Part shown: one piece after another, positions 1-64,000 of the stretch
Layout of the letters: each line of letters starts with the position of its first letter
Numbering within the stretch: the first letter of the stretch is position 1
Source of the DNA: Gammaproteobacteria bacterium
GTDB taxonomy: Bacteria > Pseudomonadota > Gammaproteobacteria > Ga0077536
DNA length: 64,000 bases
Assembly: GCA_009692365.1 (NCBI GenBank)
Contig: SHZJ01000002.1
Coordinates: forward strand, 52,692-116,691
Reading direction: 5' to 3'
Translations under genes and position numbers: made by a program
The notes under the pieces: generated by a model
What the model was told of the DNA's origin: nothing
Databases searched by the model: none
The model's input: the letters and a program-made list of their open reading frames with translations, nothing else

Positions 1-819
1 GTATTTTAGATCCCGACCCGCTTTTTGCGCCGCACGCTGACCGGCTTCAAAGTGACCCTTGACCACTTCGGGGTGGGTCATGATGGTCACCGGTACGACG
101 CCGCGCTCCATGCCCCAGACGATCGAGCGCTCGGAGGTGGCGAACGGCATGAACATATCCGGCACCTGTTTGTTGAAGGTCGGCGGGGCGATGCCAATTT
201 CCACGATGTCGTTGTTCTCGTTGAGACCCTGGCCGTACTTCGCGGCCACCTCGTGGGCCAGCCACTTGATGGGTTTACCCGGGATCTGCCAGTGTTTGCC
301 TTGGAAGCTGAAGGTGTCGTGGGTCCAGGCCTTGAGCAGAATTTCGAAATGCTCTTCAAACAACGAGCGCTTGAGCTCTTCGTAGTCGGCCCCTTCGCCT
401 GGCTCTTGCAGACCTACCTGCTGACCCAGCACGTTGACCCAGCGCGGCTGATAACCACGCGCAAAGCCGGCAAAAGTCCGGCCCTGCAGCATCTGGGAAA
501 TCATCGCGATGTTTTCGGCCAAGTTGATAGGGTTCTGCGAGGGCAGCACGTTGCCCAGCTGGCCGAACTTCATGTTCTTGGTCTGCATGCCAAAATACAG
601 GTCGAGGATCACCGGGTTGGTCGAGACTTCCTCGCCCTCGATGTGAAAGTGATGCTCGGTAAAGCCAGCGCCGTAGTAGCCCTGGCCGTCCATGTAGATG
701 ACCTGCTCGCCGATTTCTTTGAGCATCCGCTGGTATAAATCGGTCCGCTTGCCGGCCATGCCCTTCAGAATTTCTTCTTTGGTGCCAACGGACGGCAGAT
801 AAAATGCGCCAACTTCCAT
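1..819 (-). CDS. Luciferase-like (LLM family) flavin-dependent monooxygenase, 3' end truncated by the window edge. Start ATG is the complement of 817..819.
   Basis: The minus-strand translation reads MEVGAFYLPSVGTKEEILKG...HHFHIEGEEV...IAPPTFNKQVPDMFMPF, which fits the TIM-barrel LLM family. A strong RBS (GGAGGAGAAGAAG) precedes the ATG. The plus-strand ORF 25..738 in the track is its antisense shadow. Confidence 0.7.
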   Translation of the reverse strand, partial: MEVGAFYLPSVGTKEEILKGMAGKRTDLYQRMLKEIGEQVIYMDGQGYYGAGFTEHHFHIEGEEVSTNPVILDLYFGMQTKNMKFGQLGNVLPSQNPINLAENIAMISQMLQGRTFAGFARGYQPRWVNVLGQQVGLQEPGEGADYEELKRSLFEEHFEILLKAWTHDTFSFQGKHWQIPGKPIKWLAHEVAAKYGQGLNENNDIVEIGIAPPTFNKQVPDMFMPFATSERSIVWGMERGVVPVTIMTHPEVVKGHFEAGQRAAQKAGRDLKY

Positions 820-1070
820 CTTCTTCTCCTCCAAATTTCTACGCGGCGCGTCTGCGGTCGGGCGGCGCGCCAGCCATTTTAAAGTGATCCCAAGCCTAAG
901 CATGCTACGGCGGCGGGGAAATTTCGAGCGTTAGTAAGCCAAAGCACGACCCAGCGCGCACTTAGCGGGTGCGCTTGACGTTGATTGTCGCATTCTGAGA
1001 CAGTTAGGCTCACCGTCGCGGGCTCGCGCCCGCGCCAGATTTAAGCACAGCACACGGCACCCTCGCCCCC

Positions 1071-3017
1071 ATGGATATTCACAGCTTTGGCCGGACTCCC
1101 CGCGAAGCCGACCGGGTTTACCGCAAACAAGTCGAGCGCGCCTGGCTGGCCCTGGTGGAACGCGGCGGCGTCATCGACCCCGGCGTGCGCGATTTTATCC
1201 GCGACTCCTGGACCCGCTGCCTGTCGCTGGGCGTGGAGCCCGTGGCCCAGCGGCCCACGCTGCAAGGCGCGGGCGCGGCTTTAGAGCGGTTGTGCGACAG
1301 CAACCGGGAGCTGCTGCAGGCGTTTCAAAATACTTGGCGGGTGCTGGGTGATATTTTGGCCGGCACCCAAAGTTGTCTGGTGGTCGCGGACGCCACCGGC
1401 ACGCTGCTGGAGGTGTGCGGCAGCCCGGTAGTGGTCGACCGCGGCGCCCGCGATTGCCTAAGCCCCGGCTACCACTGGAGCGAGTTGAGCGGCGGCACCA
1501 ACGCCATCGGCACGGCGATCGCGCTCAACAGCCCGGCGGAAGTGCACAGCGCCGAGCACCTACTCGCGGTGGCGAAAATCTGGAGCTGCTCGGCCGCGCC
1601 GGTGCGCGACCACGTGGATGGCCACTTGGTCGGGGTGGTGGACGTCACCAGTTTTGGCGACAGTCATCAACAACACTGCCTCGCCTTGGCCGTGACTGCA
1701 GCCCATCAGATTGAAGCAACCCTGCGCTCTCGCGAGCTCGCACGCGCCGTGCAGCTACTCCATTGGTATCAATCACAGGCCTCGCGCTGGCCCCATCAGG
1801 CCGCGGTGCTGCTCGACCACCAGGGGCGGGTGCTGAGTGCCAACGCGCTCGCCCGCACGCTTTTCGGGGATGGTCGCGACCACACCCCGCTGGAACGCGG
1901 GCGCCCCTTCATGGTGGTGCGCGGTGAGCCGACGCTGGCCCACTGCACCGCCGCTCTCCCGCGCGGCATGCGGGCCGTCGCGTTGGAAGCCCATGCGGGG
2001 CGCGAGTGCGCGTGGGACGGTGGCGTGTTGGTCGTGGAACCGCTGCGTGGGCGCCGCCGCGCGGCCGCGCAGCCCGTCACGCCCGCGCCAGACCCGTTCC
2101 CGGGGATAGTGGGCAATCACCCCGCGCTGGTGGAAATCAAGCGCCAAGCGGCGTGCGTGGCGCAGGCGCTCGCACCGGTCTTGCTGCTGGGGGAAGCGGG
2201 CGTCGGCAAAACCCTGTGGGCGCACCACATTCATCAGGCATCCCCGGCCGCCAACGGGCCTTGGGTCGTGGTCAACTGCGCGCAGCTGCCGCACGCGCTA
2301 GCCGCCGGCGAACTGTTCGGTGATGAAGCAGGGCCGGGCGGGCGGGCGGGTAAATTTGAGCAAGCTAACGGCGGCACACTATTGCTCGCGCAGATTGACG
2401 AATTGCCTGTGGAAGTTCAGGCGGGGGTGCTCAGGTTGGTGCAAGAAAACGTCGTGGTGCGCGTGGGTGGCCAGCGGGAGCGCCCTCTCCGGGTCCGCCT
2501 AATCGCCACCAGCCGTCACGACTTAGACCACGCCGTGGCGGCGGGGCGCTGCCGGCAGGATTTGCTAGAGCGCCTCCGAGTGCTCAGCCTGCGACTCCCC
2601 GCCCTGCGCGACCACCCGGAGGATTTACCCGCGCTGGTCCGCCATCTGCTGACGCAAATCGAGGTGACCTACGGCTTGGGCACACGCCACGCCGGTCCAG
2701 AGCTCCTCACCGTCTTGGCCGGCGCGCCGTGGCCGGGCAATGCGCGCGAGTTGCGCCGATTACTCGAGCGCCTGTATGTGCTGAGCGAGCACGCCCTGCT
2801 GACGCTGCAGCATCTGCCGGCAGACTTCCCCCGCCAACCGCCGCCCGCGGGCGCCCAACGCCCGGCCCGTGCGCCCCAGCTCATCAGCACTTTGGAGCGC
2901 AAAGCCATCGAGGCTGCGCTCGCGAGTCACGGTCGCAACCTCTCGGACGTCGCCCGCCGGCTGGGGATCTCGCGCAGCACGCTGTACCGGAAAATGCAGC
3001 GCTACGACGCGGGCTAG
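1071..3017 (+). CDS. AcoR-type transcriptional regulator of the bacterial enhancer-binding protein family: N-terminal GAF-like sensory domain, central AAA+ domain, C-terminal Fis-type helix-turn-helix.
   Basis: N-terminal VIDPGVRDFIRDSWTRCLSLGVEP is the typical AcoR-family motif. Walker A GEAGVGKT is present. The C-terminal LSDVARRLGISRSTLYRKMQRY is a Fis-type HTH. The expected GAFTGA loop reads GDEAGPGGRAG and the Walker B position reads LLLAQIDEL. Confidence 0.8.
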   Translation: MDIHSFGRTPREADRVYRKQVERAWLALVERGGVIDPGVRDFIRDSWTRCLSLGVEPVAQRPTLQGAGAALERLCDSNRELLQAFQNTWRVLGDILAGTQSCLVVADATGTLLEVCGSPVVVDRGARDCLSPGYHWSELSGGTNAIGTAIALNSPAEVHSAEHLLAVAKIWSCSAAPVRDHVDGHLVGVVDVTSFGDSHQQHCLALAVTAAHQIEATLRSRELARAVQLLHWYQSQASRWPHQAAVLLDHQGRVLSANALARTLFGDGRDHTPLERGRPFMVVRGEPTLAHCTAALPRGMRAVALEAHAGRECAWDGGVLVVEPLRGRRRAAAQPVTPAPDPFPGIVGNHPALVEIKRQAACVAQALAPVLLLGEAGVGKTLWAHHIHQASPAANGPWVVVNCAQLPHALAAGELFGDEAGPGGRAGKFEQANGGTLLLAQIDELPVEVQAGVLRLVQENVVVRVGGQRERPLRVRLIATSRHDLDHAVAAGRCRQDLLERLRVLSLRLPALRDHPEDLPALVRHLLTQIEVTYGLGTRHAGPELLTVLAGAPWPGNARELRRLLERLYVLSEHALLTLQHLPADFPRQPPPAGAQRPARAPQLISTLERKAIEAALASHGRNLSDVARRLGISRSTLYRKMQRYDAG

Positions 3018-3072
3018 CGCGGCGCCGCTGCGTAGGCGCGATGCGCGCGCCGCTGACGACCCAGCCAAAGCC

Positions 3073-4491
3073 TCACCAGCCCCCGCCCAGCGCGCGAATC
3101 AGCGCCACGCTCGCCAGCACTCGCGCGCCGCTAATTTGCTGGGTCTGACGTTCCACCAGCAGCGTGAGTCGCTGGGCTTGGAGAACTTCCAGGTAACTCG
3201 TGGCACCGGCATCGAAGCGCTGCTGCGCAAGCTGCTGGGCGCGCGTGGCCGCGGCTAGCGTATTGGCCACCGTATCGTGCTGCTCCGCCAGCGTGCGCAA
3301 CGCGACCAGCGCGTCTTCCACTTCGCGCACGGCGTTCAATATTTGCTGACGATAGAGCGCCGTTTCTTCTCTTAGCGCGGCTTGCGCGCGCTCCAGATTG
3401 GCGGCGTTGCGGCCGCCGTCAAAGATTGGCTGTACCAGCAGCAAGCCGGCGAGCGGCCCCAAGGCCCAAGTGCGGGCCGACCAGGCAAACAGTTTGCCGA
3501 TGTCGTCCGCCACAAAAGAGGCATCTGCGGTGAGGTCGAGCAGCGGATAAAAAGCCGCTTTGGCGACCCCGATGCGCGCGTTGGCGGCTTCCATCCGCCG
3601 TTCAGCCGCGGCGATATCCGGGCGTCGCTCCAGCAAAGTGGAGGGCAGGCCCGGCGGCACTCGGGGTGGGGTGGCGGCGAGCGGGGCGGGCGTCAGCGCG
3701 AACGCGGCGGGGGCGCGCGCCAGTAAAATTGCCAGCGCGTGTTCGTCCTGTGCCCGCGTGCGCTCCACCCCGATGAGCTCGGTGCGCAGGGCTTGGAGTT
3801 CGGCTACGGCGCGCACCAGGTCGACATCGCTCACTTCCCCGGCGAGCGCCCGGCGGGCGTCCAGTGCGAGGGTGTCGCGGCGCAGGTGCAGGGCGGTGTT
3901 CAGTACCGCGAGTTCGGCATCGGCAAGACGAATGAGAAAATAGGTGCGCGCGACTTCCGCTTGGAGGGCGAGCAGAAAAGATTGGTACAGGGCTTGCTGC
4001 CCACTGAAATCAGCGTCCGCCGCGCGCACGCTGTCGCGCACCCGCCCAAAGAGGTCCACCTCATAGCTCAGCGCCGCGCCGAAAGTGTAGCGGTCGTAAG
4101 GCGCCAAGTCGGGGTCGCCGCGCAAACCCGGGCCCACGTTGGCGGACTTACCGGCGGCGGCCCCGGCGCCAAAATCGACGCGTGGCAGCTGCGCGGCCGC
4201 CGCCGTTTTCACCAGCGTCCGGCTTTGCTCGACGCGGGCGGCGGCGGCGGCCAGGTCGAAGTTCGCGCTAGTGGCATCGCGCAGCAGCGCGCTGAGCACC
4301 GGATCGGCGAAAACCTCCCACCACGCCCCACGCGACAATGCGTCGGCGGGATCGGCGGGCGTCCACTGACCCTCAATGGCGGGGCTGGCTTCTTTCCAGT
4401 TCTCGGGCACGCCGCTCGCCGGGCGTTCCAACGGTGGCGCGAGCGAGCAGGCGCCTAGCGCGAGCACCACCCCACACCAAGCCAGTTTCAT
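3073..4491 (-). CDS. RND efflux outer-membrane factor lipoprotein, NodT/OprM family.
   Basis: Lipoprotein signal MKLAWCGVVLALGACS. The length and the repeated coiled-coil/beta-barrel halves are typical of the outer membrane factor family. Its 4-bp overlap with the upstream RND pump gene (4488..4491) implies co-transcription. Confidence 0.85.
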   Translation of the reverse strand: MKLAWCGVVLALGACSLAPPLERPASGVPENWKEASPAIEGQWTPADPADALSRGAWWEVFADPVLSALLRDATSANFDLAAAAARVEQSRTLVKTAAAAQLPRVDFGAGAAAGKSANVGPGLRGDPDLAPYDRYTFGAALSYEVDLFGRVRDSVRAADADFSGQQALYQSFLLALQAEVARTYFLIRLADAELAVLNTALHLRRDTLALDARRALAGEVSDVDLVRAVAELQALRTELIGVERTRAQDEHALAILLARAPAAFALTPAPLAATPPRVPPGLPSTLLERRPDIAAAERRMEAANARIGVAKAAFYPLLDLTADASFVADDIGKLFAWSARTWALGPLAGLLLVQPIFDGGRNAANLERAQAALREETALYRQQILNAVREVEDALVALRTLAEQHDTVANTLAAATRAQQLAQQRFDAGATSYLEVLQAQRLTLLVERQTQQISGARVLASVALIRALGGGW

Positions 4492-7400
4492 ACACCCGGC
4501 TCCGCCGAGGCCGTGACGCTCGGCGCGCTGGGGCGCCGCGCCAGCAGCACGTAGAACACCGGGGTCAGGAGCAGGCCAAACAGCGTCACCCCCAACATGC
4601 CGGAAAACACTGCAACCCCCATCGCACGGCGCATCTCGGCGCCAGCTCCCGTTGAGAGCACCAGCGGCAAGACGCCCATGATGAAAGAAATAGACGTCAT
4701 CAGGATGGGGCGAAAACGCAGCCGACAGGCCTCGAGCGCGGCCTTTACCGGACCGATGTCGGGCTCGTGAATTTCCCGATCGCGGGCAAATTCTACGATT
4801 AGGATGGCGTTTTTACAGGCCAGCCCCATCAAGACGAACATCGCGATTTGGGTAAAAATATTGCGGTCGCCGCCGGTATAAAGCACCCCGCCGATGGCGA
4901 ACAGCAGGCACAGCGGCACGATTAAAATAATCGCCAGCGGCAAGCGAAAACTCTCGTACAGCGCGGCCAGCACCAACAGCACGAGCAGCACACACAGGGG
5001 ATACACCAGCAGCGCGGTGTCGCCGGTGAGCAATTCTTGGTAGGTCAGCTCGGTCCATTCGTAGGCAATGCCACGCGGCAGAGTCTCGTTGAGGATGTTC
5101 TCCAAGATGGCCCGCGCCTGGCCCGAGCTGACCCCAGGCGCCGGTGCGCCGTTGATGTCGGCCGAGGGAAACGCGTTGTAGCGAATGGCGCGGTCCGGCC
5201 CAAAGGCGTGCAGCACATCGAGTAACGCCCCCAACGGCACCATTTCGCCGCTTTCATTGCGGGTTTTGAGCCGTGCGATATCCTCGAGGCTCGCGCGCTG
5301 GGGGGCGTCGGCCTGCACCACGACCCGGTAAGTTTTGCCGAAACGATTGAAGTCGTTGACGTACAACGACCCCAAATACACCTGCAGCGTGGCGAACAGG
5401 TCGTTGAGGTTGACCCCCATCTGTTTGGCTTTTTCGCGATCGATTGCGGCATTGAGCTGCGGCACATTGATTTGGTAGCTCGAGAACATGCCCACCAACT
5501 GCGGGGTTTGCCAAGCCCGCATGAGCACCGCCTGCAGCGCGTTGTACAGCACCTCGTCGCCCAAGCCGGCCTGGTCCTCCAGCTGCAGCTTAAAGCCGCC
5601 AATGGAGCCCAGCCCATCCACCGGCGGGGGCGTGAAAAACGCGATGAAAGCCCCCTGCACGGCCCCAAACTCTTGGTTGAGCTTGCCCGCAATCGCCCTG
5701 GCCGAGAGCTCGGGCGCACGCCTGGCTTCAAACTCATCGAGATTGAGAAAAAGCAGGGCGGCGTTGGAGGCGTTCACAAAGCCGTTGATCGACAGCCCGG
5801 GGAAACCGACCACGTTCGCCACCCCCGGCGTCTTCAGAGCCAGCGCGGTCATCTGGCGCACGATTTTGTCTGTGCGGTCGAGCGACGCACCGTCAGGCAG
5901 CTGCGCAAAGCCGATGAGGTACTGCTTGTCGGGGCTGGGGATAAAGCCACCGGGCACCAACAAAAAGGCTTGCCAGGTCACCCAGAGCAAGCCGATGTAG
6001 ACGACCACCAGCAGCGCCTTGATCCGCATGAAGCGCGCGATAACCCAAGCGTAGCTGCGGGCACCGAGGTGAAAAAGATAGTCAAAAACGCGAAAAAACC
6101 AGCCGAACAGCTGGTCCATCAATTTGGTGAGCCCGTCTTTTGGCTCATCGTGACCGCGCAACAAGAGCGCCGCCAGCGCGGGCGACAGCGTGAGTGAATT
6201 GATGGCGGAGATCACCGCGGAGATCGCAATGGTCAGTGAGAACTGGCGGTAGAACTGGCCGGTCAAACCGCTGATGAACGCGATCGGCACAAACACCGCG
6301 CACAGCGTGAGCGCGATGGCGATGATGGGCCCGCTGACTTCCTGCATCGCCCGATAGCTGGCCGCCTTGGGCGCCAGACCCAGAGCGATGTTGCGCTCGA
6401 CGTTTTCCACCACGACGATGGCGTCGTCGACCACGATGCCGATCGACAGCACCAGACCAAACAGCGTGAGCGTGTTGATGGAAAAGCCGGCCACCAGCAT
6501 CACGCCAAACGTGCCGATGACGGAGACGGGCACAGCGGCGAGCGGAATGATCGACGCACGCCAAGTCTTCAAGAAAACGATGACCACCAGCGCGACCAGC
6601 AGCACGGCTTCGACCAGGGTGGTAATGACCGCCTTGATGGACTTCTGCACAAAACGCGTGGGGTCGTAAACAATCTTGTATTCGACTGCCTGCGGAAAGT
6701 CTTTTTTGGCTTCCTCCATCGCCGCACGCACCGCGTTGGAAAGCGCGATGGCGTTCGACAACGGCGCCTGAAAGGCCACTAGAGCAACCGCTGGGCTATC
6801 GTCTAACTGACTGCGCAGCGAGTAGTCGCTGGCGGCGAGTTCGATGCGCGCCACATCCCGCAGGCGCAGTACCCCGCCACGGGCAGAGGTTTTGAGAATA
6901 ATCCCACCGAACTCCGCCTCGGTCGTGAGCCGGCCCTGGGTGTTAACGGGCAGCTGAAACTGGATCGCGGTGGGTGCCGGCGAGCCGCCAATCAGACCCG
7001 CGGCCACCTGCTGATTTTGTTCCCGGATGGCGGTGACCACATCGGTCGCGGTGAGTTCGCGGGCGGCAAGTTTTTGCGGGTCGAGCCAAATTCGCATCGC
7101 GTAGTCGCCGGCACCAAAGACCATCACCTCACCCATGCCCTCGATGCGCCGCAGCTTGTCGCGGAGATTCAGCACCGCATAGTTGCGCAGGTACAGTTCA
7201 TCGTAATGGCCGTCGGTGGACAGTAAATGCACCACCATCGTAAGGTTGGGCGACTGCTTTTGGGTGACCACACCAATCTGGCGGACCTCCGGGGGCAGGC
7301 GCGGCAGCGCGCGCTGCACCCGGTTTTGCACCTGGGTCTCGGCGAGGTCGGGATTGGTGCCTATTTTGAAGGTCACCGTGAGATTCAACATCCCATCGGT

Positions 7401-7655
7401 GGTGGCCTGCGAGGACATGTAGAGCATGTCTTCAACGCCGTTGATTTGTTCTTCCAGCGGCGCTGCGACCGTCTCCGCAATAACCTTCGGATTGGCCCCC
7501 GGATAGTTGGCCGTGACGACGATCGATGGTGGCACGACGTCGGGATATTCCGATACCGGCAGCAGCGGGATGGCAATCAGCCCGCCGACGAAAATCGCGA
7601 TCGACAGCACCGCCGCGAAAACGGGCCGGTCAATAAAAGTCCGTGACAGGCTCAT
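4488..7655 (-). CDS. RND multidrug efflux pump, inner-membrane permease of the HAE1/AcrB/MexB family.
   Basis: 1055 aa with 12 transmembrane segments and two large periplasmic loops. AcrB-type motifs such as MSLSRTFIDRPVFA...ANYPGA are present. Confidence 0.9.
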   Translation of the reverse strand: MSLSRTFIDRPVFAAVLSIAIFVGGLIAIPLLPVSEYPDVVPPSIVVTANYPGANPKVIAETVAAPLEEQINGVEDMLYMSSQATTDGMLNLTVTFKIGTNPDLAETQVQNRVQRALPRLPPEVRQIGVVTQKQSPNLTMVVHLLSTDGHYDELYLRNYAVLNLRDKLRRIEGMGEVMVFGAGDYAMRIWLDPQKLAARELTATDVVTAIREQNQQVAAGLIGGSPAPTAIQFQLPVNTQGRLTTEAEFGGIILKTSARGGVLRLRDVARIELAASDYSLRSQLDDSPAVALVAFQAPLSNAIALSNAVRAAMEEAKKDFPQAVEYKIVYDPTRFVQKSIKAVITTLVEAVLLVALVVIVFLKTWRASIIPLAAVPVSVIGTFGVMLVAGFSINTLTLFGLVLSIGIVVDDAIVVVENVERNIALGLAPKAASYRAMQEVSGPIIAIALTLCAVFVPIAFISGLTGQFYRQFSLTIAISAVISAINSLTLSPALAALLLRGHDEPKDGLTKLMDQLFGWFFRVFDYLFHLGARSYAWVIARFMRIKALLVVVYIGLLWVTWQAFLLVPGGFIPSPDKQYLIGFAQLPDGASLDRTDKIVRQMTALALKTPGVANVVGFPGLSINGFVNASNAALLFLNLDEFEARRAPELSARAIAGKLNQEFGAVQGAFIAFFTPPPVDGLGSIGGFKLQLEDQAGLGDEVLYNALQAVLMRAWQTPQLVGMFSSYQINVPQLNAAIDREKAKQMGVNLNDLFATLQVYLGSLYVNDFNRFGKTYRVVVQADAPQRASLEDIARLKTRNESGEMVPLGALLDVLHAFGPDRAIRYNAFPSADINGAPAPGVSSGQARAILENILNETLPRGIAYEWTELTYQELLTGDTALLVYPLCVLLVLLVLAALYESFRLPLAIILIVPLCLLFAIGGVLYTGGDRNIFTQIAMFVLMGLACKNAILIVEFARDREIHEPDIGPVKAALEACRLRFRPILMTSISFIMGVLPLVLSTGAGAEMRRAMGVAVFSGMLGVTLFGLLLTPVFYVLLARRPSAPSVTASAEPGV

Positions 7656-7685
7656 GCTAGCGGGGAAGACACAAAAATGGACAAG

Positions 7686-9308
7686 TCAACGTGCCAATGC
7701 CGCCAGCGACCGCACCGAACGAGGCCAAGGCTGGGTGCTGCCGCGCAGTGCCGCCGGCAAAGCGGTGGCGGCGGTCTGCGCGCTGGCCAGAGTCGGATAG
7801 TGTCCGTAGAGCAGGACGTACCAAATTTGGCCGTCGCGCCGGGTCGCCAGCACGGCAGCCTGGCCGGCGAGCCCGTGACGGGCGAGGAATTTTTCAGCCG
7901 CCGGCCGCGTCGTCACGCCTAAAATCTGGAGCGCCCAGCTAGTGGGCGCCTGCTGGAGCAACCACGCGCTGGAATAGCCCACGACCGGGGACGCCGCCGG
8001 GGCCGCGGGGCTGGCGGCAACCGGGGCGGGGGTGAGCGCCGGGGCCGCGGGGCTGGCGGCAACCGGGGCGGGGGTGAGCGCCGGGGCCGCAGGGCTGACG
8101 GCAACCGGGGCGGGGGTGAGCGCCGGGGCCGCAGGGCTGGCGGCGAGGTCTGGCACCATGCTGACCAGTTCGGGCTTCACGACGGAGCCGGGCCGCACGC
8201 GCTGCAAACCGTTCACGACGATCTTCTCGCCGACGGCCAGCCCGCTCTCGATCACCCGCAGACCCTCGAAGGCGCGGCCAATCTGCACTGCCCGGTACTG
8301 AGCTTTATTAGCCGCATCGACAACCAAGACGTAGCGTTTGGTCTGGTCCGTGCCAATCGCGCCATCAAGGACCATCACCGCGCGCCGCGCGGCGCTGCTG
8401 CTGGCCAGCAGCACCCGGGCGAACAAGCCGGGCGTAAAGCGCCGCTCGGGGTTGGGTAGCTCCGCGCGCAGGCGCACCGTGCCGCTGCCAACGTCGATCT
8501 GGTTGTCGATAAACACCACTTTCGCCACGTGTGGCGCGCCCGTTTCGTTGGCGAGTCCCACGTGGACGTTCAAGCTGGCCGCGCGCCCATTGCGAATATA
8601 TTTAAGGTAGGTGCGCTCGTCGGCCTCAAAACTGACATAAATAGGGTCCAACGCCAGCAGGGTTGAGAGTACCGGGGAGTCCGGCGCATCCCCGCGAACC
8701 AGATTGCCGATGGTCACTTCGTCCTTACCCATACGCCCGGCCACGGGTGCCACGATGCGGGTGTAGGACAAATCGACCCGCGCGAGGGTGACGCGGGCGG
8801 CAGCGACTCGGCTGGCGGCGTCGAGCGTGGCAACCGCGGCGGCGGCGGCGTCGAACTCGCGCCGAGAAGTGGCCCGGTCGGGGAGCATTTTTTGTTGCCT
8901 GGCGAGTTCGATCCGCGCCAGCGCCAACTGCGCGGCAGTCTCGCCGACCGCCGCCTCGGCTTCCGCCAGACGGGCCGCAAAGGGCGCGGGGTCGATCAGA
9001 AACAACGGGTCGCCGGCGGCGACGTCAGCACCCGGGGTAAAATAAATAGCCTTCAGATACCCACCCACCCGAACCCGTAAATCCACCCGCTGCGTGGCTT
9101 CGAAACGACCGGCAAATTCATCCGTTTCGATGATGTCGCGCTCAATCGCGGCCGCCGCGGTGATCGGCGGTGGGCCGGCGGGTGCTGCCCCAGGACCACC
9201 CGCCGACGGGGGTGCCTTGCCGCACGCGGCGAGGATTACGGCCAGCAGCAAGACCACCCAACGGGCGCGTGCTGGCCGGCGCTCCTGCGTCACACGGGTC
9301 ATCATCAT
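7686..9308 (-). CDS. RND efflux membrane fusion protein (periplasmic adaptor) with a C-terminal proline/alanine-rich tandem-repeat linker and a SPOR-like peptidoglycan-binding domain.
   Basis: The adaptor core runs from the lipoyl/beta-barrel region to VVNGLQRVRPGSVVKPELV. It is followed by (SPAAPALTPAPVAA)x3.5. The last ~75 residues (WALQILGV...GQIWYVLLYGHYPTLASAQTAATAL) fit the SPOR fold pattern. Confidence 0.8.
   Translation of the reverse strand: MMMTRVTQERRPARARWVVLLLAVILAACGKAPPSAGGPGAAPAGPPPITAAAAIERDIIETDEFAGRFEATQRVDLRVRVGGYLKAIYFTPGADVAAGDPLFLIDPAPFAARLAEAEAAVGETAAQLALARIELARQQKMLPDRATSRREFDAAAAAVATLDAASRVAAARVTLARVDLSYTRIVAPVAGRMGKDEVTIGNLVRGDAPDSPVLSTLLALDPIYVSFEADERTYLKYIRNGRAASLNVHVGLANETGAPHVAKVVFIDNQIDVGSGTVRLRAELPNPERRFTPGLFARVLLASSSAARRAVMVLDGAIGTDQTKRYVLVVDAANKAQYRAVQIGRAFEGLRVIESGLAVGEKIVVNGLQRVRPGSVVKPELVSMVPDLAASPAAPALTPAPVAVSPAAPALTPAPVAASPAAPALTPAPVAASPAAPAASPVVGYSSAWLLQQAPTSWALQILGVTTRPAAEKFLARHGLAGQAAVLATRRDGQIWYVLLYGHYPTLASAQTAATALPAALRGSTQPWPRSVRSLAALAR
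7996..8145. repeat. Tandem 42-bp repeat of about 3.6 copies, encoding the Pro/Ala-rich linker of the adaptor protein.
   Basis: Units at 7996..8037, 8038..8079 and 8080..8121, plus a partial fourth. Unit sequence is gccggggccgcggggctggcggcaaccggggcgggggtgagc, with single-base variants. Confidence 0.9.
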
Positions 9309-10026
9309 GGGTAGGGGACCTTTGAGTCGGTGGCTTGCTCGTGGCTCTTGTGGCCCGCCGCGACCCGCCCGCCCCGCGCGGCACCCGCGGAGCTTTTGGC
9401 GAGCACGGGCTCATCGCGTGGGAGTATGGGATAGGTTCTGCGATTTAACTAGATTGTCTTACCGACGCCCGCGCCAAATGAACAATTGGACCGCAGACGA
9501 CCCCGTCATGACGGCCAGCGTGCTGAACGAGGGGGAGGATCCTTCGGCGTGCCGCTAGAATTTTTACGGTTTGCGGGTGCGCTGTCGTTGGTGGTGGCGA
9601 GAGGCCATCACCACCCCGGCAGATCGCGCTGGCGCTGGCACCGGGCGGCTACGACGGGGGCGTGCGGGACTATGCGGTGGGTTGTGGCGGGTCAACGCGG
9701 TGGCGGGCGCGAGCGCCGGGGTGGCGCGCTCGAATCGGGATGCCGAAACCCGCGCCGTAGGACTGTGATGAGGTCAGGGCTGGCCCGTCGTGCCGACCGA
9801 TGCCGTGGTCTTTGCGGTCCTCATAGCGACCATGGGCGGGATCCCAAACAGGCCGCACCTGGCGCCCGCCACCACCCCTGGGCGAGCACGTCGCTGAGAG
9901 CTAAACCCCTGCCGCCCGGAAAATTTTTTGCTGGATAGCAGAAAAGAGTTGCACGCAGTACCCTTAATGTGCGCAGCCAACCGGAATGGGCCGCCCGCCA
10001 CAGCGGGTTCAAAAGGAATTTTTCTC

Positions 10027-10629
10027 ATGCGACTCATCTACTTCGATTTTCCGGGTCGCGGTGCGGCGATTCGTGATGCCCTGCGCCTGGGTGGGGTTCC
10101 CTTCGAAGACGTCCGCATCAGCTACCCCGATTTTTGTGCCCGACGGGCAGCGGGCGAATTGCCCTGGGACACCCTGCCGGTCGTGGAATTGCCGGACGGC
10201 ACCCGCCTCGGACAAAGCAATGCCATTCTGCGTTGGGCTGGCGCGCTGGCGGGGCTGACTCCGCCCAACCCTAGCGATGCGTTGCGGGTAGACGACCTCC
10301 TCGACAATATCGAGGACTACGGCGCACGGGTGAGCGTGAGCATTCGGGTGGTGAGCGATGAAGTACGAGCGCAACTGCGCGCGGAGTTGGCGCAACGCTG
10401 GCTGCCCGAATGGTTCGCGCTCTTGGAGCGGCGGCTCGCGGCGGCCGGGCAGGGTTGGCTGGCGGGCGCGGCGTTGAGTGTTGCTGACTTAAAAGCGATG
10501 CACTTAATCGACAAACTCATCAACGGCAGCCTGTCTGGGCTGCAGCCCGATGCCTTAGCCGCTTTCCCAACGCTGAGCGCATGGCACCTGCGAGTTCACG
10601 CACTGCGGGTCCACCGGCACCTCGAGTGA
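10027..10629 (+). CDS. Glutathione S-transferase.
   Basis: MRLIYFDFPGRGAAIRDALRLGGVPFEDVRI...LPVVELPDG..LGQSNAILRWAG matches the GST N-terminal thioredoxin-like domain and alpha-helical C-domain. The ATG at 10027 is chosen over the track's 9928 start. Confidence 0.75.
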   Translation: MRLIYFDFPGRGAAIRDALRLGGVPFEDVRISYPDFCARRAAGELPWDTLPVVELPDGTRLGQSNAILRWAGALAGLTPPNPSDALRVDDLLDNIEDYGARVSVSIRVVSDEVRAQLRAELAQRWLPEWFALLERRLAAAGQGWLAGAALSVADLKAMHLIDKLINGSLSGLQPDALAAFPTLSAWHLRVHALRVHRHLE

Positions 10630-13343
10630 CCGCACGGCCCAGCGCGAAAGTCGATGGAAACTGGCGAACTGGGCCTCGCTACCAGCGTGAGGAACACGCC
10701 GACCGCTTGATCCTCGACGACCTAGAACGTCAGCTTGCGGGTCTCACGCTAATCGACACCCCGGTGTGGTTGTTCGATACCGAACGCTGTCAGTGCCTAT
10801 GGGCGAACCCGGCAGGGCTCGAAGTATGGCAGGCCGAAAACGTCGCCCTGCTGCAGGCCAGAGACGTCGCGGCCACGCAGTCTGAGGCGGTCTATACGCT
10901 CCTGAACGACTACCTGCAGCGGGTAGAGAAGGGCGAGAAAATTGGGGCCTGGGTCACCCTAGACCCCCGCGGTAGGACTCGCCGGTTCTACCAGACCCAC
11001 CATCTCGTCACTCTCTTGGATGGCCGTCGGGCGCTGCTCGTCGAGGCGCAGGCCGAGCCACCCGCGGAGGAACTGCTAGCGCTGGCGTCGAACTACGCGC
11101 TCACCATAGGCTTGTACGAAATGGATGGCGGCTTCGTGAGCGGCAATCCAGCATTTAGCAACATTGCCGCCCACCAATCGCTCGCCACGCTCACCGACAT
11201 CCTGCCGCGCGAGGCCGCATTTGAGCACTGGGCCACCACGATCTCCCAGCAGAGCGCACTGCTGTTTGAAACCGGGTTGCTCACCGCGCGCGGCCACCGC
11301 GTCTTCCGCGGCGAATTACGCCAGGTGCTGACCGCCACGCGCCTACCGCGTGTCCTGCTGACGCTCTATGACCTTACCGAGCAACGCATCGCGGAATCCG
11401 AAGCGGCGCTCCGAGATAATCAGGCACGCACCGAGCGCACACTAGACCACGCGGAGGTGGCGACCTTTGTCTGGGACATCGCGAACCAAAAGGTGTGGGT
11501 AGACCGTCGCTGGTGGGCGATGATGGGCTATGCGCAGGACGAAATCCGGCTCGACGCGGCGGTTTGGTCCTCTCTCGTACACCCGGAGGACCTAACCCGG
11601 CTAGGCCCACAATTCGCGCAGGTGCTCGCCGGCGAAGTTGGGACGTGGGACCACGAGTATCGCGTCAAGACCAAGCAGGACGGCTGGTTATGGATACTCG
11701 ATCGAGGCCTCATCACCCGGCGGGATGAGCAAGGACTGCCGCTGGAAGCGAGCGGTATTCATCTGGATATCCAGCGGCATAAAACCGCCCAACTGGCGCT
11801 CGCGGCGAGCGAATTGCGCCATCGAACAATCCTCTCAGTGTTGCCCGACCTCATCGTCATCCACGATGCCGAGGGCGAGTTTACCGACGTGCACGCCGCC
11901 CGCTTGGCAGACTGGGGGTTCCCAGCGGGTTCCCCACTCGGGTTGGGCATCGCCAAGGTGCTGCCACCAGAACTCGCGGCGACTTTTTTTCAAGTCCAAA
12001 AGAAAGTGCTCTCACGACAGCAGATGCTGCAAGGCGAATACCGCTTGGTCGACCCCCAGTTGGGACCGGTGTTTCGAGAGTTCCGCATGGTGCCCCATGG
12101 GCCACATCACACGCTCACGATGATTCGCGACGTGACCCAGCAAAAGGCGACACAAGCGGCGCATTTGCAGGTCGTCAGGCAGCTTCAGCAAGCCCAGAAA
12201 ATGGATGCCTTGGGGCAATTCACCGGCGGCGTCGCGCACGATTTCAATAACATTCTGGCCAGCATTCTGGGCTACACCTGGCTCGCCTTGCAGCAGACGA
12301 GCCAAGCCCGCGACCCCAAACTGACCCAATACCTCGAGGTCATCACTCGCGCCGGCGAGCGTGGTCGCGATCTCGTGCAGAAATTGCTGGTCTTTAGTCG
12401 TCGCTCCAACGACGGGCCTACCCGCGCGCAAGACCCCCTGCCGTCCTTGAGAGAGAGTTTCCAAATCCTGCGGGCCCTGATCCCCTCCAGCATCTCACTC
12501 GCCTTAGAACTGCCCGACACCTGTCCAGCGCTGGGAATCGACCCCACCGAACTGCATCAGGTGGTGGTTAATATGGCGCTCAATAGTCGCGACGCTTTAC
12601 AGGGGCGCGGCCAAATTGTGATTGCGCTGCGCCCGCTTGCGCAGTATCAGCGCATTTGCGCGAGCTGCCATCGAGCGACCTCAGAGCGCTATGTCGCCCT
12701 CAGCGTCCGGGACGACGGGAGCGGTATTAGTAACGCGCTGCTGGACCGCATTTTTGATCCTTTTTTCACGACCAAACCGATCGGCTCGGGCACCGGCATC
12801 GGACTGGCCGTGGTAGAAGGTGTTATCCATCGCCTCGGTGGGCATATTTTGGTGGACACCGAGGAGGGCCGCGGCACCGAAATGCAGTTGCTGTTGCCGG
12901 CGGCGGCCAGCGGCGCGCCGAGCCTCGCAGAGAACCCGGTGCTAGCTTCAGCTACTTGGAGCGTCACCAACGGCGGTAACCTCATGGTGGTGGATGACGA
13001 AATATTGATTGGCAATTTTTTGCGCGACCTCTTGCAGGATGACGGCTATTCCGTGAGCGTCTTCGACGACAGCCGCGCCGCGTTCGAGGCCTTCGAGGCC
13101 ACCCCCGATGCCTATGTGGCGGTCATCACCGACCTAACGATGCCCCATCTGAGCGGCCTCGAACTCGCCGCGAAGATACACGCCCGCAACTCGCACGTGC
13201 CCATCTTGTTGTGCACCGGCAACGGTGAAAGCTTACGCCCCACGCAGTTGCATGCGACGGGCATCGTGCGGGTTCTGCCGAAACCCATTCCGATCGCCGA
13301 ACTGCGCGCCCTGCTGTCCAGCGTCATCGCCCGCGCGCCTTGA
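10581..13343 (+). CDS. Cytoplasmic hybrid sensor histidine kinase with PAS domains, a HisKA/HATPase core and a C-terminal receiver domain.
   Basis: The H-box reads HDFNNILASILGY. The ATP-binding lid reads GSGTGIGLAVVEGVIH. The receiver reads LMVVDDE...ITDLTMPHLSG...ILLCTG. The start is uncertain: ATG 10581 overlaps the GST gene by 49 bp; an in-frame GTG at 10626 would give a typical 4-bp GTGA overlap. Confidence 0.8.
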   Translation: MAPASSRTAGPPAPRVTARPSAKVDGNWRTGPRYQREEHADRLILDDLERQLAGLTLIDTPVWLFDTERCQCLWANPAGLEVWQAENVALLQARDVAATQSEAVYTLLNDYLQRVEKGEKIGAWVTLDPRGRTRRFYQTHHLVTLLDGRRALLVEAQAEPPAEELLALASNYALTIGLYEMDGGFVSGNPAFSNIAAHQSLATLTDILPREAAFEHWATTISQQSALLFETGLLTARGHRVFRGELRQVLTATRLPRVLLTLYDLTEQRIAESEAALRDNQARTERTLDHAEVATFVWDIANQKVWVDRRWWAMMGYAQDEIRLDAAVWSSLVHPEDLTRLGPQFAQVLAGEVGTWDHEYRVKTKQDGWLWILDRGLITRRDEQGLPLEASGIHLDIQRHKTAQLALAASELRHRTILSVLPDLIVIHDAEGEFTDVHAARLADWGFPAGSPLGLGIAKVLPPELAATFFQVQKKVLSRQQMLQGEYRLVDPQLGPVFREFRMVPHGPHHTLTMIRDVTQQKATQAAHLQVVRQLQQAQKMDALGQFTGGVAHDFNNILASILGYTWLALQQTSQARDPKLTQYLEVITRAGERGRDLVQKLLVFSRRSNDGPTRAQDPLPSLRESFQILRALIPSSISLALELPDTCPALGIDPTELHQVVVNMALNSRDALQGRGQIVIALRPLAQYQRICASCHRATSERYVALSVRDDGSGISNALLDRIFDPFFTTKPIGSGTGIGLAVVEGVIHRLGGHILVDTEEGRGTEMQLLLPAAASGAPSLAENPVLASATWSVTNGGNLMVVDDEILIGNFLRDLLQDDGYSVSVFDDSRAAFEAFEATPDAYVAVITDLTMPHLSGLELAAKIHARNSHVPILLCTGNGESLRPTQLHATGIVRVLPKPIPIAELRALLSSVIARAP

Positions 13344-13404
13344 CCTGCAGACGGGACGCCACATCCGGGCCCGTGGGTCAGGGCCACGCCGGCGTTGGCA
13401 CGGC

Positions 13405-14406
13405 TCAAGTCGCGGCCCGCGGTGCACCGCAGGCCGCGCGGGCCAGACGGTCGTGGATCCCCCGCCAGGCGCCACTCGAAGGAGGCAGTTCGACAATAAT
13501 TTCCGCGCACGCTGCGCCATCCAGCTCGCGCAGGCTGGCATATAGCACGCGGGCATAAGCGCTAGCCGTGGCGGGCGCCACTAGCCCCACCACCGCACCC
13601 GGGGCCGCTATTTTGGCCAAGGTCGTGGCACTGACAAACAGGGCGGGGCGGGCCTGCCGCGCCAGCAAAGCGACGGCCCGCTCGACACACGCCGAAGCCA
13701 GCCCCAGCACCAGCGGTGTGCGCGGCGCGTAGTGCGCCGGCAGCGCGCCCGGCACGCGCGGTGCCGGCGCGTCGGCCGCGCCCAAGGCGTTACCCACAAT
13801 GCGCGCAACCTGCGCCTCATCAAGCATGCCGGGGCGCAGCACCCGCGGAATCGCGCCCACGACGTCGACGATGGTGGATTCAATCCCCACCGCGCACGCC
13901 CCCCCATCCAGCACGATCTCGAGCGCCGCACCAAACTCTGCGTGCACGTGCGCCGCCTGCGTAGGACTAATTCGCCCAAAGCGATTGGCCGAAGGGGCCA
14001 CGAGTCCGTAAATTCCGCGCGCAGCACAAGCTGCCAGCAAGGCCTGCGCCAGCGGGTGGGCGGGACAGCGAACTGCCACGGTGTCTTGTCCTCCGGTCAC
14101 CGCGTCCAGCACGTGCCGGGCGCGCGGCAACACCAGGGTGAGCGGCCCGGGCCAGCACGCGGCCACCAAGGCGCGGGCGGGGGGAGAAATCTCGCGCACC
14201 CAGTGGGCGAGCCCCGCCGGGTGCACGATGTGGACGATCACCGGATGGTCTGACGGCCGGCCCTTGAGCGCATAAAGCCGCGCGATGGCCGCTGGGTTCG
14301 CGGCATCGGCACCCAAGCCGTAGACGGTCTCGGTGGGGAAAGCCACCAGTTCGCCGCGCGCCAACGCCGCGACGGCCCGCCGGATCAAGGCCGCAGGCGC
14401 GCTCAT
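13405..14406 (-). CDS. tsaC: L-threonylcarbamoyladenylate synthase (YrdC domain plus Sua5 C-terminal domain).
   Basis: LVAFPTETVYGLGADAANPAAIARLYALKGRPSDHPVIVHI is the YrdC/Sua5 signature. The internal Met (MSAPAALIRR) is chosen as the start, 2 bp from the upstream SDR gene's stop. Confidence 0.8.
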   Translation of the reverse strand: MSAPAALIRRAVAALARGELVAFPTETVYGLGADAANPAAIARLYALKGRPSDHPVIVHIVHPAGLAHWVREISPPARALVAACWPGPLTLVLPRARHVLDAVTGGQDTVAVRCPAHPLAQALLAACAARGIYGLVAPSANRFGRISPTQAAHVHAEFGAALEIVLDGGACAVGIESTIVDVVGAIPRVLRPGMLDEAQVARIVGNALGAADAPAPRVPGALPAHYAPRTPLVLGLASACVERAVALLARQARPALFVSATTLAKIAAPGAVVGLVAPATASAYARVLYASLRELDGAACAEIIVELPPSSGAWRGIHDRLARAACGAPRAAT

Positions 14407-14407
14407 T

Positions 14408-15148
14408 TCAAGGGACCACCACCGCGCCATCCCAAGCAAAAACCTGTCCGCTGTCGGCCACGCGCAGACTTTCGCACACCGCCAGTAGGTGCTGCGCGGC
14501 AGACTCGCCGGTGAACAGGCTAGGCGGCGGCACATGGGCTTGAAAGGGTCGCGACAACCCGGTGTCCACCGTGCCCGGGTGCAGACCCACGCAAATGGCG
14601 GGTGGGTTACGCCGGCTCAGTTCCAGCGCTAAGGTCTTCAGCAACATGTTCAACGCCGCCTTAGACGCGCGATAGCCATACCAGCCACCGCTGCGATTAT
14701 CACCAATGCTACCCACCCGCGCGGAGAGCGCCGCGAAAACGGCTTTCTGATCCCGCCGCAGCAACGGCAGAAAATGCTTGGCGCACAGGGCCGGGCCGAT
14801 GGTGTTCACCGCGAACAGCCGGGCCAGCACGATTGGGTCCAATGCTTCCCAGCGCTGCTCTGGGCGCAGCGTGCCGTCGTGCAGCAGCCCGCTGGCCACC
14901 AGCACCAGGTCCAAAGGGCCGTCGTGGGCTATCTCGCGCGCGGCCTGCGCCACACTGGCTTCATCGGTGAGGTCTAGGGTTAGGGGGACCATGCGCGCGA
15001 CCGGCGGCGGCGCGAGGCGCGCCAACGCATAGAGCGTGGCGACTTCCGGGTGGGCGAGCAGCGCGCTGCACAGGGCGGCCCCCAGACCGCCCCGCGCGCC
15101 GACCACCGCGCAGCGCAGGGGTGAATGAAAACTGTGGAACACCGTCAT
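14408..15148 (-). CDS. Short-chain dehydrogenase/reductase (SDR) family oxidoreductase.
   Basis: N-terminal Rossmann motif VVGARGGLGAALCSAL. Typical SDR length of ~246 aa. Confidence 0.7.
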   Translation of the reverse strand: MTVFHSFHSPLRCAVVGARGGLGAALCSALLAHPEVATLYALARLAPPPVARMVPLTLDLTDEASVAQAAREIAHDGPLDLVLVASGLLHDGTLRPEQRWEALDPIVLARLFAVNTIGPALCAKHFLPLLRRDQKAVFAALSARVGSIGDNRSGGWYGYRASKAALNMLLKTLALELSRRNPPAICVGLHPGTVDTGLSRPFQAHVPPPSLFTGESAAQHLLAVCESLRVADSGQVFAWDGAVVVP

Positions 15149-15267
15149 AGCAGCGCCATCCTACGCGATGCAGCCCCGGGGAGATCAGGGCCGCGGCAAA
15201 CACCACGAGCGCCCGTTTCAGGGTGGCACGCAGTAGACTAGGCGCTCCTCAATCACGGGACACCCCC

Positions 15268-15588
15268 ATGCGCAAAGTGCTCAGCCTGACCCTGTCAGCG
15301 GCCGTATTTCTGACCCTGTCCAACGCGTGGGCAGTGGATGACGAAGAAGACAGCGTACAACCCCGCGATGGTCGCCCCGTGGTCCACACCAGCTCACCTC
15401 AGGACATCTACGATGCCAAGGTCAGCATGCTGGAAGCGCGCGTGGAAGCTAAACGCAACTACTGCAAAGCCACGGGGTCCAAAGGCTTGGACTACTGTTC
15501 CAAAGAGGCCGACCAGATGGAGCGTGAGGGCCAGTACCGGCTCAAGGCCGAACTCAAGGCCGCGCTCGCGAAACAGCCAGCGCCCTAG
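15268..15588 (+). CDS. Small secreted/periplasmic hypothetical protein.
   Basis: Signal peptide MRKVLSLTLSAAVFLTLSNAWA, then a charged ~85-aa mature region with two Cys. No family recognised. Confidence 0.5.
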   Translation: MRKVLSLTLSAAVFLTLSNAWAVDDEEDSVQPRDGRPVVHTSSPQDIYDAKVSMLEARVEAKRNYCKATGSKGLDYCSKEADQMEREGQYRLKAELKAALAKQPAP

Positions 15589-15598
15589 GCTTCGGGTG

Positions 15599-16561
15599 TT
15601 AAGCGGCACTGAGGATGGCGGCGAAAGTGGCCGCATCCACGTTGCCGCCGCTCAACACCACGCCCACCGGCCGGCCTTCATAACGGGCGCGCTCCTGCAG
15701 CAAACCGGCTAGGCCAGCTGCGCCCGCGCCCTCGGCGAGGTTGTGCGTGTCGGTGTAGTAGGCCCGCATCGCGTGGGTGATCTCCGCTTCGCTCACTTGG
15801 ACTAGCCGCGCCGCGCCGGCGCGCAGCAGCGCCACGGCCGCCGGCGCCGGCGTGCGGCAGGCCAGACCGTCGGCCAGCGTCTCGGCGCGCGGCGTGCACA
15901 CGATCTCCCCGGCGCTGAAAGACAGCGCGTAGGCGGGCGCCCCGGCAGCCACCACCCCCACGATGTCGGTCGCAAGCCCCAAGGCATCGCGGGCGGCGAT
16001 TAGGCCACAGGCACCCGAACCCATCCCCACCCCGACGTATACCGCCGCCAGCGGTGGACTATGGCGAAAAAACTCCAGCCCGTAGGTCGCCACCCCACAC
16101 ACCAGTTCGGGCTCAAAGGGCGACACGAACCTCAGACCCTCGGTGCGCGCGAGTTCGTCGGCGACCTGCCGGGCGTCCTCAAAATCATTGCCGGCTTCGA
16201 TGAGTCGCGCCCCTAGCGCGCGCATCGCCGCGTTTTTCTCGCGACTGTTGCCGTGGGGCACGACTATCGTCACCGGGCGTGCAAAAATCCGACCGGCCAA
16301 CGCCAGACTCTGCCCATGATTACCCCGGGTCGCGCTCACCAAGCCCGCGCAAGCAACCCCCGCCGCCCGCAGGCAATGCAAATAATACAGGCCACCGCGA
16401 AGCTTGAACGCCCCGATGGGGGTGTGATTCTCGTGTTTGACCCAGACCTCGCGGCCGGCACGCGCGGCGAGCAGCGGCCAGGCGTATTGCGGGGTGGGTG
16501 GGCAGTGGGGCCGAATCACCGCGGCGGCGGCTTCGATCTCTGGCAGCGTGGGCAATGGCAT
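15599..16561 (-). CDS. PLP-dependent threonine/serine dehydratase (fold type II).
   Basis: VWVKHENHTPIGAFKLRGGLYY contains the PLP-Lys motif. The glycine-rich loop is GVGMGSGACG. Confidence 0.8.
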   Translation of the reverse strand: MPLPTLPEIEAAAAVIRPHCPPTPQYAWPLLAARAGREVWVKHENHTPIGAFKLRGGLYYLHCLRAAGVACAGLVSATRGNHGQSLALAGRIFARPVTIVVPHGNSREKNAAMRALGARLIEAGNDFEDARQVADELARTEGLRFVSPFEPELVCGVATYGLEFFRHSPPLAAVYVGVGMGSGACGLIAARDALGLATDIVGVVAAGAPAYALSFSAGEIVCTPRAETLADGLACRTPAPAAVALLRAGAARLVQVSEAEITHAMRAYYTDTHNLAEGAGAAGLAGLLQERARYEGRPVGVVLSGGNVDAATFAAILSAA

Positions 16562-16579
16562 TGGGGACTCCTAGCGACC

Positions 16580-17995
16580 TTAGCGTTCCAGCGAGCGATA
16601 CAGCGCCAGATATTCCCCGGCGCTACGCGCCCATGAAAAATCTTCGGCCATCCCGGCCCGTTGCATGGCTTGCCAGTGCGCCGGCTGGCGCCACACGGCG
16701 GCGACCCGCCGCAGCGCCGCCAGCAGCGCCTCTGGACTGGCTTGCCCAAACACAAAGCCGGTGCGCCCATCGTCCACGCTGTCGCCCAGCCCGCCGGTGC
16801 GGCGCACGACCGGCAGCGCGCCGTAGCGCTGGCTGTAGAGTTGCGATAGGCCGCAGGGTTCGAAGCGTGAGGGCATCACAAAAGCATCGACCCCGGCAAA
16901 AATCTGATGGGCCAGCTCGGCGTCGTAGCCAAAACGCACGGCGATGGCCTGCGGATACCGCCCGGCTAGCGCACCCGCTGCGGCTTCGAGTGCCGGCTCG
17001 CCGCCGCCCAACATCACACATTGGAAACCCTCTCCCACCGCCACCGGCAGGGCCGCCAGGAGCAAATCAAGACCCTTCTGCTCGGTCAGCCGGCTCACCA
17101 CGCCCAACAGAGGCGCCGCCGGCGCGCAGGGTAATCCGAAGCGCGCCTGCAGCGTCGCCTTATTGGGCGCGCGGGCCGCCAACTCAGTCGCGCTGAAACG
17201 CGCCGCCAACAGCGGATCGGTGGCGGGATTCCAAATCTCGGTATCGATACCGTTGAGGATCCCGCGCAACGCCCGGGCCCGATGCCGCAGCAGGCCGTCC
17301 AGACCCTGCCCCAACGCCGGGCTTAGAATTTCTTGGGCGTAAGTGGGGCTGACTGTGGTCAAACGCTCGGCAAACGCAACGCCACCCTTGAGGAACGAGC
17401 AGCTGCCATGAAATTCCAAACGCTCGTAGTGCCACCACGTCGGCGGCAGTTGCAGCTGCTCGAAGGTATTACGGTCGCACAGACCCGCGAACGCGAGATT
17501 GTGGATGGTGAACACGCAGGGCGGGGCCTGCGGACGCGCTGAGAGCAGCGCTGGCACCAGTCCGGTAGGCCAATCGTTGCAATGAACGACGTCCGGCCGC
17601 CAGGCGGGATCTTCGGCGAGCACGGCGACCGCGCGGGCAAAGCAGGCAAAACGATGCGGATTATCGTGCCACTCGCGCCCCGCGGCGTCGGCATACGGGC
17701 CACCGGGCCGGTCGAAAAACAGCGGCGCGTCCACCAGCCACAGGTCGAGGCGTGGGGCGAGCGGCAAACTCAATACCGCACAGTCCCCCGGATAACCCAG
17801 CAGCTGCAGCGTGCGGTAGACGGAGAGATGGGGATAGGCGGCCTTGACGGCCCCATAAGCGGGCAGCACGAGTTTCACCTCGCACCCAGCTTGCGCAAGA
17901 CTCTTGGGCAAACTGCCGCAAACCTCTCCCAGGCCGCCGGTCTGCGCGAAGGGGGTGGCTTCGCTGGTGACGAAAAGCACGCGTGTCATGGCCAA
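16580..17995 (-). CDS. glgA: Glycogen synthase (ADP-glucose type, GT5).
   Basis: MTRVLFVTSEATPFAQTGGLGEVCGSLPKSLAQAGCEVKLVLPAYG is the canonical GlgA N-terminus. Confidence 0.9.
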   Translation of the reverse strand: MAMTRVLFVTSEATPFAQTGGLGEVCGSLPKSLAQAGCEVKLVLPAYGAVKAAYPHLSVYRTLQLLGYPGDCAVLSLPLAPRLDLWLVDAPLFFDRPGGPYADAAGREWHDNPHRFACFARAVAVLAEDPAWRPDVVHCNDWPTGLVPALLSARPQAPPCVFTIHNLAFAGLCDRNTFEQLQLPPTWWHYERLEFHGSCSFLKGGVAFAERLTTVSPTYAQEILSPALGQGLDGLLRHRARALRGILNGIDTEIWNPATDPLLAARFSATELAARAPNKATLQARFGLPCAPAAPLLGVVSRLTEQKGLDLLLAALPVAVGEGFQCVMLGGGEPALEAAAGALAGRYPQAIAVRFGYDAELAHQIFAGVDAFVMPSRFEPCGLSQLYSQRYGALPVVRRTGGLGDSVDDGRTGFVFGQASPEALLAALRRVAAVWRQPAHWQAMQRAGMAEDFSWARSAGEYLALYRSLER

Positions 17996-18147
17996 ATGAT
18001 ACCCAGAAATAGCCGCGTGCCGGCTGCTAGCGACGCCCCCCTTGCGTAGACTGCTGGCAACTCACTCGGATGACGGCCCGCCACTGGCGCGCAAGATGCC
18101 GGCACCGCGGCCGTCGACCGCCAGATTTAAAGACGAGATTAAAGACC

Positions 18148-20712
18148 ATGCAGCACCGCCCGCCCACCTGTTTTGAGTTTGAAATTCAGCCCGTGCTCCC
18201 AAGCTCGCTGGCGCGTCTGGGCGTGCTGGCCGACGACCTCTCCTACACCTGGGACCGGCGTATTCAAGACCTCTTTGCTAATCTTGACCGCGAACTCTGG
18301 AACGCATGTGGCCACAACCCCAAAATTTTTCTGCGCCGGGTCTCCCCCGAACGACTAGCCGCCGCGGCCTCCAGCCCGGTCTTTCTGCAGGATTACGAGG
18401 CCGTGCTATCGGCCTACGGTCGCTATCGACAGAAACCCGGCGATGCACGGGTCCTCAAGCATTTGAACCCCGAGCAGGATCTGGTGGCCTATTTCTGCGC
18501 CGAATATGGCCTGCACGAAAGCCTGCCGCTGTACGCCGGCGGCCTGGGCGTACTGGCCGGCGACCACTGCAAGGCGGCCAGCGATCTGCGGCTGCCGTTT
18601 GTGGCGGTGGGCTTGTTTTACCGCGCCGGCTATCTGCGACAGGAAATCGACGCGGAGGGTCGGCAGCGCATGCAATATCTGCCGGTGCAGGGCCAGGATC
18701 TGGCCTTTGCCGAGGCCTTGGACTCCGCCGGCGTACCGCTGCGTCTACACGTGGACCTGCTGGGGCGGCACGTCGCCATCCGCGCCTGGATCGGCCGCCT
18801 GGACGAACTACGACTCATCCTCCTCGACACCGACTTGGACACTAATTCTGCCGAGGACCGCCATATCACCCACGAGCTCTACGGTGGCGAAAAGGAGATG
18901 CGCATTGCCCAGGAGATTGTGCTGGGCATGGGCGGTGTGCGCGCGCTGCGGGCGCTGGGCCTCAGCCCCAGCGTGTGGCACATCAACGAAGGTCACGCAG
19001 CCTTCATGGTGCTGGAACGGCTGCGCGAATTAGTCAGGACGGGGGTCGATTTTGACAGCGCGCTAGAGGTGGTGGCCGCGGCCACGGTCTTCACCACCCA
19101 CACGCCCGTCCCGGCCGGTCACGATGTTTTCTCGCACGACCTCATGCGGCGCTATTTTCCCACGCTCATCGAAGATTTAGGCATCGGTGAACAAGGCATC
19201 TTTGCGTTGGGCGAGACCCCGCTCGACGTGGGCGGCTTCAACCAGACCTCGCTGGCCATCCGCGGTTCGCGCTTTCACAACGGGGTCAGCGCCGTCCACG
19301 GCACCGTGGCCTCGCGCAACGAATCCTTCATTTGGCCGGAAATCAGCCCGCCGGAAAATCCCATCTCCCATGTGACCAACGGTGTCCACACGCACACTTT
19401 TCTTGCCCCTTCGTGGATGCACCTGTTCGACCTGCGGTTTGGTCGTCAGTGGCGCAACGAACTGTGCAACACAGAATTCTGGCACCGCATCGACGAACTC
19501 CCCGACCACACCTGGTGGAGCGTGCGGCAACTACTGAAGCTCGACTTGATGGAGGACTTACGCGAGCGGCTGACCCGCCAGTACACCCGCTACGGGCTGG
19601 CCCCGGCCAATATCGCGCAACGCTTGCAGCGGCTATCGCCCGCCCACGACCCGCTGCTGGTCGGTTTTGCGCGGCGCTTCGCGACCTACAAACGCGCCAC
19701 GCTGCTGCTCACAGATCCAGAGCGTCTGGCGCGCCTGCTCGACGATGAGAATCGGCCCGTCATTTTGCTGTTTGCGGGCAAAGCGCATCCGCGTGATACC
19801 GGCGGCCAGGAACTGATCCGCGCGCTCCACGAATTCTCCCTGCAGCCGCGTTTCAGCGGCCGCTTATTTCTGATTGAAAACTACGACATCGCGCTGGCGC
19901 GGCGCTTGGTAACCGGCGTGGACATCTGGCTCAACAACCCCGAATACCCGCTGGAAGCCAGCGGCACCTCGGGCATGAAAGCCGCCATGAACGGGGCGGT
20001 GCATCTGTCGATCCTCGATGGCTGGTGGGCCGAAGGCTACACGGGGGATAACGGTTACGGCATCGCGCCGATGGGCCACCAGTTAGCCGAACAAGAACGG
20101 AACCGGCTAGAGGCCGAGGAAATCTGTCGGACTCTGTTCGAGGTCGCCAAGCCCTGCTATTTCGAGCGCGGTGGGCGGGGTTATTCAGAATCTTGGGTCC
20201 GCTTGGCCAAAGCCTCACAACGCACTGTGCTGCCGCGTTTCAACGCCGAGCGCCAAGTGCTCCAGTACACCGAGAATTTCTATGCGCCGGCGGCGCGCCA
20301 CGCCCGCTCGCTGGCAGCCAATGATTACGCTGCAGCGCGGGTGCTGGGCGCCTGGAAGCAGCGCGTGCGCGCGGCGTGGCCGGTGGTGACCCTCCGCCTG
20401 GTGGCAGGGCCACCGGCCGTCCTGTCCGCGGGAGGGGCGTTCAAGCTGACCGTCGCGGTGAGTCTGGCGCAGCTCCACGCCGAGGATGTAGAGCTTGAAT
20501 GCCAACTCGGCAATCTCGCCCCAGACGGCGAATTTAGGGTGCTGGAAAGCCATCGCCTAACGCCCATGGGCAGCGCGGAGGGGGCCGAAATATGCTACGG
20601 GCTGACGCTGCATCCGAAGCTCGCGGGCCTGGCAGCCCTGCGCTTGCGCGCCTTCCCGACCCATCCCGGCTTAGCCCATCGCTTCGAAATGGGCTGCATG
20701 CGCTGGCTGTAA
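18148..20712 (+). CDS. glgP: Alpha-glucan phosphorylase (GT35 family).
   Basis: The PLP-site motif EASGTSGMKAAMNGAVHLSILDGWW is present. The ATG at 18148 (MQHRPPTCFEF...) is preferred over the track's 18070 start. Confidence 0.85.
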   Translation: MQHRPPTCFEFEIQPVLPSSLARLGVLADDLSYTWDRRIQDLFANLDRELWNACGHNPKIFLRRVSPERLAAAASSPVFLQDYEAVLSAYGRYRQKPGDARVLKHLNPEQDLVAYFCAEYGLHESLPLYAGGLGVLAGDHCKAASDLRLPFVAVGLFYRAGYLRQEIDAEGRQRMQYLPVQGQDLAFAEALDSAGVPLRLHVDLLGRHVAIRAWIGRLDELRLILLDTDLDTNSAEDRHITHELYGGEKEMRIAQEIVLGMGGVRALRALGLSPSVWHINEGHAAFMVLERLRELVRTGVDFDSALEVVAAATVFTTHTPVPAGHDVFSHDLMRRYFPTLIEDLGIGEQGIFALGETPLDVGGFNQTSLAIRGSRFHNGVSAVHGTVASRNESFIWPEISPPENPISHVTNGVHTHTFLAPSWMHLFDLRFGRQWRNELCNTEFWHRIDELPDHTWWSVRQLLKLDLMEDLRERLTRQYTRYGLAPANIAQRLQRLSPAHDPLLVGFARRFATYKRATLLLTDPERLARLLDDENRPVILLFAGKAHPRDTGGQELIRALHEFSLQPRFSGRLFLIENYDIALARRLVTGVDIWLNNPEYPLEASGTSGMKAAMNGAVHLSILDGWWAEGYTGDNGYGIAPMGHQLAEQERNRLEAEEICRTLFEVAKPCYFERGGRGYSESWVRLAKASQRTVLPRFNAERQVLQYTENFYAPAARHARSLAANDYAAARVLGAWKQRVRAAWPVVTLRLVAGPPAVLSAGGAFKLTVAVSLAQLHAEDVELECQLGNLAPDGEFRVLESHRLTPMGSAEGAEICYGLTLHPKLAGLAALRLRAFPTHPGLAHRFEMGCMRWL

Positions 20713-20713
20713 G

Positions 20714-21991
20714 TCAGCGCACCAAATGCCGAGCCTGACCGAGCGACTCGGGGGTTACCAGCACTACCCCCTCGGGGCTCACATGGAAGTGCTTCGCATC
20801 GCGCTCGAGGTCGAAACCAATGCGCGTGTCGGCGGCGATGTCGCAGCCCCGGTCGATAATCGCCCGTCGAATACGACAACCGGCCGCGATCCGCACGTCT
20901 GGCATGACCACGCAGCCCTGAAGTTCGCTGCCTAGCTCAACCCGCACGTTGGAAAACAGCAGCGATTGCACCACGTGGGCGCCCGAAATAATGCAGCCAC
21001 CCGCCACCATGGAGTCCACCGCGTGGCCGCGCCGGCCATCATCGTTAAACACAAATTTCGCCGGCGGCACCTGCTCCTGGCAGGTCCAGATAGGCCAATC
21101 CCGGTCGTAGAGGTCCAGCGGCGGCGTGACCGCGAGCAACTCCATATTGGCGCGGTAATAGGCGTCGACGGTGCCTACATCGCGCCAGTAGGCCGTACCG
21201 TCATCGGCCGGGTTGTGAAAAGGATAGGCGACCACCCGATAGCGGCCGATCACCGCCGGGATGATGTCTTTGCCAAAATCATGGCTGGAGCGTGGAGTAT
21301 CGCGATCCTTGACCAGTTGTTCGTAGAGAAACTGGGTGTTGAAGACATAAATGCCCATGGACGCCAGCGCCACGTCACTGCGTCCCGGCAGCGTTTTGGG
21401 GTGCGGCGGTTTTTCGGCGAACTCGCGGACCCGGTAGCCGTCATCGATGGTCATCACCCCGAACGCCGAGGCCTCCTCCACCGGCACTTCAATGCAGCCG
21501 ATGGTCATGTCGGCCTGTTGCTCGTAATGGAAGGCGATCATCTGCCCGTAATCCATTTTGTAGACGTGGTCGCCCGCCAGCACCAGCACGTAGGTCGGGC
21601 CGTGGGCCCGCAGAATGTCGATGTTTTGGTAGACCGCGTCCGCCGTACCCGCGTACCACTCGTTGTCGATGCGCTGGGAGGCGGGGAGAACTTCGACAAA
21701 TTCGTCTAGCTCGCTGCGCAGAAAACCCCAACCCCGGTACAGATGGCGCAATAGCGAGTGCGCTTTGTACTGCGTCAGCACCCCAATGCGACGAACCCCT
21801 GAGTTGACGCAGTTGGACAGTGGAAAATCGATGATTCGAAACTTGCCACCGAAGGGCACGGCGGGCTTCGCACGCCAGCGGGTAAGCCCTTGCAGGCGAT
21901 CGCCGCGCCCGCCGGCCAGAATGAGCGCCAGCGTGTCGCGGGTAAGACGGCTGACATAACGCTTGTCGTTTGGCGTGTCCATGCGATTCAT
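20714..21991 (-). CDS. glgC: Glucose-1-phosphate adenylyltransferase.
   Basis: [43 protein letters not shown] is the GlgC signature. Confidence 0.92.
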
Positions 21992-22201
21992 CGGCAGCTA
22001 CTCGGGCGCGCCCCTGACACAGAACGCTGCGGGGGGACGGCGCAACTGATTAGGTCGCATTATTGCCTTAGCTGCGGCCTACAAGCCAAAGAAAAGGCCG
22101 CGGAGGACAAAAAGAAAACGCCGCGGAGGACAAAAAGAAAACGCCGCGCCGGCACCTGACTGCCGCCCGCGCGGCGAAGGCGAAGGGGGCGATGCCGTGC
22201 T

Positions 22202-22504
22202 TCAGGCGGCCCGCTGCAGCTCGCTTTGGGGCTGGGGGTCGGCGCTAGAGAGGGGCTGGGGCGCCGTGGCCCGTCGTTGGTCGAATTTCGGGGCCGCGAG
22301 CAAAATGCCCACCAGTTGCACTAGGCGGGCGATGGCGAGGGCCACGAGCGCGAGCACGAAGCTGGTGGTGAAAATCTGCAGCGCGACGGCCTCGGGCAGC
22401 CCGACAAAGCCCACCGAGGCTTCAACTAGGGCCAGCCCGCTGCCCGCGCCCGCGATGCCACCGATGGCATCGAGCGTGCGGAAAACAATTTTATGTGGGG
22501 TCAT
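22202..22504 (-). CDS. Small hypothetical membrane protein with two predicted transmembrane helices.
   Basis: 100 aa. Hydrophobic stretches GGIAGAGSGLALVEASVGFVGL and FTTSFVLALVALAIARLVQLVGILL. An AT-richer upstream region is consistent with a promoter. No family recognised. Confidence 0.4.
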   Translation of the reverse strand: MTPHKIVFRTLDAIGGIAGAGSGLALVEASVGFVGLPEAVALQIFTTSFVLALVALAIARLVQLVGILLAAPKFDQRRATAPQPLSSADPQPQSELQRAA

Positions 22505-23352
22505 TTATCTTTACTGTCGCATCGGGGTTCGAGAAGTCACTAGGAACTTTTGCGGTGGGCTTCGTACCACCCTGCGATATGCATACTAGGGGGCCAGAGC
22601 GAACAAACTGTGACGTGTTCCACAAAAACGCACGGCAAATCGAAGAATTAACAAATGTTCACATTTGCCGCCGAGAAACAGCGCCAAGAACGCCCTGGCG
22701 AGCCCTGACGCCATAGGGCGCACCACGGCCAGCCGCCTCCGGGCAGCCTTTTTGGCGCGCCATCGGCGTGCGAATGGGTGGCCGAGGCCACCCCAAATTG
22801 CGTCTGGGTAGCACCGCCCAACCGGGTCGCCGTGCCGCCGAGAGTCCGGCGGGAGAACCCAGCCGCCTGCCGGGCGGTGGGCCCAGCAGTGCTCACCGGC
22901 GGCAGGCGCAGGGCGCGGCGGCGCGGCTAGCCCGGCGCCGATCTGCAACGCCGGGGGAGGCCTACGAGCGCCCGCGCGCGCCCAAAAAATCCCCAATCCG
23001 CGCTCACCGGGTGGCTTTCAGGTCAACCCAAAACCGCCGCCCGCTGGCCGTCAGACCCAGCCCCAATCCGCCCTAATTGGGCGCGCCGCGCACGGCACCG
23101 GGCCGCGGCTATGGGCGCGGCGGCTGGCAGGTTGGGGGACACGGCGCAGGCGGCAGCAGCAGCCCGGGGCAACGGCAGCGGAGCGCAGGCCGGGCACGCT
23201 GGACTGGCCGCCAGGGCCGCGAGCAGCGGCGCCGGGGTGGGGCGCGCTGTCGCGCCGTGACGTCGCTGAACTGGGTGACAGGCTCGATTTAAATGGCCGT
23301 GAACGGGCCGCCGCGCGCGCCCGCTCACCCCCCAGCGCGCCCGGGGGACGTC

Positions 23353-24882
23353 TCAGCCTTGGCGTCGCCGCTCCTCGCGCTCGCGCCGTTTTGCACGGTC
23401 TTGGTCTAGTCGATTGAGGTCTCTTTCCAGCTCCTCCAGGCGGGCATCCAAGCGCAGGCGCTGATAGTGGGTTAGACCGGGCACTACCTGCCCCAAACGC
23501 AATTGCTCGGCGGCCAGCTCGATCTCGCCCAGGCCGCGGTAATACTCGGCGAGGTCGTAATGGGAGTTGGCCCGTTCGCCGAGGATGAGTTCGGCCTCCG
23601 CCAGCAGCTTATAGAACCGGGGTTCGCGCTGCTCGGTGCTCCCAAAACTGCGCAAGAGTTCTTTTGCCGCTAATCCGTTACGCGTGTGGATAAGCAGCGC
23701 GGCATAGCTATAGGCAGCGGCTCGACTCTTAGGGTCTAGCTCGTGCAACTTACGGTAGAGTTCTAAGGCGAGCCGGCGATTGCCGGCGCGTTCCTCGATG
23801 CGTGCCTCGGCCATCCGGAAGGCGGTGAGATTGGGATTCTCGCGCAGGAGTCCAGCCAGTTCGCGGCGCGCGCGCACGAATTCGCTGCCCTCGATCAGCG
23901 CCAGCACATAACCGTAGCGCGCCACGGCTTCGTTGGTGTAATTGCGGTCGCGCAACACGGCTTCGTAATAATTTCTGGCCTGCGCCGGGTCGGACATGCT
24001 CATCACATTGAGCTTCTGCCAGATGAGCAGAAAATCGTAACTGTCCTCGCGCACCACTTTGGAAGGCAAGCGTTCGGCGCGCTCGCGCGCCTCGGCGATC
24101 CGGTTGACGGTGACCGGGTGGGTCCGGAGAAATTCCGGGATCATGCGGGGGTCTGAGTAGCGGTTGGCGAGTTGCAGACGCTCAAAAAAATCGGCCATGG
24201 AGAGCGTACGAAAACCCGATTTGCTCAACAGCTCGATGCCGATACGGTCGGCCTCTTTCTCGTTGGCCCGTGTGAAATCGATTTGATACTGCTGCTGGGC
24301 AGCGGCCACCCCCGCGATCGCACCCAAGCCGGCCTGCGGCACGACCGCCGCCAGCACGATGGCCCCGATAAAGGCGGCCATCGTCGGAATGCTCATGTTT
24401 TTCGCCGCCTCGATCATCCGAGCACCATGCCGCTGGGTGAGATGGGAAATCTCATGGGCCAACACCGAGGCGACTTCGCTTTCGCTTTTGGAACCCAGAA
24501 TCAGCCCAGAATGCAGGCCGACATAGCCGCCCGGCACCGCGAAAGCATTGACCACGTCGCTTTGAATGACAAAAAAATGGAAATCGCCGTAGTAGTGACT
24601 CTTGTCGCCGAGCTCCATCCCGAGCTTCTGGATGTAGTCCTCTACTTCTTCATCGGTGATCACCGGCGCATAGCGGCGCAATTCGCGCATGGTCGCCAAG
24701 CCCAGCTGACTTTCCTGCTCGGGCGAAATAACCGCACCGGCGGAATCGCCAAAATCGGGCAGGTCTTCCAGCTCATCGGCCGGTGCGGCGGCAGCGCAGG
24801 TAAGCCCGAGCAGCGCGCCGAAAACCCTGCCACGCCAAGCCTGGCGCGGCCGCTGGACAGTAGGAAAATGGCTAAACATCAT
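23353..24882 (-). CDS. bepA: Periplasmic M48 metalloprotease with C-terminal TPR repeats, BepA/YfgC-like.
   Basis: Signal peptide. HEXXH motif HEISHLTQRH. C-terminal TPR-like repeats. ~500 aa. Confidence 0.75.
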   Translation of the reverse strand: MMFSHFPTVQRPRQAWRGRVFGALLGLTCAAAAPADELEDLPDFGDSAGAVISPEQESQLGLATMRELRRYAPVITDEEVEDYIQKLGMELGDKSHYYGDFHFFVIQSDVVNAFAVPGGYVGLHSGLILGSKSESEVASVLAHEISHLTQRHGARMIEAAKNMSIPTMAAFIGAIVLAAVVPQAGLGAIAGVAAAQQQYQIDFTRANEKEADRIGIELLSKSGFRTLSMADFFERLQLANRYSDPRMIPEFLRTHPVTVNRIAEARERAERLPSKVVREDSYDFLLIWQKLNVMSMSDPAQARNYYEAVLRDRNYTNEAVARYGYVLALIEGSEFVRARRELAGLLRENPNLTAFRMAEARIEERAGNRRLALELYRKLHELDPKSRAAAYSYAALLIHTRNGLAAKELLRSFGSTEQREPRFYKLLAEAELILGERANSHYDLAEYYRGLGEIELAAEQLRLGQVVPGLTHYQRLRLDARLEELERDLNRLDQDRAKRREREERRRQG

Positions 24883-25041
24883 AGGTGCCCGGATTCTAAC
24901 AGGGGAATTTAGCGGCCCGCGAGCGAGGGGTCTTGTACTGCGACCGCGTGCCGGGCGTTCAGTTCGCCGGGTCGGTCTTTCCCAGACCTTAACCCGCGCC
25001 TTAAGATGCGCACAGATTTGATTATTCCCACGGGGCCGCCC

Positions 25042-26307
25042 ATGAGCAGCAAAAATGCGTTTTACGCCCAGTCCGGCGGGGTGACCGCGGTCATCAACGC
25101 CTCTGCCTGCGGGTTAATCGAGACCGCACGCCAGCACCCGCAGCAGATCGGCCGGGTGCTGGCCGGCCGCAACGGCATTATCGGCGCGCTGACCGAGGAC
25201 CTCATCGATACCAGCCAGGAATCGCCCGCGGCGATCGCGGCCCTGCGCCACACCCCGGCGGGCGCTTTTGGCTCGTGTCGCTACAAGCTGAAAGACTTTG
25301 CAGAAAATCCCGCCGAGTACGCGCGCCTGATCGAGGTTTTCCGCGCCCACGATATTGGCTATTTTTTCTACAACGGGGGGGGGGACTCGGCCGACACCTG
25401 TCTGAAAGTCTCGCAACTCTCTGCCACCCTGGGCTACCCCGTGCAGGCAATTCACGTGCCCAAAACCGTGGACAACGACCTGCCGTTCACCGACGTCTGC
25501 CCGGGCTTTGGCTCGGTTGCCAAGTACGTCGCGGTGTCGGTGCGCGAAGCCAGCTTTGATGTGGCCTCGATGGCGAAAACCTCGACCAAGGTCTTTGTGC
25601 TGGAAGTCATGGGCCGCCATGCGGGCTGGATTGCCGCCGCCGGCGGTCTGGCCAGCGACGCCGGATGTCCGCTACCGCTCATCATTTTATTCCCGGAACT
25701 GCCCTTCGAACCCGCGCGCTTCCTGGCCCGGGTGAACGAGCTGGTGGCCGCCCACGGCTATTGTTCGGTGGTGGTGTCAGAGGGGGTAAAAAGCGCAGAC
25801 GGTCAGTTTCTGGCCGACCAAGGCCTGCGCGATGCCTTTGGCCACGCCCAACTGGGCGGCGTCGCACCGGTTATCGCCAATTTGATCCGGACCGAGCTGA
25901 AGCTCAAATACCACTGGGCGGTGGCGGACTATCTGCAGCGCGCGGCGCGCCATATCGCCGCCAAAACCGACGTTGATCAGGCCTATGCACTGGGTCGGGC
26001 AGCCGTTGAACTGGCGGTGGCGGGGCGTAATGCGGTGATGCCGATCATCGTGCGACACGCCGATGAGCCCTATACTTGGAGCGTTGGTGAGGTGGCCTTG
26101 GCGGACGTCGCTAATCAGGAGCGCAAGCTGCCTCGGGAGTTCCTTAGCGCAGATGGATTTGGTATTTCCGAAGCCGGGCGTCGTTACCTGCTGCCGCTGA
26201 TCCAGGGCGAAGACTACCCGCCTTATCACGCGGGTCTGCCCGCCTATGTCAGGCTGCGCAACCTCGGCGTACCACGCCGAACGGCAACAACGTTTGCACT
26301 CAGGTAG
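25042..26307 (+). CDS. pfp: Pyrophosphate-dependent 6-phosphofructokinase (PFK family, PPi type).
   Basis: MSSKNAFYAQSGGVTAVINASACG is the PFK N-terminal GG motif. The ~420-aa long form is typical of PPi-PFK. Its position directly upstream of a membrane pyrophosphatase supports the call. Confidence 0.75.
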   Translation: MSSKNAFYAQSGGVTAVINASACGLIETARQHPQQIGRVLAGRNGIIGALTEDLIDTSQESPAAIAALRHTPAGAFGSCRYKLKDFAENPAEYARLIEVFRAHDIGYFFYNGGGDSADTCLKVSQLSATLGYPVQAIHVPKTVDNDLPFTDVCPGFGSVAKYVAVSVREASFDVASMAKTSTKVFVLEVMGRHAGWIAAAGGLASDAGCPLPLIILFPELPFEPARFLARVNELVAAHGYCSVVVSEGVKSADGQFLADQGLRDAFGHAQLGGVAPVIANLIRTELKLKYHWAVADYLQRAARHIAAKTDVDQAYALGRAAVELAVAGRNAVMPIIVRHADEPYTWSVGEVALADVANQERKLPREFLSADGFGISEAGRRYLLPLIQGEDYPPYHAGLPAYVRLRNLGVPRRTATTFALR

Positions 26308-26483
26308 CGAGCCAGTAGAATCCCCCCCTTTAGCAGCGCCCCGGCCGGTGGTCGTGCCTCCCGTAACGGCTGTCCGATGCGCGAGCCGCAGCTAAAAAGA
26401 AGCTCGAAGACGGCCCATTGCTTTGGCGTCCGTCAGCCAGTGTCGGCACTGCCGGCATCCAACATCAAGAGAGGAAATTTATA

Positions 26484-28529
26484 ATGTCGGTGCATCTCAT
26501 CCTTGCATTGGGCTGCGCGCTCTTCGCAATTGCCTATGGGCTGTGGTCTCGCAGCTGGATCCTTAGCCAGCCGCAAGGCAACGAGCGCATGCGCGAAATC
26601 GCTGCAGCTATCCAGCAAGGGGCCTCGGCGTATCTCAATCGCCAATACCGGACCATCGCCATCGTTGGCGTCATCCTGACCACTATCATCGCCGTGTTTC
26701 TCGACCTCAACACCGCGCTCGGCTTTGTGCTCGGCGCAGTGCTCTCAGGTGCGGCGGGCTTTATCGGGATGAATATCTCCGTGCGGGCCAATTTACGCAC
26801 CGCCGAAGCTGCTCGGAACGGCCTCAACGCCGCCCTGCAGGTTGCCTTTCGCGGTGGCTCCATCACCGGCATGCTGGTGGTTGGTCTAGGGCTGATGGGC
26901 GTTACCGGTTACTACGCCTACCTCACCTCCATCACGCCCGTCGGGGAATCGGTGAACTTGCACCCGTTGGTGGGACTGGCGTTCGGTAGCTCGCTAATCT
27001 CCATTTTTGCCCGTCTGGGCGGTGGTATTTTCACCAAAGGTGCGGACGTTGGCGCCGACCTCGTGGGTAAAGTCGAAGCCGGCATTCCGGAGGATGACCC
27101 GCGCAACCCGGCCGTTATCGCCGACAACGTGGGTGACAACGTGGGCGACTGCGCTGGCATGGCCGCCGACCTGTTCGAAACCTACGCGGTAACCATCATC
27201 GCCACCATGCTCTTGGGCGACTTGGTGATGAAAAACGTGGGCGTGAACGCGGTGCTCTATCCATTGGTGCTGGGCGGGGTGTCCATCATCGCCTCGGTCG
27301 TCGGTTCGCTGTTCGTGAAAGCCTCCGATGGCGGCAAAATCATGAACGCCCTGTACCGCGGCCTCATCGTGGCGGGCGTGATCGCCGGGGCGGCTTTCTA
27401 TCCGGTCACCAACTGGATGTTCGGTGGCATTGAAGGCGTTTCGGTCATGAACATCTTTGGCTGCGCGCTCGTGGGCCTGGGCCTCACGGCAGCCTTGGTG
27501 TGGATCACCGAGTACTACACCGGCACAGAATTCAAGCCGGTACGGTATGTGGCCGCCGCCTCCGAAACGGGGCACGCCACCAATATCATTGCCGGCATCG
27601 CCGTGTCGATGAAATCTACCGCTTGGCCGGTGCTGTTCGTGTGCGTCGCCATCTGGGCGTCCTTTACCTTAAACGGACTATTTGGCATTGCGGTTGCGGC
27701 CACCTCCATGCTGTCCATGGCGGGCATCATCGTGGCGCTAGACGCCTACGGCCCGATTACCGACAACGCCGGCGGCATCGCTGAAATGGCGGAACTAGGC
27801 CCGGAAATCCGCAATATCACCGACCCGCTAGACGCCGTGGGGAACACCACCAAGGCCGTCACCAAGGGCTACGCCATTGGGTCTGCTGGTCTGGCGGCCC
27901 TCGTGCTGTTTGCCGACTTCACCCACAGCCTGGATGCGCAGGGCAAACTCGTGACCTTCGGTCTCGACCAGCCGGCGGTAATCATCGGCTTGTTCGTGGG
28001 CGGTCTCATCCCGTATCTCTTCGCCGCCATGGCGATGGAGGCGGTGGGTCGCGCAGCGGGTTCGGTGGTGGTGGAAGTGCGGCGTCAGTTTCGTGAGATC
28101 AAAGGGATCATGGAGGGTACGACCAAGCCGGATTACAGCCGCGCCGTCGACCTGCTGACCCAATCTGCGATCCGCGAAATGATCGTCCCCTCCATCCTGC
28201 CCGTGCTCACGCCAGTGGCGCTGGCTTACGTCATGCGTTTCGCGATGGGCCCTGAGGCTGCGCGGATGGCCCTCGGCGGGATGTTGATGGGCACTATCGT
28301 GACCGGCCTGTTTGTGGCCATCTCGATGTGCACCGGCGGCGGGGCATGGGATAACGCCAAAAAATACATTGAGGAAGGCCACCACGGCGGCAAGGGCTCT
28401 GACGCCCACAAAGCCGCGGTAACCGGCGACACCGTTGGCGATCCCTACAAGGACACCGCCGGCCCAGCCATCAATCCGCTGATCAAAATCATCAATATCG
28501 TGGCGCTGCTGTTGGTGCCACTGCTCTAA
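26484..28529 (+). CDS. hppA: Membrane-bound proton-translocating inorganic pyrophosphatase (H+-PPase).
   Basis: [19 protein letters not shown]. Conserved [18 protein letters not shown] and DNVGDNVGD motifs. About 16 TM segments. Strong RBS AGAGGAAAT. Confidence 0.92.
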
Positions 28530-28567
28530 GCGTCCCGTGCTCAGCGCAAACCTTCAAAGCCCGGCCC

Positions 28568-28596
28568 TGTGCGGGGCTTTTTTTGCGTTACCCGTG
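28568..28596 (+). terminator. Rho-independent terminator downstream of hppA.
   Basis: GC-rich hairpin aaagcccggccctgtgcggggct followed by a run of 7 T. Confidence 0.7.
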
Positions 28597-28699
28597 CGAC
28601 CATTACCTAGGCGCGAGACGCCCAAAATGCTAGCGTCGCGCCACTACCGCGTAGCGGCTCACCCTCCCCTTCCGATGTTTCATTGAGGCAGAAAAACCT

Positions 28700-29830
28700 A
28701 TGACTGCGCTGCACTCTGCGATCGACCCCGGCGGCCTGCTCGAATATTCAGTCGTCTACACCGACCGTGCGATGAATCACATGTCGCGCAATTTTCAGGG
28801 AGTGATGCAAGAAGTCTCACGCGTACTCAAGGCGGTTTATCACGCCCACAGTGCGGTGGTGGTGCCGGGCAGCGGGACTTTTGGTATGGAGGCCGTGGCG
28901 CGCCAGTTCGCCACCGGGCGCCGCTGTCTCGTGATCCGCAACGGCTGGTTCAGCTATCGCTGGACGCAGATTTTTGAACTGGGAAATATCCCGGCGGCCT
29001 GCAGTGTGCTCAAGGCCCGGCAGGTCGGTGCCGGTGGGACACGCGCACCGTTCGCCCCGCCCCCTATCGAGGAGGTGGTGGCCGCCATCCACGCGCAAAA
29101 ACCCGAAATCGTGTGCGCACCACACGTCGAAACATCGGCCGGCATGTTGCTGCCGCCTGAGTATCTGCAGGCGGTGGGCACCGCCGTACGCGAAGTGGGC
29201 GGTTTGTTTGTGTTGGATTGCATCGCCTCCGGCGCGTTGTGGATCGACATGGTGGCGTGCGCCGTGGATGTCCTCATCAGCGCGCCGCAAAAAGGCTGGA
29301 GCAGCACGCCCTGTGCGGCGCTCGTGATGTTGAGCGAGCGCGCACGCGCACGGATCGACGACACCACCAGCACCAGTTACGCCTGCGATCTCCGCAAATG
29401 GCTGGCCATCATGGAAACCTACGAGAACGGCGGCCACGCCTACCATGCCACCCTGCCCACCGACGGGCTGCGGCAGTTAGCGGCGGCCATGCACGAGGCC
29501 GAGGTTTACGGTTTTGAGCGCTTAAAAACCCAACAGCTGGCGCTGGGCGAGCGCGTGCGGGCACTGATCGAGAGCCAAGGCTACGCCAGCGTGGCGGCCC
29601 CCGGCTTTCAAGCGCCTTGCGTGGTGGTGAGCTACACCGAGGATCCAGACATCCACAATGGCAAAAAATTTATGGCCACGGGTCTGCAAATTGCCGCCGG
29701 GGTCCCGCTGCAACTTGACGAGCCGGCTGATTTCCGCAGTTTTCGGATTGGTCTGTTTGGCCTCGACAAGCTGCAGGATGTCGAACGCACGCTCGCCAGC
29801 TTGGCAGACTCGCTGCGCCAGCTGACCTGA
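28700..29830 (+). CDS. Class V (PLP fold type I) aminotransferase, serine-glyoxylate/alanine-glyoxylate or 2-aminoethylphosphonate-pyruvate transaminase-like.
   Basis: ~376 aa with GSGTFGMEA near the N-terminus and a central VLDCIASGA...SAPQKGW containing the PLP-Lys. This matches class V architecture. Confidence 0.7.
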   Translation: MTALHSAIDPGGLLEYSVVYTDRAMNHMSRNFQGVMQEVSRVLKAVYHAHSAVVVPGSGTFGMEAVARQFATGRRCLVIRNGWFSYRWTQIFELGNIPAACSVLKARQVGAGGTRAPFAPPPIEEVVAAIHAQKPEIVCAPHVETSAGMLLPPEYLQAVGTAVREVGGLFVLDCIASGALWIDMVACAVDVLISAPQKGWSSTPCAALVMLSERARARIDDTTSTSYACDLRKWLAIMETYENGGHAYHATLPTDGLRQLAAAMHEAEVYGFERLKTQQLALGERVRALIESQGYASVAAPGFQAPCVVVSYTEDPDIHNGKKFMATGLQIAAGVPLQLDEPADFRSFRIGLFGLDKLQDVERTLASLADSLRQLT

Positions 29831-29863
29831 ACGAAGTGGCGTCGCGCGGTCGCGCGCGAGCGC

Positions 29864-29899
29864 TTGTTTAAGGGCCGCTGGCGGCTAGCTAGACCACCG
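29864..29899. terminator. Perfect 11-bp inverted-repeat hairpin between convergent genes; possible bidirectional terminator.
   Basis: GCCGCTGGCGG-ctagctagacca-CCGCCAGCGGC. There is no T/A tract on either side, so intrinsic-terminator status is uncertain. Confidence 0.4.
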
Positions 29900-29918
29900 C
29901 CAGCGGCACGCGCCCCGG

Positions 29919-31001
29919 TCAGCGAAATGCCGGCATGACGTACTCCGCAAAATCTCGCAGCACTTTGCGCTCGCAATCCATCGGTGGCCACAGGTCTAGT
30001 TCTTTGATGCCGCCAGCTTCCAGGCGTTGGATGTGTTCGATGAGTTCGTCTGGCTCGCCGACCAACGCGCTCGCTTGGATGGCAGCCGGCGTGATAAAGC
30101 GCCGTTCGGCCGGGTTCAAGTACACCAAATGGCCATCATGAATCTGCCGGAAACGCGCATTTTCCGGCAGGCTCATGGCCTGCACGTGCGCGAGGTACTC
30201 GGGCCAGATCCCCTGAAAATGCGGCGGAATGATGGCATCGTTACAGCCGTTGTCTTTCCAGACCTCATAGAAAAAGTGCAACTCGCAGGCAACCCAACTG
30301 CCGGTTTCATCGATGATGCGCTCGTCACTCAGGCGGTCGCCCGGCCGCAGCACGCAACTCGTGGCGATGAACGCGGTGTGAAAATCAGGCGGTAGCGTGC
30401 GGCCCGCTTTGGCGGCGCCGCGCTCGATGGCCGCGAGCTTGGGCTCGACGACCTCCGGCTCGCCGCCGACCGTGATCCAGCCATCGCCAAAAGCGCCGGT
30501 GGCTTCTAGGGCTTTCGGCCCGTTGGCCGCGACGTAAATGGGGATCCGGTTGTCCAAATCGATGAAGCGCCGCTCGCGGTGCAGAAACTGAATTTCGCGC
30601 GTTTCGCCGTGATAGGTGTAGTTCACGGCCTCGCCGTCCAGCAGCGCCCGCACCACGCGCAGATATTCGCGGAATTCCCCGACCCGCATCGGGTCTTGGC
30701 CCATCACCCGCATCGCCGTATGCCCGGTGCCCAGACCTAGGAATACCCGTCCCGGCGCCAGCGCGTTGATGCTGGCGATGGAATGCGCTGTCACCGGTGC
30801 GATGCGCGTACCCGTGATAGAAACCCCGGTACCAATGGCGATGCGCCGGGTGTGGTGCGCCGCGAGCGCCATGGTGGCGTAGCAATCCGACCAGAGCATT
30901 TGGGAATCGCCCACCCATGCCCGGTCGTAGCCGAGTTCTTCCGCGTAGCGAATGATGTCCCAGTTGTTGATGTGCGTGCTGACGCCGAGGCCAAATTGCA
31001 T
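29919..31001 (-). CDS. Luciferase-like (LLM) flavin/F420-type oxidoreductase, second paralog in the window.
   Basis: MQFGLGVSTHINNWDIIRYAEELGYDRAWVGDSQ and LGLGTGH are LLM motifs. Strong RBS GGAGG before the ATG (complement 30999..31001). The track ORF extends upstream to 31136 without coding support. Confidence 0.75.
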   Translation of the reverse strand: MQFGLGVSTHINNWDIIRYAEELGYDRAWVGDSQMLWSDCYATMALAAHHTRRIAIGTGVSITGTRIAPVTAHSIASINALAPGRVFLGLGTGHTAMRVMGQDPMRVGEFREYLRVVRALLDGEAVNYTYHGETREIQFLHRERRFIDLDNRIPIYVAANGPKALEATGAFGDGWITVGGEPEVVEPKLAAIERGAAKAGRTLPPDFHTAFIATSCVLRPGDRLSDERIIDETGSWVACELHFFYEVWKDNGCNDAIIPPHFQGIWPEYLAHVQAMSLPENARFRQIHDGHLVYLNPAERRFITPAAIQASALVGEPDELIEHIQRLEAGGIKELDLWPPMDCERKVLRDFAEYVMPAFR

Positions 31002-31147
31002 AAAACCTCCGTGCTTTCTCGTGCTGCATTGTGGGCGCGCACCGTGTTGCAAAACCCGGCAACAGGCGCGACGGTCCGTGCAGCTTGCGGGTGATTGCGG
31101 GCGCGGGCAAGCTGGCTGGCATCGCGCAGCGGCCACGCCAAAACCCC

Positions 31148-32348
31148 ATGAGAGTGCTCTTGATTAGCCGCGCCCGTGCCCCCGGGGTGGGCGGGATCGA
31201 AAACCACAACCACGCGCTGTCCGTGTAGCTGCCGCACTATGCCGCCGAGAGGACGCTCGCTAATCGCCGGGGCAAACGGGCGCTGCCCTGGTTCCTACCG
31301 TTCGCCACACTCTTTGCGCTAGTTGCCCGGCCACGTTACGACGTCGTGTTGCTCGGCGACGGCGTGCTGGCCATTACCGGCTGGATTATCAAGCGCCTAC
31401 AACCACGCCAAAAGGTCGTGTGCGTGGTCCACGGGCTAGATTTGATCTGGCCTGCGCGCTGGTATCAGCGCCTGTGGGTGCGGCGTTTTCTGCCGGCCCT
31501 AGATGGACTCATCGCGGTCAGCGCACCAACGCGCCACCACGCGTTGGCGCACGGCTTGGCCGCCGCCGCGATAACGGTGATCCCGAACGGAATCGAGACC
31601 GAAACGCTGGCCGGCAGCGACGCGCGCGAAGACTTGGCCCGGTGCTTGGGTCGAGATGTTGCGCACACGCACGTGCTATTGACTGCCGGACGGCTGGCGC
31701 GACGCAAAGGCGCGGCGTGGTTCATCCGTGAAGTGCTCCCCCAACTAGCGCCCAATACGCTGTATGTCCTCGCCGGTGCCGGCCCGGCCTTCGCCGAGAT
31801 TCAGAGCGCCATCCGTGATACCAACCTCCAAGGCCGGGTGCTCCTGCTTGGGCCAGTGAGTGACGCCACGCGCAACCTCCTCCTCAACACCGTGGATGTG
31901 TTCGTGCAGCCCAACATTCCGGTGCCTGGGGACATGGAAGGTTTTGGGATTGCCGTGCTCGAAGCCGCGGGGTGTGGTCGCCCGGTGGTGGCGGCGGCGT
32001 TGGAGGGTTTACTCGACGCCATTACCCCCAACGAGAACGGCTTGTTGGTCGCCCCCGCGGCCGCGCGCTGGATCGCGACCCTCAACGCACTGCTGGCCGA
32101 TCCGCAGGCGCGTCACGACTTGGGGGCACACGCCGCGCAGTACACCCATCAGCACTACCACTGGCACGGGATCGCAGGCGCGTCACGACTTGGGGGCACA
32201 CGGCGCGCAGTACACCCATCAGCACTACCACTGGCACGGGATCGCAGCGCGTCACGACTTGGGGGCACGCGGCGCGCAGTACACCCATCAGCACTACCAC
32301 TGGCACGGGATCGCAGCGCGTCACGCCGCGGCGCTCGCAGACATCTGA
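31148..32348 (+). pseudogene. Family 1 (GT4-type) glycosyltransferase gene, disrupted by an in-frame TAG at 31226..31228 and a frame-shifting tandem triplication near the 3' end.
   Basis: ATG 31148 encodes MRVLLISRARAPGVGGIENH (GT4 N-terminus) followed by TAG. The same frame resumes as ...RPRYDVVLLGDGVL...VVCVVHGLD...FVQPN..EGFGIAVLEAAGCGRPVVA (GT4 core). The C-terminus is repeated in two frames across three 70/70/69-bp repeat units. Confidence 0.6.
32104..32325. repeat. Tandem direct repeat of ~70 bp x3 (plus a 13-bp partial fourth) inside the 3' end of the glycosyltransferase gene.
   Basis: Copies at 32104..32173, 32174..32243 and 32244..32312 (the last is 69 bp, with one G lost). Unit is gcaggcgcgtcacgacttgggggcacacgccgcgcagtacacccatcagcactaccactggcacgggatc. 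Confidence 0.9.
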
Positions 32349-32573
32349 CGCCCGCCCGCGCCGGGGCACGCGCCGCGCGACGACGCTCACGGCTGGCGGC
32401 GAACCACGCCGCAATGGTCTATTTTGCACCGTGGACGAAGCGCCCCCCGCGACCCGCTCCGACCTCTTTTTATCACCCCCTCAGGCGCTTAAGATTGGGC
32501 CCGCGGGGCGCCGGTTCTCGTTAAACAATCCAAGCAAAACGAGCAGACGGGTAGTCTGCACTAGCGGGAGCGG

Positions 32574-33659
32574 GTGGATATGCGTGAAAGGATGGCGATT
32601 GTGTCGCCTGCGGAGGTCACCCCGGCGTGGCTCACTCAGGCGCTGCAACAAAGGGGCATCGACGCGCGCGTAAGCCGCCTCGACAGCGAGAACGTGGGCA
32701 CCGGACAGCTCGGCGAAACGCGGCGTTTTTTTCTGCACTACCACGGAACTGTGCCACCCGATGCACCCGCCACGCTGGTGGGTAAATTTGCGTCGCCCAA
32801 CGAAGTGGCCCGCAAATCCGGCCGTGAAATGGGCTTTTACAAAGCCGAGGTCATGTTTTACCGCGAACTCGCGCATCGCGCCGGCATTCGCACGCCGGCG
32901 GTGTATGTCGCAGAGCTCGATCCGGTGAGCAACGATTTCACCCTGCTGTTAGAGGATTTGGCCCCGGCCCAACAGGGTGACCAAATGCGCGGCTGCACGC
33001 TGGCCGAGGCGCGCGCCGCCTTGAGCGAAGCCGCCAGACTCCACGCCTCGTTCTGGAATGACACCCAGCTCAGCCAACAAGACTGGTGCTACGTGCCTGC
33101 CGGGGCGCAAGGCTATTACACCACCGAACTCATCGAACAAAGCTGGGACCACGTCCAGAAAAACTACCCGGGCTGGCTGAGTCCTGAGGTCATGGCGGTG
33201 TGTGCCAAGTATGTGCGCAACCACGCGTGGTGGAACCGCCCACGCGAATTCCCGAAATGTTTCTCGCATAACGATTTTCGACCCGACAACATGATGTTCA
33301 GCACCACCGGCGAACGCGTGGCGGTGGTGGACTGGCAGACCTGCGGCTTTCTCGGCACGGGCATGGATTTGGCGTATTTCCTCGGCGGGGCGCTGCCACG
33401 CGAGCTGCGCGTGCAACATGAGGAGGTGCTGCTGCGCGAGTATCACACCGAACTACTGGCCCGGGGGGTCGAGCACTACACCTTCGAGCATCTGCTAAAT
33501 GACTATCGCCACTACAGCTTTGCGGCGATCGCCGTGGCCCTCGCCGCCACGCTCATCGTCAAGCGCACCGACCGTGGCGACGCCATGCTGATGCACATGA
33601 CCATTGGCGCCGCGCTGCAGGCGCTGGACACCCACGCCGTCGATTTTCTGCCAGATTAG
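32574..33659 (+). CDS. Protein-kinase-fold phosphotransferase of the CHK/EcKL/APH superfamily.
   Basis: Catalytic motif FSHNDFRPDNMMF (Brenner/CHK-like H-x-D-x4-N) and downstream VVDWQTCGF (DFG-equivalent). ~360 aa. Confidence 0.7.
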   Translation: MDMRERMAIVSPAEVTPAWLTQALQQRGIDARVSRLDSENVGTGQLGETRRFFLHYHGTVPPDAPATLVGKFASPNEVARKSGREMGFYKAEVMFYRELAHRAGIRTPAVYVAELDPVSNDFTLLLEDLAPAQQGDQMRGCTLAEARAALSEAARLHASFWNDTQLSQQDWCYVPAGAQGYYTTELIEQSWDHVQKNYPGWLSPEVMAVCAKYVRNHAWWNRPREFPKCFSHNDFRPDNMMFSTTGERVAVVDWQTCGFLGTGMDLAYFLGGALPRELRVQHEEVLLREYHTELLARGVEHYTFEHLLNDYRHYSFAAIAVALAATLIVKRTDRGDAMLMHMTIGAALQALDTHAVDFLPD

Positions 33660-33670
33660 GAGGCCTGCCG

Positions 33671-34357
33671 ATGAAACTTGCCAAACAACATCTCGACCTT
33701 GGGTTGTTTACCGCAGATATCAACGCCCAGCGCACTTTTTGGGGCGAGGTCGTGGGCCTGCGCTTAGACCACGAACTGACCTTACGGGAAGGCTGGGTGC
33801 AGCATCGCTACGATGCGCACAACTCGGTCATCAAAGTGAATCACTTTGAAGGTGCCCTGCCCGACTGGCCGGCCTCGGGCTACGTCGGGGTCACCATTGC
33901 ACGCGCCGAGCAAACCCCCTGGGAAGGTCGGCATCCCGGTGGTGGTCGCGTGCGCTTGGTGCCCACGGGCAGCGAGGGCGTGGTGGGTATCGCCATCACG
34001 GTGAGCACCCCGGAGCCCGCACGGATGCTGGATTTTTATCTGCATGCGATGGAATTTGAGGAGGCCGGACCGAATACCGCGCGCTGCGGGGATACCCTGC
34101 TGGTCATCGAGAAGGGGCCGGGTGGGCAGCCGTTCAACGACTTCATCGCCCCCGGCTATCGCTATCTCACGGTGCAGATTTTTGATGCCGATGAGGCCTG
34201 CGCGGGCATCGTGGCGCGCGGCGGGCGCTTGGTGCAGGCCCCGGTGAGCTTGGGGACGGTCGCGCGCTACGCCTTCGTGGCCGACCCAGACGGCAATTGG
34301 TTTGAAATCTCCGCGCGGGCCTCGCTGACCGGCGTCCTGCCGATCCCCAACGCCTAG
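33671..34357 (+). CDS. Two-domain VOC-superfamily protein (glyoxalase/bleomycin-resistance/extradiol dioxygenase-like).
   Basis: MKLAKQHLDLGLFTADINAQRTFWGEVVGLRL and a second beta-alpha-beta-beta-beta module (ITVSTPEPARMLDFYLHAMEF...VADPDGNWFEI). Confidence 0.65.
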   Translation: MKLAKQHLDLGLFTADINAQRTFWGEVVGLRLDHELTLREGWVQHRYDAHNSVIKVNHFEGALPDWPASGYVGVTIARAEQTPWEGRHPGGGRVRLVPTGSEGVVGIAITVSTPEPARMLDFYLHAMEFEEAGPNTARCGDTLLVIEKGPGGQPFNDFIAPGYRYLTVQIFDADEACAGIVARGGRLVQAPVSLGTVARYAFVADPDGNWFEISARASLTGVLPIPNA

Positions 34358-34962
34358 CGCCCGGGCGAGGGACTTGGGTCAAGCGCGTGGGCAACCCCCG
34401 CGGCGGTCAAGAGCTGTAGGGTTTCGGCCAGCGGCAGACCCACGACGTTGGAATAGCTGCCCTCGATCCGATCGACCAACGCCCCACCCAGACCTTGAAT
34501 GCCATACGCGCCGGCTTTGTCCGCCGGCTCGCCGCTGGCCCAATAGGCCTCAATGTCTTGCTGGCGCAGCGCCCGAAAGCGCACGCGGGTTGCCACGGTG
34601 CAGGCGTAGGGGGCGCCTACCGGTGGCCGCAGCACCACCGCCGTGTACACCTCGTGCCAAACGCCCGCGAGCCGGCTGAGCATGCGCAGACCGTCCGGCC
34701 GGTCCAGCGGTTTACCGAGAATTTCGCCGCCGACCACCACCGTCGTATCCGCGGCCAGCACCCGGGCACCGGGCGCTGCGGCACGCTGCCCGGCCAGCGC
34801 CTTCGCCTGCGCCAAGCGCGCCACATAGACCGGCGCGGCTTCGCCCAACCGTCGCGACTCGTCTACCTCGCCGTCGATAATCTGGAAAGACACCCCCAGC
34901 GTGCGCAGTAACTCGGCCCGCCGTGGCGAACGCGAGGCGAGGCACAGCGCCACCCCGCTCAT
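34354..34962 (-). CDS. maf: Maf-family nucleoside triphosphate pyrophosphatase (septum formation protein Maf).
   Basis: LCLASRSPRRAELL...GAYGIQGLGGALVDRIEGSYSNVVGLPL. Start at the internal Met MSGVALC, with a 4-bp ATGA overlap with rlmH. Confidence 0.85.
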   Translation of the reverse strand: MSGVALCLASRSPRRAELLRTLGVSFQIIDGEVDESRRLGEAAPVYVARLAQAKALAGQRAAAPGARVLAADTTVVVGGEILGKPLDRPDGLRMLSRLAGVWHEVYTAVVLRPPVGAPYACTVATRVRFRALRQQDIEAYWASGEPADKAGAYGIQGLGGALVDRIEGSYSNVVGLPLAETLQLLTAAGVAHALDPSPSPGR

Positions 34963-35423
34963 GCGCGGTGATAGGGGTGATGATTGAGCACGGTCCATGC
35001 CCGGTAGAGTTGTTCCAGCACGATGACCCGCACCAGTGCGTGGGGCAAGGTGAGCTTGGAGAGTGACCAAACTTCGTGCGCCGCCGCGCGCAGGGTCGGT
35101 GCGTGACCTTCCGCACCACCAATGGCCAACACCACCTCGCCACCGCGCGCCCGCCAAGCCTCCAGCCGCGCCGCCAGTTGCACCGTCGACCAGTCGGCGC
35201 CACGTTCGTCCAGCGCCACCAGCCAGGCCTCGCTGGGCAGCGCTTTGAGCACGGCTTGGCCTTCTCGTTCGCGTTGCTGGTCCACGCCTGCGGCCCCGGT
35301 GTGCGGGGTGAAGTCGCGCGTGCGGATGGTGAGGGCGCCGGTTAGACGTTTGAGGTATTCCGCGCCGGCCTGCGTGGCCCACGCCGGTGGCTTTCGCGCC
35401 ACGCAGTACACCTGCACACGCAT
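34959..35423 (-). CDS. rlmH: 23S rRNA (pseudouridine1915-N3)-methyltransferase.
   Basis: MRVQVYCVARKPPAWA...LVALDERG...VLAIGGAEG is the SPOUT RlmH pattern. ~155 aa from the internal Met. Confidence 0.85.
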   Translation of the reverse strand: MRVQVYCVARKPPAWATQAGAEYLKRLTGALTIRTRDFTPHTGAAGVDQQREREGQAVLKALPSEAWLVALDERGADWSTVQLAARLEAWRARGGEVVLAIGGAEGHAPTLRAAAHEVWSLSKLTLPHALVRVIVLEQLYRAWTVLNHHPYHRA

Positions 35424-35439
35424 GCTGCGGGGCCGGCGT

Positions 35440-35802
35440 TTAGGCCGCCGGCGGCTCGGTGGCGCGCAGCCGCTTGGGGATTTCCCACAGCTTTTCCAGC
35501 TGGTAGAAGCCGCGGGTTTCTGGCTGCATGAGGTGGACGATGACATCGCCCAAATCGACCAGCACCCACTCGGAGGTTTCTTCGCCTTCGGTGCCGATGG
35601 GCCGTACTTTGCGTTTACGCGCAGCTTCCACCACGCGGTCGGCCAGTGCCTTCACCTGGCGCGAGGAGCGGCCGGTGGCAACGACCATGAAGTCGGCGAT
35701 CGAGGTGAGTTTACGGACGTCGAGGACTTTGACGTCCTCGGCCTTGCCATCGTCCAGCGCAGCTGTGACGACATCGAGAAGTTTTCGGGGTGTTACTGCC
35801 AT
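35440..35802 (-). CDS. rsfS: Ribosomal silencing factor RsfS (Iojap family).
   Basis: DFMVVATGRSSRQVKALADRVVE...EWVLVDLGDVIVHLMQPETRGFYQLEKLW aligns with E. coli RsfS. Start is at MAVTPRK or MRPMAV. Confidence 0.85.
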   Translation of the reverse strand: MAVTPRKLLDVVTAALDDGKAEDVKVLDVRKLTSIADFMVVATGRSSRQVKALADRVVEAARKRKVRPIGTEGEETSEWVLVDLGDVIVHLMQPETRGFYQLEKLWEIPKRLRATEPPAA

Positions 35803-35851
35803 CGGCCGCATTGTGGCCGTCAGCGCCGCCGCACACAACCGCGGCGCACAC

Positions 35852-36517
35852 TTATGGCGCCAGATAAAGCCCCTGAGCCGTAATAAACGCCACCACTGCG
35901 GGCGGTGTGAGGGCATCCAAACACTGACCGGCCCGGCGACGCGCGCGCAGATCGGTGGCGGAGATGGGCAACAACGGGATGGACAACCAGCCTACGCAGC
36001 CGGCCGGGGTCGTCGTTAATCGGCCAAAATCGGTGGTCTGCGCGCGCGCCAATTCGGGGATTGCGCCCAGACTCACGCCCGGCCGGGTCGCCACCACCAA
36101 ATGCGCGTAGTCCAATAATTCTCGCCAGCGATGCCACAGCGGCAGCGCATTCCAGGCGTCCGCACCCAAAATGAAACACAGCGGGCTGGTGGGAAACTGC
36201 TGCCGCAGGGAAATCAGGGTGTCGATCGTATAGCTGCACCCGCCCCGTGCTAGCTCCCGAGCGTCCACCACCAAGCCCGGCACAACGGCTCGTTCCAGCA
36301 TCGCCAAACGCTGCTCGGCGCGGGCCACGGCCGTGGCGCGCAGGTGGCTGCTCGCGGTAGGAATGAGCCGTACTTCGGCGAGCCCCAGCGCCTCGCGCAC
36401 CTCGAGCGCCAAACGCAGGTGGCCGTGGTGCACCGGGTCGAAGGTCCCACCCAGAATGCCGATGGCCGAGTTCAGCGCGCCCGCGACGCGCTCAGGTGCG
36501 CACGTGACCATCGCCAA
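35852..36517 (-). CDS. nadD: Nicotinate-nucleotide adenylyltransferase.
   Basis: [18 protein letters not shown] contains the (H/T)xGH motif. C-terminal ISATDLR. Exact start uncertain; it overlaps the proA 3' end. Confidence 0.85.
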
Positions 36518-37754
36518 TCACCACCCATTTTTGCGAGGTCAGGCCCTCTAGGCCCACCGGTCCGCGCGCGTGAAATTTATCGGTGCTGATCCCAATTTCG
36601 GCCCCGAGGCCGTATTCAAAACCATCGGCAAAGCGGGTGGAGGCGTTGACCATCACCGAACTGGAGTCGACTTCCGCGATGAAACGCCGCGCCCGCGAGA
36701 CGTGCTCGGTCACGATGGCATCGGTGTGCTGGGAGCCATATTGCCGAATGTGGGCGATGGCTTGGTCTAGCCCCTCGACGAGGCGGATCGCGAGGATGGG
36801 TGCCAAATATTCCTCGTACCAGTCTTGTTCGGTGGCGATGAGCACCTGGCCGTCGATTGCCCGCGTCGCGGCACAGCCACGTAATTCAACCCCCGACGCC
36901 CGGTAGCGTGCCAGCAGCGGCGGCAACACCCGGGCGGCGATGGCTCGGTCGACCAGCAAGGTCTCCATGGTGTTGCACGTGCCGTAGCGCTGGCACTTCG
37001 CGTTGTGGGCGATGGCGATGGCTTTGTCGATATCGGCGTCGGCGTCGATGTAAACGTGACACACGCCATCCAGGTGTTTGATGACCGGCATGCGCGCCTC
37101 GCGCGTGACTCGCTCGATGAGTCCTTTGCCGCCGCGCGGGACGATGACGTCGATGTATTCGGGATGCGCCAACATCTCGCCCACGGCTGCGCGGTCGGTC
37201 GTTGCGATCACTTGCACCGCGGTGGGCGGCAAACCCACGTCCGCCAGCCCCGCCTGCACGCAGGCCGCGATCGCCTGATTCGCGTGATAGGCCTCTGAAC
37301 CGCCGCGCAATATCGCGGCGTTACCGGACTTCAAGCACAGCGCCGCGGCATCAGCGGTCACATTGGGTCGCGCCTCGTAGATTATCCCCACCACCCCGAG
37401 CGGCACCCGCATCCGCCCTACCTGAATCCCACTGGGGCGATAGGCGAGGTCGGTCAGGGTGCCGATGGGGTCGGCCAGTGCCGCCACTTCACGCAGGCCC
37501 AAGGCCATCGCCGCCACCCGCGCGGGCGTCAGCGTCAGACGGTCCAGCAGCGCGGCGTCCAGCGCGGCGGCGGCCGCTAAATCGCGCTCATTCGCCGCCA
37601 GAATGCCGGCGGCTTCCGCTTCGATGCGCACGGCGATCGCCAACAGGGCGGCGTTTTTAGCGGCGGTGGCGGCATTCGCCAGGGTCACGGCGGCGGCGCG
37701 CGCCGCCGCACCGACCTCGCGCAGATACCCGGCGATGAGTGATTCATCCATCAT
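36492..37754 (-). CDS. proA: Glutamate-5-semialdehyde dehydrogenase (gamma-glutamyl phosphate reductase).
   Basis: [36 protein letters not shown] and CNTMETLLV align with ProA. Confidence 0.92.
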
Positions 37755-37760
37755 TGTGCG

Positions 37761-38798
37761 TTACCTCGCAGTCCTCAGCGTGTCACCCAGTGCGCCCAGC
37801 CACGGTCCGCCGGCCAGCGCAATCAACAGGGACTCCAGTTCCTCCCAAGGCTCACCGGTGTCCATCCCCTTGACCATCCAATCGATGCGCACGCTGTCGC
37901 GCAGCAGCGTTTGCACTTGCCGCGGCGACAGCCGTTGCAGCGCTCGGCGCAAAAGTGCTTGTCTGGTTTGCCAGACCCGCTCGGTCGCGAAACCGGCCTC
38001 CACGCTGGACGCCGACTGCACGCGCGACAGCAGGCGCAGTTCACGCCCCGCCGACCAACTAATGACCACCGGTTCAGCGCCTTCCTCACGCACCCCACGC
38101 AGCATGCGCACCGCGCGGGCCGCGTCACCCGCCAGCGCGCTGTCCACGACCTTGTAAACATCATAGCGGGCACTGTCTGTTACCGCCGCCAGCGCATGCT
38201 CCAAGGTGATCACCGGCGCGTCGACCAACAACAGCAGCAAGTCGATTTCCTGCGCGGCGGCCAGCAGATTACCCTCGGTGCGGGCCGCGAGTAGGTCGGC
38301 GGCAGGGGCCGCGAGTTCGCGGCCGTGGGCGCGCGCGCGCGCGTCCAGCCAGTGGTGGAACGCTGCCCCTTCGGGGAGGCGGCAAGGCACCACCACGCCG
38401 CGGGCAGCGAGCCCTGCAAACCAGTCTTTTTTTTCATCATCGCGGCTCAGCGCTTCGGCGCTGATGATGAAAATGTCTTCCCCCTCGGGGGCACTGGCGA
38501 GGGCTTTGAGAAAACTCTCGGCGGGCGCATCGGGTTTTTTTTTGCCCAGTTCAATTTCAATCACGCGCCGCGCACAGAATAAGGACAAGCTCTGGGTTTC
38601 CGCGTGGAGAGCGTCCCAATTGATCCCGGTCACGGCATCAAAGCGCAAGCGCTCCTCGGCGCCGGCGGCCCGGGCGGCGAGGCGGATGGCGTCTGCGCTT
38701 TCGATGCGTTGCAGCGGCTCCTCGCCAAAAATCAAAAACAGCGGCGCGAGGGGCGGACGCGCCAGCGCCGCCGCGAGGCGCTCCGGTTTAATGATCAA
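37761..38798 (-). CDS. holA: DNA polymerase III subunit delta.
   Basis: MIIKPERLAAALARPPLAPLFLIFGEEPL is the HolA N-terminus. Conserved position between lptE and proA/nadD. Confidence 0.85.
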   Translation of the reverse strand: MIIKPERLAAALARPPLAPLFLIFGEEPLQRIESADAIRLAARAAGAEERLRFDAVTGINWDALHAETQSLSLFCARRVIEIELGKKKPDAPAESFLKALASAPEGEDIFIISAEALSRDDEKKDWFAGLAARGVVVPCRLPEGAAFHHWLDARARAHGRELAAPAADLLAARTEGNLLAAAQEIDLLLLLVDAPVITLEHALAAVTDSARYDVYKVVDSALAGDAARAVRMLRGVREEGAEPVVISWSAGRELRLLSRVQSASSVEAGFATERVWQTRQALLRRALQRLSPRQVQTLLRDSVRIDWMVKGMDTGEPWEELESLLIALAGGPWLGALGDTLRTAR

Positions 38799-39318
38799 CC
38801 GGGGACGCCTTGAATTTAAGGGTCTCCATCCGGAGCGCGAGGGAACGCGAAGCGTCTTTTTCCAGCTGGATGCGGGAGTTCAGTTCCACCTCTTCGGTGC
38901 CCAGAACCGAGAATTCGTCGAAGACGAAATCCTGATACCAAGTGAATTTTTCGGGCGCCAAAAGCAGCGAGCCGTCGCCAGCGCGGACCTCTAGCTGCAC
39001 CTGCAGACCCAGTTCGATTTCGCGAACCTTACCCGTACTAGGGTCGACGGACAGCGTGCGGCGGTCGAAGGATTCGTGGGAGAGGGTCACGATGGCATCG
39101 GCCTGCGCGGCGTCCCCCACGATGCTAATGCCCACGTAAGTGAGTTCCGACACGAAATAGCTATACAGATAGCCCGAGGGCAGGGGTGTCACGAAGAAGC
39201 GTTTGCCGGTGAGGGCGGTCTTGCGGACACCGCGCAAATACCAGCCACCACACCCCGCGAGCCAGGTGGCCGCACTCGCGCCCAAGCCTAGCTTCAGCAG
39301 TTGGCGACGCGTCGGCAC
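38788..39318 (-). CDS. lptE: LPS-assembly lipoprotein LptE.
   Basis: Lipobox LAGCGGW. ~175 aa. Sits immediately downstream of leuS as in most proteobacteria. Confidence 0.8.
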   Translation of the reverse strand: MPTRRQLLKLGLGASAATWLAGCGGWYLRGVRKTALTGKRFFVTPLPSGYLYSYFVSELTYVGISIVGDAAQADAIVTLSHESFDRRTLSVDPSTGKVREIELGLQVQLEVRAGDGSLLLAPEKFTWYQDFVFDEFSVLGTEEVELNSRIQLEKDASRSLALRMETLKFKASPVDH

Positions 39319-39323
39319 CGACC

Positions 39324-41912
39324 CTAGCTCGCCACCACGTTGACCAAACGCCCGGGGACCACAATGACCTTACGCACGGTTTGGCCCACCAAGAAGCGCG
39401 CGACGTTCTCCTCGGCCAGCGCAGTGTGTTCGGCCAGTTCGTTGCTGGCATCCACCGGCAAGGTAATGTTGGCGCGCTTGCGGCCATTCACCTGCACGAC
39501 CACCTCGACCGCCGCGCGCACCAAGGCGGCCGGGTCGGCCACCGGCCACGGCGCGGTGGCCAGTGCGTCAGCGTGGCCTAGCGCGGCCCACAGGCTTTCT
39601 GTGCAATGCGGCACGATGGGTGCGAGCAGCAGCGTGCAGGCCTCCAGCCCCTCTTGCATCACGCGGCGCGCGCCCGGCGTTGCGTGGCCGCTTTTCACCA
39701 GCGCGTTGACCAACTCCATGACCGCGGCGATCGCGGTATTGAACTTGTAGCGGCGCGCGACGTCGTCGGTCACTTTGGCGATGGTTTCGTGAATTTTGCG
39801 GCGCAGGGTTTGCAGTTCAGGCGTTAGCGCCCCCGCTGCCACCGGCACCACGGGGCCAAAATTCACGTGTTCATAGGTCAGCCGCCACAGGCCGCGCAAA
39901 AAGCGGAAGGCGCCTTCCACCGCGCTGTCTGACCATTCCAGACTCTGCTCGGGCGGGGCTGCAAACATCGTGTAGAGGCGCACGGTGTCCGCGCCATAGC
40001 GATCAATTAGCGTTTGCGGATCGATGCCGTTGTTTTTGGATTTCGACATCTTCTCGACCGGTCCAATCTCAACCGGCTGGCCGTCGGTCAGCAACTTCGC
40101 GCGCAGCGCGCGGCCCTTATCGTCGGTTTCGACGTCCACCGATTCGGGGTTGTAGTAGGTCTTCGTGCCGTTCGTCGCCTCGCGGAAGTAAGTCTCTTTG
40201 CACACCATGCCCTGCGTGAGCAGACGCTTAAAAGGCTCGTCTGCCACGGCCAGCCCGCTATCGCGCATCAGCTTATGGAAAAAACGGGCGTACAGCAGAT
40301 GCAGCACGGCGTGTTCAATGCCACCGATGTAAAGGTCTACCGGCATCCAGTAGCGGGCGCGCTCGTCCACCATGGCGTTCTCGCTGTCCGGGCAGCAGAA
40401 CCGCGCGAAATACCAAGAGGACTCGAAAAAAGTATCGAAGGTATCGGTCTCGCGCGCCGCCGGGAGGCCGGAGTCTGGCAGGCTCGCCGCCATAAAAGCC
40501 GGCATGTGCTTGAGTGGCGAGCTCACGCCGCGCCAGTCCACGTCTTCGGGCAGGCGCACCGGCAAGCGGGCGTCGGTTTCTGGGGTGAGGCTGCCGTCGG
40601 GCGAGTAGAGCACGGGAATCGGGCAACCCCAGTAGCGCTGGCGGGATACCAGCCAGTCGCGCAGGCGGTACTGAACATGACGCTCGGCGCGTCCCTCGGC
40701 CACCAAGCGCGTCGCGATGGCGTTGAAGGCGCCCGCGAAATCCAGGCCGTCGTATTCCCCGCTGTGGCAGAGCACGCCTTTCTCCGGATAGGCGGCGCTC
40801 TCCAGACTAATCACCCGGCCATCGGCGGGTTGGATGACCTGGGTGATGGGTAGGTCATAGCGGTGGGCGAATTCAAAGTCGCGATCGTCGTGTCCGGGCA
40901 CGGACATCACCGCACCGGTGCCGTAGCTCATCAGCACAAAATTAGCGACCCACACCGGCAATTGCGCGCCGGTTAGCGGGTGCAGTACTGCCACGCCAAG
41001 TGGCATGCCACGTTTGTCCAACTTCTCGAGGACTGCTTCGGACGTGGACATCTGCGCGCACGACGCCAGAAACTCCGCCAGCGCCGGGTTACCAAGCGCC
41101 GCCCGGCGCGCCACCGGGTGTTCGGGTGCAACCGCCATATAGGTCGCGCCAAGGAGGGTATCTGGGCGGGTAGTAAACACCTCAAGATCGCCGCTGCCAT
41201 CGGCGAGTGCGAAGCGAATTTGCAGCCCTTCGGAGCGCCCAATCCAGTTCCGCTGCATGGTCTTGACGGCCTCTGGCCATTCTTCCAGCCGATCCAGATC
41301 GCGCAGCAGTTCTTCCGCATAGGCGGTGATGCGCACAAACCACTGCGGAATTTCGCGGCGCTCTACCAGCGCCCCGGAGCGCCAGCCGCGGCCATCGATG
41401 ACCTGCTCGTTGGCCAATACCGTGTGGTCAATTGGGTCCCAGTTGACCACCGCCGTTTTGCGATACACCAAATCGCGCGCGTAAAGCCGCAGGAAAAACC
41501 ATTGTTCCCAGCGGTAATAATCGGGATCGCAGGTGGCCAGTTCACGGTCCCAGTCGTAGGAAAATCCCAACCGCTGGAGTTGCGCGCGCATGTAGTCGAT
41601 GTTGGAGCGGGTCCAACGCGCGGGCGGGATATTGTTTTCGATGGCGGCGTTTTCCGCCGGCAAGCCAAACGCGTCCCAGCCCATGGGATGCAAGACGTTC
41701 TTGCCCAACATGCGCTGATAGCGGGCAATGACATCCCCGATGGTGTAATTGCGCACGTGCCCCATATGCAGGCGACCACTGGGGTAGGGAAACATGCACA
41801 GGCAGTAGAATTTCTCGCGCGTGGGGTCCTCGAGCGCCGCAAACACGCGACCCTCGGCCCAGCGGGCTTGGGCTTGTGGCTCGAGTTCAACGGGGTTGTA
41901 TCGTTCTTGCAT
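39324..41912 (-). CDS. leuS: Leucyl-tRNA synthetase.
   Basis: [17 protein letters not shown] (HIGH region) and KMSKSKNN (KMSKS). ~860 aa from MQERYNP. Confidence 0.95.
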
Positions 41913-42033
41913 GGCAACCGACTGAGTGACGCACACTAGGCCTTCGGCCAGCGTCGCGTTTAAATAAGGATAGGTAGCTGATTTTTTTGCGAAATCGTGA
42001 GCGGCCCGAGAATACCGTAGGCACTGCTCAAGC

Positions 42034-42068
42034 GCAAAAAAAGCCGGCCACGGAGAGCCCGGGCCGGC
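42034..42068 (-). terminator. Rho-independent terminator downstream of comEA (minus strand).
   Basis: Minus-strand reading: gccggcccgggctctccgtggccggc hairpin followed by TTTTTTT. Confidence 0.7.
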
Positions 42069-42099
42069 GTGAGCGCGAATCCGCGCTAGGCCGCTGCGC

Positions 42100-42381
42100 T
42101 TACTTGGCGGGCGCCGCTACGGTGAGCTTTTCACGGTTTTTATCGAGGGTGGCCTCACCGATGCCCTTGATTAAGGCTAGGTCGTCCACGCTCTTAAACG
42201 GGCCGTTTTCTTTACGGTAGGCGACGATGGCTTCGGCTTTCGCCGGGCCGACGCCCGTCATGGTGTCGGCGAGCACCTGTGCGTCCGCCGAGTTGATGTC
42301 GATAGGGTCGGCCACCGCCCCGTTGAGGACGCAACCCAGTAGCAGGGCGCCCAGATATTGGGTCAACTTTTGCATAGTCAT
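42100..42381 (-). CDS. comEA: ComEA-family helix-hairpin-helix DNA-binding protein (competence/DNA uptake).
   Basis: Signal peptide, then [49 protein letters not shown], the ComEA HhH motif. Confidence 0.85.
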
Positions 42382-42564
42382 TCTCCATGTTGATTTACTG
42401 TTTCTTCCTTGAACACCTGCCGCCAGCCCAGCGACAGGCTAAAAAGAGCTTACAAGAGCCCTCTGGGCGTCGCCATGGCGGACTCAGGCCGCCGGCTTGC
42501 TTGCCATCAGGAATTTCTCCTGACGTTAAAAACTAGCGTGGCTCAGCCGGGCGAATTTCACGGA

Positions 42565-42604
42565 CTTGTCATATTCATGTTGCTTACTGGCTGGCGTGTC
42601 ATCC
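42565..42604 (+). promoter_or_regulatory. Putative Pho box region in the phoB promoter.
   Basis: TTGTCAT-ATTC-ATGTTGC (42566..42583) and a further TGTCAT heptamer (42597..42602) 8-9 bp upstream of a TATACA -10-like hexamer. The match to CTGTCAT-N4-CTGTCAT is imperfect. Confidence 0.35.
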
Positions 42605-42626
42605 GGACGTAGGATATACATTCGTC

Positions 42627-43319
42627 ATGAGCGGCCAAATTCTGATCGTCGATGATGAGCCGGGCATCCGCCAGATGCTCTGCTTCACGCTCGCCGGCGA
42701 CGGCTACACCTGCGTGGAAGCCGCCGACATTGAGGCGGCGCAAAAAGCCTTGAACCTGCGGCGCCCCGACCTCATTCTTCTCGACTGGATGCTGCCCGGC
42801 ATCAGTGGCCTAGACTTCGCTCGCCGCCTGAAACGCGACCCCCGCACCAACGAGATCCCCGTGATCATGCTCACGGCAAGGGCCGAGGAGCCCGAAAAAA
42901 TCAAAGGGCTCGACAGCGGGGCCGACGACTACATCACCAAACCGTTTTCTACCCGCGAGCTTCTGGCGCGTGTGCGCGCCCTGCTGCGCCGGGTCAACCT
43001 CACCAAAGAGTCCGATATAATAGCGGTGAATGCGCTGCGTCTGGACCGCGAGACCCATCGGGTGAGCGTTGCCGGCCAGCCGCTGGAACTGAGCCCCACG
43101 GAATTTCGGCTGTTGCTGTTTTTCACGACGCATCCCGAGCGGGTCTATTCGCGCAGCCAACTGCTGGATGCCGTGTGGGGCAACGAGAACTACATCGAAG
43201 AACGCACGGTGGATGTGCATATTCGGCGACTGCGTAAAATTCTTGAACCCGTGGGTTACGATGAACTCATCCAAACGGTACGCAGCGTAGGTTACCGCTT
43301 CTCTACTCAGGCACCCTGA
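42627..43319 (+). CDS. phoB: Phosphate regulon response regulator (OmpR/PhoB family).
   Basis: ILIVDDEPGIRQM...LILLDWMLPGISG...VIMLTARAEE, plus a winged-helix C-terminus. Directly upstream of phoR. Confidence 0.92.
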   Translation: MSGQILIVDDEPGIRQMLCFTLAGDGYTCVEAADIEAAQKALNLRRPDLILLDWMLPGISGLDFARRLKRDPRTNEIPVIMLTARAEEPEKIKGLDSGADDYITKPFSTRELLARVRALLRRVNLTKESDIIAVNALRLDRETHRVSVAGQPLELSPTEFRLLLFFTTHPERVYSRSQLLDAVWGNENYIEERTVDVHIRRLRKILEPVGYDELIQTVRSVGYRFSTQAP

Positions 43320-43397
43320 AGGCCGGCCCCACGCGCTGCAGGGTCAGGACGTTAAACCGAGGACAATACCTATTCATCGCGTGTGGAGGTTTAAGCC

Positions 43398-44747
43398 ATG
43401 ACCCGCGGGGACATTGGGCGGTTGTCGCTGCTCTTGCTCCTGGCCGTTGTGGTGGGACTGCTGGTCGGACAATTCTGGGCCACGCTCGCGGTGTGCCTGC
43501 TCGGCTACATCGGCTGGCTGCATCGGCATCTCTACCAACTGCTCGTCTGGCTGCGCCACAGCAAAAACCACGAACCCCCGGAACCGGCGGGCGTTTTCCT
43601 AGAATTGGCGCGGGAAATTGACTACCTCCGCGAGCGCCATAAAAAACGCAAAAAGAAGCTGGCTAACTATCTGCGACAATTCCAACAGGCCACCCGTGCC
43701 CTCCCCGACGCCACCGTGGTGCTGGATTTGAGCGGTGCGGTGATGTGGGCCAACGAGGCTTCGGCCCAGGCTTTGGGCATCCGCTGGCCGGAGGACATGA
43801 ACCAACGCATTACGAACCTCCTGCGTTTACCGAAGTTACAGGAGTTCGTGCTCGGTCAAACCCCGGGGAGAACGGTCGAGATTTCCTCGCCTACCGAGGA
43901 AAACCACACCCTCAGCGTGCTGCTCGCCCCTTACGGCAAAGACCGCTGGCTGTTCGTTGCACGCGACGTCACGCAACTGCAGCGGGCCGCCCAAATCCGC
44001 AGCGACTTTGTGGCCAATGTATCGCACGAGCTGCGCACGCCCATCACGGTCATCAAGGGTTTTCTCGAGGCCCTGCTCGACCAGCGAGAATTAGCGCCGC
44101 CGAGATGGATTCCGGCGTTAGAACAAATCAGCACCCATGCCGATCGCATGCACGCCCTCATCGAAGAACTCCTGTGGCTTGCCAAGCTCGAACACGAGGA
44201 CCTCACTGCAGATCCCAGCCCAGTGGCGGTGAGCGAACTATTGGCTGGCATCGTGGAACAGGCCCGGACGCTCAGCGGTGCGCGCGAACATCGTTTTAGC
44301 TTAGAGACTGATGGGCGGCTGCAAATCGCTGGCACCCACGCCGAGCTGGCCAGCGCCTTTTCCAATCTGGTGTTCAACGCGGTGAACTACACCCCGGCGA
44401 AGGGGCTCATCGAGATCCGTTGGTTCGCCGATGTGGCCGGCGCGCACCTTGAGGTTGCAGACAACGGCCTGGGGATCGGCCCAGAACACATAGACCGCGT
44501 CACGGAGCGTTTTTACCGGGCGGACGCAGGCCGTGCCCGTGAAGAGGGCGGCGTTGGGCTGGGGCTCGCAATCGTTAAACACGTACTGCTGCGCCACACC
44601 GCCAAGTTGAGCATCACGAGCACCTTGGGCAAGGGCAGTCTATTTCGCTGCGATTTTCCGCCGGCGGTAGTGATTGCCGCGCCCACCGCCGCGCCAGAGG
44701 GCTCGCCGGAGCAACCGTCTCCCGCTGCCGCGAGCAGCCCAATTTAG
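43398..44747 (+). CDS. phoR: Phosphate regulon sensor histidine kinase.
   Basis: N-terminal membrane anchor, PAS, H-box SHELRTPITVIKG, HATPase GGVGLGLAIVKHV. Paired with phoB. Confidence 0.9.
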   Translation: MTRGDIGRLSLLLLLAVVVGLLVGQFWATLAVCLLGYIGWLHRHLYQLLVWLRHSKNHEPPEPAGVFLELAREIDYLRERHKKRKKKLANYLRQFQQATRALPDATVVLDLSGAVMWANEASAQALGIRWPEDMNQRITNLLRLPKLQEFVLGQTPGRTVEISSPTEENHTLSVLLAPYGKDRWLFVARDVTQLQRAAQIRSDFVANVSHELRTPITVIKGFLEALLDQRELAPPRWIPALEQISTHADRMHALIEELLWLAKLEHEDLTADPSPVAVSELLAGIVEQARTLSGAREHRFSLETDGRLQIAGTHAELASAFSNLVFNAVNYTPAKGLIEIRWFADVAGAHLEVADNGLGIGPEHIDRVTERFYRADAGRAREEGGVGLGLAIVKHVLLRHTAKLSITSTLGKGSLFRCDFPPAVVIAAPTAAPEGSPEQPSPAAASSPI

Positions 44748-45472
44748 GCTTCCTCGGCGCTCCCGAGATTCAGTTCCTGGGCTATTTGGTCTAGCGCCAC
44801 GTGCCGCACGTCTTTGCCTTCCACCAGATAAATAGCTTTCTCACAGATATTGGCGGCGTGGTCGCCAATGCGCTCAAAAGCACGCACGGCGACTACCGCA
44901 TCCAGCACCCCGCGGATAGCACGGGGGTCCTCCATCATGTAAGTAATGAGCTGGCGCATCACGGCTTCCGTCTCGCGGTCTACTTCAGGGTCCTCGCGGG
45001 AGGCCGCCAGCGCGGCCCGAGAATTCATGCGTGCAAAGGCGTCCAGCGCGGCCCGCAGCGAGCGTTTGACATGATGGCCGAGGGACAACACCCCGAGGTA
45101 ATAAGAACGCGGACTACCGGTGTTGATCATGTTGATGATCACCCGGGCGACTTTCTTGGTCTCGTCGCCAATGCGCTCAAGATCGGTAATCACTTTGCTG
45201 ATCGCTAACACCAGCCTGAGGTCACCGGCTGCCGGCTGGCGGCGCATCAGGATGGAGGTGCACTCGGCGTCGATTTTCACCTCCAGCGCGTTGACCACCG
45301 CATCGGCTTCTACCACCTGTTCGGCCAGTTCAAGATTCGGATGCGTGATGGCTTCCAGCACCTTCGACAGCTGTTCTTCGACCAGCCCGCCCATCGCTAA
45401 GACATGCGCGCGAAGGTCCTCCAGCTCTTTATCGAACTGCTGCGAGATGTGTTGGGTGTGACTCATAGCCAT
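44744..45472 (-). CDS. phoU: Phosphate signalling complex protein PhoU.
   Basis: HISQQFDKELEDLRAHVLAMGGLVEEQL...RQPAAGDLRLVLAISK aligns with E. coli PhoU. Last gene of the pst operon. Confidence 0.92.
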   Translation of the reverse strand: MAMSHTQHISQQFDKELEDLRAHVLAMGGLVEEQLSKVLEAITHPNLELAEQVVEADAVVNALEVKIDAECTSILMRRQPAAGDLRLVLAISKVITDLERIGDETKKVARVIINMINTGSPRSYYLGVLSLGHHVKRSLRAALDAFARMNSRAALAASREDPEVDRETEAVMRQLITYMMEDPRAIRGVLDAVVAVRAFERIGDHAANICEKAIYLVEGKDVRHVALDQIAQELNLGSAEEA

Positions 45473-45506
45473 CGCGCTACTCCCATGCTTGTGTTGGCGA
45501 GTGGCC

Positions 45507-46433
45507 TCATCCGTAACGGCCAGTGATGTAGTCTTCAGTCTGCCTCGTCTTGGGGGCAGTAAAAATGTCTTTCGTTAAACCGAACTCCACGAGACTCCCC
45601 ATAAACATGAAGGCCGTGTGATCCGATATCCGCGCGGCCTGCTGCATGTTGTGGGTCACGATGACGATAGTGTAGCTCGCCTTCAGCTGGTAGATGAGTT
45701 CTTCGATTTTCAGCGTTGAGATGGGGTCGAGAGCCGAAGCGGGTTCATCGAGCAGAAGGACCTCGGGCTCGATCGCGATCGCGCGGGCGATGACCAAGCG
45801 CTGCTGCTGACCGCCCGAAAGACCCAGCGCATTGTCATGTAACCGGTCGCGTACTTCATCCCATAGCGCGGCCCTGCGCAGCGCCTCTTCCACCGCGCGG
45901 TCGATCAGACGCCGGTTTTTAATCCCCTGGATGCGCAGGCCGTAAGCCACATTTTCGTAAATTGATTTCGGAAACGGATTCGGTTTCTGAAACACCATGC
46001 CAACTCGCCGCCGCAGGTTTGAAATATCGGTGCCGCGCGCGTAGATATCCGCGCCCCGCAGTTTCACCTGACCCTCGGTACGCACACCGTGGATGAGTTC
46101 ATTGAGTCGGTTACAGCAGCGCAGCAGCGTAGACTTGCCGCAACCGCTAGGGCCGATAAAGGCGGTGACCTGCTTCTCCGGGATACTCAGACTGACATCA
46201 AAAAGCGCCTGCTTATCACCATAGAACAACGAGAGATGCTCGATGCCCAAACACTCCGGCGTGGGGAGCGTCACCGCGGGCGCGAGCGCGCCTAATATCG
46301 ACTTTGCCTCATCTCGCCCCGACGTCCCCGCTCCAACGGCCGGGCGCGGGCTGGTGGGGACGGCAGCTGGCCGCTCGCTACTCTGCCGCATGGTACTTCT
46401 CCCGTAAGCTGTTTCGGAGCCGAATGGCAGCAA
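45507..46433 (-). CDS. pstB: Phosphate ABC transporter ATP-binding protein.
   Basis: [13 protein letters not shown] (Walker A), [14 protein letters not shown] (signature), [11 protein letters not shown] (Walker B). The start may be the internal Met (46391), which would remove a 15-aa N-terminal extension. Confidence 0.9.
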
Positions 46434-48039
46434 GGTTCAACGACATGACGAGAATGATCAGCAGCAAAGCGGTGCAATACACCAGCGGGCGCGCTGCTTC
46501 AACATTGGGGCTCTGGAATCCTACGTCGTAAATATGGAAGCCAAGATGCATGAATTTGCGTTCCAGATGCAAAAACGGGAAATTGCCATCCAGCGGCAGC
46601 GTCGGCGCAAGTTTCACCACCCCCACCAGCATCAGAGGCGCTACTTCACCGGCCGCCCGGGCCACCGCCAAAATTAGCCCCGTCATCATCGCGGGCGTGG
46701 CCATCGGCAAAACCATCCGCCAGAGCGTCTCGGCCTTGGTGGCGCCCAGCGCGAGGCTGCCTTCGCGCAGCGCTCGCGGAATGCGGCTGAGTCCTTCTTC
46801 GGTCGTCACGATCACCACCGGGACGGTGAGTAAACTGAGCGTCAGCGCCGACCACAAAATACCCGGCGTACCGAAAGTGGGGGAGGGTAGGGCATCGGCA
46901 AAAAAAGCGCGGTCCACCGAACCGCCCACGAGATAGACAAAGAAGCCAAAACCAAATACCCCGTAAACCACCGAGGGCACGCCGGCAAGATTGTTGACCG
47001 CGATGCGAATAACGCTCGTCACGGGGCCGGGTTTCGCGTACTCGTGGAGGTAGACGGCCGTGATCACCCCCAAAGGAGTGATGAAAACAGACATCATAAT
47101 GACCATCAACACGGTGCCAAAAATAGCCGGGAAAACCCCGCCTTCCGTATTGGCCTCGCGCGGCTGGGCGCTGATGAATTCCCACAGCTTCGCGCCGTAG
47201 TGGCTCAGGCGTTCGCGCAGAGACAGGTGATTGGGCGCATAGAGCCGTACCACCTTCGCCAGCGGGACCTCCCGAGTTTCTCCCGTGACGGTTTCGAGCA
47301 ATAGATGGTCACGCGAAAGCGCGGTAATGCTGGCCTGTAACTCGGTCGTGAGCACCTCATAGCGGGCGCGCAGTGCCTGTTCCTCGGCCGCGAGCACGCT
47401 CTGTGAGCCCGGTGGAGTGCCCGCTTTACGTTCGGCTTTCTGGCGGCGATGCACGGCGTCGAGGGCGTAGTTCGCCGCGCCGATGGAGACCCGCTGAAGG
47501 CGGTCGATGCCGGCCCGCAGCTCGGCCGCGCGGGCGAGGCGGGCGGAGAGTTCGGCGAGCGGCACCTCCGTGCGGCCCTCACGCAGGGCTTTAATTCGGC
47601 CGTAGAGATTGCCCCATTCCAGGCGCTCTACCGTGTAGGCATCCGCCGGGTAGTCGATGATTTGAATATCGGGCACGTTGACCCAACGGAAATCCTCACC
47701 ACCAATATCGCGGTTGCCGCGCTTGATGAGAAGGCGATCAACCCGCGTGGCGCCCGCCGGCACCCGCCCCCCGGATTCGCGCGCACGCGCGGCCGTTACG
47801 CTCTCGCGATCAGCGATTTCTCCCAGCAGCGGCTCGCCGGCACCCGGGTTGAAGGTGATCTGGGCCACCGCAGCCGGCCAGAAATGCCGTAGGCCATTGC
47901 TGGCGATTAACAGAAGGACTCCGAAGACCATGACCAAGCTTAGGCTGACCGCGCCGGCCGCCAGCCACACCCAGGGGCTGCCGCTCCCAACCCAGGTCTT
48001 GATCGAACTGCTCACCGAGCCGTCACTAGAGGTTGCCAT
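46378..48039 (-). CDS. pstA: Phosphate ABC transporter permease PstA, long form with a large N-terminal periplasmic domain.
   Basis: The C-terminal half carries ABC permease EAA-loop region [14 protein letters not shown]. 553 aa. Confidence 0.85.
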
Positions 48040-50284
48040 AGCGCCGACGCAGTCGCTGGCGGACTATTTCCGCCAGGGTGTTAAAGAAAAAAGTGGTCGT
48101 GAACAACACGAAACCGGCCAGAAACAGGACCCGAAAGTGCGTGCCGTTGAGCTCTGATTCCGGCATTTCCACCGCAATATTGGCCGACAGCGCACGAAAC
48201 CCCTGAAAAATACTGAAATCCATCACCGGCGTATTGCCGGTAGACATCAGGACGATCATGGTTTCGCCCACCGCGCGGCCCAGGCCGATCATCACGGCAG
48301 CAAAGATACCGGAACTCGCCGTCAGCATTACCACCCGGCTGAGGGTCTGCCAGAGGGTGGCGCCCAACGCGAGTGAGCCGGTCGTCAGGGCGCGCGGCAC
48401 GGCAAAGATAGCGTCCTCGCTGATGGAAAAAATATTGGGGATGACGGCAAAGCCCATCGCAATCCCGACCACCAGTGAGTTGCGCTGCTCGTAGGTAAAG
48501 CCAAACTCACGGTTGAGCCAACGGGGCAAGCTGCCCCCAAACCAGAGCGCTTCTAGGGGCTGGCTGGCGGCCATGGAGAGCGCCAGCACCGCGCAAATCA
48601 GCGGGACCAGCAGCAGCACTTCGTAGCCTGGGCGCAAGAGCGCGCGCAGCCGTGCGGGGCACCAGGTCCAGAGTAGCGAGGCGAGCAGTACGCTGAGCGG
48701 GAACAGCAGCGTTAACGCCAGCACCGCCAACAGATGGTTTTCGATGATCGGCGCCAACCACAAACCCGCCAAAAAACCCAGAATGACCGTGGGGAGCGCC
48801 GCCATGATTTCGATCGAGGGTTTGATGATCGTGCGCAGCCTGGGGTGCATGAAATAAGCGGTGTAGACCGCGGCCATGATGGCGATGGGAATGGCAAACA
48901 ACAGGGAATAAAACGCTGCTTTCAGGGTCCCGAAAACCAGGGGCGTGAGGCTGAATTTGGGCTCGAAGTCGCTGCTCGCCGACGACGACTGCCAGATGTA
49001 TTCCGGTTGCTGTCGCCCTTCGTACCAGACCTTCTCCCACAGCGAGTGCCACGAGACCTCGGGATGGCGATTGAGCACCTCCCACCGGCGGGTCTGGCCG
49101 AGGGTGTCAACGGCCGTTAGCGCGGACGCGCGGGGGGACATGGCCAGCCAGGCGATCTCGCCCAGACCTGTTGGCGCCAACAACAGGGTGCGCTCCGAGG
49201 TGGTGTGGTAGAAAGCCAGCTGACCCGCAAGGTCACTCGCCACGAAGCCCTTGCGAAAATACTCGGGCTCTATCCAGCTAATAGGCGTCGCAAAGGCCGT
49301 GAACGTGCGAATTAGCGTCAGATGCCGGGCGTTGGTCTGGTCGCGCGCCGGGAACCACTGTGACACCCAGCCCCGGCTATCGCCCACCAACAGGGAGTTG
49401 CCGCCCGCCAGCAGCCGTACATCGGTTACCGTCACAGCGCTCGGCACCACGCGGGTGGTCTCGACGAGGCGCGGCGCGGCCTTGTCGCGAATATCAAAAA
49501 AGCTCACCTCGCCGCGCGCGGTTATGGCATACAGTTCCTGCTGATCGGGGTCCACCAGCAAATGTGTTACCGGCCCCGACACTTTGCCGAGCAGCGTGAG
49601 CGTGGTTTCCAGCGGCACGTTGGCCGGGTCAAGCGCGAGTCCGGCGGCCGGGGCGAGATAGGCCATGCTTAATTCATCGTTCTCGCTAACCGCCGCAATC
49701 GTGGTGGAAGCGCCGCTCGTGGCTGCCGCGAGCGCCCGCAACTTCGCCCCCGCCGGCAGCACCGTGATGGGCTCGCGTCCGGCTGGGTAACTGAGCGACG
49801 GCGTAACGCCGGCAATGTTGTTGACGAAAGTTGAGCGGTAAGTGGGCGCTACCAACAACGCCCGCCCGTCGCTCAGGCCTAACGCCAGCACGCCGTGATT
49901 GCGGTAGCCCGTCAACCCTGGCACCGGCACTGCGCGACCCGGTGGCAGCAGCGAACCACTGGCGCGTTCAGCGCCCGTCGCGGCGGCTGCGAAACGGTAG
50001 CTGCCGTCGGCCGCGACCACGAATTCCAGATCGCCATATTCATTCAGGGAGCGGTGCAGGGCCGGCTCGACCCGCGCTGCGGGGGCTGCAAGCGGGATCA
50101 GGCTGGCCGGTGTGAAAAGCGGGAAAATCACCCACAGCAGAAAGAGAAAAAGCGCGAGGAGGGCCCCAATCACCGCGATGCCGCCCACCGCCATCGCCCA
50201 GCCGAACAGGCGGTCTTTCAGCATTCGCCACCCGCGCTGCGCGGTCGCGGCGCGACTGGCCACTGGCGGTGATGAGGCGCCCAC
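48026..50284 (-). CDS. pstC: Phosphate ABC transporter permease PstC, long form (~750 aa) with a large N-terminal extracytoplasmic domain.
   Basis: C-terminal permease core ([41 protein letters not shown]). The N-terminal ~450 aa are non-membrane. Confidence 0.85.
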   Translation of the reverse strand: MGASSPPVASRAATAQRGWRMLKDRLFGWAMAVGGIAVIGALLALFLFLLWVIFPLFTPASLIPLAAPAARVEPALHRSLNEYGDLEFVVAADGSYRFAAAATGAERASGSLLPPGRAVPVPGLTGYRNHGVLALGLSDGRALLVAPTYRSTFVNNIAGVTPSLSYPAGREPITVLPAGAKLRALAAATSGASTTIAAVSENDELSMAYLAPAAGLALDPANVPLETTLTLLGKVSGPVTHLLVDPDQQELYAITARGEVSFFDIRDKAAPRLVETTRVVPSAVTVTDVRLLAGGNSLLVGDSRGWVSQWFPARDQTNARHLTLIRTFTAFATPISWIEPEYFRKGFVASDLAGQLAFYHTTSERTLLLAPTGLGEIAWLAMSPRASALTAVDTLGQTRRWEVLNRHPEVSWHSLWEKVWYEGRQQPEYIWQSSSASSDFEPKFSLTPLVFGTLKAAFYSLLFAIPIAIMAAVYTAYFMHPRLRTIIKPSIEIMAALPTVILGFLAGLWLAPIIENHLLAVLALTLLFPLSVLLASLLWTWCPARLRALLRPGYEVLLLVPLICAVLALSMAASQPLEALWFGGSLPRWLNREFGFTYEQRNSLVVGIAMGFAVIPNIFSISEDAIFAVPRALTTGSLALGATLWQTLSRVVMLTASSGIFAAVMIGLGRAVGETMIVLMSTGNTPVMDFSIFQGFRALSANIAVEMPESELNGTHFRVLFLAGFVLFTTTFFFNTLAEIVRQRLRRRYGNL

Positions 50285-50332
50285 GTCGCTAGCCGGCTCC
50301 GGCGCGCAGCCGGCTAGCGCTCGGGAGCCGGG

Positions 50333-51316
50333 TCATGGCGCCGGCGGGCCGACAATCGCGAGGCCTTTGTCGACGATGTTTAACGGCAGGGCAATGTACC
50401 CATCCTTCACGACCACTAGCTGTCCGGCCTTCGACAACACCATGCGCAAAAACTCGCCCTCCAGTGGGGCCAGCGGCGCGTTGGGATTTTTGTTCACGTA
50501 GACGTACAGATAGCGCGCCAGGGCATATTTGCCGGACAGCGCATTCTCGGTGGAGGGCTCGATAAATTCCCCGCCCGTTTTGCGGGCCAAGGGCAGGCTA
50601 CGCACGCCGGAAGTGCGATAACCCGACCCCGAGTAGCCGATGCCGTTGAGCGATTTTGTCACGCCCTGCACAACCGATGCCGAGCCGGGTTGTTCGTTGA
50701 CGGTGTTTTTAAAATCGCCCTTGCACAGGGCCATCTCCTTGAAATAACCGTAGGTGCCGGACACGGAATTTCGCCCAAACAGCTGGATGGGCTGCGTCGC
50801 CAGATCGCCCGAGACGCCAACTTCACCCCAAGTCTTGAGGTCTTGCTCATAGCCGCAGGCACGCGTGGCCGAGAACATCGCGTCGACCTGTGGCAGCGCT
50901 AGGCCGACGATCGGGTTGTCTTTGTGCACGTAGATGGCCAGCGCGTCCGCGGCCACTGGCACCGCGGTGGGCTTGTAGCCGTGCTTGCTTTCGAAAGCCT
51001 CGATTTCTTCGCTTTTCATCTGGCGGCTCATCGGCCCTAGGGTCGCCGTGCCTTCGGTCAGCGCCGGCGGCGCGGTGCTAGAGCCCGCCGCCTGAATTTG
51101 GATGTTCACGTTGGGATAGAACCGCTTGAATTCTTCGCCCCACAGGGTCATGAGGTTGGCGAGCGTGTCGGAGCCCACGCTGGACAGGCTGCCCGAAACA
51201 CCGCTGGCTTTGACGTAATCGGGAATACCGCCGTCAATGGCATCGGCAGGCGTCTGGGCATAGACGTTCACGGCTAGCGCCAATAGGGGAGCCAGAAAAT
51301 GGGGGGTGACTTTCAT
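50333..51316 (-). CDS. pstS: Phosphate ABC transporter periplasmic substrate-binding protein.
   Basis: Signal peptide [20 protein letters not shown], then [33 protein letters not shown]. The ATG at 51316 has a GGAGA RBS. The track's TTG at 51331 is an alternative start. Confidence 0.9.
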
Positions 51317-51361
51317 TGGAATTCTCCGCAAGGATTTCAGCGCTTGATTACGGCAGCTTAT

Positions 51362-51381
51362 TGTGACGAATAGATGACGGT
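51362..51381 (-). promoter_or_regulatory. Pho box (PhoB binding site) upstream of pstS.
   Basis: Minus-strand reading CCGTCAT-CTAT-TCGTCAC gives two 7-bp direct repeats separated by 4 bp, about 46-65 bp upstream of the pstS ATG. This matches the CTGTCAT-N4-CTGTCAC consensus at 5/7 positions in each half-site. Confidence 0.5.
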
Positions 51382-51385
51382 GCTG

Positions 51386-52222
51386 CTATTTCACGGCGGC
51401 TAGGTAGGCGAGCCATCCGGCATCGGCGGCGGCGGTCTCGGTGGGGGCAAATTGCCCATTGCCCTCCCCCGTTGCGGGGTCCCAACCCTGCCAATACACC
51501 AGCGTGCGCGAAAACCCGGCTTCCGCCAGCAATTCCTGCAGTTCGGGCAGCGTCCACAAGCGCCAGTCGTAGGCAAAGGCCCGCGGCAGCTTGGAGCCAT
51601 CGCTAAAATTGAAATGGATGTGGCAAGTCAGATCCCCGGTGATGGGGTTGTAGCTCGCCTGCTCCCAAACGTAGGTAAAACCCGCCTGCTGGCGTCGCTC
51701 CCGCAGCACTTTGAAGGCGTCATAACCGCCATAACAGTCGATAAAAAACACCCCGTCGGCTTTTAAATTGCGGTGGACGGCGCGAAAATAATCACGGAGA
51801 TTTTCGCGTCGTTTGAACAGCCAATAGCTGAAATTCATCGCCAGCAGAATGTCGACCGGGCGACCCCGGGTGCTCAGCACATCGCCTTCCAGCAGCCGCA
51901 CGCGGGGGCGTTGGCTAGTTTTTAACCGCGCCACGTTGCGCGCCTGCGCCCACGCCAGTACCGCGGGATCGAGGTCAACCCCGACGGCGCGGTTATCGTC
52001 GCGCCGCTTGACCCAAGCGCAGGCCACCTTCGCCGTGCCGCAGAAATCTTCTCGCAGACTGCGTGCGTGCCGGCCACGCAGCTGGAGAAAGCTCGCATCG
52101 ACGAAATCAATTTCGGCGCCGGCGTCTTGCACCGACTGCTCATAGAGCGCGTGCGGGTCTGCCTTGGCAGCCAAGGTGATCCGCTTGCGCGACCCGGCGG
52201 GGGAAGTTGCTGCTTTGCGCAT
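51386..52222 (-). CDS. Class I SAM-dependent methyltransferase.
   Basis: Rossmann-type MTase motif I region VGVDLDPAVLAWAQ and a later ADGVFFIDCYG. No specific family assigned. Confidence 0.6.
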   Translation of the reverse strand: MRKAATSPAGSRKRITLAAKADPHALYEQSVQDAGAEIDFVDASFLQLRGRHARSLREDFCGTAKVACAWVKRRDDNRAVGVDLDPAVLAWAQARNVARLKTSQRPRVRLLEGDVLSTRGRPVDILLAMNFSYWLFKRRENLRDYFRAVHRNLKADGVFFIDCYGGYDAFKVLRERRQQAGFTYVWEQASYNPITGDLTCHIHFNFSDGSKLPRAFAYDWRLWTLPELQELLAEAGFSRTLVYWQGWDPATGEGNGQFAPTETAAADAGWLAYLAAVK

Positions 52223-52403
52223 GGAATGAGTTGCCGCATGCCGTACTGATGAAATAATCCGGTCGCACTTTAGCAGACCGCATGGTTAAGTACTGTCACC
52301 CCAGTCCCGGAGCAGTCCCATCATCGACGCGAACGCCATCGATCTCACCGACCCAAGGCTCTTCATCAACCGCGAGCTCTCGCTGCTCGAATTTAACCGG
52401 CGG

Positions 52404-54410
52404 GTGGTCGAGCAAGCTAAAGACCAGACCAATCCACTGCTCGAGCGTCTGCGCTTCCTGTGCATTGCCAGCAGCAATCTGGACGAATTTTTTGAGATTC
52501 GGGTCGCCGGCCTCAAGCAGCAGGTGAACTACAAGGCGGTCCAGCTGGGGCCAGACCAGCTCAGCGCGACAGAACAACTCCAGCGCATCAGCACGACCGC
52601 CCATCGGCTCGTGGCCGAGCAATATCGCATCCTAAATGAGGAATTGATCCCCGCTCTGAGCCACGAAGGCATCGGCTTGATGCATCAGGACCAGTGGAGC
52701 ATGCGCCAGCGCAGTTGGGTGCGCCGCCATTTTTACGGCGAACTCATGCCCGTGCTCTCGCCGATCGGGCTTGATCCCTCCCATCCGTTTCCGCGCATCC
52801 TTAATAAGAGCCTAAATTTTTTAGTCTCACTGGAAGGCGCAGACGCCTTCGGTCGCAACAGCGGGATTGCCATCGTACAGGCGCCGCGAGCGCTGCCGCG
52901 CGTCATCGCCATGCCCACAGAACTGGCGAACGGGCGGCTGGAATTCGTCTTGCTGTCAGCGATAATTCAAGCCCATGTGGAGGACCTTTTCCCTGGCATG
53001 CGGGTGACCGGGTGTTATCAATTTCGCGTCACGCGCAACAGCGAACTCTTTGTCGAGGACGAAGAAGTAGAGGACCTGCTGCGGGCCCTGGAGGGTGAAT
53101 TGCATCAGCGTCGTTTCGGTGACGCCGTTCGGCTGGAAGTGTCGGACGAATGCCCGGAGCAACTGACCCGCCTGCTACAAAATGAATTCGGGCTGGGCGA
53201 AGACGACATTTACCACTGCCAAGGCCCGGTCAATCTGCAACGTCTGATGACCGTGCCCGACTTCATTAGCCGCCCAGACCTCAAGTTTCCGGCGTTCATT
53301 CCCAGCCGCCACCGGCGAACCCCGATCAACGCCGACCTGTTCGATGTTGTGCGGCGTGGCGATTTGGTTTTGCATCACCCCTTCCAGTCCTTCGCGCCGG
53401 TGATCGAATTCGTGCGTCAGGCGGCCAGCGACCCCCATGTGCTCGTCATCCGGCAGACGCTTTATCGCAGCGGGGCAGACTCCCCCATCGTCAAGACGCT
53501 GGTGGAGGCCGCCCGCGCCGGCAAAGAAGTGACGGTCGTGGTTGAATTAAAAGCCCGCTTCGACGAGCAGGCCAATATCGAATTGGCCCACCAGCTGCAA
53601 GAAGCCGGGGCGCACGTCGTCTACGGGGTGGTGGGCTATAAAACGCACGCCAAAATGTTGCTGGTCGTGCGGCGCGAAGGCAAGCAACTGCGTCGCTATG
53701 CGCATCTGTCGACCGGCAATTACCACCCGCAAACCACCCGCAGTTACACGGACTTCGGCCTGTTTACCTGCAACAACACCATCGCGACCGACGTCCAGCG
53801 CATCTTCCAACAACTCACGGCACCCGGGCGCACGGGCCGCCTGAAAAAAATCTTGCAGTCGCCGTTCACTCTGCACAGCGGCATACTCGCACTCATCCAA
53901 CGCGAGTTGGAGCACGCCCGCCAAGGACGGCCGGCGCGCATTGTCGCCAAGATGAACTCACTGGTCGAGGTCCAAATCATTACCGCGCTGTATGCCGCCT
54001 CTAACGCCGGGGTCAGCGTCGAGCTTATCGTGCGCGGCGTGTGTGCGTTGCGGCCCGGCCTCCCCGGGGTCTCGGAAAACATTCGGGTGCGCTCGATCGT
54101 GGGGCGCTTCTTGGAGCACTCACGGGTGTTTTATTTCCAGAATGACGATGCGCCGGAGGTTTATCTGTCGAGCGCAGATTGGATGGGGCGAAATTTCTTC
54201 AATCGGATCGAAACCTGCCTTCCCATCGAGGAGCGCCGCGAGCGCGAGCGGGTGATTAAAGAAGGGTTGGAGAGCTATCTTCTGGACAACACCCGCGCCT
54301 GGGAGCTGGGGAGCGAGGGCGCCTACACGCGGGTCGCAAGCGGTGGCAGCCCGCAGGATGCCCAGTTGCAACTGCTTGAGCAATTCCGCGAGGCGCAGCC
54401 CACTATTTGA
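52404..54410 (+). CDS. ppk: Polyphosphate kinase 1. The coordinates use the track's GTG start; the true start is probably ATG 52282 across a 1-nt frame offset.
   Basis: PLLERLRFLCIASSNLDEFFEIRVAGLKQQ and the full PPK1 N/H/C1/C2 domain order are present. The conserved N-terminal helix (LFINRELSLLEFNRR) lies in frame upstream of the GTG with no canonical start codon before the TAA at 52287. Confidence 0.85.
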   Translation: MVEQAKDQTNPLLERLRFLCIASSNLDEFFEIRVAGLKQQVNYKAVQLGPDQLSATEQLQRISTTAHRLVAEQYRILNEELIPALSHEGIGLMHQDQWSMRQRSWVRRHFYGELMPVLSPIGLDPSHPFPRILNKSLNFLVSLEGADAFGRNSGIAIVQAPRALPRVIAMPTELANGRLEFVLLSAIIQAHVEDLFPGMRVTGCYQFRVTRNSELFVEDEEVEDLLRALEGELHQRRFGDAVRLEVSDECPEQLTRLLQNEFGLGEDDIYHCQGPVNLQRLMTVPDFISRPDLKFPAFIPSRHRRTPINADLFDVVRRGDLVLHHPFQSFAPVIEFVRQAASDPHVLVIRQTLYRSGADSPIVKTLVEAARAGKEVTVVVELKARFDEQANIELAHQLQEAGAHVVYGVVGYKTHAKMLLVVRREGKQLRRYAHLSTGNYHPQTTRSYTDFGLFTCNNTIATDVQRIFQQLTAPGRTGRLKKILQSPFTLHSGILALIQRELEHARQGRPARIVAKMNSLVEVQIITALYAASNAGVSVELIVRGVCALRPGLPGVSENIRVRSIVGRFLEHSRVFYFQNDDAPEVYLSSADWMGRNFFNRIETCLPIEERRERERVIKEGLESYLLDNTRAWELGSEGAYTRVASGGSPQDAQLQLLEQFREAQPTI

Positions 54411-55893
54411 ACTTGAGTTTGTAGCCCGCGCCGAGGAGATAGTCCGCTTCTTGCGCCAAGTCGGCCGTGGTCAGCGCGTGCGCCGCCAACCAGCCGCGCG
54501 GGAAAGCGAGCCGCAACACGTGGTCTGCCGCCTTGAGGGTCACAGGCGGCGCCACCACCCCGCGCGCCCGATGCAGCACGACCGCCAGGCGTAGCAACAA
54601 GGCAAAGCGCAGCTGGTGCTGGGCCTCGGCACCCCCACCAAGCTCCGCCGTTGGGAGCTTTCGCCGATGGCCTCGCACCAGGTTGGCCAGCCGGGTTTGC
54701 TCGCCGCGCGAAAATCCGGGCATATCCAAGTGATGCAATAGATAAGCGCCGTGTTTCTGGTACTGGGAGTGAGAAATGGTGTGACCAATTTCGTGCAGGG
54801 CCGCAGCCCACGCCAACAGCTTGGCTGACTCCCCGTCGGCCGGCAGCCAGTCCGGGCCAACCTGCGCCAAAAACTGGGCACAGGTCACGGCAATGCGCGC
54901 GGCTTGCACCCGCTCAACGCCAAATCTCAGCATCAGGCTGCGCACGGTTTGCTCGCGCACATCTTCGTCGTTGATGCGTCCCAAGAGGTCGTAGAGCAGC
55001 CCCTCGCGCAGCGCGCTGTCGGAAACCCGCAGGCGCGAGATACCCAACTCTTCAAACAGCCCCAGGGCAATCGCTAGCCCCCCGGGCAGCACCAGCGCGC
55101 GGTCAGTAGAGACGCCAAGATCACCCAAGCGCTGCACGTGCCCGGCGGCTATTATCGCGGCCTGCAAACGCCGCAGCGCCGCGAGCGTAATGCCATCCTC
55201 GGCCCAGCCCTGGGCGGACAGCAAACGATTGATGGCTAACAGAGTGCCCGAAGTGCCGACCGCCACCTCCCAACCCGTCGCCGCAATTTCGGCTTCCACC
55301 GGCTCAAATTCCTGCCGGGCGGCGATCACCGCCGCGCGCATGCGGCGCGCGTCGATTACCCCATCGCTGAAAAAAGTCTGGCTGAGGCTAACGCAGCCCA
55401 CGTGCAGGCTCTGCATGACTTGGGGCTCGAAGCGGCGCCCCACGATGAGTTCGGTGCTGCCGCCGCCGATATCTACCACCAGCCGCAGGTTGGCGTCATC
55501 GCCCAAACCATGAGACACCCCAAGGTAGATCAGCCGCGCCTCCTCATAGCCAGAGACCACATCGATCGAGTGCCCTAAGGCCTGCTCGGCGCTCCGCAGA
55601 AAGCGCTCGCTGTTACGCGCCATGCGAAACGCGTTGGTGCCCACCGCGCGCACGGCGTCCCGCGGGAGGTGGCGAATGCGCTGCCCAAACCGCTCGAGGC
55701 AGCGCAAAGCCCGCTCGCTCGCCTCGGGCGTGATGCGCTGCTGGGGATCAAGACCGGCGGCGAGACGGATGATTTCGCGCATCCGATCGACCACCTTAAA
55801 ACGCCCGGCCTCGGGGTGGACCACCACCATATGAAAGCTATTGGAGCCCAGATCTAGGGCGGCAAGGGTGGCGGGGTCCTGTCGCTGCGGCAT
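54403..55893 (-). CDS. ppx: Exopolyphosphatase (Ppx/GppA family).
   Basis: LAALDLGSNSFHMVVV and DIGGGSTELIVG are ASKHA-fold motifs. C-terminal HD-like region present. Convergent with ppk, with an 8-bp overlap. Confidence 0.88.
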   Translation of the reverse strand: MPQRQDPATLAALDLGSNSFHMVVVHPEAGRFKVVDRMREIIRLAAGLDPQQRITPEASERALRCLERFGQRIRHLPRDAVRAVGTNAFRMARNSERFLRSAEQALGHSIDVVSGYEEARLIYLGVSHGLGDDANLRLVVDIGGGSTELIVGRRFEPQVMQSLHVGCVSLSQTFFSDGVIDARRMRAAVIAARQEFEPVEAEIAATGWEVAVGTSGTLLAINRLLSAQGWAEDGITLAALRRLQAAIIAAGHVQRLGDLGVSTDRALVLPGGLAIALGLFEELGISRLRVSDSALREGLLYDLLGRINDEDVREQTVRSLMLRFGVERVQAARIAVTCAQFLAQVGPDWLPADGESAKLLAWAAALHEIGHTISHSQYQKHGAYLLHHLDMPGFSRGEQTRLANLVRGHRRKLPTAELGGGAEAQHQLRFALLLRLAVVLHRARGVVAPPVTLKAADHVLRLAFPRGWLAAHALTTADLAQEADYLLGAGYKLKFK

Positions 55894-56049
55894 GGTGCTG
55901 ATAGGGATGCTCGAGCTGAATCTCGGAGAAAAACGGGCTTCTAAAAACCCCCGGAGTATAACCAACAAGGGTCCACCCTAGGCGTGCAGTGCACCAACTG
56001 GGGTTTCCGTGCCTATAATGCACCCCCTTCTGACTCCGGCCCCCCCACA

Positions 56050-57870
56050 GTGATCGCTAATCTGCGCAATATCGCCATCATCGCCCACGTCGATCATGGC
56101 AAGACGACCCTCATCGACCAGCTCCTCAAACAATCCGGGACGTTTACCAGCCGCAAGGACATGGGCGAGCGGATCATGGACAGCAACGAACTTGAACGCG
56201 AACGCGGGATCACCATCCTGGCGAAAAACACCGCGATCATGTGGGGCGATTACCGCATCAATATCGTTGACACCCCTGGGCATGCCGACTTTGGGGGCGA
56301 GGTAGAACGCATTCTGTCGATGGTTGATTCGGTGTTGTTACTGGTCGACGCGGTGGAAGGCCCGATGCCGCAAACGCGCTTCGTCACGCAAAAAGCTTTC
56401 GCGCAGGGCTTAAAGCCGGTGGTGGTGATCAACAAGATCGACCGGCCCGGCTCGCGTCCCGCCTGGGTGCTCGACCAGACCTTCGACCTTTTCGACCGCC
56501 TTGGGGCCACCGAAGAGCAACTCGATTTTCCCGTGGTGTACACCTCCGCGACGCAGGGCTACGCACGACATAGCCCGGACGATAAAGACACCACGATGGA
56601 CGTGCTGTTTCAGACTATTTTGTCCCACGTGCGCCCACCCGATGTGGACACCGAAGGCCCGTTCCAGATGCAGGTCAGTTCACTGGATTATTCCAGCTAC
56701 GTGGGGGCTATCTGCGTGGGGCGCATCACCCGCGGCAGCGTAACGCCGGCGATGCAGATCACGGTTGTCAACCGTGACGGCGCCACTCGCAACGCGAGAG
56801 TCATGGAAGTACTGGGCTTTCACGGGCTCACCCGCGAGCCCCGCCAGATCGCCTCCGCCGGCGACATCATCGCGCTGAGCGGCATCGACGGGCCGCGAAT
56901 TTCCGACACGCTGTGCGCGCCCGATGCCGTCGAGGCGATGCCCCCGCTATCGGTGGATGAACCCACGGTCAGCATGACCTTTGAAGTCTCGGACTCCCCG
57001 TTTGTGGGCCGGGATGGAAAATTTGTTACCAGCCGTCAAATTGCCGAGCGTCTGGAGCGCGAGCTAATTCATAACGTGGCGCTACGCGTCGACCCCACCG
57101 ATGATCCGAAATGCTTTTCGGTTTCGGGGCGCGGCGAGCTCCATCTTTCCGTGCTGATAGAAACCATGCGGCGCGAGGGTTTCGAGCTATCCGTGGGGCG
57201 GCCGCAGGTGATTCTGAAAGAAATTGACGGCCAGACCTGCGAGCCTTTCGAACAACTCACCATCGATGTGCCGACCGATTATCAGGGTGCTGTGATGGAG
57301 CGCCTGGGCAATCGACGTGGCGCACTGAGCAATATGGCACCCGATGGACGCGGCCGCGTCCGTCTCGATTACTCGATCCCGGCGCGCGGGCTCATCGGCT
57401 TCCGCACGGAGTTTCTCACGGCCACCGCCGGCACCGGGTTGATCTATCACAGCTTCGATAAATACGCGCCCGTGAAGCCGGGGGCCATCGGCGGTCGGGT
57501 CAACGGGGTGCTGATCGCCAACGGGGTGGGCAAAGCGCTGGCCTACGCGCTGTTCAACCTGCAGGAGCGGGGCCGCTTGTTTATCGGTCACGCCGAAGAA
57601 GTCTACGAAGGGATGATTATTGGCATCCATTCGCGCGACAACGACCTCGTGGTCAATCCGCTCAAAGGCAAGCAGCTCACGAACGTGCGGGCCGCCGGCA
57701 ACGATGAGAATCTGCTGTTGGTGCCGCCGATACGTTTTGATCTGGAACAGGCGTTGGAATTCATCGGCGACGACGAATTAGTCGAGGCCACGCCCACCGC
57801 CATCCGCATTCGCAAGCGCTCGCTGCGCGAAAACGACCGTAAGCGAGACTCGCGCCGCGAAGTAGGCTGA
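56050..57870 (+). CDS. typA: Translational GTPase TypA/BipA.
   Basis: [32 protein letters not shown] aligns to the BipA N-terminus from residue 1. GTG start at 56050. A TATAAT hexamer lies at 56014..56019. Confidence 0.92.
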
Positions 57871-57872
57871 CC

Positions 57873-58310
57873 GTGATCGCCCTGCTGCAACGGGTCAGCC
57901 GGGCAGCGGTCGCGGTGGATGACCTGAGCATCGGGGCGATCGAGCGGGGCCTACTGGTGCTGTTGGGTGTGCAACCGGCAGACACCGAGCGGGCGGCTTC
58001 GAGACTGCTGGAGCGCGTGCTGGGCTATCGCATTTTTCCCGACCCGGCAGGCCGCATGAACTTGAATCTGCGGGATATCCAAGGCGGCTTGCTGCTAGTG
58101 CCGCAGTTTACACTCGCCGCCGACACCACCCGTGGCCTGCGTCCGAGCTTTACCCAAGCGGCTGCGCCGGCCCTCGCCGAGCAGCTGTTTAATTATTTCG
58201 CGGCCCAGGCCGCCAGCCGGCACGGACCGATTGCGGCGGGTCGTTTCGGCGCAGATATGCAGGTGTCGCTCGTGAACGACGGTCCGGCGACTTTCTGGTT
58301 GGAGACTTAG
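57873..58310 (+). CDS. dtd: D-aminoacyl-tRNA deacylase.
   Basis: [33 protein letters not shown]...[13 protein letters not shown] aligns with Dtd. Confidence 0.92.
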
Positions 58311-58316
58311 CAAAAC

Positions 58317-59387
58317 TCAGCCGAAGTTTACCCGCGCCTCTAAGTTGGTGCGCGAATCCGCATTGGTAAGGGCTTCTTCCAGATCGATACGCTCTTCTTT
58401 GTAGAGGTTGAACAGCGCCGCATCAAAGGTCTGCATACCCTTTGCCCCGCTGCCCTCCATCGCTTCCTTGATACTCCCGATCTGCCCTCTGAAAATCAAA
58501 TCCGCGATGTGGGGCGTGTTGAGCATCACCTCGATGGCCGCCACCCGAAAGCCGTCGATGCCCTGCACCAGCCGCTGCGAGATGACCGCCCGCACGTTGA
58601 GCGACAGGTCGAGAAAAAGCTGCTTGTGGAGCGAGTGAGGGAACAGGTTGATCACCCGCTCCATCGCCTGATTGGCATTGTTGGCATGCAGAGTAGACAG
58701 GCACAAATGCCCCGTATTACAGAGTTCCAGCGCGGTTTCCATCGTTTCGCGGTCGCGAATCTCGCCCACCAGAATGACATCCGGCGCTTCGCGCAGCGCC
58801 GCCCGCAAGGCGGCGCGATAGGAGTTGGTATCCACCCCAATCTCGCGCTGGTTCACGATGGAGCGGAGGTTGGGATGCGAGAACTCGATGGGGTCTTCAA
58901 TGGTCAGGATATGTCCTGACATTGTCTGGTTACGCTCGTTTACCATCGCCGCGAGGGTCGTAGATTTTCCCGAACCGGTCGCCCCCACCATGAGAATCAG
59001 CCCGCGCTTGTGCATCACCAGAGATTTTAAAATATCGGGCAGGCAGAGTTCTTCGATGGTTGGAATCTTCGCGGGAATTCGCCGGAGGACCATCGCGATC
59101 TCGCCCCGCTGACGAAACACATTCACGCGGAACCGCGCCGAACTGTCCCCCAGAGAAATTGCGAAGTCGCTCTCCATGGTCGCCTCAAAGCGCTCGAACA
59201 CAGAGGGCGCCATGATGCCGATTGCCGCCGCCCGGATGTGTTCTCCGGTGAGCTGGGTTTTGCCCACCGAGCTCAGCTGACCTTCGATTTTTATTTTCAC
59301 CGGCGCACCGGCCGTGAAAAAAAGATCGGAGCCCAGTTTGTCGCGCAGTAGCTTTAAGTACGGGGTGATATCCATAGTTGTTCTCAC
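58317..59387 (-). CDS. Third PilT/PilU-family type IV pilus retraction ATPase paralog.
   Basis: GATGSGKSTTLAAMVN (Walker A), ILVGEIRD (Walker B) and the AIRNLIRE-like motif variant HIADLIFRG. Confidence 0.8.
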   Translation of the reverse strand: MRTTMDITPYLKLLRDKLGSDLFFTAGAPVKIKIEGQLSSVGKTQLTGEHIRAAAIGIMAPSVFERFEATMESDFAISLGDSSARFRVNVFRQRGEIAMVLRRIPAKIPTIEELCLPDILKSLVMHKRGLILMVGATGSGKSTTLAAMVNERNQTMSGHILTIEDPIEFSHPNLRSIVNQREIGVDTNSYRAALRAALREAPDVILVGEIRDRETMETALELCNTGHLCLSTLHANNANQAMERVINLFPHSLHKQLFLDLSLNVRAVISQRLVQGIDGFRVAAIEVMLNTPHIADLIFRGQIGSIKEAMEGSGAKGMQTFDAALFNLYKEERIDLEEALTNADSRTNLEARVNFG

Positions 59388-59405
59388 TCTTGACGACGCG
59401 CGCCG

Positions 59406-60575
59406 CTAGCGCATCAAAAGGCCTTTGTTTTCCTCGTCGCTCTCCAGACTGAGATGCTCCAAACCACCCAGCCGGTCCTGTGTTTTGGCGTGCTTGCCCT
59501 TTAACTTGATCTGCAGGCGCAGCTCGTTCATTGAGTCGGCGTTGCGCAGCGCATCCTCGTAGGAAATGAGATCCGCCTCATATAGGTCAAACAGCGCCTG
59601 GTCGAAAGTCTTCATACCGAGCTCGTTTGACTTACCCATAATCTCCTTGATGGTGTGAATTTCACCCTTGAGGATGAGGTCGGAAATCAGCGGGGAGTTC
59701 AACATGACCTCGATGGCGGCGGCGCGCCCGCGGCCATCTATTTTTTTTAGCAGCCGCTGCGAGATGATGGCTTTCATGTTGAGCGAGAGATCCATGAACA
59801 ACTGCTGATGCCGTTCTTCGGGAAAGAAATTGATGATGCGGTCCAAGGCCTGATTAGCGCTGTTGGCGTGCAGCGTGGCCATCGCCAAATGGCCGGTTTC
59901 GGCGAACGACAGACCAAATTCCATCGTCGCGCGGTCGCGGATTTCGCCCAGCAAAATGACGTCGGGCGCCTGCCGGAGGGTGTTTTTCAGCGCAATGCCC
60001 CAGTCATCGGTGTCCACCCCTACTTCGCGTTGCGTCACCACGCAGTTGCGATGCGCGTGAATGAACTCAATTGGATCTTCGATGGTGATGATGTGGCCGA
60101 AGCTGTTTTCATTGCGGTGATTGAGCATCGCCGCCAGCGAGGTGGATTTACCCGAACCCGTTCCACCCACCATGATCACCAGCCCGCGCTTGCTCATGCA
60201 AATCTCTTTCAAAACGTCCGGCAGGCCGAGATTTTCCAGCGTCGGCACGGTGGTCTCGATCGCCCGCAACACCATCCCATTGTGGCCCTGTTGAATAAAA
60301 GCGTTCACCCTGAAACGGCCGATCCCGGCGGGGGAAATCGCGAAATTGCACTCTTTAGTGGCCTCGTATTCCTTGAGTTGGCGGTCGTTCATGATGGCGT
60401 AAGAGAGTGCCTTGGTGTTCTCGGCCGTCAACTTGGTCTTGGACACCGGCATCACCTTGCCGTCCATTTTGATGGCGGGGGGGAAGTCAACCGTGATGAA
60501 GAGGTCGGAACCCTTCTTGTCGACCATCAGCTTCAGCAGGTCGCGCATGTACTTGATGGCCTGTTCACGTTCCAT
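59406..60575 (-). CDS. pilU: PilU-like type IV pilus retraction ATPase.
   Basis: GGTGSGKSTSLAAMLN, ILLGEIRD. ~389 aa with the C-terminal extension characteristic of PilU. Adjacent to pilT. Confidence 0.8.
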   Translation of the reverse strand: MEREQAIKYMRDLLKLMVDKKGSDLFITVDFPPAIKMDGKVMPVSKTKLTAENTKALSYAIMNDRQLKEYEATKECNFAISPAGIGRFRVNAFIQQGHNGMVLRAIETTVPTLENLGLPDVLKEICMSKRGLVIMVGGTGSGKSTSLAAMLNHRNENSFGHIITIEDPIEFIHAHRNCVVTQREVGVDTDDWGIALKNTLRQAPDVILLGEIRDRATMEFGLSFAETGHLAMATLHANSANQALDRIINFFPEERHQQLFMDLSLNMKAIISQRLLKKIDGRGRAAAIEVMLNSPLISDLILKGEIHTIKEIMGKSNELGMKTFDQALFDLYEADLISYEDALRNADSMNELRLQIKLKGKHAKTQDRLGGLEHLSLESDEENKGLLMR

Positions 60576-60623
60576 AGGTGCTCTCCTGCTCGATGGTGGG
60601 GCGGTTCTGCGCGCTTGGAGGGT

Positions 60624-61661
60624 TCAAAATAGGTCTTTGTTCTGGGCTTTTATTTTGGCTTCGGTGCGGGAAATCTGGCCTTTCTGGACCATCTGTTGCA
60701 GACATTGGTCGAGGGTCTGCATGCCATGCTGTTGCCCGGTTTGGATGGCCGAGTACATTTGCGCGATCTTGTTTTCGCGAATGAGATTCCGAATCGCAGG
60801 CGTCCCCAGCATGATTTCATGGGCGGCGATCCGCCCCCCGCCGTTGCGCTTGAGCAGATTTTGCGAAATCACCGCCCGTAGCGACTCCGACAGCATCGCC
60901 CTGACCATGTCTTTTTCGTCGGCCGGGAAAACATCAACGATGCGATCGATGGTTTTGGCGGCGGAGCTGGTATGCAGCGTGCCAAAGACCAGATGCCCCG
61001 TCTCGGCGGCCGTAAGCGCCAGGCGGATGGTCTCTAGATCACGCATTTCGCCCACGAGTATGGTGTCTGGATCTTCGCGCAGGGCCGAGCGCAAGGCCTC
61101 ATTGAAACCGAGCGTATCACGGTGCACCTCGCGTTGGTTGATCAGGCATTTCTTGCTTTGATGGACGAATTCGATGGGGTCCTCGATGGTCAGGATATGG
61201 CCGTATTCGGTCTCATTTTTATGGTTAACCATGGCCGCCAGGGTGGTCGATTTGCCGGATCCCGTGGGGCCGGTGACCAGCACTACGCCACGCGGAAAAT
61301 CCGAAATGTCCTTGAAAATCGCGGGCGCTTTGAGGTCTTCCAACGACAGGATTTTGGACGGGATCGTGCGAAATACCGCACCCGAACCGCGATTGTGATT
61401 AAAGGCGTTGACCCGGAACCGCGCCAGACCGGGGATTTCGAAAGAGAAATCGCACTCGAGAAACTCCTCGTAATCCTTGCGCTGCTTGTCGTTCATGATG
61501 TCGTAGACCAGATCATGAACGTCCTTGTGCGGCATGGGCGGCACATTGATGCGTCGGATATCGCCGTCCACCCGAATCATCGGCGGCAGGCCGGCCGACA
61601 AGTGCAGGTCAGAAGCGCCGTTCTTGACGCTGAAAGCCAAGAGTTCGCCGATATCCATCAA
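60624..61661 (-). CDS. pilT: Twitching motility ATPase PilT.
   Basis: Near-colinear match to canonical PilT: MDIGELLAFSVKNGASDLHLSAGLPPMIRVDGD...GPTGSGKSTTLAAM...ILVGEMRDLETIRLALTAAETGHLVFGTLHT...AIRNLIRE. Confidence 0.92.
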   Translation of the reverse strand: MMDIGELLAFSVKNGASDLHLSAGLPPMIRVDGDIRRINVPPMPHKDVHDLVYDIMNDKQRKDYEEFLECDFSFEIPGLARFRVNAFNHNRGSGAVFRTIPSKILSLEDLKAPAIFKDISDFPRGVVLVTGPTGSGKSTTLAAMVNHKNETEYGHILTIEDPIEFVHQSKKCLINQREVHRDTLGFNEALRSALREDPDTILVGEMRDLETIRLALTAAETGHLVFGTLHTSSAAKTIDRIVDVFPADEKDMVRAMLSESLRAVISQNLLKRNGGGRIAAHEIMLGTPAIRNLIRENKIAQMYSAIQTGQQHGMQTLDQCLQQMVQKGQISRTEAKIKAQNKDLF

Positions 61662-61818
61662 AAGCTCCTTCGTTCGTTGGGGGTAATACTAGGCCTACCC
61701 CCGCTACAATGTTCGAGCGCCGCCGCCATGGCTAGCGCCAGCGCAAATTTAATCCACAATCTGGGGTCCTGGCCTGCCGCAGGACGGGGTCGGCCGGTGC
61801 AAGAATTTCGAGACGCCC

Positions 61819-62502
61819 ATGAGTGAACCCAACCTGGCCTGGACCGGCGTGCTTGCGCGCATCGCGCAGGCGGCCGCGCACGCCAACCGCGCCACCACCC
61901 CGCCCCAGCTGCTGGCGGTGAGCAAACGACAGCCGGTCGCGGCTTTGCGCGCGCTCGCGGCTGCGGGGCAATCTGCATTCGGCGAGAATTATCTCCAAGA
62001 AGCGTTGCCTAAGATGGCGGCACTGGCCGAACTCAACTTAAGTTGGCATTTCATCGGCCGCATCCAACGCAATAAAACCCGCGACATCGCCGCCCATTTC
62101 GACTGGGTACATACGCTGGATCGGGCCGAAATTGCCCAACGCCTCTCGGCGCAAAGGCCCGCCACACGGCCGGCGCTGCGCTGTCTCATTGAAGTGAATA
62201 TCAGCGGTGAGGCGTCGAAAGCCGGCGTGACCCCAGCTGGGTTGCCCGCACTGGTGGCGCTCGTGCGCAGCTTGCCGGGGTTGGCGCTCCGGGGTTTGAT
62301 GTGCCTGCCGGCTCCAACGACCACCGAGCACGAGCAACGGCTGCCCTTCCGCCAGCTGCGCCAACTGCGCGATGCACTGGGTGACCTGGGGCTAGAGGAG
62401 CTCTCGATGGGCACCTCGGCCGATTTTCAAGCGGCCATCGCGGAGGGGTCCACGCTGGTGCGCATCGGCACGGCCTTGTTCGGCCCGCGCGACTCAAGCT
62501 GA
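61819..62502 (+). CDS. yggS: YggS-family pyridoxal-phosphate homeostasis protein.
   Basis: LLAVSKRQP (PLP-Lys), HFIGRIQRNK. Divergent from pilT, as conserved in many proteobacteria. Confidence 0.88.
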   Translation: MSEPNLAWTGVLARIAQAAAHANRATTPPQLLAVSKRQPVAALRALAAAGQSAFGENYLQEALPKMAALAELNLSWHFIGRIQRNKTRDIAAHFDWVHTLDRAEIAQRLSAQRPATRPALRCLIEVNISGEASKAGVTPAGLPALVALVRSLPGLALRGLMCLPAPTTTEHEQRLPFRQLRQLRDALGDLGLEELSMGTSADFQAAIAEGSTLVRIGTALFGPRDSS

Positions 62503-62557
62503 GGCCGTAGCGAAAATGCTAGACTCCGTGCGTCGTCTCAGCCGGTAGCAATGAGTT

Positions 62558-63382
62558 ATGAGTGACACCATCGCCTTGATAGGCGCCGGCAACATGGGTC
62601 TGGCGCTCGCCGGCGGCTTGGTCAAGGGTGGTCACACCCCGCGGGCCATCCGGGTTGCCGACACCGTGCAGGCGGCGTCTCGACGGCTGGGAGACACCCT
62701 CGGGGTGACGGTGTGCCGGGACAACGCGGCCGCCATAGCGGGCGCCTCGGTGCTGGTATTAGCGGTCAAACCACAGCAGATGCGTGCCCTGGCGCGCGAG
62801 CTCCGCGAGGTGCCCGGGCTCGGGCAGATGTTGGTGCTGTCGATCGCCGCTGGGATTACCACCACCACCCTCGCCGGTTGGCTAGGCCCGGCCATCGCCA
62901 TCGTTCGCAGTATGCCGAACACCCCCGCGCTGATTCGCCGCGGCACCGCCGCGCTGTATGCCACGCCCGAGGTCAGCGCCAAACAGCGAGCACTGGCCAC
63001 CACCATCATGGGCGCCGTTGGGCAAGTGCACTGGCTAGAGGACGAATCCCAGATGGACGCCGTCACGGCGCTCTCGGGCAGTGGTCCGGCCTACGTCTTT
63101 CGCCTGCTCGAATGTCTGGAAGAGGCGGGGGTCGAGTTGGGCCTGCCCGCGCCGCTGGCGCGTGCCTTGGCGTTGGAAACCGTGGGCGGCGCCGCCGCCC
63201 TAGCGCAGGGCTCACCGCTGTCCCCGACGGTCTTGCGCGTGCAGGTGACCTCCCCGGGTGGGACGACCGAACGCGCCCTCCAAGTCTTGGACGACGGCAA
63301 TATAGAGGCGCTCTTCCGGCGCGCCCTGCGCGCGGCGTGCGAGCGCTCGCGAACCCTGGCCGAGGAATTTGGAGCCCCATGA
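62558..63382 (+). CDS. proC: Pyrroline-5-carboxylate reductase.
   Basis: IALIGAGNMGLALAGGL (Rossmann) and SGSGPAYVFRLLEC. Confidence 0.9.
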   Translation: MSDTIALIGAGNMGLALAGGLVKGGHTPRAIRVADTVQAASRRLGDTLGVTVCRDNAAAIAGASVLVLAVKPQQMRALARELREVPGLGQMLVLSIAAGITTTTLAGWLGPAIAIVRSMPNTPALIRRGTAALYATPEVSAKQRALATTIMGAVGQVHWLEDESQMDAVTALSGSGPAYVFRLLECLEEAGVELGLPAPLARALALETVGGAAALAQGSPLSPTVLRVQVTSPGGTTERALQVLDDGNIEALFRRALRAACERSRTLAEEFGAP

Positions 63383-63954
63383 GCGGCGGCTATGTCGCCG
63401 GCGCCGCTATTTTCGTGCTCGACACGATCTTCGGCCTATACGTCGGTTTGGTGCTGTTGCGGCTGTTGCTGCAGTGGGCGCGGGCCGATTTTTATAATCC
63501 GCTGTCGCAGGCCGTGGTCAAAATAACTAACCCCCTGCTGCGACCCCTGCGCCGCCACATCCCCGCCGTGGGCCGCATCGACAGCGCCAGCGTGGTGCTA
63601 GTGGTGGTGTTGCAGCTACTCAATATCGGGATTTCGGTGCAGCTCGTGGGCGGGAGTACACGACCTGCCGGGTTGCTGGTCGTGGCGCTGGCCGCGCTGC
63701 TGTCGAAAGTCATTTATCTCCTGATCTTCGCCATCCTGATTCAGGTCGTGGCGAGTTGGGTGGCACCAGGCAGCCGCAATCCCGTGCTGTATCTGGCGGA
63801 TTCCATCACCGCACCGGTGCTCCAGCCGCTGCGCGACCGCTTGCCCGCGCTGGGCGGTCTGGATCTCTCGCCGATGGCCGCCCTGATGGGGCTGCAGCTG
63901 GCGGTCATGCTGGGGGTCACGCCGCTGCGCGATTTTGGGCTCTCGCTGCTCTGA
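63379..63954 (+). CDS. yggT: YggT-family integral membrane protein.
   Basis: ATG at 63379 with a 4-bp overlap with the proC stop. Repeated YggT half-domains. The track's 62713 start is a spurious upstream extension. Confidence 0.85.
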   Translation: MSGGYVAGAAIFVLDTIFGLYVGLVLLRLLLQWARADFYNPLSQAVVKITNPLLRPLRRHIPAVGRIDSASVVLVVVLQLLNIGISVQLVGGSTRPAGLLVVALAALLSKVIYLLIFAILIQVVASWVAPGSRNPVLYLADSITAPVLQPLRDRLPALGGLDLSPMAALMGLQLAVMLGVTPLRDFGLSLL

Positions 63955-64000
63955 ATAGCGCCGACACCGCTTGGTGCGAACAACGGGCCGAGGGTCTTGT

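Follow-up and report, generated by a model that had tools for sequence, protein, structure and literature searches.

The question raised by this locus is whether a regulator built like a sigma-54-dependent enhancer-binding protein (EBP) can still act through sigma-54 once the motif that contacts this factor has disappeared. The window (the whole 64-kb stretch of gammaproteobacterial DNA that was analysed) carries such a gene near its left edge, and a first-pass annotation described the product as an AcoR-type regulator with an AAA+ core, an intact Walker A motif and a Fis-type helix-turn-helix (HTH), but with degenerate GAFTGA and Walker B motifs. The gene and its domains are as follows.

1071..3017, plus strand: regulator gene (648 aa) encoding a MimR_N/GAF sensor, an AAA+ domain and a Fis-type HTH, from the list of open reading frames and Pfam.
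1071..1745, plus strand: N-terminal sensory module, MimR_N plus GAF (residues 1-225; GAF at 81-218 by Pfam).
2106..2591, plus strand: AAA+ domain of the sigma-54-interaction type (PF00158; residues 346-507).
2889..3005, plus strand: Fis-type helix-turn-helix (HTH_8; residues 607-645; Pfam E 1.7e-14).

These assignments bear out the described core and HTH. The Sigma54_activat profile (PF00158) matches residues 346-507 with an E value of 7.9e-43, where 162 residues are set against 167 profile positions, and Pfam also finds an AAA_lid_14 domain. MimR_N (PF26965) is assigned in a precomputed public domain index, and the N-terminus MDIHSFGRTPREADR is common to homologues. The AF2 model of the regulator has a mean pLDDT of 87, and its AAA+ fold lies within about 2 A rmsd of the AAA+ domains of FlrC, FleQ, NtrC1 and PspF in a Foldseek comparison. 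For the sensor region, the only sequence relative in the PDB is the sensor domain of E. coli DhaR (4LRX). An identical protein is present on four contigs from four samples and therefore is not an assembly artefact, and the top match in a scan of a genome collection for close relatives was just 42% identical; no close relative in culture was found. The AcoR-type label suits the architecture. However, no NCBIfam equivalog cut-off is reached, and the gene is flanked by a luciferase-like monooxygenase (LLM) gene and an RND efflux operon, with no aco or dha genes nearby.

The condition of the catalytic core is central to the question, and four positions within it need to be distinguished.

2190..2213, plus strand: intact Walker A motif, reading GEAGVGKT (residues 374-381), with K380 present in each of the 69 relatives examined.
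2310..2351, plus strand: L1 loop remnant, ELFG-DEAGPGGRAG (residues 414-427), with no GAFTGA, from alignments to FlrA, FlrC and CapR and from the family alignment.
2388..2393, plus strand: Walker B position, where A440-Q441 replaces D-E, from pairwise and family alignments and the model.
2553..2573, plus strand: arginine fingers R495 and R501 (CRQDLLER), intact and invariant in both intact and loop-deleted relatives.

A phmmer comparison with solved bacterial EBPs (bEBPs) places ELFGDEAGP--G---GRAGKFEQANGGTLLLAQIDELP of the regulator opposite the GAFTGA-loop segment of FlrA, and thus GAFTGA is gone, with a net deletion. The DEAGPGGRAG loop that takes its place is approximately 5-6 residues shorter and is modelled by AF2 as a short hairpin at residues 417-426. 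Profile and pairwise alignments agree with the earlier claim that the contact motif was replaced or shortened: there is no shifted copy in the protein, and neither an intact GAFTGA nor an ELFG-type motif was found elsewhere in the 64-kb window. The Walker B pair does read AQ, as had been proposed, where all 37 intact relatives have D-E. A possible substitute, D443-E444, lies three residues past Walker B, but was rejected because E444 is the conserved E of ...DEIGEL... in all relatives and because the modelled strand 436-440 ends at A440.

Other functional positions have been kept, including K380, the Glu-switch residue N402, sensor II R559, and both arginine fingers, which the first-pass annotation had listed among the points to check. 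Nucleotide binding and subunit contacts depend on the Walker A lysine, both arginine fingers and sensor II, all of which the sequence retains. It is important to note that Walker B mutants of NtrC1 and PspF, which are among the Foldseek matches, have been solved with ATP bound (3M0E, 4QNR), and so proteins that have lost the Walker B acids can still bind nucleotide.

The likely target of the regulator is the divergently oriented LLM gene.

1..819, minus strand: luciferase-like flavin monooxygenase (Pfam Bac_luciferase), 5' 272 codons; the gene runs off the left window edge.
826..832, minus strand: Shine-Dalgarno sequence GGAGGAG, 6 nt ahead of the LLM ATG, read directly from the sequence.

The ATG is at 819-817, and in the full contig the gene is monocistronic and encodes 408 aa. 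Its relatives carry generic LLM names only, and the best solved relative (84 bits) is 3,6-diketocamphane 1,6-monooxygenase, a type II Baeyer-Villiger enzyme. LLM is a conserved divergent neighbour of the regulator in 10 related loci, a pairing that supports the earlier proposal that it is the likely regulatory target.

The absence of a convincing -24/-12 element between the two genes, previously judged by eye, was upheld by a sigma-54 promoter scan of positions 820-1070. No site with two or fewer mismatches is present in this region, and the best match to TGGCAC-N5-TTGC on the LLM strand has 3 mismatches, a score equalled by 63% of shuffles (P 0.63). Some trace of an ancestral element might nevertheless persist.

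891..943, minus strand: possible decayed -24/-12 remnants, of low confidence (TTGGCTTACTAACGCTC at 943-927; TAGCATGCTTAGGCTT at 906-891).

Both candidates lie 71-107 nt from the LLM ATG, which matches the distances of sigma-54 promoters in orthologous loci with intact regulators. The promoter of one such locus (L089) was aligned to 943-927 by MAFFT, although this alignment is ambiguous and cannot choose between the two placements. A sigma-70 consensus scan of 700-1200 returned no promoter, and manual inspection yielded only weak candidates. For LLM, the best -10-like hexamer is TAAAAT (881-876, minus strand), which has no -35 element with it; for the regulator gene, TTGATT (981-986) and TAGGCT (1005-1010) are separated by an 18-nt spacer. 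An Rfam scan of 700-1200 matched no RNA family, and thus nothing points to an intergenic riboswitch or sRNA.

The same region contains a candidate binding site for the regulator.

986..1002, strand not applicable: probable operator/UAS, the palindrome TGTCGCA-TTC-TGAGACA (TGT-N11-ACA), from conservation across loci.

This is the sole match in the 64-kb window, and it lies 69-85 nt upstream of the regulator ATG and about 167 nt from that of LLM. If TAAAAT served as the -10 element, the operator would be set near -125, which is far for a classical sigma-70 activator. The same palindrome is found between regulator and LLM, or upstream of the regulator, in ten loci (L084, L085, L088, L089, L091, L093, L094, L168, L171 and L174), and it is common to loci with intact and with degenerate regulators. 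Sites of the form TGT-N10-12-ACA are a common bEBP UAS type (PMC6615313).

Comparison of orthologous loci reveals how closely promoter and activator motifs travel together. Every locus whose regulator has both GAFTGA and D-E (6/6: L086, L087, L089, L091, L093 and L095) has a near-consensus sigma-54 promoter with 0-2 mismatches to TGGCAC-N5-TTGC, located 66-117 nt ahead of where LLM or NUDIX-LLM starts; that of L089 reads TGGCACCAGTCTTGCC. At loci with degenerate regulators, the best sites have 3 mismatches in the window and in L084, 4 in L168 and L171, and 2 in L174, such that four of the five lack a sigma-54 promoter and L174 keeps a GG/GC remnant. Promoters with at most two mismatches are therefore present in 6/6 intact versus 1/5 degenerate loci (Fisher p = 0.015, for 11 loci that are not phylogenetically independent). 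By this comparison, the LLM gene of the window has lost the -24/-12 promoter seen in every orthologous locus with an intact regulator.

The degeneration is not lineage-wide, a possibility that the first-pass annotation had raised, but is instead patchy and recurrent. The nearest relative (L084, 76% identity) has a full-length loop reading GAFMGA, T-D at Walker B and no sigma-54 promoter, whereas orthologues further away show no lesions at all and are matched by genuine sigma-54 promoters. Within the clade, the L1 loop has been deleted at least four separate times. Among 37 intact relatives, K380, R495, D497, R501, the Glu-switch N, the Walker B D and the sensor II R are all 100% conserved. The 28 loop-shortened relatives likewise have invariant K380, R495, D497 and R501, but show decay at the Glu-switch N (13/28), the Walker B D (21/28) and the sensor II R (14/28). 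Across loci the regulator is evolving much faster than LLM (40-76% versus 77-97% identity). Between the window regulator and that of L084, dN/dS is 0.20 overall, with the sensor most constrained (0.09), followed by the HTH (0.13) and AAA+ (0.21) domains, values that place the AAA+ domain and all other regulator domains under purifying selection.

Given the loss of the GAFTGA loop and the Walker B pair, together with the loss of the target's sigma-54 promoter, the regulator belongs among the ‘atypical’ EBPs, as its PF00158 domain is without the sigma-54 contact motif. TyrR, HupR, HsfA, PhhR, NtrX and VpsR, in which the GAFTGA and Walker B motifs are altered, represent an accepted class of atypical EBPs whose members either cooperate with sigma-70 RNA polymerase or repress (PMC6158489). 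These six proteins resemble the regulator in having a PF00158-type AAA+ domain with an altered GAFTGA and often an altered Walker B (PMC6158489). However, they have ACT/PAS or receiver sensors and other regulons, and none is close in sequence. TyrR and Rhodobacter NtrC had been offered as precedents for action without sigma-54. Such action is probable given the motifs that are missing, but DhaR is the better precedent in both its architecture and its two lesions.

Indeed, as read from its motifs, the regulator adds a new example to the class of which E. coli DhaR is typical. DhaR gave the top NCBIfam match and has the same order of an N-terminal GAF-type sensor, an AAA+ domain and a Fis HTH. 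Its loop, too, is shortened and lacks GAFTGA, and its Walker B pair is non-acidic (EK in DhaR, AQ here). Both lesions align with those of the regulator and can be seen in the pairwise segment EFIGGDRTDNENGR... LFLEKIEYL of DhaR. Furthermore, each regulator is divergent from its target with a TGT-N11-ACA palindrome between the two, which in E. coli lies in the dhaK-dhaR intergenic region. A passage of PMC10084136 that cites Bachler 2005 reports that DhaR controls a sigma-70 promoter and that a sigma-54-binding motif is absent from the protein. The two proteins share just 26% identity, and the regulator scores 287 bits against NF008485, for which the equivalog cut-off is 551, and has no adjacent dhaKLM operon; on the basis of this score, it is not a DhaR orthologue. 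DhaR is controlled through binding of DhaK and DhaL, whereas here a flavin monooxygenase is the target and a small molecule probably provides the signal. Loss occurred independently in the two lineages, since relatives with intact GAFTGA lie between them.

Canonical sigma-54 activators of the AcoR/MimR type regulate acetoin, acetone and alcohol catabolism. Relatives that are 30-50% identical to the regulator carry the names AcoR-like, ‘acetoin/glycerol metabolism regulator’ or EatR. They have the same domain order, including MimR_N and GAF, and the same UAS type, but keep GAFTGA, D-E, the Glu-switch N and the sensor II R along with sigma-54 promoters at their targets. The window regulator retains only N402 and R559 from this set, without GAFTGA, the D-E pair or the promoter. 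The actinobacterial MimR may itself work without sigma-54.

We therefore consider it probable, although well short of certain, that the regulator is an atypical EBP homologue that is no longer coupled to sigma-54 and that exerts DhaR-like control of LLM via a sigma-70-type polymerase. The protein would bind the palindrome at 986-1002 as a dimer or higher oligomer, and the ligand sensed by its MimR_N/GAF module would be a small molecule, probably one of the ketone or alcohol type on which the monooxygenase acts. The AAA+ domain would serve only as a non-hydrolysing, ATP-binding scaffold for oligomerization, and the regulator would control LLM, and probably its own gene, through sigma-70-type RNA polymerase as DhaR does at dhaKLM. 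This control may be activation, repression or both.

An appreciable but unlikely alternative is that the protein is solely a repressor or autoregulator, which kept nothing but DNA binding and ligand sensing after sigma-54 coupling was lost and which represses its own promoter and perhaps LLM, while LLM is expressed from a new promoter that is constitutive or otherwise controlled. The atypical EBP NtrX is a repressor (PMC6158489), the operator lies ~167 nt from the LLM ATG, and the palindrome is located inside the candidate promoter of the regulator gene, albeit a weak one that the sigma-70 scan did not pick up. Moreover, at L085 and L088, where LLM is no longer the neighbour, the palindrome persists ~80 nt upstream of the regulator. 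However, a simple repressor would not obviously need an AAA+ domain and lid held under purifying selection (dN/dS ~0.2), and the pairing with LLM is retained in five degenerate loci. We regard as very unlikely the earlier suggestion of a non-catalytic partner that joins mixed rings with an intact paralogous EBP to modulate a sigma-54 promoter elsewhere. The regulator still has its trans-acting arginine fingers, and in the related MAG DAOKZI01 a loop-deleted member (L170, P0021) occurs together with a paralogue whose GAFTGA is intact (L004), but the 64-kb window holds no second EBP and no GAFTGA motif, the regulator has its own conserved candidate operator beside its own conserved target, and that target is without a sigma-54 promoter.

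It is even more doubtful that the gene is a functionless relic on its way to becoming a pseudogene. The decay of catalytic residues across the clade and the rapid evolution of the regulator relative to LLM would fit such a fate, yet the frame is unbroken over 648 codons and four samples encode the identical protein, constraint is evident overall and strongest in the sensor (dN/dS 0.20 and 0.09), and conservation extends to the HTH, the operator, Walker A and the arginine fingers. Finally, continued dependence on sigma-54, with contact and promoter both non-canonical, seems extremely improbable. The possible GG-containing remnants at 943-927 are consistent with it, but the contact loop and hydrolysis residues are both missing, and the best promoter match does not exceed what chance would give.

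Returning to an atypical EBP working with sigma-70-type polymerase, we tentatively propose, as a scenario that is about as open to doubt as to belief but leans towards doubt, that an uncultured gammaproteobacterial clade is undergoing repeated and ongoing rewiring of one regulator-target pair off sigma-54, beginning with the promoter. The promoter core would lose its -24/-12 elements, after which the activator would lose GAFTGA, by at least four independent deletions, followed by the residues for hydrolysis. Throughout, the sensor, the operator and the target enzyme would stay fixed, and the AAA+ ring would be kept only as a nucleotide-binding scaffold. L084 (GAFMGA, T-D, promoter gone) and the window gene might represent successive stages.

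Thus, the interest of this locus is a lineage caught in repeated loss of sigma-54; the kind of protein is already known. To our knowledge, the known atypical EBPs are old, isolated lineages without close intact relatives. Here, one orthologous regulator-operator-target module exists in all states: with GAFTGA and promoter, with GAFMGA/T-D and no promoter, and with several independent loop deletions. Such loci provide natural material for establishing whether promoter or activator is lost first, why the AAA+ domain is kept, and how sigma-70 polymerase re-uses a distant UAS-bound activator. One proposal holds that atypical EBPs could form a link in evolution between the sigma-54 and sigma-70 classes (PMC6158489), and if the scenario is true, their origin becomes directly testable with natural intermediates. 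In more practical terms, the window gene and ~28 related clusters are misannotated by the name ‘sigma-54-dependent Fis family transcriptional regulator’.

Both the sigma-54 contact loop and the Walker B acidic pair of the regulator are degenerate, as the first-pass annotation had proposed. In its match to PF00158, 167 profile positions are covered by 162 residues, and pairwise HMMER alignment to FlrA, a solved enhancer-binding protein (EBP), sets ELFGDEAGP--G---GRAGKFEQANGGTLLLAQIDELP against the FlrA loop region, as do alignments to the solved EBPs FlrC and CapR. The L1 loop, where GAFTGA would be expected, is approximately 5-6 residues shorter and lacks this motif, and A440-Q441 replaces D-E at Walker B. 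Neither profile nor pairwise alignment places an intact GAFTGA and D-E elsewhere in the sequence, and no GAFTGA-like motif occurs elsewhere in the whole 64-kb window. In an AlphaFold model (mean pLDDT 87), the AAA+ fold superposes at ~2 Å on FlrC, FleQ, NtrC1 and PspF, residues 417-426 form a stub hairpin, and A440 is the last residue of strand 436-440. Walker A K380, the Glu-switch N402, arginine fingers R495 and R501 and sensor II R559 are all kept. Identical copies of the protein are present on four contigs from four samples, which rules out an assembly artefact.

Features of the regulator locus
1071-3017, + strand: regulator gene, a 648-codon ORF from the ORF list
Complement of 1-819, - strand: first 272 residues of the luciferase-like monooxygenase (LLM) gene, upstream of the regulator and divergent, ATG at 819
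6 nt before the LLM ATG, - strand: LLM Shine-Dalgarno GGAGGAG, read from the sequence
986-1002: putative operator, palindrome TGTCGCA-TTC-TGAGACA, the sole match to TGTYNCA-N3-TGNRACA in 64 kb

In the complete public contig, LLM is a monocistronic gene of 408 codons; a pyrimidine-biosynthesis block lies beyond it on the opposite strand, its last gene tail-to-tail with LLM, and a convergent OEP-RND-MFP efflux operon follows the regulator. The same regulator-efflux synteny recurs in L084 (the locus of the 76%-identical sister P0002) and in related loci L085, L169 and L170. In contig SRR31412735_17658 (L002), from one sample, positions 2320-5684 compare with window 3073-9308, but a 540-aa membrane-fusion gene directly follows the outer-membrane-factor gene and the 1055-aa RND pump gene (window 4488-7655; also in L001) is apparently missing, which reflects a deletion in that strain or else a variant of the assembly.

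The suggestion that LLM is the likely target gains support from a divergent LLM neighbour (405-409 aa) in 10 related loci (L084, L086, L087, L089, L091, L093, L095, L168, L171 and L174) and on one further contig. Across loci, LLM proteins are 77-97% identical whereas the regulators share only 40-76%, and between the window and the 76% sister dN/dS is 0.04 for LLM versus 0.20 for the regulator. LLM carries generic annotation names only. Among solved proteins, the nearest to it is the flavin-dependent Baeyer-Villiger enzyme 3,6-diketocamphane 1,6-monooxygenase (84 bits, nearly full length), and a ketone-type substrate, which would match a ketone- or alcohol-sensing regulator family, is only a lead. 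The enzyme is widespread in uncultured Gammaproteobacteria, with Panacagrimonas sp. the only named source among the matches listed.

Inspection by eye had revealed no convincing -24/-12 element, and a scan of 820-1070 found none either. On the LLM strand, the closest site to TGGCAC-N5-TTGC shows three mismatches, a score equalled by 63% of shuffles, and no site in this interval has two or fewer. All six loci whose regulators retain GAFTGA and D-E carry a near-consensus sigma-54 promoter directed toward LLM, or toward a NUDIX-LLM pair, and located 66-117 nt upstream of the initiation codon.

Sigma-54 promoters at intact-regulator loci
L089: TGGCACCAGTCTTGC
L091: TGGCACCGCTCTTGC
L086: TGGCATTGAAGTTGC
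L087: TGGCATTGAACTTGC
L093: TGGCATGGCCGATGC
L095: TGGTATCCCTCTTGC

At the five degenerate loci (window, L084, L168, L171 and L174), the best matches have 3, 3, 4, 4 and 2 mismatches, respectively. Sites with two or fewer mismatches are thus found at 6/6 intact versus 1/5 degenerate loci (Fisher p = 0.015, for loci that are not phylogenetically independent). The L174 exception, GGGCACGGGGCTCGC, lies at the expected distance from LLM and looks like a promoter remnant. At L084 the promoter has already gone while the loop is still full length.

Loci L084, L085, L088, L089, L091, L093, L094, L168, L171 and L174 all have the operator palindrome, placed either between regulator and LLM or a short way upstream of the regulator. 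It belongs to the TGT-N10-12-ACA type usual for upstream activator sites of Fis-HTH EBPs (PMC6615313). Because intact and degenerate loci share it, DNA recognition appears to have been retained while the promoter core changed. We found no good sigma-70 promoter. The top -10-like hexamer for LLM is TAAAAT (881-876), which would put the operator at about -125. The regulator itself has a weak candidate promoter (TTGATT 981-986, TAGGCT 1005-1010) with the operator within its spacer, which would suit autorepression. Between operator and LLM lie two more small palindromes, GCGCAC-N7-GTGCGC at 956-974 (partly conserved in L084) and GAAATTTC at 918-925 (unchanged in L084 and resembled by A/T tracts in L093, L086, L168 and L174), where a second protein might bind or the DNA might bend.

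Pfam assigns the regulator GAF (81-218), Sigma54_activat (346-507, E 8e-43), AAA_lid_14 and HTH_8; according to a public index, the N-terminus additionally carries PF26965 MimR_N. In NCBIfam the DhaR model scores highest, with 287 bits against a cut-off of 551, and all other equivalog models likewise fall far short, so the protein belongs to no named orthologous group and is an orthologue of neither DhaR nor AcoR. E. coli DhaR nevertheless aligns over the whole length (26% identity), its sensor domain is the sole solved sequence relative of the regulator N-terminus, and it has EFIGGDRTDNENGRLSRLELAHGGTLFLEKIEYL at the same positions, with a short loop that lacks GAFTGA and a Walker B reading E-K. 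DhaR is reported to control a sigma-70 promoter (PMC10084136). Between dhaK and dhaR of E. coli K-12 (NC_000913.3, L172, 4956-4972), TGTTTCATAGTGAAACA is a palindrome that shares its TGT-N11-ACA class with the window operator.

TyrR, PhhR, HupR, HsfA, NtrX and VpsR are recognized as atypical EBPs: their GAFTGA is altered, often their Walker B as well, and they either repress or work alongside sigma-70 polymerase (PMC6158489). We believe that the regulator joins this category as a new member of independent origin, with a DhaR-like architecture. The sigma-54-independent action previously envisaged is supported by the loss of contact loop, hydrolysis residues and the -24/-12 element at a conserved target, and by sequence the sensor, nucleotide-binding and interface residues, HTH and putative operator are all retained. 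We propose that such a protein would sense a small molecule through MimR_N/GAF, oligomerize with ATP bound and unhydrolysed, as NtrC1 and PspF mutated at Walker B can (3M0E, 4QNR), bind 986-1002, and control LLM and itself, in either direction, via sigma-70-type polymerase.

The main interest lies in the clade more than in a single gene, given that it preserves natural intermediates in the loss of sigma-54. A protein search yielded 241 homologues; among the best 120 of these, approximately 50 share at least 44% identity, all from uncultured Gammaproteobacteria. The possibility of lineage-wide degeneration held only in part: many relatives have L1 deletions of 4-10 residues with differing boundaries, but many others keep GAFTGA and D-E. 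The nearest relative among the matches listed, P0002, has a full-length loop (GAFMGA) and Walker B T-D. A bootstrapped neighbour-joining tree, built with motif columns left out, groups it with the regulator, P0001 (100%), apart from a 14-member loop-deleted clade (96%), and places the intact trio P0006/8/10 (100%) as sister to deleted P0004/11/12 (94%), beside another deleted clade (100%). Since a deleted loop cannot be regained, this topology implies at least four independent L1 deletions, and that in the window regulator is recent and its own.

Walker A K, Glu-switch N, Walker B D-E, both arginine fingers and sensor II R are invariant in 37 intact relatives. Among 28 loop-shortened relatives, K380, R495, D497 and R501 remain 100% conserved, whereas the Glu-switch N persists in 13, Walker B D in 21 and sensor II R in 14. 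This pattern argues that the protein can do without hydrolysis but not without its nucleotide-binding and interface residues. The regulator dN/dS against the 76% sister (sensor 0.09, AAA+ 0.21, lid 0.19, HTH 0.13) points to a functional protein.

Several relatives have diverged further. In L085, L088, L090, L169 and L170, loop-deleted regulators have lost the LLM neighbour entirely, and genes for a beta-CASP/metallo-beta-lactamase and a bacterial globin and an OEP-RND efflux operon are found nearby in this group; L085 and L088 still carry the palindrome ~80 nt upstream of the regulator. One MAG (GCA_035325705.1, DAOKZI01) encodes two paralogues, one with intact GAFTGA (L004, 42% identity) and one loop-deleted (L170, P0021) that adjoins an RND efflux operon rather than LLM. 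P0038 (L173) and P0037 form a separate lineage, sister to intact P0034, with GEFNGA or GVFNGA and Walker B G-Q; a TonB receptor gene lies upstream and CMD and old-yellow-enzyme genes downstream, with no LLM neighbour, and this lineage represents a further route, taken independently, to the same degeneration. Finally, the more distant AcoR-like P0068 and P0069 (32-34% identity) have GSFAAA or GSFAA, are 4-5 residues shorter there and keep Walker B D-E, and loop loss in the family thus extends outside the clade studied.

Follow-up and report, generated by a model that had tools for sequence, protein, structure and literature searches.

A lipoprotein RND efflux adaptor joined to a DamX-type SPOR domain by a repeat-encoded linker

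Two poorly resolved questions about tripartite efflux pumps are how they cross the peptidoglycan mesh and what sets their position in the cell. An adaptor gene in the 64-kb window (the whole stretch of DNA that was analysed) raises them in a specific form: is it a genuine fusion of an RND adaptor with a SPOR domain, and what would such a domain do on a pump component? The gene encodes a 540-aa product consisting of a lipoprotein RND periplasmic adaptor, a Pro/Ala linker and a SPOR domain. The database record MSQ66754.1 holds the same sequence, with an annotation limited to 'efflux RND transporter periplasmic adaptor subunit'; querying with the exact 540-aa protein gave no record, and a one-residue variant (P0001) has one. 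The features of the locus are as follows.

7686..9308, minus strand: adaptor-SPOR gene, 540 aa plus stop, ATG start (ORF list, translation)
9222..9308, minus strand: signal peptide with lipobox L-A-A-C, aa 1-29 (sequence ...LLAVILAACGKA)
8163..9221, minus strand: adaptor core, aa 30-382 (AF2 model, Foldseek, motif search)
7974..8162, minus strand: Pro/Ala-rich disordered linker, aa 383-445 (pLDDT, composition)
7995..8144, minus strand: 42-bp tandem repeat, most of the linker (Tandem Repeats Finder)
7689..7973, minus strand: DamX-type SPOR domain, aa 446-540, Pfam core aa 454-525 (Pfam, profile, AF2, Foldseek)
4488..7655, minus strand: RND permease, 1055 aa (NF000282 RND_permease_1, 1390.6 bits against a cut-off of 1250)
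3073..4491, minus strand: outer membrane factor (OMF), NodT-type, 472 aa (TIGR01845 outer_NodT, 352.1 bits against 210.05)

The three genes form one operon on the minus strand in the order adaptor, RND permease, OMF. The stop codon of the adaptor gene is separated from the start of the permease gene by 30 nt, and the start of the OMF gene overlaps the permease stop by 4 nt. The initial annotation had placed an RND membrane fusion protein in an adaptor-RND-OMF operon, and this assignment held, with TIGR01730, NF000282 and TIGR01845 all scoring above their cut-offs. A search of positions 2900..9700 detected no sigma-70-like promoter, and the terminator-like matches in the same interval all fell within coding sequence. 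Rfam and tRNA scans across the 64-kb window gave no match, and no second SPOR-encoding sequence was found elsewhere in it.

The adaptor part was identified by TIGR01730 RND_mfp (237.9 bits against a cut-off of 94.9, aa 50-379) and by Pfam HlyD_D23 (41.8 bits against 30). The AF2 model of the core contained the membrane-proximal, beta-barrel, lipoyl and alpha-hairpin (H108-141/H149-181) domains, and Foldseek matched the adaptor model to AcrA, TMexC and MexA with E=1e-25 to 1e-21 over approximately 340-384 columns. The motif through which the adaptor hairpin docks to the OMF, the RLS motif, has been defined as RxxxLxxxxxxS (PMC3391258). The hairpin tip of the fusion protein carries R137-x3-M141-x6-S148, which was invariant in the alignment and in which Met replaces Leu. 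Residues L26, A28 and C29 of the lipobox were invariant in 20 homologues, and both the tip motif and the lipobox Cys were unchanged even among relatives without a SPOR domain; Cys29 is the predicted lipidation site. The protein resembles the MexE/OqxA/AcrA/MexA-type adaptors (TIGR01730) in its lipobox signal peptide, its four-domain fold and its alpha-hairpin with an RLS-type tip, and also in sharing an operon with genes for an RND permease and a NodT-type OMF. MexE and OqxA were the top-scoring named relatives of the adaptor; orthology to either was rejected, the MexE equivalog NF045904 reaching 318.1 bits against 714 and the OqxA model NF000272 256 bits against a cut-off of 835. The protein is an RND periplasmic adaptor and, judging from the conservation of its core, of the hairpin tip and of its operon partners, probably retains its pump function.

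What sets the protein apart is its C-terminus. Adaptors of known structure or function measure about 330-400 aa and end soon after the membrane-proximal domain, whereas here the core ends at ...RVRPGSVVKPELV (V382) and is followed by an extension of 158 aa. The fusion protein is accordingly about 150 aa longer than its SPOR-less homologues (approximately 390 aa). The extension had been put at about 140 aa; its existence was borne out, and the measured length of 158 aa is close enough to that figure.

The distal part of the extension matched Pfam SPOR PF05036 at aa 454-525 when the whole protein was searched (38.9 bits, E=1.1e-9, gathering cut-off 21), and the C-terminal 106 aa scanned alone scored 42.5 bits against 21. 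A profile search with this region retrieved the SPOR domain of Escherichia coli DamX (PDB 2LFV) with E=3e-14. In the AF2 model of the domain (pLDDT 80.7) a beta-alpha-beta-beta-alpha-beta core was predicted, with the elements E23-30, H33-42, E49-56, E59-69, H72-80 and E97-99, giving the RNP-like arrangement of an antiparallel sheet and two flanking helices. The best five PDB matches of this model in Foldseek were DamX, CwlC, DedD and, twice, RlpA, all of them SPOR domains. The initial annotation had recognised a C-terminal SPOR domain from its residue pattern and had proposed HMM searches (SPOR, HlyD/RND_mfp) and structure prediction as checks; both domain families gave significant matches (38.9 and 237.9 bits) and the predicted fold agreed with the profile match to 2LFV. 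The likeness to DamX extends to the predicted fold (TM 0.65), to an extra N-terminal helix and to a C-terminal strand/helix. Membership of the whole protein in the DamX equivalog NF008153 was rejected (31.1 bits against 256, with the alignment limited to aa 392-535). By its sequence and its modelled structure, the C-terminal domain is a DamX-type SPOR domain.

Seven DamX residues, Q351, S354, W364, R380, W385, W416 and K418, have been implicated in glycan binding or septal localisation (PMC6895207). In the same order they align to Q461, G464, F474, R491, W496, W528 and R530 of the fusion protein, which we therefore list as predicted glycan-binding residues. Across the clade of fusion-bearing proteins Q461, W496, W528 and R530 were invariant and F474 and R491 were at least 90% conserved. 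The site of DamX S354 is occupied by Gly or Ala in the clade; RlpA has Ala at this position, where the contact is made via the backbone (PMC6895207). These conserved residues suggest that the SPOR tail would bind peptidoglycan and be targeted to the septum.

The extension could have been an artefact, the 3' region of the gene being a separate ORF joined to the adaptor by misassembly or frameshift, or else a relic, a decaying domain devoid of function. Short-read assemblers cope poorly with tandem repeats, and at contig edges there are a few gene fragments of 55 aa that cover the SPOR end. However, the same in-frame fusion was present in 17 protein clusters drawn from ENA, JGI, NCBI and Logan assemblies and in five GTDB MAG loci (L001-L005, species representatives) with the same operon and flanks, and a precomputed PF05036 match existed for 17 of the 17 clade members. 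The RND permease was 81-96% identical across the five loci, and the OMF was syntenic in L001 and L003-L005. The fusion was kept down to about 54-60% identity, and L003 and L004, whose linkers contain no repeat, also carry it. Recurrence in independent assemblies from four sources excludes a misassembled or frameshifted junction, which the initial annotation had named as the case against a real fusion. Decay is contradicted by purifying selection on the SPOR domain and by its invariant functional residues; its dN/dS was 0.21 against 0.086 for the adaptor core, meaning that it evolves faster than the core. We regard an artefact or a relic as scarcely credible. The survey of orthologous adaptors suggested at the outset thus recovered the same fusion, with differing repeat copy numbers.

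All carriers are MAGs and belong to one small clade of uncultured lake bacteria. In the adaptor-core tree the SPOR-bearing adaptors were monophyletic, with 23 SPOR-less sisters, and the fusion has a single origin. The SPOR alignment yielded no more than 8 short fragments in a word-indexed search for homologues; the SPOR relatives were taken from an exhaustive search of representatives. Among the best 150 SPOR representatives (with about 7,200 weaker matches beyond) the partners were AAA ATPase, Sel1/TPR, BamD-like and SH3 domains, and no independent SPOR fusion in another adaptor family was found. A further locus from the genome scan (L007) was discarded as a spurious reverse-frame match.

The linker consists of 63 aa, of which 23 are Ala, 16 Pro, 7 Val and 6 Ser, and the AF2 pLDDT of about 30 over aa 386-443 points to disorder. 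Tandem Repeats Finder reported at 7995..8144 a 42-bp unit in 3.6 copies with 97% matches, no indels and a score of 279. Its product is SPAAPALTPAPVA[V/A] three times followed by a partial SPAAPA, the 14-aa unit being SPAAPALTPAPVAA. A near-perfect 42-bp repeat of 3.5 copies had been described at 7996..8145; the repeat is present, and its coordinates required a correction of 1 nt. Counted from the conserved GLQRVRPG motif, linker length ranges from 41 to 135 aa across the clade and is 69 aa in the window protein. Between relatives of the same 90% cluster the differences were exact multiples of 14 aa, with lengths of 512 or 540 aa in the cluster of the window protein and from 503 to 615 aa in the sister cluster, and close relatives contain about 1-9 repeat units. 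The early suggestion that the repeat would vary in copy number was thereby confirmed. A separate lineage in the clade has its own 24-bp repeat in the linker. The shortest linker variants are 22-31 aa.

The adaptor SPOR domain groups with those of AAA-ATPase+SPOR (DamX/PA5037-like) proteins, an example of which is encoded at 8561..10294 of locus L006 between aroB and gltB. These proteins likewise have a long Pro/Ala linker before a 'YSxxWLxxQ' motif. They differ at the N-terminus, which in them is a cytoplasmic domain or AAA ATPase followed by a transmembrane helix and here is an efflux adaptor. AAA-ATPase/DamX-like proteins were the likely donor. This grouping would also suit a role in cell division, in which the linker and SPOR domain keep a DamX-like activity and the adaptor serves mainly as a membrane anchor. 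Such moonlighting might take the form of competition for denuded glycans or of modulation of peptidoglycan synthases, and it might offset the loss or change of a housekeeping DamX-like gene; stimulation of PBP1A/1B by DamX and DedD has been described (PMC7642682). However, the adaptor took up only the linker and the SPOR domain, and it lacks both the cytoplasmic AAA part and the transmembrane part found in the donor type. Strong conservation of the core, of the hairpin tip and of the neighbouring operon genes points to an intact pump function. We consider a moonlighting role improbable.

The fusion suggests that the cell wall at division sites holds these pumps and perhaps also sets their position. 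Characterised SPOR domains bind glycan strands from which amidases have removed the peptides, and such strands reach their highest abundance at the division septum. Since the bound glycans are rich at the septum, capture of the adaptor at amidase-processed peptidoglycan would be the most likely effect of the domain. We therefore think it fairly probable, from the domain architecture and conserved residues, that a lipoprotein RND adaptor with a Pro/Ala tether and a SPOR domain is captured at such peptidoglycan, so that pumps become anchored at the septum and the new poles. The adaptor is otherwise normal and predicted to be anchored in the inner membrane; its C-terminus emerges from the membrane-proximal domain and is prolonged by the disordered tether ending in the SPOR domain. 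Because tripartite RND pumps have a 3:6:3 stoichiometry, as many as six tethers per pump would hold out SPOR domains towards the peptidoglycan, a layer situated roughly where the adaptor hairpin meets the OMF. Free adaptors, or adaptor-RND subcomplexes, that diffuse within the inner membrane would be caught at amidase-processed peptidoglycan, and pump assembly and anchoring would then take place at the septum and new poles, with the repeat-encoded tether setting the reach and readily changing in length. Among the E. coli SPOR domains tested, that of DamX had the highest affinity for denuded glycans, with a Kd of about 1-2 uM, and in swap experiments every protein tested (DamX and FtsN with heterologous SPOR domains) localised to the division site (10.1101/2022.07.01.498525). 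AcrA touches peptidoglycan in situ (PMC6570770) and peptidoglycan stabilises MexA-OprM (PMC8158685), so that a peptidoglycan-binding module on an adaptor would strengthen a contact already present.

Capture at the septum has demands of its own. An adaptor locked in an assembled pump cannot diffuse, and septal capture would therefore have to precede assembly. Counting against it, the tether leaving the membrane-proximal domain must run outside the adaptor hexamer, and linkers of 22-31 aa may be too short to reach the peptidoglycan, unless they represent repeats collapsed in short-read assemblies. The Gly or Ala at the site of DamX S354 and the faster evolution of the SPOR domain relative to the adaptor core also weigh against it. 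Both the septal enrichment of the pumps and any effect on efflux are what we infer from the fusion.

The same architecture could alternatively act as a uniform strut, the SPOR domain and tether bolting the adaptor hexamer to the sacculus anywhere, with no meaningful septal bias. The benefit would be a steadier adaptor-OMF junction, or an adaptor ring kept ready for OMF docking. OmpA-type anchors combine a membrane-anchored module, a Pro/Ala hinge and a peptidoglycan-binding domain, an order that the fusion recalls, and with six SPOR domains a pump would bind with avidity even where denuded glycans are sparse. The contact of AcrA with peptidoglycan in situ (PMC6570770) and the stabilisation of the MexA-OprM complex by purified peptidoglycan (PMC8158685) also fit a strut. 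All characterised SPOR domains nevertheless bind denuded glycans, those tested by swapping gather at division sites (10.1101/2022.07.01.498525), and the adaptor SPOR retains the glycan-binding residues of DamX. For an anchor to the lateral wall an OmpA_C, LysM or PG_binding_1 module would be more plausible. A strut free of septal bias therefore appears unlikely to us.

Septal capture has partial precedents. RlpA is likewise a lipoprotein in which a C-terminal SPOR domain steers an unrelated module to denuded glycans (PMC6895207); it differs in being an outer-membrane-anchored lytic transglycosylase, and its SPOR domain is a distant structural match to that of the adaptor (TM about 0.5, 14-17% identity). 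The AMIN domains of PilQ bring the type IVa pilus machine to places where the cell will later divide, by which it is pre-installed at new poles (PMC5285504). The likeness is one of analogy only, a peptidoglycan-binding module within a component of an envelope-spanning machine; the AMIN fold is not a SPOR fold, PilQ is an outer-membrane secretin of another machine, and its recruitment is supported by experiment whereas the fusion is known from sequence and models. A more elaborate version of septal capture, which we offer tentatively as possible but rather doubtful, is that the pump is pre-installed at the septum. The SPOR domain would recruit adaptor-RND subcomplexes where peptidoglycan is opened and rebuilt, the duct of about 10 nm would be threaded without a dedicated hydrolase, each new pole would be guaranteed pumps, and the tether would be a rapidly evolvable periplasmic ruler matching reach to envelope geometry.

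A literature search for SPOR domains on efflux adaptors found no paper that describes the fusion and gave only incidental co-occurrences; the accessible part of a Chem Rev review of tripartite pumps makes no mention of SPOR domains on adaptors. The peptidoglycan contacts known so far for AcrA and MexA are weak and non-covalent. An adaptor with a dedicated, predicted peptidoglycan-binding domain of the high-affinity type is thus a natural experiment, and its SPOR tail would provide a testable handle on whether septal anchoring or positioning affects how pumps are assembled and inherited and how they confer resistance. In addition, the fusion clearly exemplifies a periplasmic tether whose length varies through repeats, and it widens the SPOR repertoire past division and morphogenesis proteins.

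The 540-residue open reading frame on the minus strand (from the ORF list and its translation) matched the RND adaptor family TIGR01730 with 237.9 bits over residues 50-379 (cut-off 94.9 bits), and its C-terminus matched Pfam SPOR with 38.9 bits within the full protein and 42.5 bits as a separate segment (cut-off 21 bits). Since both matches exceeded threshold and genes for an RND permease and an outer membrane factor (OMF) adjoined, we could confirm the initial annotation of an RND adaptor with a C-terminal SPOR domain beside OMF and RND genes. The best named relatives of the adaptor were MexE and OqxA, yet both fell far below the equivalog cut-offs.

Features of the pump operon and of the fusion protein
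3073..4491, minus strand: NodT-type OMF gene, after the RND permease gene
4488..7655, minus strand: RND permease gene, 3' of the adaptor gene
7686..9308, minus strand: adaptor-SPOR fusion gene
7995..8144: 42-bp tandem repeat, 3.6 copies, 97% matches, no indels
aa 1-29: signal peptide with lipobox L-A-A-C
aa 30-382: canonical adaptor
aa 383-445: Pro/Ala-rich linker (Pro or Ala at 39 of 63 residues), predicted disordered (pLDDT ~30)
aa 446-540: SPOR domain

The fusion recurred in separate assemblies. Seventeen clusters at 90% identity (P0001-P0017; ENA, JGI, NCBI and Logan assemblies) combined adaptor domains with PF05036 and were 54-100% identical and 509-603 aa long, while homologues from P0018 on were about 390 aa and without SPOR. 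The same in-frame fusion was present at five GTDB species-representative MAG loci (L001-L005), all from freshwater or aquatic 'Gammaproteobacteria bacterium'; an RND gene followed it in each, and an OMF gene was also present where the contig sufficed (L001, L003-L005). The window's population was assembled a second time in a 226-kb ENA contig, with identical layout and one residue different, and MSQ66754.1 was exactly the window protein, annotated merely as an adaptor subunit. The possibility raised in the initial annotation, that a separate ORF had been joined by misassembly, was thus excluded by the 17 clusters, the five MAG loci and the second ENA assembly. The lake MAG records of L001 (CAMAXW010000118.1) and L004 (CAMCQE010000026.1) are titled 'MAG: Klebsiella pneumoniae'; these loci sit among 'Gammaproteobacteria bacterium' MAGs, so this label looks wrong. 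Their RND permeases were 82-94% identical to that of the window.

A gene for a 920-aa hybrid PAS histidine kinase/receiver (10581..13343, plus strand), overlapped by a GST-like gene (9928..10629, plus strand), was divergent from the pump operon. The kinase gene occupied the same position in L003-L005, with a second copy in L004. This kinase may regulate the pump operon; no DNA-binding partner for it was identified. A gene for a 648-aa sigma-54-dependent activator (DhaR/MimR-like; 1071..3017, plus strand) converged on the OMF gene and also adjoined the fusion operon in L004 and L005. Elsewhere in the window, three tandem PilT/PilU-type T2SSE ATPase genes (58317..61661, minus strand; 356, 389 and 345 aa) adjoined yggS-like and YggT-family genes, and the host is likely to possess type IV pili with three paralogous ATPases of the retraction type.

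The AF2 model of the adaptor contained beta-rich domains and a 34+33-residue alpha-hairpin, and Foldseek aligned it with AcrA, TMexC and MexA chains over ~340-384 columns (E=1e-25 to 1e-21). The hairpin tip carried R137-x3-M141-x6-S148, a form of the 'RLS' motif for OMF docking in which Met replaces Leu; all three residues were invariant, SPOR-less relatives included, and Cys29 of the lipobox was invariant among 20 homologues.

A profile built from 11 SPOR sequences of the clade had one convincing solved match, the E. coli DamX SPOR domain (2LFV, E=3e-14), aligned over nearly the full domain length. The AF2 model of the SPOR domain (pLDDT 80.7) had a beta-alpha-beta-beta-alpha-beta core, and its five best PDB matches were all SPOR domains (DamX, CwlC, DedD and RlpA twice), DamX being the best (E=3.3e-6, TM 0.65); an additional N-terminal helix and C-terminal strand/helix, as in DamX, were also predicted. 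An RlpA-glycan structure paper (PMC6895207) links DamX Q351, S354, W364, R380, W385, W416 and K418 to glycan binding or localisation at the septum, and these corresponded in the HMMER alignment to Q461, G464, F474, R491, W496, W528 and R530. Q461, W496, W528 and R530 were invariant across the clade, and F474 and R491 were conserved in at least 90%. Between the window and L001, its nearest species-level relative, dN/dS was 0.21 for SPOR and 0.086 for the adaptor core, values which point to a SPOR domain that is constrained, less tightly than the core.

The 42-bp repeat, which the initial annotation had recognised with its ends one nucleotide off, codes for three copies of SPAAPALTPAPVA[V/A] and one incomplete copy. 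With the stretch between the conserved GLQRVRPG motif and the SPOR segment taken as the linker, its length was 41-135 aa over the whole clade and its sequence could not be aligned, whereas the 97-aa SPOR segment was conserved. Lengths within 90% clusters differed by exact repeat units: 540, 540 and 512 aa in the window's cluster (~3.6 versus 1.6 units), 503, 531, 545, 559, 573, 587, 601 and 615 aa in a sister cluster with a related 14-aa motif (~1 to 9 units), and 540, 556 and 564 aa in a third (P0013/P0137/P0138) through an unrelated 8-aa unit, PAAEPAPP. The copy-number variation anticipated at this site was therefore observed among close relatives. At the DNA level, the L001 linker held 7.2 copies of the 42-bp unit, L005, a separate lineage of the same fusion, held 5.9 copies of a 24-bp unit (PAAEPAPP; 4676..4817), and the L003 and L004 linkers were non-repetitive. 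Unrelated 42-bp and 24-bp units in different lineages indicate that tandem repeats appeared in this tether on two or more occasions. Arrays of 150-380 bp reach or exceed what short-read assemblers resolve, so individual copy numbers, the lowest above all, may reflect collapsed repeats; in the window, the count of 3.6 was found again in MSQ66754.1 and the separate 226-kb ENA assembly.

In a neighbour-joining tree of the adaptor core only, all 17 SPOR-bearing adaptors formed one clade with no SPOR-less member, sister to 23 SPOR-less adaptors, a topology that favours one fusion event. When the SPOR profile was run as an exhaustive HMM search against 1.84 billion representatives, 7,387 matches were obtained; the best 150 included one adaptor (P0010) and 79 AAA-ATPase proteins with SPOR, the remainder joining SPOR to Sel1/TPR, BamD-like, SH3 and other modules. 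The top-scoring relatives of this SPOR type (P0147-P0158) had 2-7 tandem SPOR domains with Sel1/TPR or BamD-like (YfiO) modules. In a SPOR-only tree the fusion SPORs formed one clade beside single-SPOR AAA-ATPase proteins. One such protein, at locus L006 (8561..10294; 577 aa), consists of an AAA_22 ATPase, a ~190-aa Pro/Ala linker and a SPOR domain 49% identical to that of the window, and its gene sits between aroB and gltB, the DamX-like housekeeping position. The same MAG (GCA_035325705.1) also holds an orthologous, SPOR-less sister adaptor-RND-OMF operon (L008), with the sigma-54 activator downstream as in the window and a LysR regulator upstream. The simplest history would be that the part of a DamX-like gene encoding its terminal linker and SPOR was duplicated and joined 3' to the adaptor gene.

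In established pump structures the C-terminal end of the adaptor belongs to the membrane-proximal domain, close to the inner membrane, with the adaptor/OMF junction ~100 Å above it. At 3.1-3.6 Å per residue, the 63-residue tether would have a contour length of ~195-225 Å, enough for SPOR to reach the peptidoglycan from the adaptor base. All characterised SPOR domains have denuded glycans as ligand, swap-tested domains go to the division site, and of the E. coli domains examined DamX SPOR bound most tightly (10.1101/2022.07.01.498525). Because of this binding and localisation, we favour a model in which SPOR would capture the adaptor, alone or already in a subcomplex with RND, where amidases have processed the peptidoglycan, mainly at the septum, after which the assembled pump would be anchored multivalently. 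A functional precedent is the type IVa pilus machine, which the AMIN domains of its secretin bring to places where the cell will later divide (PMC5285504). A structural strut without a localising role and a DamX-like moonlighting role in division are the rivals to capture and anchoring of the pump.

No description of an adaptor-SPOR fusion was found in the literature searched. According to the RlpA-glycan structure paper, the SPOR proteins that are known function in division or morphogenesis (PMC6895207). Both components are already well known and the combination is new. As far as our searches reach, it is limited to one clade of aquatic Gammaproteobacteria. The carriers are uncultured and the function is one that we infer; efflux specialists would find the architecture unusual, and it offers a testable handle on the relations between pumps and peptidoglycan.

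Follow-up and report, generated by a model that had tools for sequence, protein, structure and literature searches.

A probable recent pseudogene of a GT4 glycosyltransferase, with a nonsense codon and a frame-shifting tandem triplication, in a gammaproteobacterium from deep Lake Baikal

Introduction

The window, which is the whole 64,000-nt stretch of DNA analysed here and derives from a short-read metagenome-assembled genome, contains a glycosyltransferase (GT) frame that meets a stop codon soon after its start and carries, near its 3' end, a 70-bp segment in three tandem copies. This raises the question of whether the locus is a gene in decay, a product of faulty assembly, a switch in which repeat number sets the reading frame, or a gene that still yields a working enzyme. 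The first-pass annotation had named the first three of these readings. Our results make it very likely that the locus is a real pseudogene, recent in evolutionary terms, of a chromosomal GT4 (GT-B, retaining-type) gene in an uncultured gammaproteobacterium of bathypelagic Lake Baikal. In our reconstruction, a G-to-A change would have converted the family-invariant Trp27 codon, TGG, into TAG, so that translation would end after 26 residues; a 70-nt segment would have been triplicated in tandem with a shift of the frame; and P11A and Y346H at invariant positions, together with a burst of nonsynonymous change in the N-terminal Gly-rich motif, make up a third kind of lesion. We infer both the order of the lesions and the absence of a functional product.

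Results and Discussion

Identity of the gene

The pseudogene lies on the forward strand at 31148..32348, from its ancestral start, ATG, to its ancestral stop, TGA. Direct reading and translation show that the GT frame opens at ATG 31148, reads MRVLLISRARAPGVGGIENHNHALSV and stops at TAG 31226-31228, and that beyond this codon the same frame stays open across the entire conserved core, all of which confirms what had been reported for the start, the stop and the continuing frame. When 32174-32312 (139 bp) is removed, an ORF of 353 codons is regained, ending in ...HWHGIAARHAAALADI and a stop codon. The repaired 353-aa protein matches PF13692 with 88 bits (cut-off 27) and PF00534 with 86.3 bits (26.4), and in its N-terminal part PF13439 with 57.1 bits (28.5) and PF13579 with 40.6 bits (29.7). 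Both halves of a GT4 enzyme, the Glyco_transf_4-type N-terminal and the Glycos_transf_1-type C-terminal half, therefore exceed the Pfam gathering score, with E-values of 9e-25 for Glyco_trans_1_4, 2e-24 for Glycos_transf_1 and 3e-15 for Glyco_transf_4. The E-x7-E motif is present as EGFGIAVLE at residues 264-272, and neither glutamate, E264 or E272, varies among 30 sequences.

The nearest solved structures by sequence are those of the sucrose-phosphate synthase Tll1590, PimB', GlgM, PimA and MshA. An AlphaFold model of an orthologue that is 89% identical to the window copy has a GT-B fold with two Rossmann domains and with C-terminal helices that cross back to the N-domain (pLDDT 88.4), and a Foldseek search with this orthologue model placed GlgM, PimB', HepE, BshA and MshA at the top, with a probability of 1.00 and TM values of 0.65-0.75; the model superposes on 6tvp, 3oka and 4xso (TM 0.66-0.75). 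The family thus shares the two Pfam halves and the EGFGIAVLE motif with retaining GT4 enzymes of GT-B fold such as PimB', GlgM, HepE, BshA, MshA and sucrose-phosphate synthase, although identity to the solved enzymes is only 16-24% and the window copy is disrupted. The GT4 assignment that had been made from the sequence is borne out by the Pfam, structure-sequence and fold matches alike. Among NCBIfam equivalog models none reaches its cut-off (the best gives 72 bits, where its cut-off is 260), and we therefore make no assignment of donor or acceptor.

A nonsense codon at an invariant tryptophan

A protein search returned two close matches, one of which is the window's own ORF (P0002) and the other a cluster of 30 orthologues with 88-89% identity (P0001). 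All 15 listed variants (P0001 and 14 more), found on dozens of contigs, carry Trp at codon 27 and the 70-nt unit only once, so that the comparison with intact orthologous glycosyltransferases called for by the first-pass annotation has now been made. A scan of GTDB representative genomes, in which the window's own genome was not among the sequences returned, yielded sister lineages only, with identities of 88% (L003) and 92% (L037, which is cut at residue 195).

The premature stop at 31226..31228 on the forward strand occupies codon 27, which is TGG in all orthologues. DNA alignments show that TAG differs from TGG by a single G>A at 31227, with TGG in each of the sequences L001, L002, L003 and L037. 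Trp27 is invariant in 38 members of the family and sits in helix alpha1 of the orthologue model. Upstream of it, at 31162..31195 on the same strand, seven lineage-specific substitutions, six of them amino-acid changing, are clustered in the most conserved N-terminal motif. The orthologue N-terminus is identical across the 15 listed members (MRVLFITRAFPPVVGGIENH), and the motif SRAYPPVTGGIEN within the N-terminal region has become SRARAPGVGGIEN in the window copy, a change that includes P11A at an invariant Pro. We also considered a sequencing-error signature in the form of an X>G excess, six such changes lying at 31162-31195, and rejected it, since both the spectrum and the density of changes were unremarkable over a 7-kb comparison.

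Could TAG be a sense codon in this organism? TAG terminates 12 of the 38 long ORFs of the window, and a scan of the whole window found no tRNA gene and hence no suppressor tRNA there, which together indicate that TAG is an ordinary stop here. None of the 16 syntenic neighbour genes contains an in-frame stop. The TAG-ended ORFs and the stop-free neighbours both speak against recoding of TAG as a sense codon.

The annotated 392-aa product

GenBank nevertheless lists a product for this locus. The gene-finder call is a 392-aa ORF at 31346..32524 on the forward strand, deposited on a 226-kb contig as MSQ66770.1, "MAG: glycosyltransferase [Gammaproteobacteria bacterium]", and this ORF retains both Pfam domains above threshold. 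It could be argued from this entry that the locus still makes a working enzyme, either because the product initiated at GTG 31346 is functional or because the TAG is read through or recoded. We regard this as highly improbable. The ORF begins at an internal GTG that serves as a start in no orthologue, and it is without the first 66 residues, which hold strand beta1, the invariant RA.PP..GGIEN loop and helix alpha1. At its other end, the final helix is replaced by about 120 residues of frameshifted junk. Readthrough is opposed by the use of TAG as a normal stop in 12 of 38 ORFs and by the lack of a suppressor tRNA in the window. An exact-protein look-up of the 392-aa ORF found it on its own contig only. 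MSQ66770.1 is best read as a truncated and frameshifted translation of a dead gene, and it should carry a pseudogene flag.

The tandem array

Tandem Repeats Finder reported an array at 32103-32325 with a period of 69, 3.2 copies, 98% matches and a score of 418, and our own dissection resolved it into units of 70, 70 and 69 bp at 32104..32312 followed by a 13-bp partial unit, in agreement with what had first been reported. All parts lie on the forward strand. Copy 1 (70 nt, 32104..32173) is the ancestral copy, is in the GT frame and encodes ARHDLGAHAAQYTHQHYHWHGI, which in the orthologue model spans the penultimate helix and the turn leading into the last one. Copy 2 (70 nt, 32174..32243) begins at the junction GCAGGCGCG, where the shift to the +1 frame occurs, and copy 3 (69 nt, 32244..32312) begins at the junction GCAGCGCG. 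The partial fourth copy, GCAGCGCGTCACG (13 nt, 32313..32325), encodes AARH and begins the ancestral tail AARHAAALADI, which is followed by the stop codon. The copies differ at two positions, 32133 C against 32203 G and 32200 A against 32269 G, and in one G (GCAGGCG against GCAGCG). A triplication of 70 bp at 98% identity is far beyond chance.

The consequences for the protein follow from the unit lengths. Of the three occurrences of the C-terminal peptide ARHDLGAH(A/G)AQYTHQHYHWHGIA, one is in the GT frame and two are in the +1 frame, with ...GARGAQ... in the third copy, and the +1 frame finishes as ...AARHAAALADI with its stop at 32346-32348; here again the first reading of the peptide and its frames stands. 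Copies 2 and 3 and the tail are all in one common frame, so the 70-type junction alone is responsible for the frameshift, and copy 3 is in frame with copy 2 and the tail because the crossover between copies 2 and 3 lies to the right of the G indel. Past the array, the GT frame continues as Arg-rich junk up to a stop at 32522-32524. The net gain of 139 nt would thus shift the frame beyond copy 1, remove the last helix and add about 120 junk residues. The last helix of GT-B enzymes packs back onto the N-domain.

The single-copy state appears to be ancestral: it is found in all 15 orthologue variants, whose C-terminus reads ...ADPQARHRLGTRAAQYTH(Q/E)HHHW(R/H)(I/L)IAARYAAAIG..., and in the wider family, and the array is absent from the 15 variants and from about 80 wider homologues.

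How the array may have arisen

The segment that encodes the penultimate C-terminal helix would have been duplicated in tandem twice, by replication slippage or illegitimate recombination between 13-nt near-identical direct repeats of the form GCAG[G]CGCGTCACG, which lie 70 nt apart. The upstream arm, GCAGGCGCGTCACG, is the first 14 nt of copy 1 (32104-32117, forward strand) and encodes QARH; the downstream arm is the partial fourth copy. The two arms encode (Q)ARH and (A)ARH and share 13 matching bases with a 1-nt bulge, while DNA alignment shows that the corresponding arms of the sister lineage are far less alike (CCAGGCTCGCCACC and GCCGCGCGTTACG). Slippage between short direct repeats without the need for RecA is a classical process.

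At 32174 and at 32244 alike, the junction combines sequence from both arms. In the junction between copies 1 and 2, GCAGGCGCG, the left part is of the tail type and the sequence is of the upstream type from the extra G on, which places the crossover to the left of the G indel; in the junction between copies 2 and 3, which can be written GCAGCGCGTCACG|AC, the switch comes only past CACG. The 70-type junction sequence is GGGATCGCAGGCGCGTCACGAC, and the 69-type, or chimeric, sequence is ...GGGATCGCAGCGCGTCACGAC... A crossover to the left of the 1-nt G bulge would give the 70-nt unit and one to its right the 69-nt unit, so that the array may record either two events that differed in crossover point or a single event with a later 1-nt indel. 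The two substitutions between the repeat copies suggest that some time, though not much, has passed since the duplications.

As far as can be inferred from its sequence, the array has the pattern of microhomology-mediated tandem duplication with later expansion. A 2026 preprint (bioRxiv 10.64898/2026.02.28.708716) describes microhomology-mediated tandem duplication as the main way in which tandem duplications arise in bacteria, and features of this process recur at our locus, namely a single-copy segment flanked by short direct repeats, head-to-tail duplication, hybrid junctions and expansion to three copies. The present case differs in having two junctions with different crossover points, which yield units of 70 and 69 nt, and its mechanism is proposed from the sequence. 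The locus may serve as a clean, small textbook example in which a short direct repeat seeds a tandem duplication that then expands.

Support from an independent assembly

An array of near-identical units in a short-read metagenome-assembled genome could reflect an assembly or sequencing artefact, with the real genome having TGG at codon 27 and one 70-nt unit. Exact-protein look-ups of both intact neighbours returned Logan contigs from SRR8561390 and SRR8561391, which are winter Lake Baikal metagenomes from 1250 m and 1350 m, respectively. Logan contigs are assembled run by run from 31-mers seen at least 2 times, and each 31-mer is kept once. One contig from SRR8561391 (L084) corresponds to 29751-31560 of the window and is 100% identical to it, with the TAG and the N-terminal changes included. 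Two others, L083 (28436-31174) and L085 (32296-34585), are likewise 100% identical to the window, and L085 also comes from SRR8561391.

The starting point of L085 bears on the repeat itself. The 30-mer at 32296-32325 recurs at 32227-32256, and the next base is A at the junction between copies 2 and 3 and C in the tail. Because of this repeated 30-mer, a contig built with k = 31 must begin at exactly 32296 if that junction is present in the reads, whereas a single-copy allele would give no branch there. L085 starts at exactly 32296, the predicted branch node, a position that is expected only when the chimeric junction ...GGGATCGCAGCGCGTCACGAC... is in the reads. This independent support concerns the 69-type junction; it extends neither to the 70-type junction nor to the exact copy number of three. 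More generally, where mapping of raw reads is not an option, the end points of contigs from independent k-mer assemblies offer a check on a repeat junction.

Other properties of the array also speak against an artefact. The arms share 9-13 nt, far below any assembly k, so that a de Bruijn graph cannot loop there, and the copies differ by two substitutions and one indel and can be told apart within a 150-nt read. The 16 flanking genes are all clean. On the other side, the same-sample contigs break within the GT gene, and the JGI metagenomes yielded no independent population sample of the lineage: exact-pattern scans of JGI metagenome contigs for the 3' end of the repeat unit, and for the region around codon 27 with the variable base written as R, gave no match. 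The Logan contigs are probably built from the same reads as the original assembly, and they make an artefact of the assembler unlikely but leave room for a consensus drawn from minor variants. Taking these points together, we judge an artefact, which had been raised at the outset, to be very unlikely, given that L084 reproduces the TAG region with a different assembler and that L085 begins at the predicted branch point.

A probable decayed gene rather than a switch

Glycosyltransferases are classic phase-variable genes, and the locus might be a contingency locus in which gain or loss of a 70- or 69-nt unit switches the frame of a surface-glycan gene, as had been proposed. Several features would suit such a switch: the unit length is not divisible by 3, and, with copies 2 and 3 and the tail sharing a frame, a single change of 1 nt or of one unit would restore the reading frame. 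The phase-variable glycosyltransferase genes of Neisseria, Haemophilus and Campylobacter likewise carry a repeat within the ORF whose copy number sets the frame. However, the repeats of those contingency loci have units of 1-8 nt, whereas the unit here is 70 nt, an order of magnitude above repeats typical of phase variation, and it is present in just three copies that have diverged. The repeat occurs in none of the 15 orthologue variants or the approximately 80 wider homologues. Furthermore, the TAG at codon 27 kills the gene at any repeat state, and the invariant residues P11 and Y346 have been lost. Frame switching would be pointless downstream of a nonsense codon and in a protein with such changes, and a contingency locus is therefore scarcely credible as an explanation of this array.

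A genuine and recent pseudogene accounts better for the same observations. The lesions are absent from orthologues, the neighbours are intact and the TAG is present in an independent assembly, which favours the recently decayed pseudogene among the readings first put forward. Ordinary bacterial pseudogenes show the same combination of a single-base nonsense change, an insertion that shifts the frame and substitutions of invariant residues, beside intact neighbours and orthologues that are intact in sister lineages. The present one differs from them in that the frameshift comes from a two-step tandem duplication of 70 and 69 nt rather than from a homopolymer indel, and in that the public record carries no pseudogene flag. 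The main value of the finding is one of bookkeeping; it represents ordinary gene decay and opens no long-standing question.

A conserved chromosomal neighbourhood

The first-pass annotation had placed the gene in an accessory patch beside a luciferase-like oxidoreductase, a kinase and a VOC protein. All three neighbours are intact: the divergent luciferase-like (LLM) oxidoreductase on the left (29919..31001, reverse strand; 98% identical to its orthologue), the EcKL/APH-type kinase on the right (32580..33659, forward strand) and the VOC protein after the kinase (33671-34357). The gene order PFK, H+-PPase, aminotransferase-like, LLM oxidoreductase, GT, EcKL kinase, VOC, Maf, RlmH, RsfS, NadD, ProA, HolA, LptE, LeuS is conserved, and alignment of the sister-lineage loci to the window extends over about 21 kb, with 85-91% nucleotide identity. 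LLM or VOC-Maf-RlmH still adjoins the GT gene in more distant relatives, with GT identities of only 60-62%. This synteny, shared with sister and more distant lineages, indicates a conserved chromosomal neighbourhood and not an accessory patch, so that this part of the earlier description must be set aside. The 16 flanking genes that could be aligned all retain their full length, are free of stops and gaps, and show 78-98% amino-acid identity. A promoter and terminator scan around the GT gene found nothing above shuffled expectation, and an Rfam scan of the whole window was empty.

Selection and the age of the decay

Pairwise dN/dS was estimated against the orthologue. The GT gene gave a value of 0.24, compared with 0.04-0.10 for most neighbours, while Maf and NadD are also near 0.2. 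In codons 1-40 there are 8 nonsynonymous and 2 synonymous changes (dN/dS 1.44), concentrated at 31162-31195. Of 85 family-invariant columns defined from 29 relatives, the window copy breaks three (P11A, Trp27 to stop, and Y346H) and the orthologue none. A relative-rate test on polarised amino-acid changes assigned 10 to the window branch and 7 to the orthologue branch (p = 0.63). This difference is not significant, which argues that the decay is recent, and we make no claim of long-standing decay. Given the similar dN/dS of Maf and NadD and the non-significant rate test, the signal of relaxed selection that these comparisons suggest is modest.

Possible selection for loss

Whichever glycoconjugate the enzyme produces, the lineage has probably lost it. 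It is conceivable that this loss was itself selected, for example as an escape from phage that use the glycan as a receptor. Viruses are abundant in deep Baikal (PMC7678222), multiple independent lesions have fallen in one otherwise conserved gene whose 16 neighbours are intact, as selected loss would explain, and there are hints of allele heterogeneity at the locus. However, once a gene has been knocked out further neutral hits are expected, and the multiplicity of lesions needs no selection to explain it. We consider adaptive loss unlikely on this evidence, and recent decay as such remains our reading of the gene.

The hints of heterogeneity come from contig ends. A second contig, of 20,110 bp, in the same ENA assembly (ERZ1305449) ends in the 5' end of the GT gene near 31211, and the ends of Logan contigs fall at 31174 and 31560; these three end points hint that other alleles, possibly intact, coexist in the population as strain heterogeneity. 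In a more specific form, which we hold to be quite unlikely, intact and broken alleles, perhaps with a variable number of 69/70-nt copies, would coexist as a polymorphism of the deep-Baikal population, and loss of the glycan would be selected, for instance by phage pressure. A locus that was both polymorphic and selected would offer a snapshot of adaptive loss of a surface glycan via microhomology-mediated duplication, in principle reversible by loss of units.

Possible allelic variation and mosaic divergence at the glycosyltransferase gene

Contigs assembled from the same Lake Baikal samples terminate within the glycosyltransferase (GT) pseudogene (31148-32348), namely a 20,110-bp contig of the ENA assembly ERZ1305449 that has an end near 31211, and the Logan contigs L083 and L084, which end at 31174 and 31560, respectively. 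The location of these ends, near 31174-31211 and at 31560, suggests that different alleles of the GT gene co-exist in the Baikal population.

Comparison with the sister lineage, comprising related genomes that carry an intact GT orthologue in the same gene order, revealed a mosaic pattern of synonymous divergence across 31148-32348 and its flanks (25000-42000). Within the gene, dS was 0.07-0.21 in codons 1-265 and 0.63-1.1 in codons 266-353; values were 0.18-0.27 in the left flank and 0.34-0.70 in the right. These values point to a probable breakpoint of past recombination within the GT gene or beside it.

One of the loci recovered in our scan of GTDB representative genomes, L003 (CAMAXW010000014.1), has the record title "MAG: Klebsiella pneumoniae isolate MH-08apr19-131". 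Its contig shares synteny and approximately 90% identity with the lake gammaproteobacterium of the window (63% GC), and the record is evidently mislabelled.

Wider relatives of the GT family

Apart from a small clade of Gammaproteobacteria, the GT had its nearest relatives (45-60% identity) almost exclusively in MAGs of Patescibacteria (Moraniibacteriota), as drawn from genome-scan loci L004-L082 and protein-search hits P0007-P0120. Many of the Moraniibacteriota records holding these relatives are labelled "uncultured Bdellovibrionales". Given this distribution, it is possible that the family has been transferred between phyla. The deep waters of Baikal harbour abundant Patescibacteria (PMC9948471).

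Other variable and repetitive regions of the window

A 1.36-kb region without a long ORF (21991-23353), located between genes for a GlgC-like protein and an M48 peptidase, is a variable spot as judged by alignment to the sister lineage, in which identity collapses across the region. Here, a 171-aa gene of the sister lineage matches only a 100-aa ORF, at 49% identity, and the stretch possibly represents a second decayed or fast-evolving gene. It also contains a 23-bp tandem repeat (22088-22148; 2.7 copies, 97%).

A second young tandem duplication in the window, besides the GT array, is a 42-bp repeat at 7995-8144 (3.6 copies, 97% matches) inside ORF 7686-9308 (- strand). The duplication is tolerated because it is in frame with the ORF; the protein carries approximately 3.6 units of the encoded peptide PAAPALTPAPVA(A/V)S, which form a linker rich in Pro and Ala close to its C-terminal part.

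The region 25006-28529 encodes a PPi-type phosphofructokinase and, immediately downstream, an H+-translocating pyrophosphatase. This pairing is known in methanotrophic Methylococcales and may offer a clue to the MAG's affiliation or physiology.
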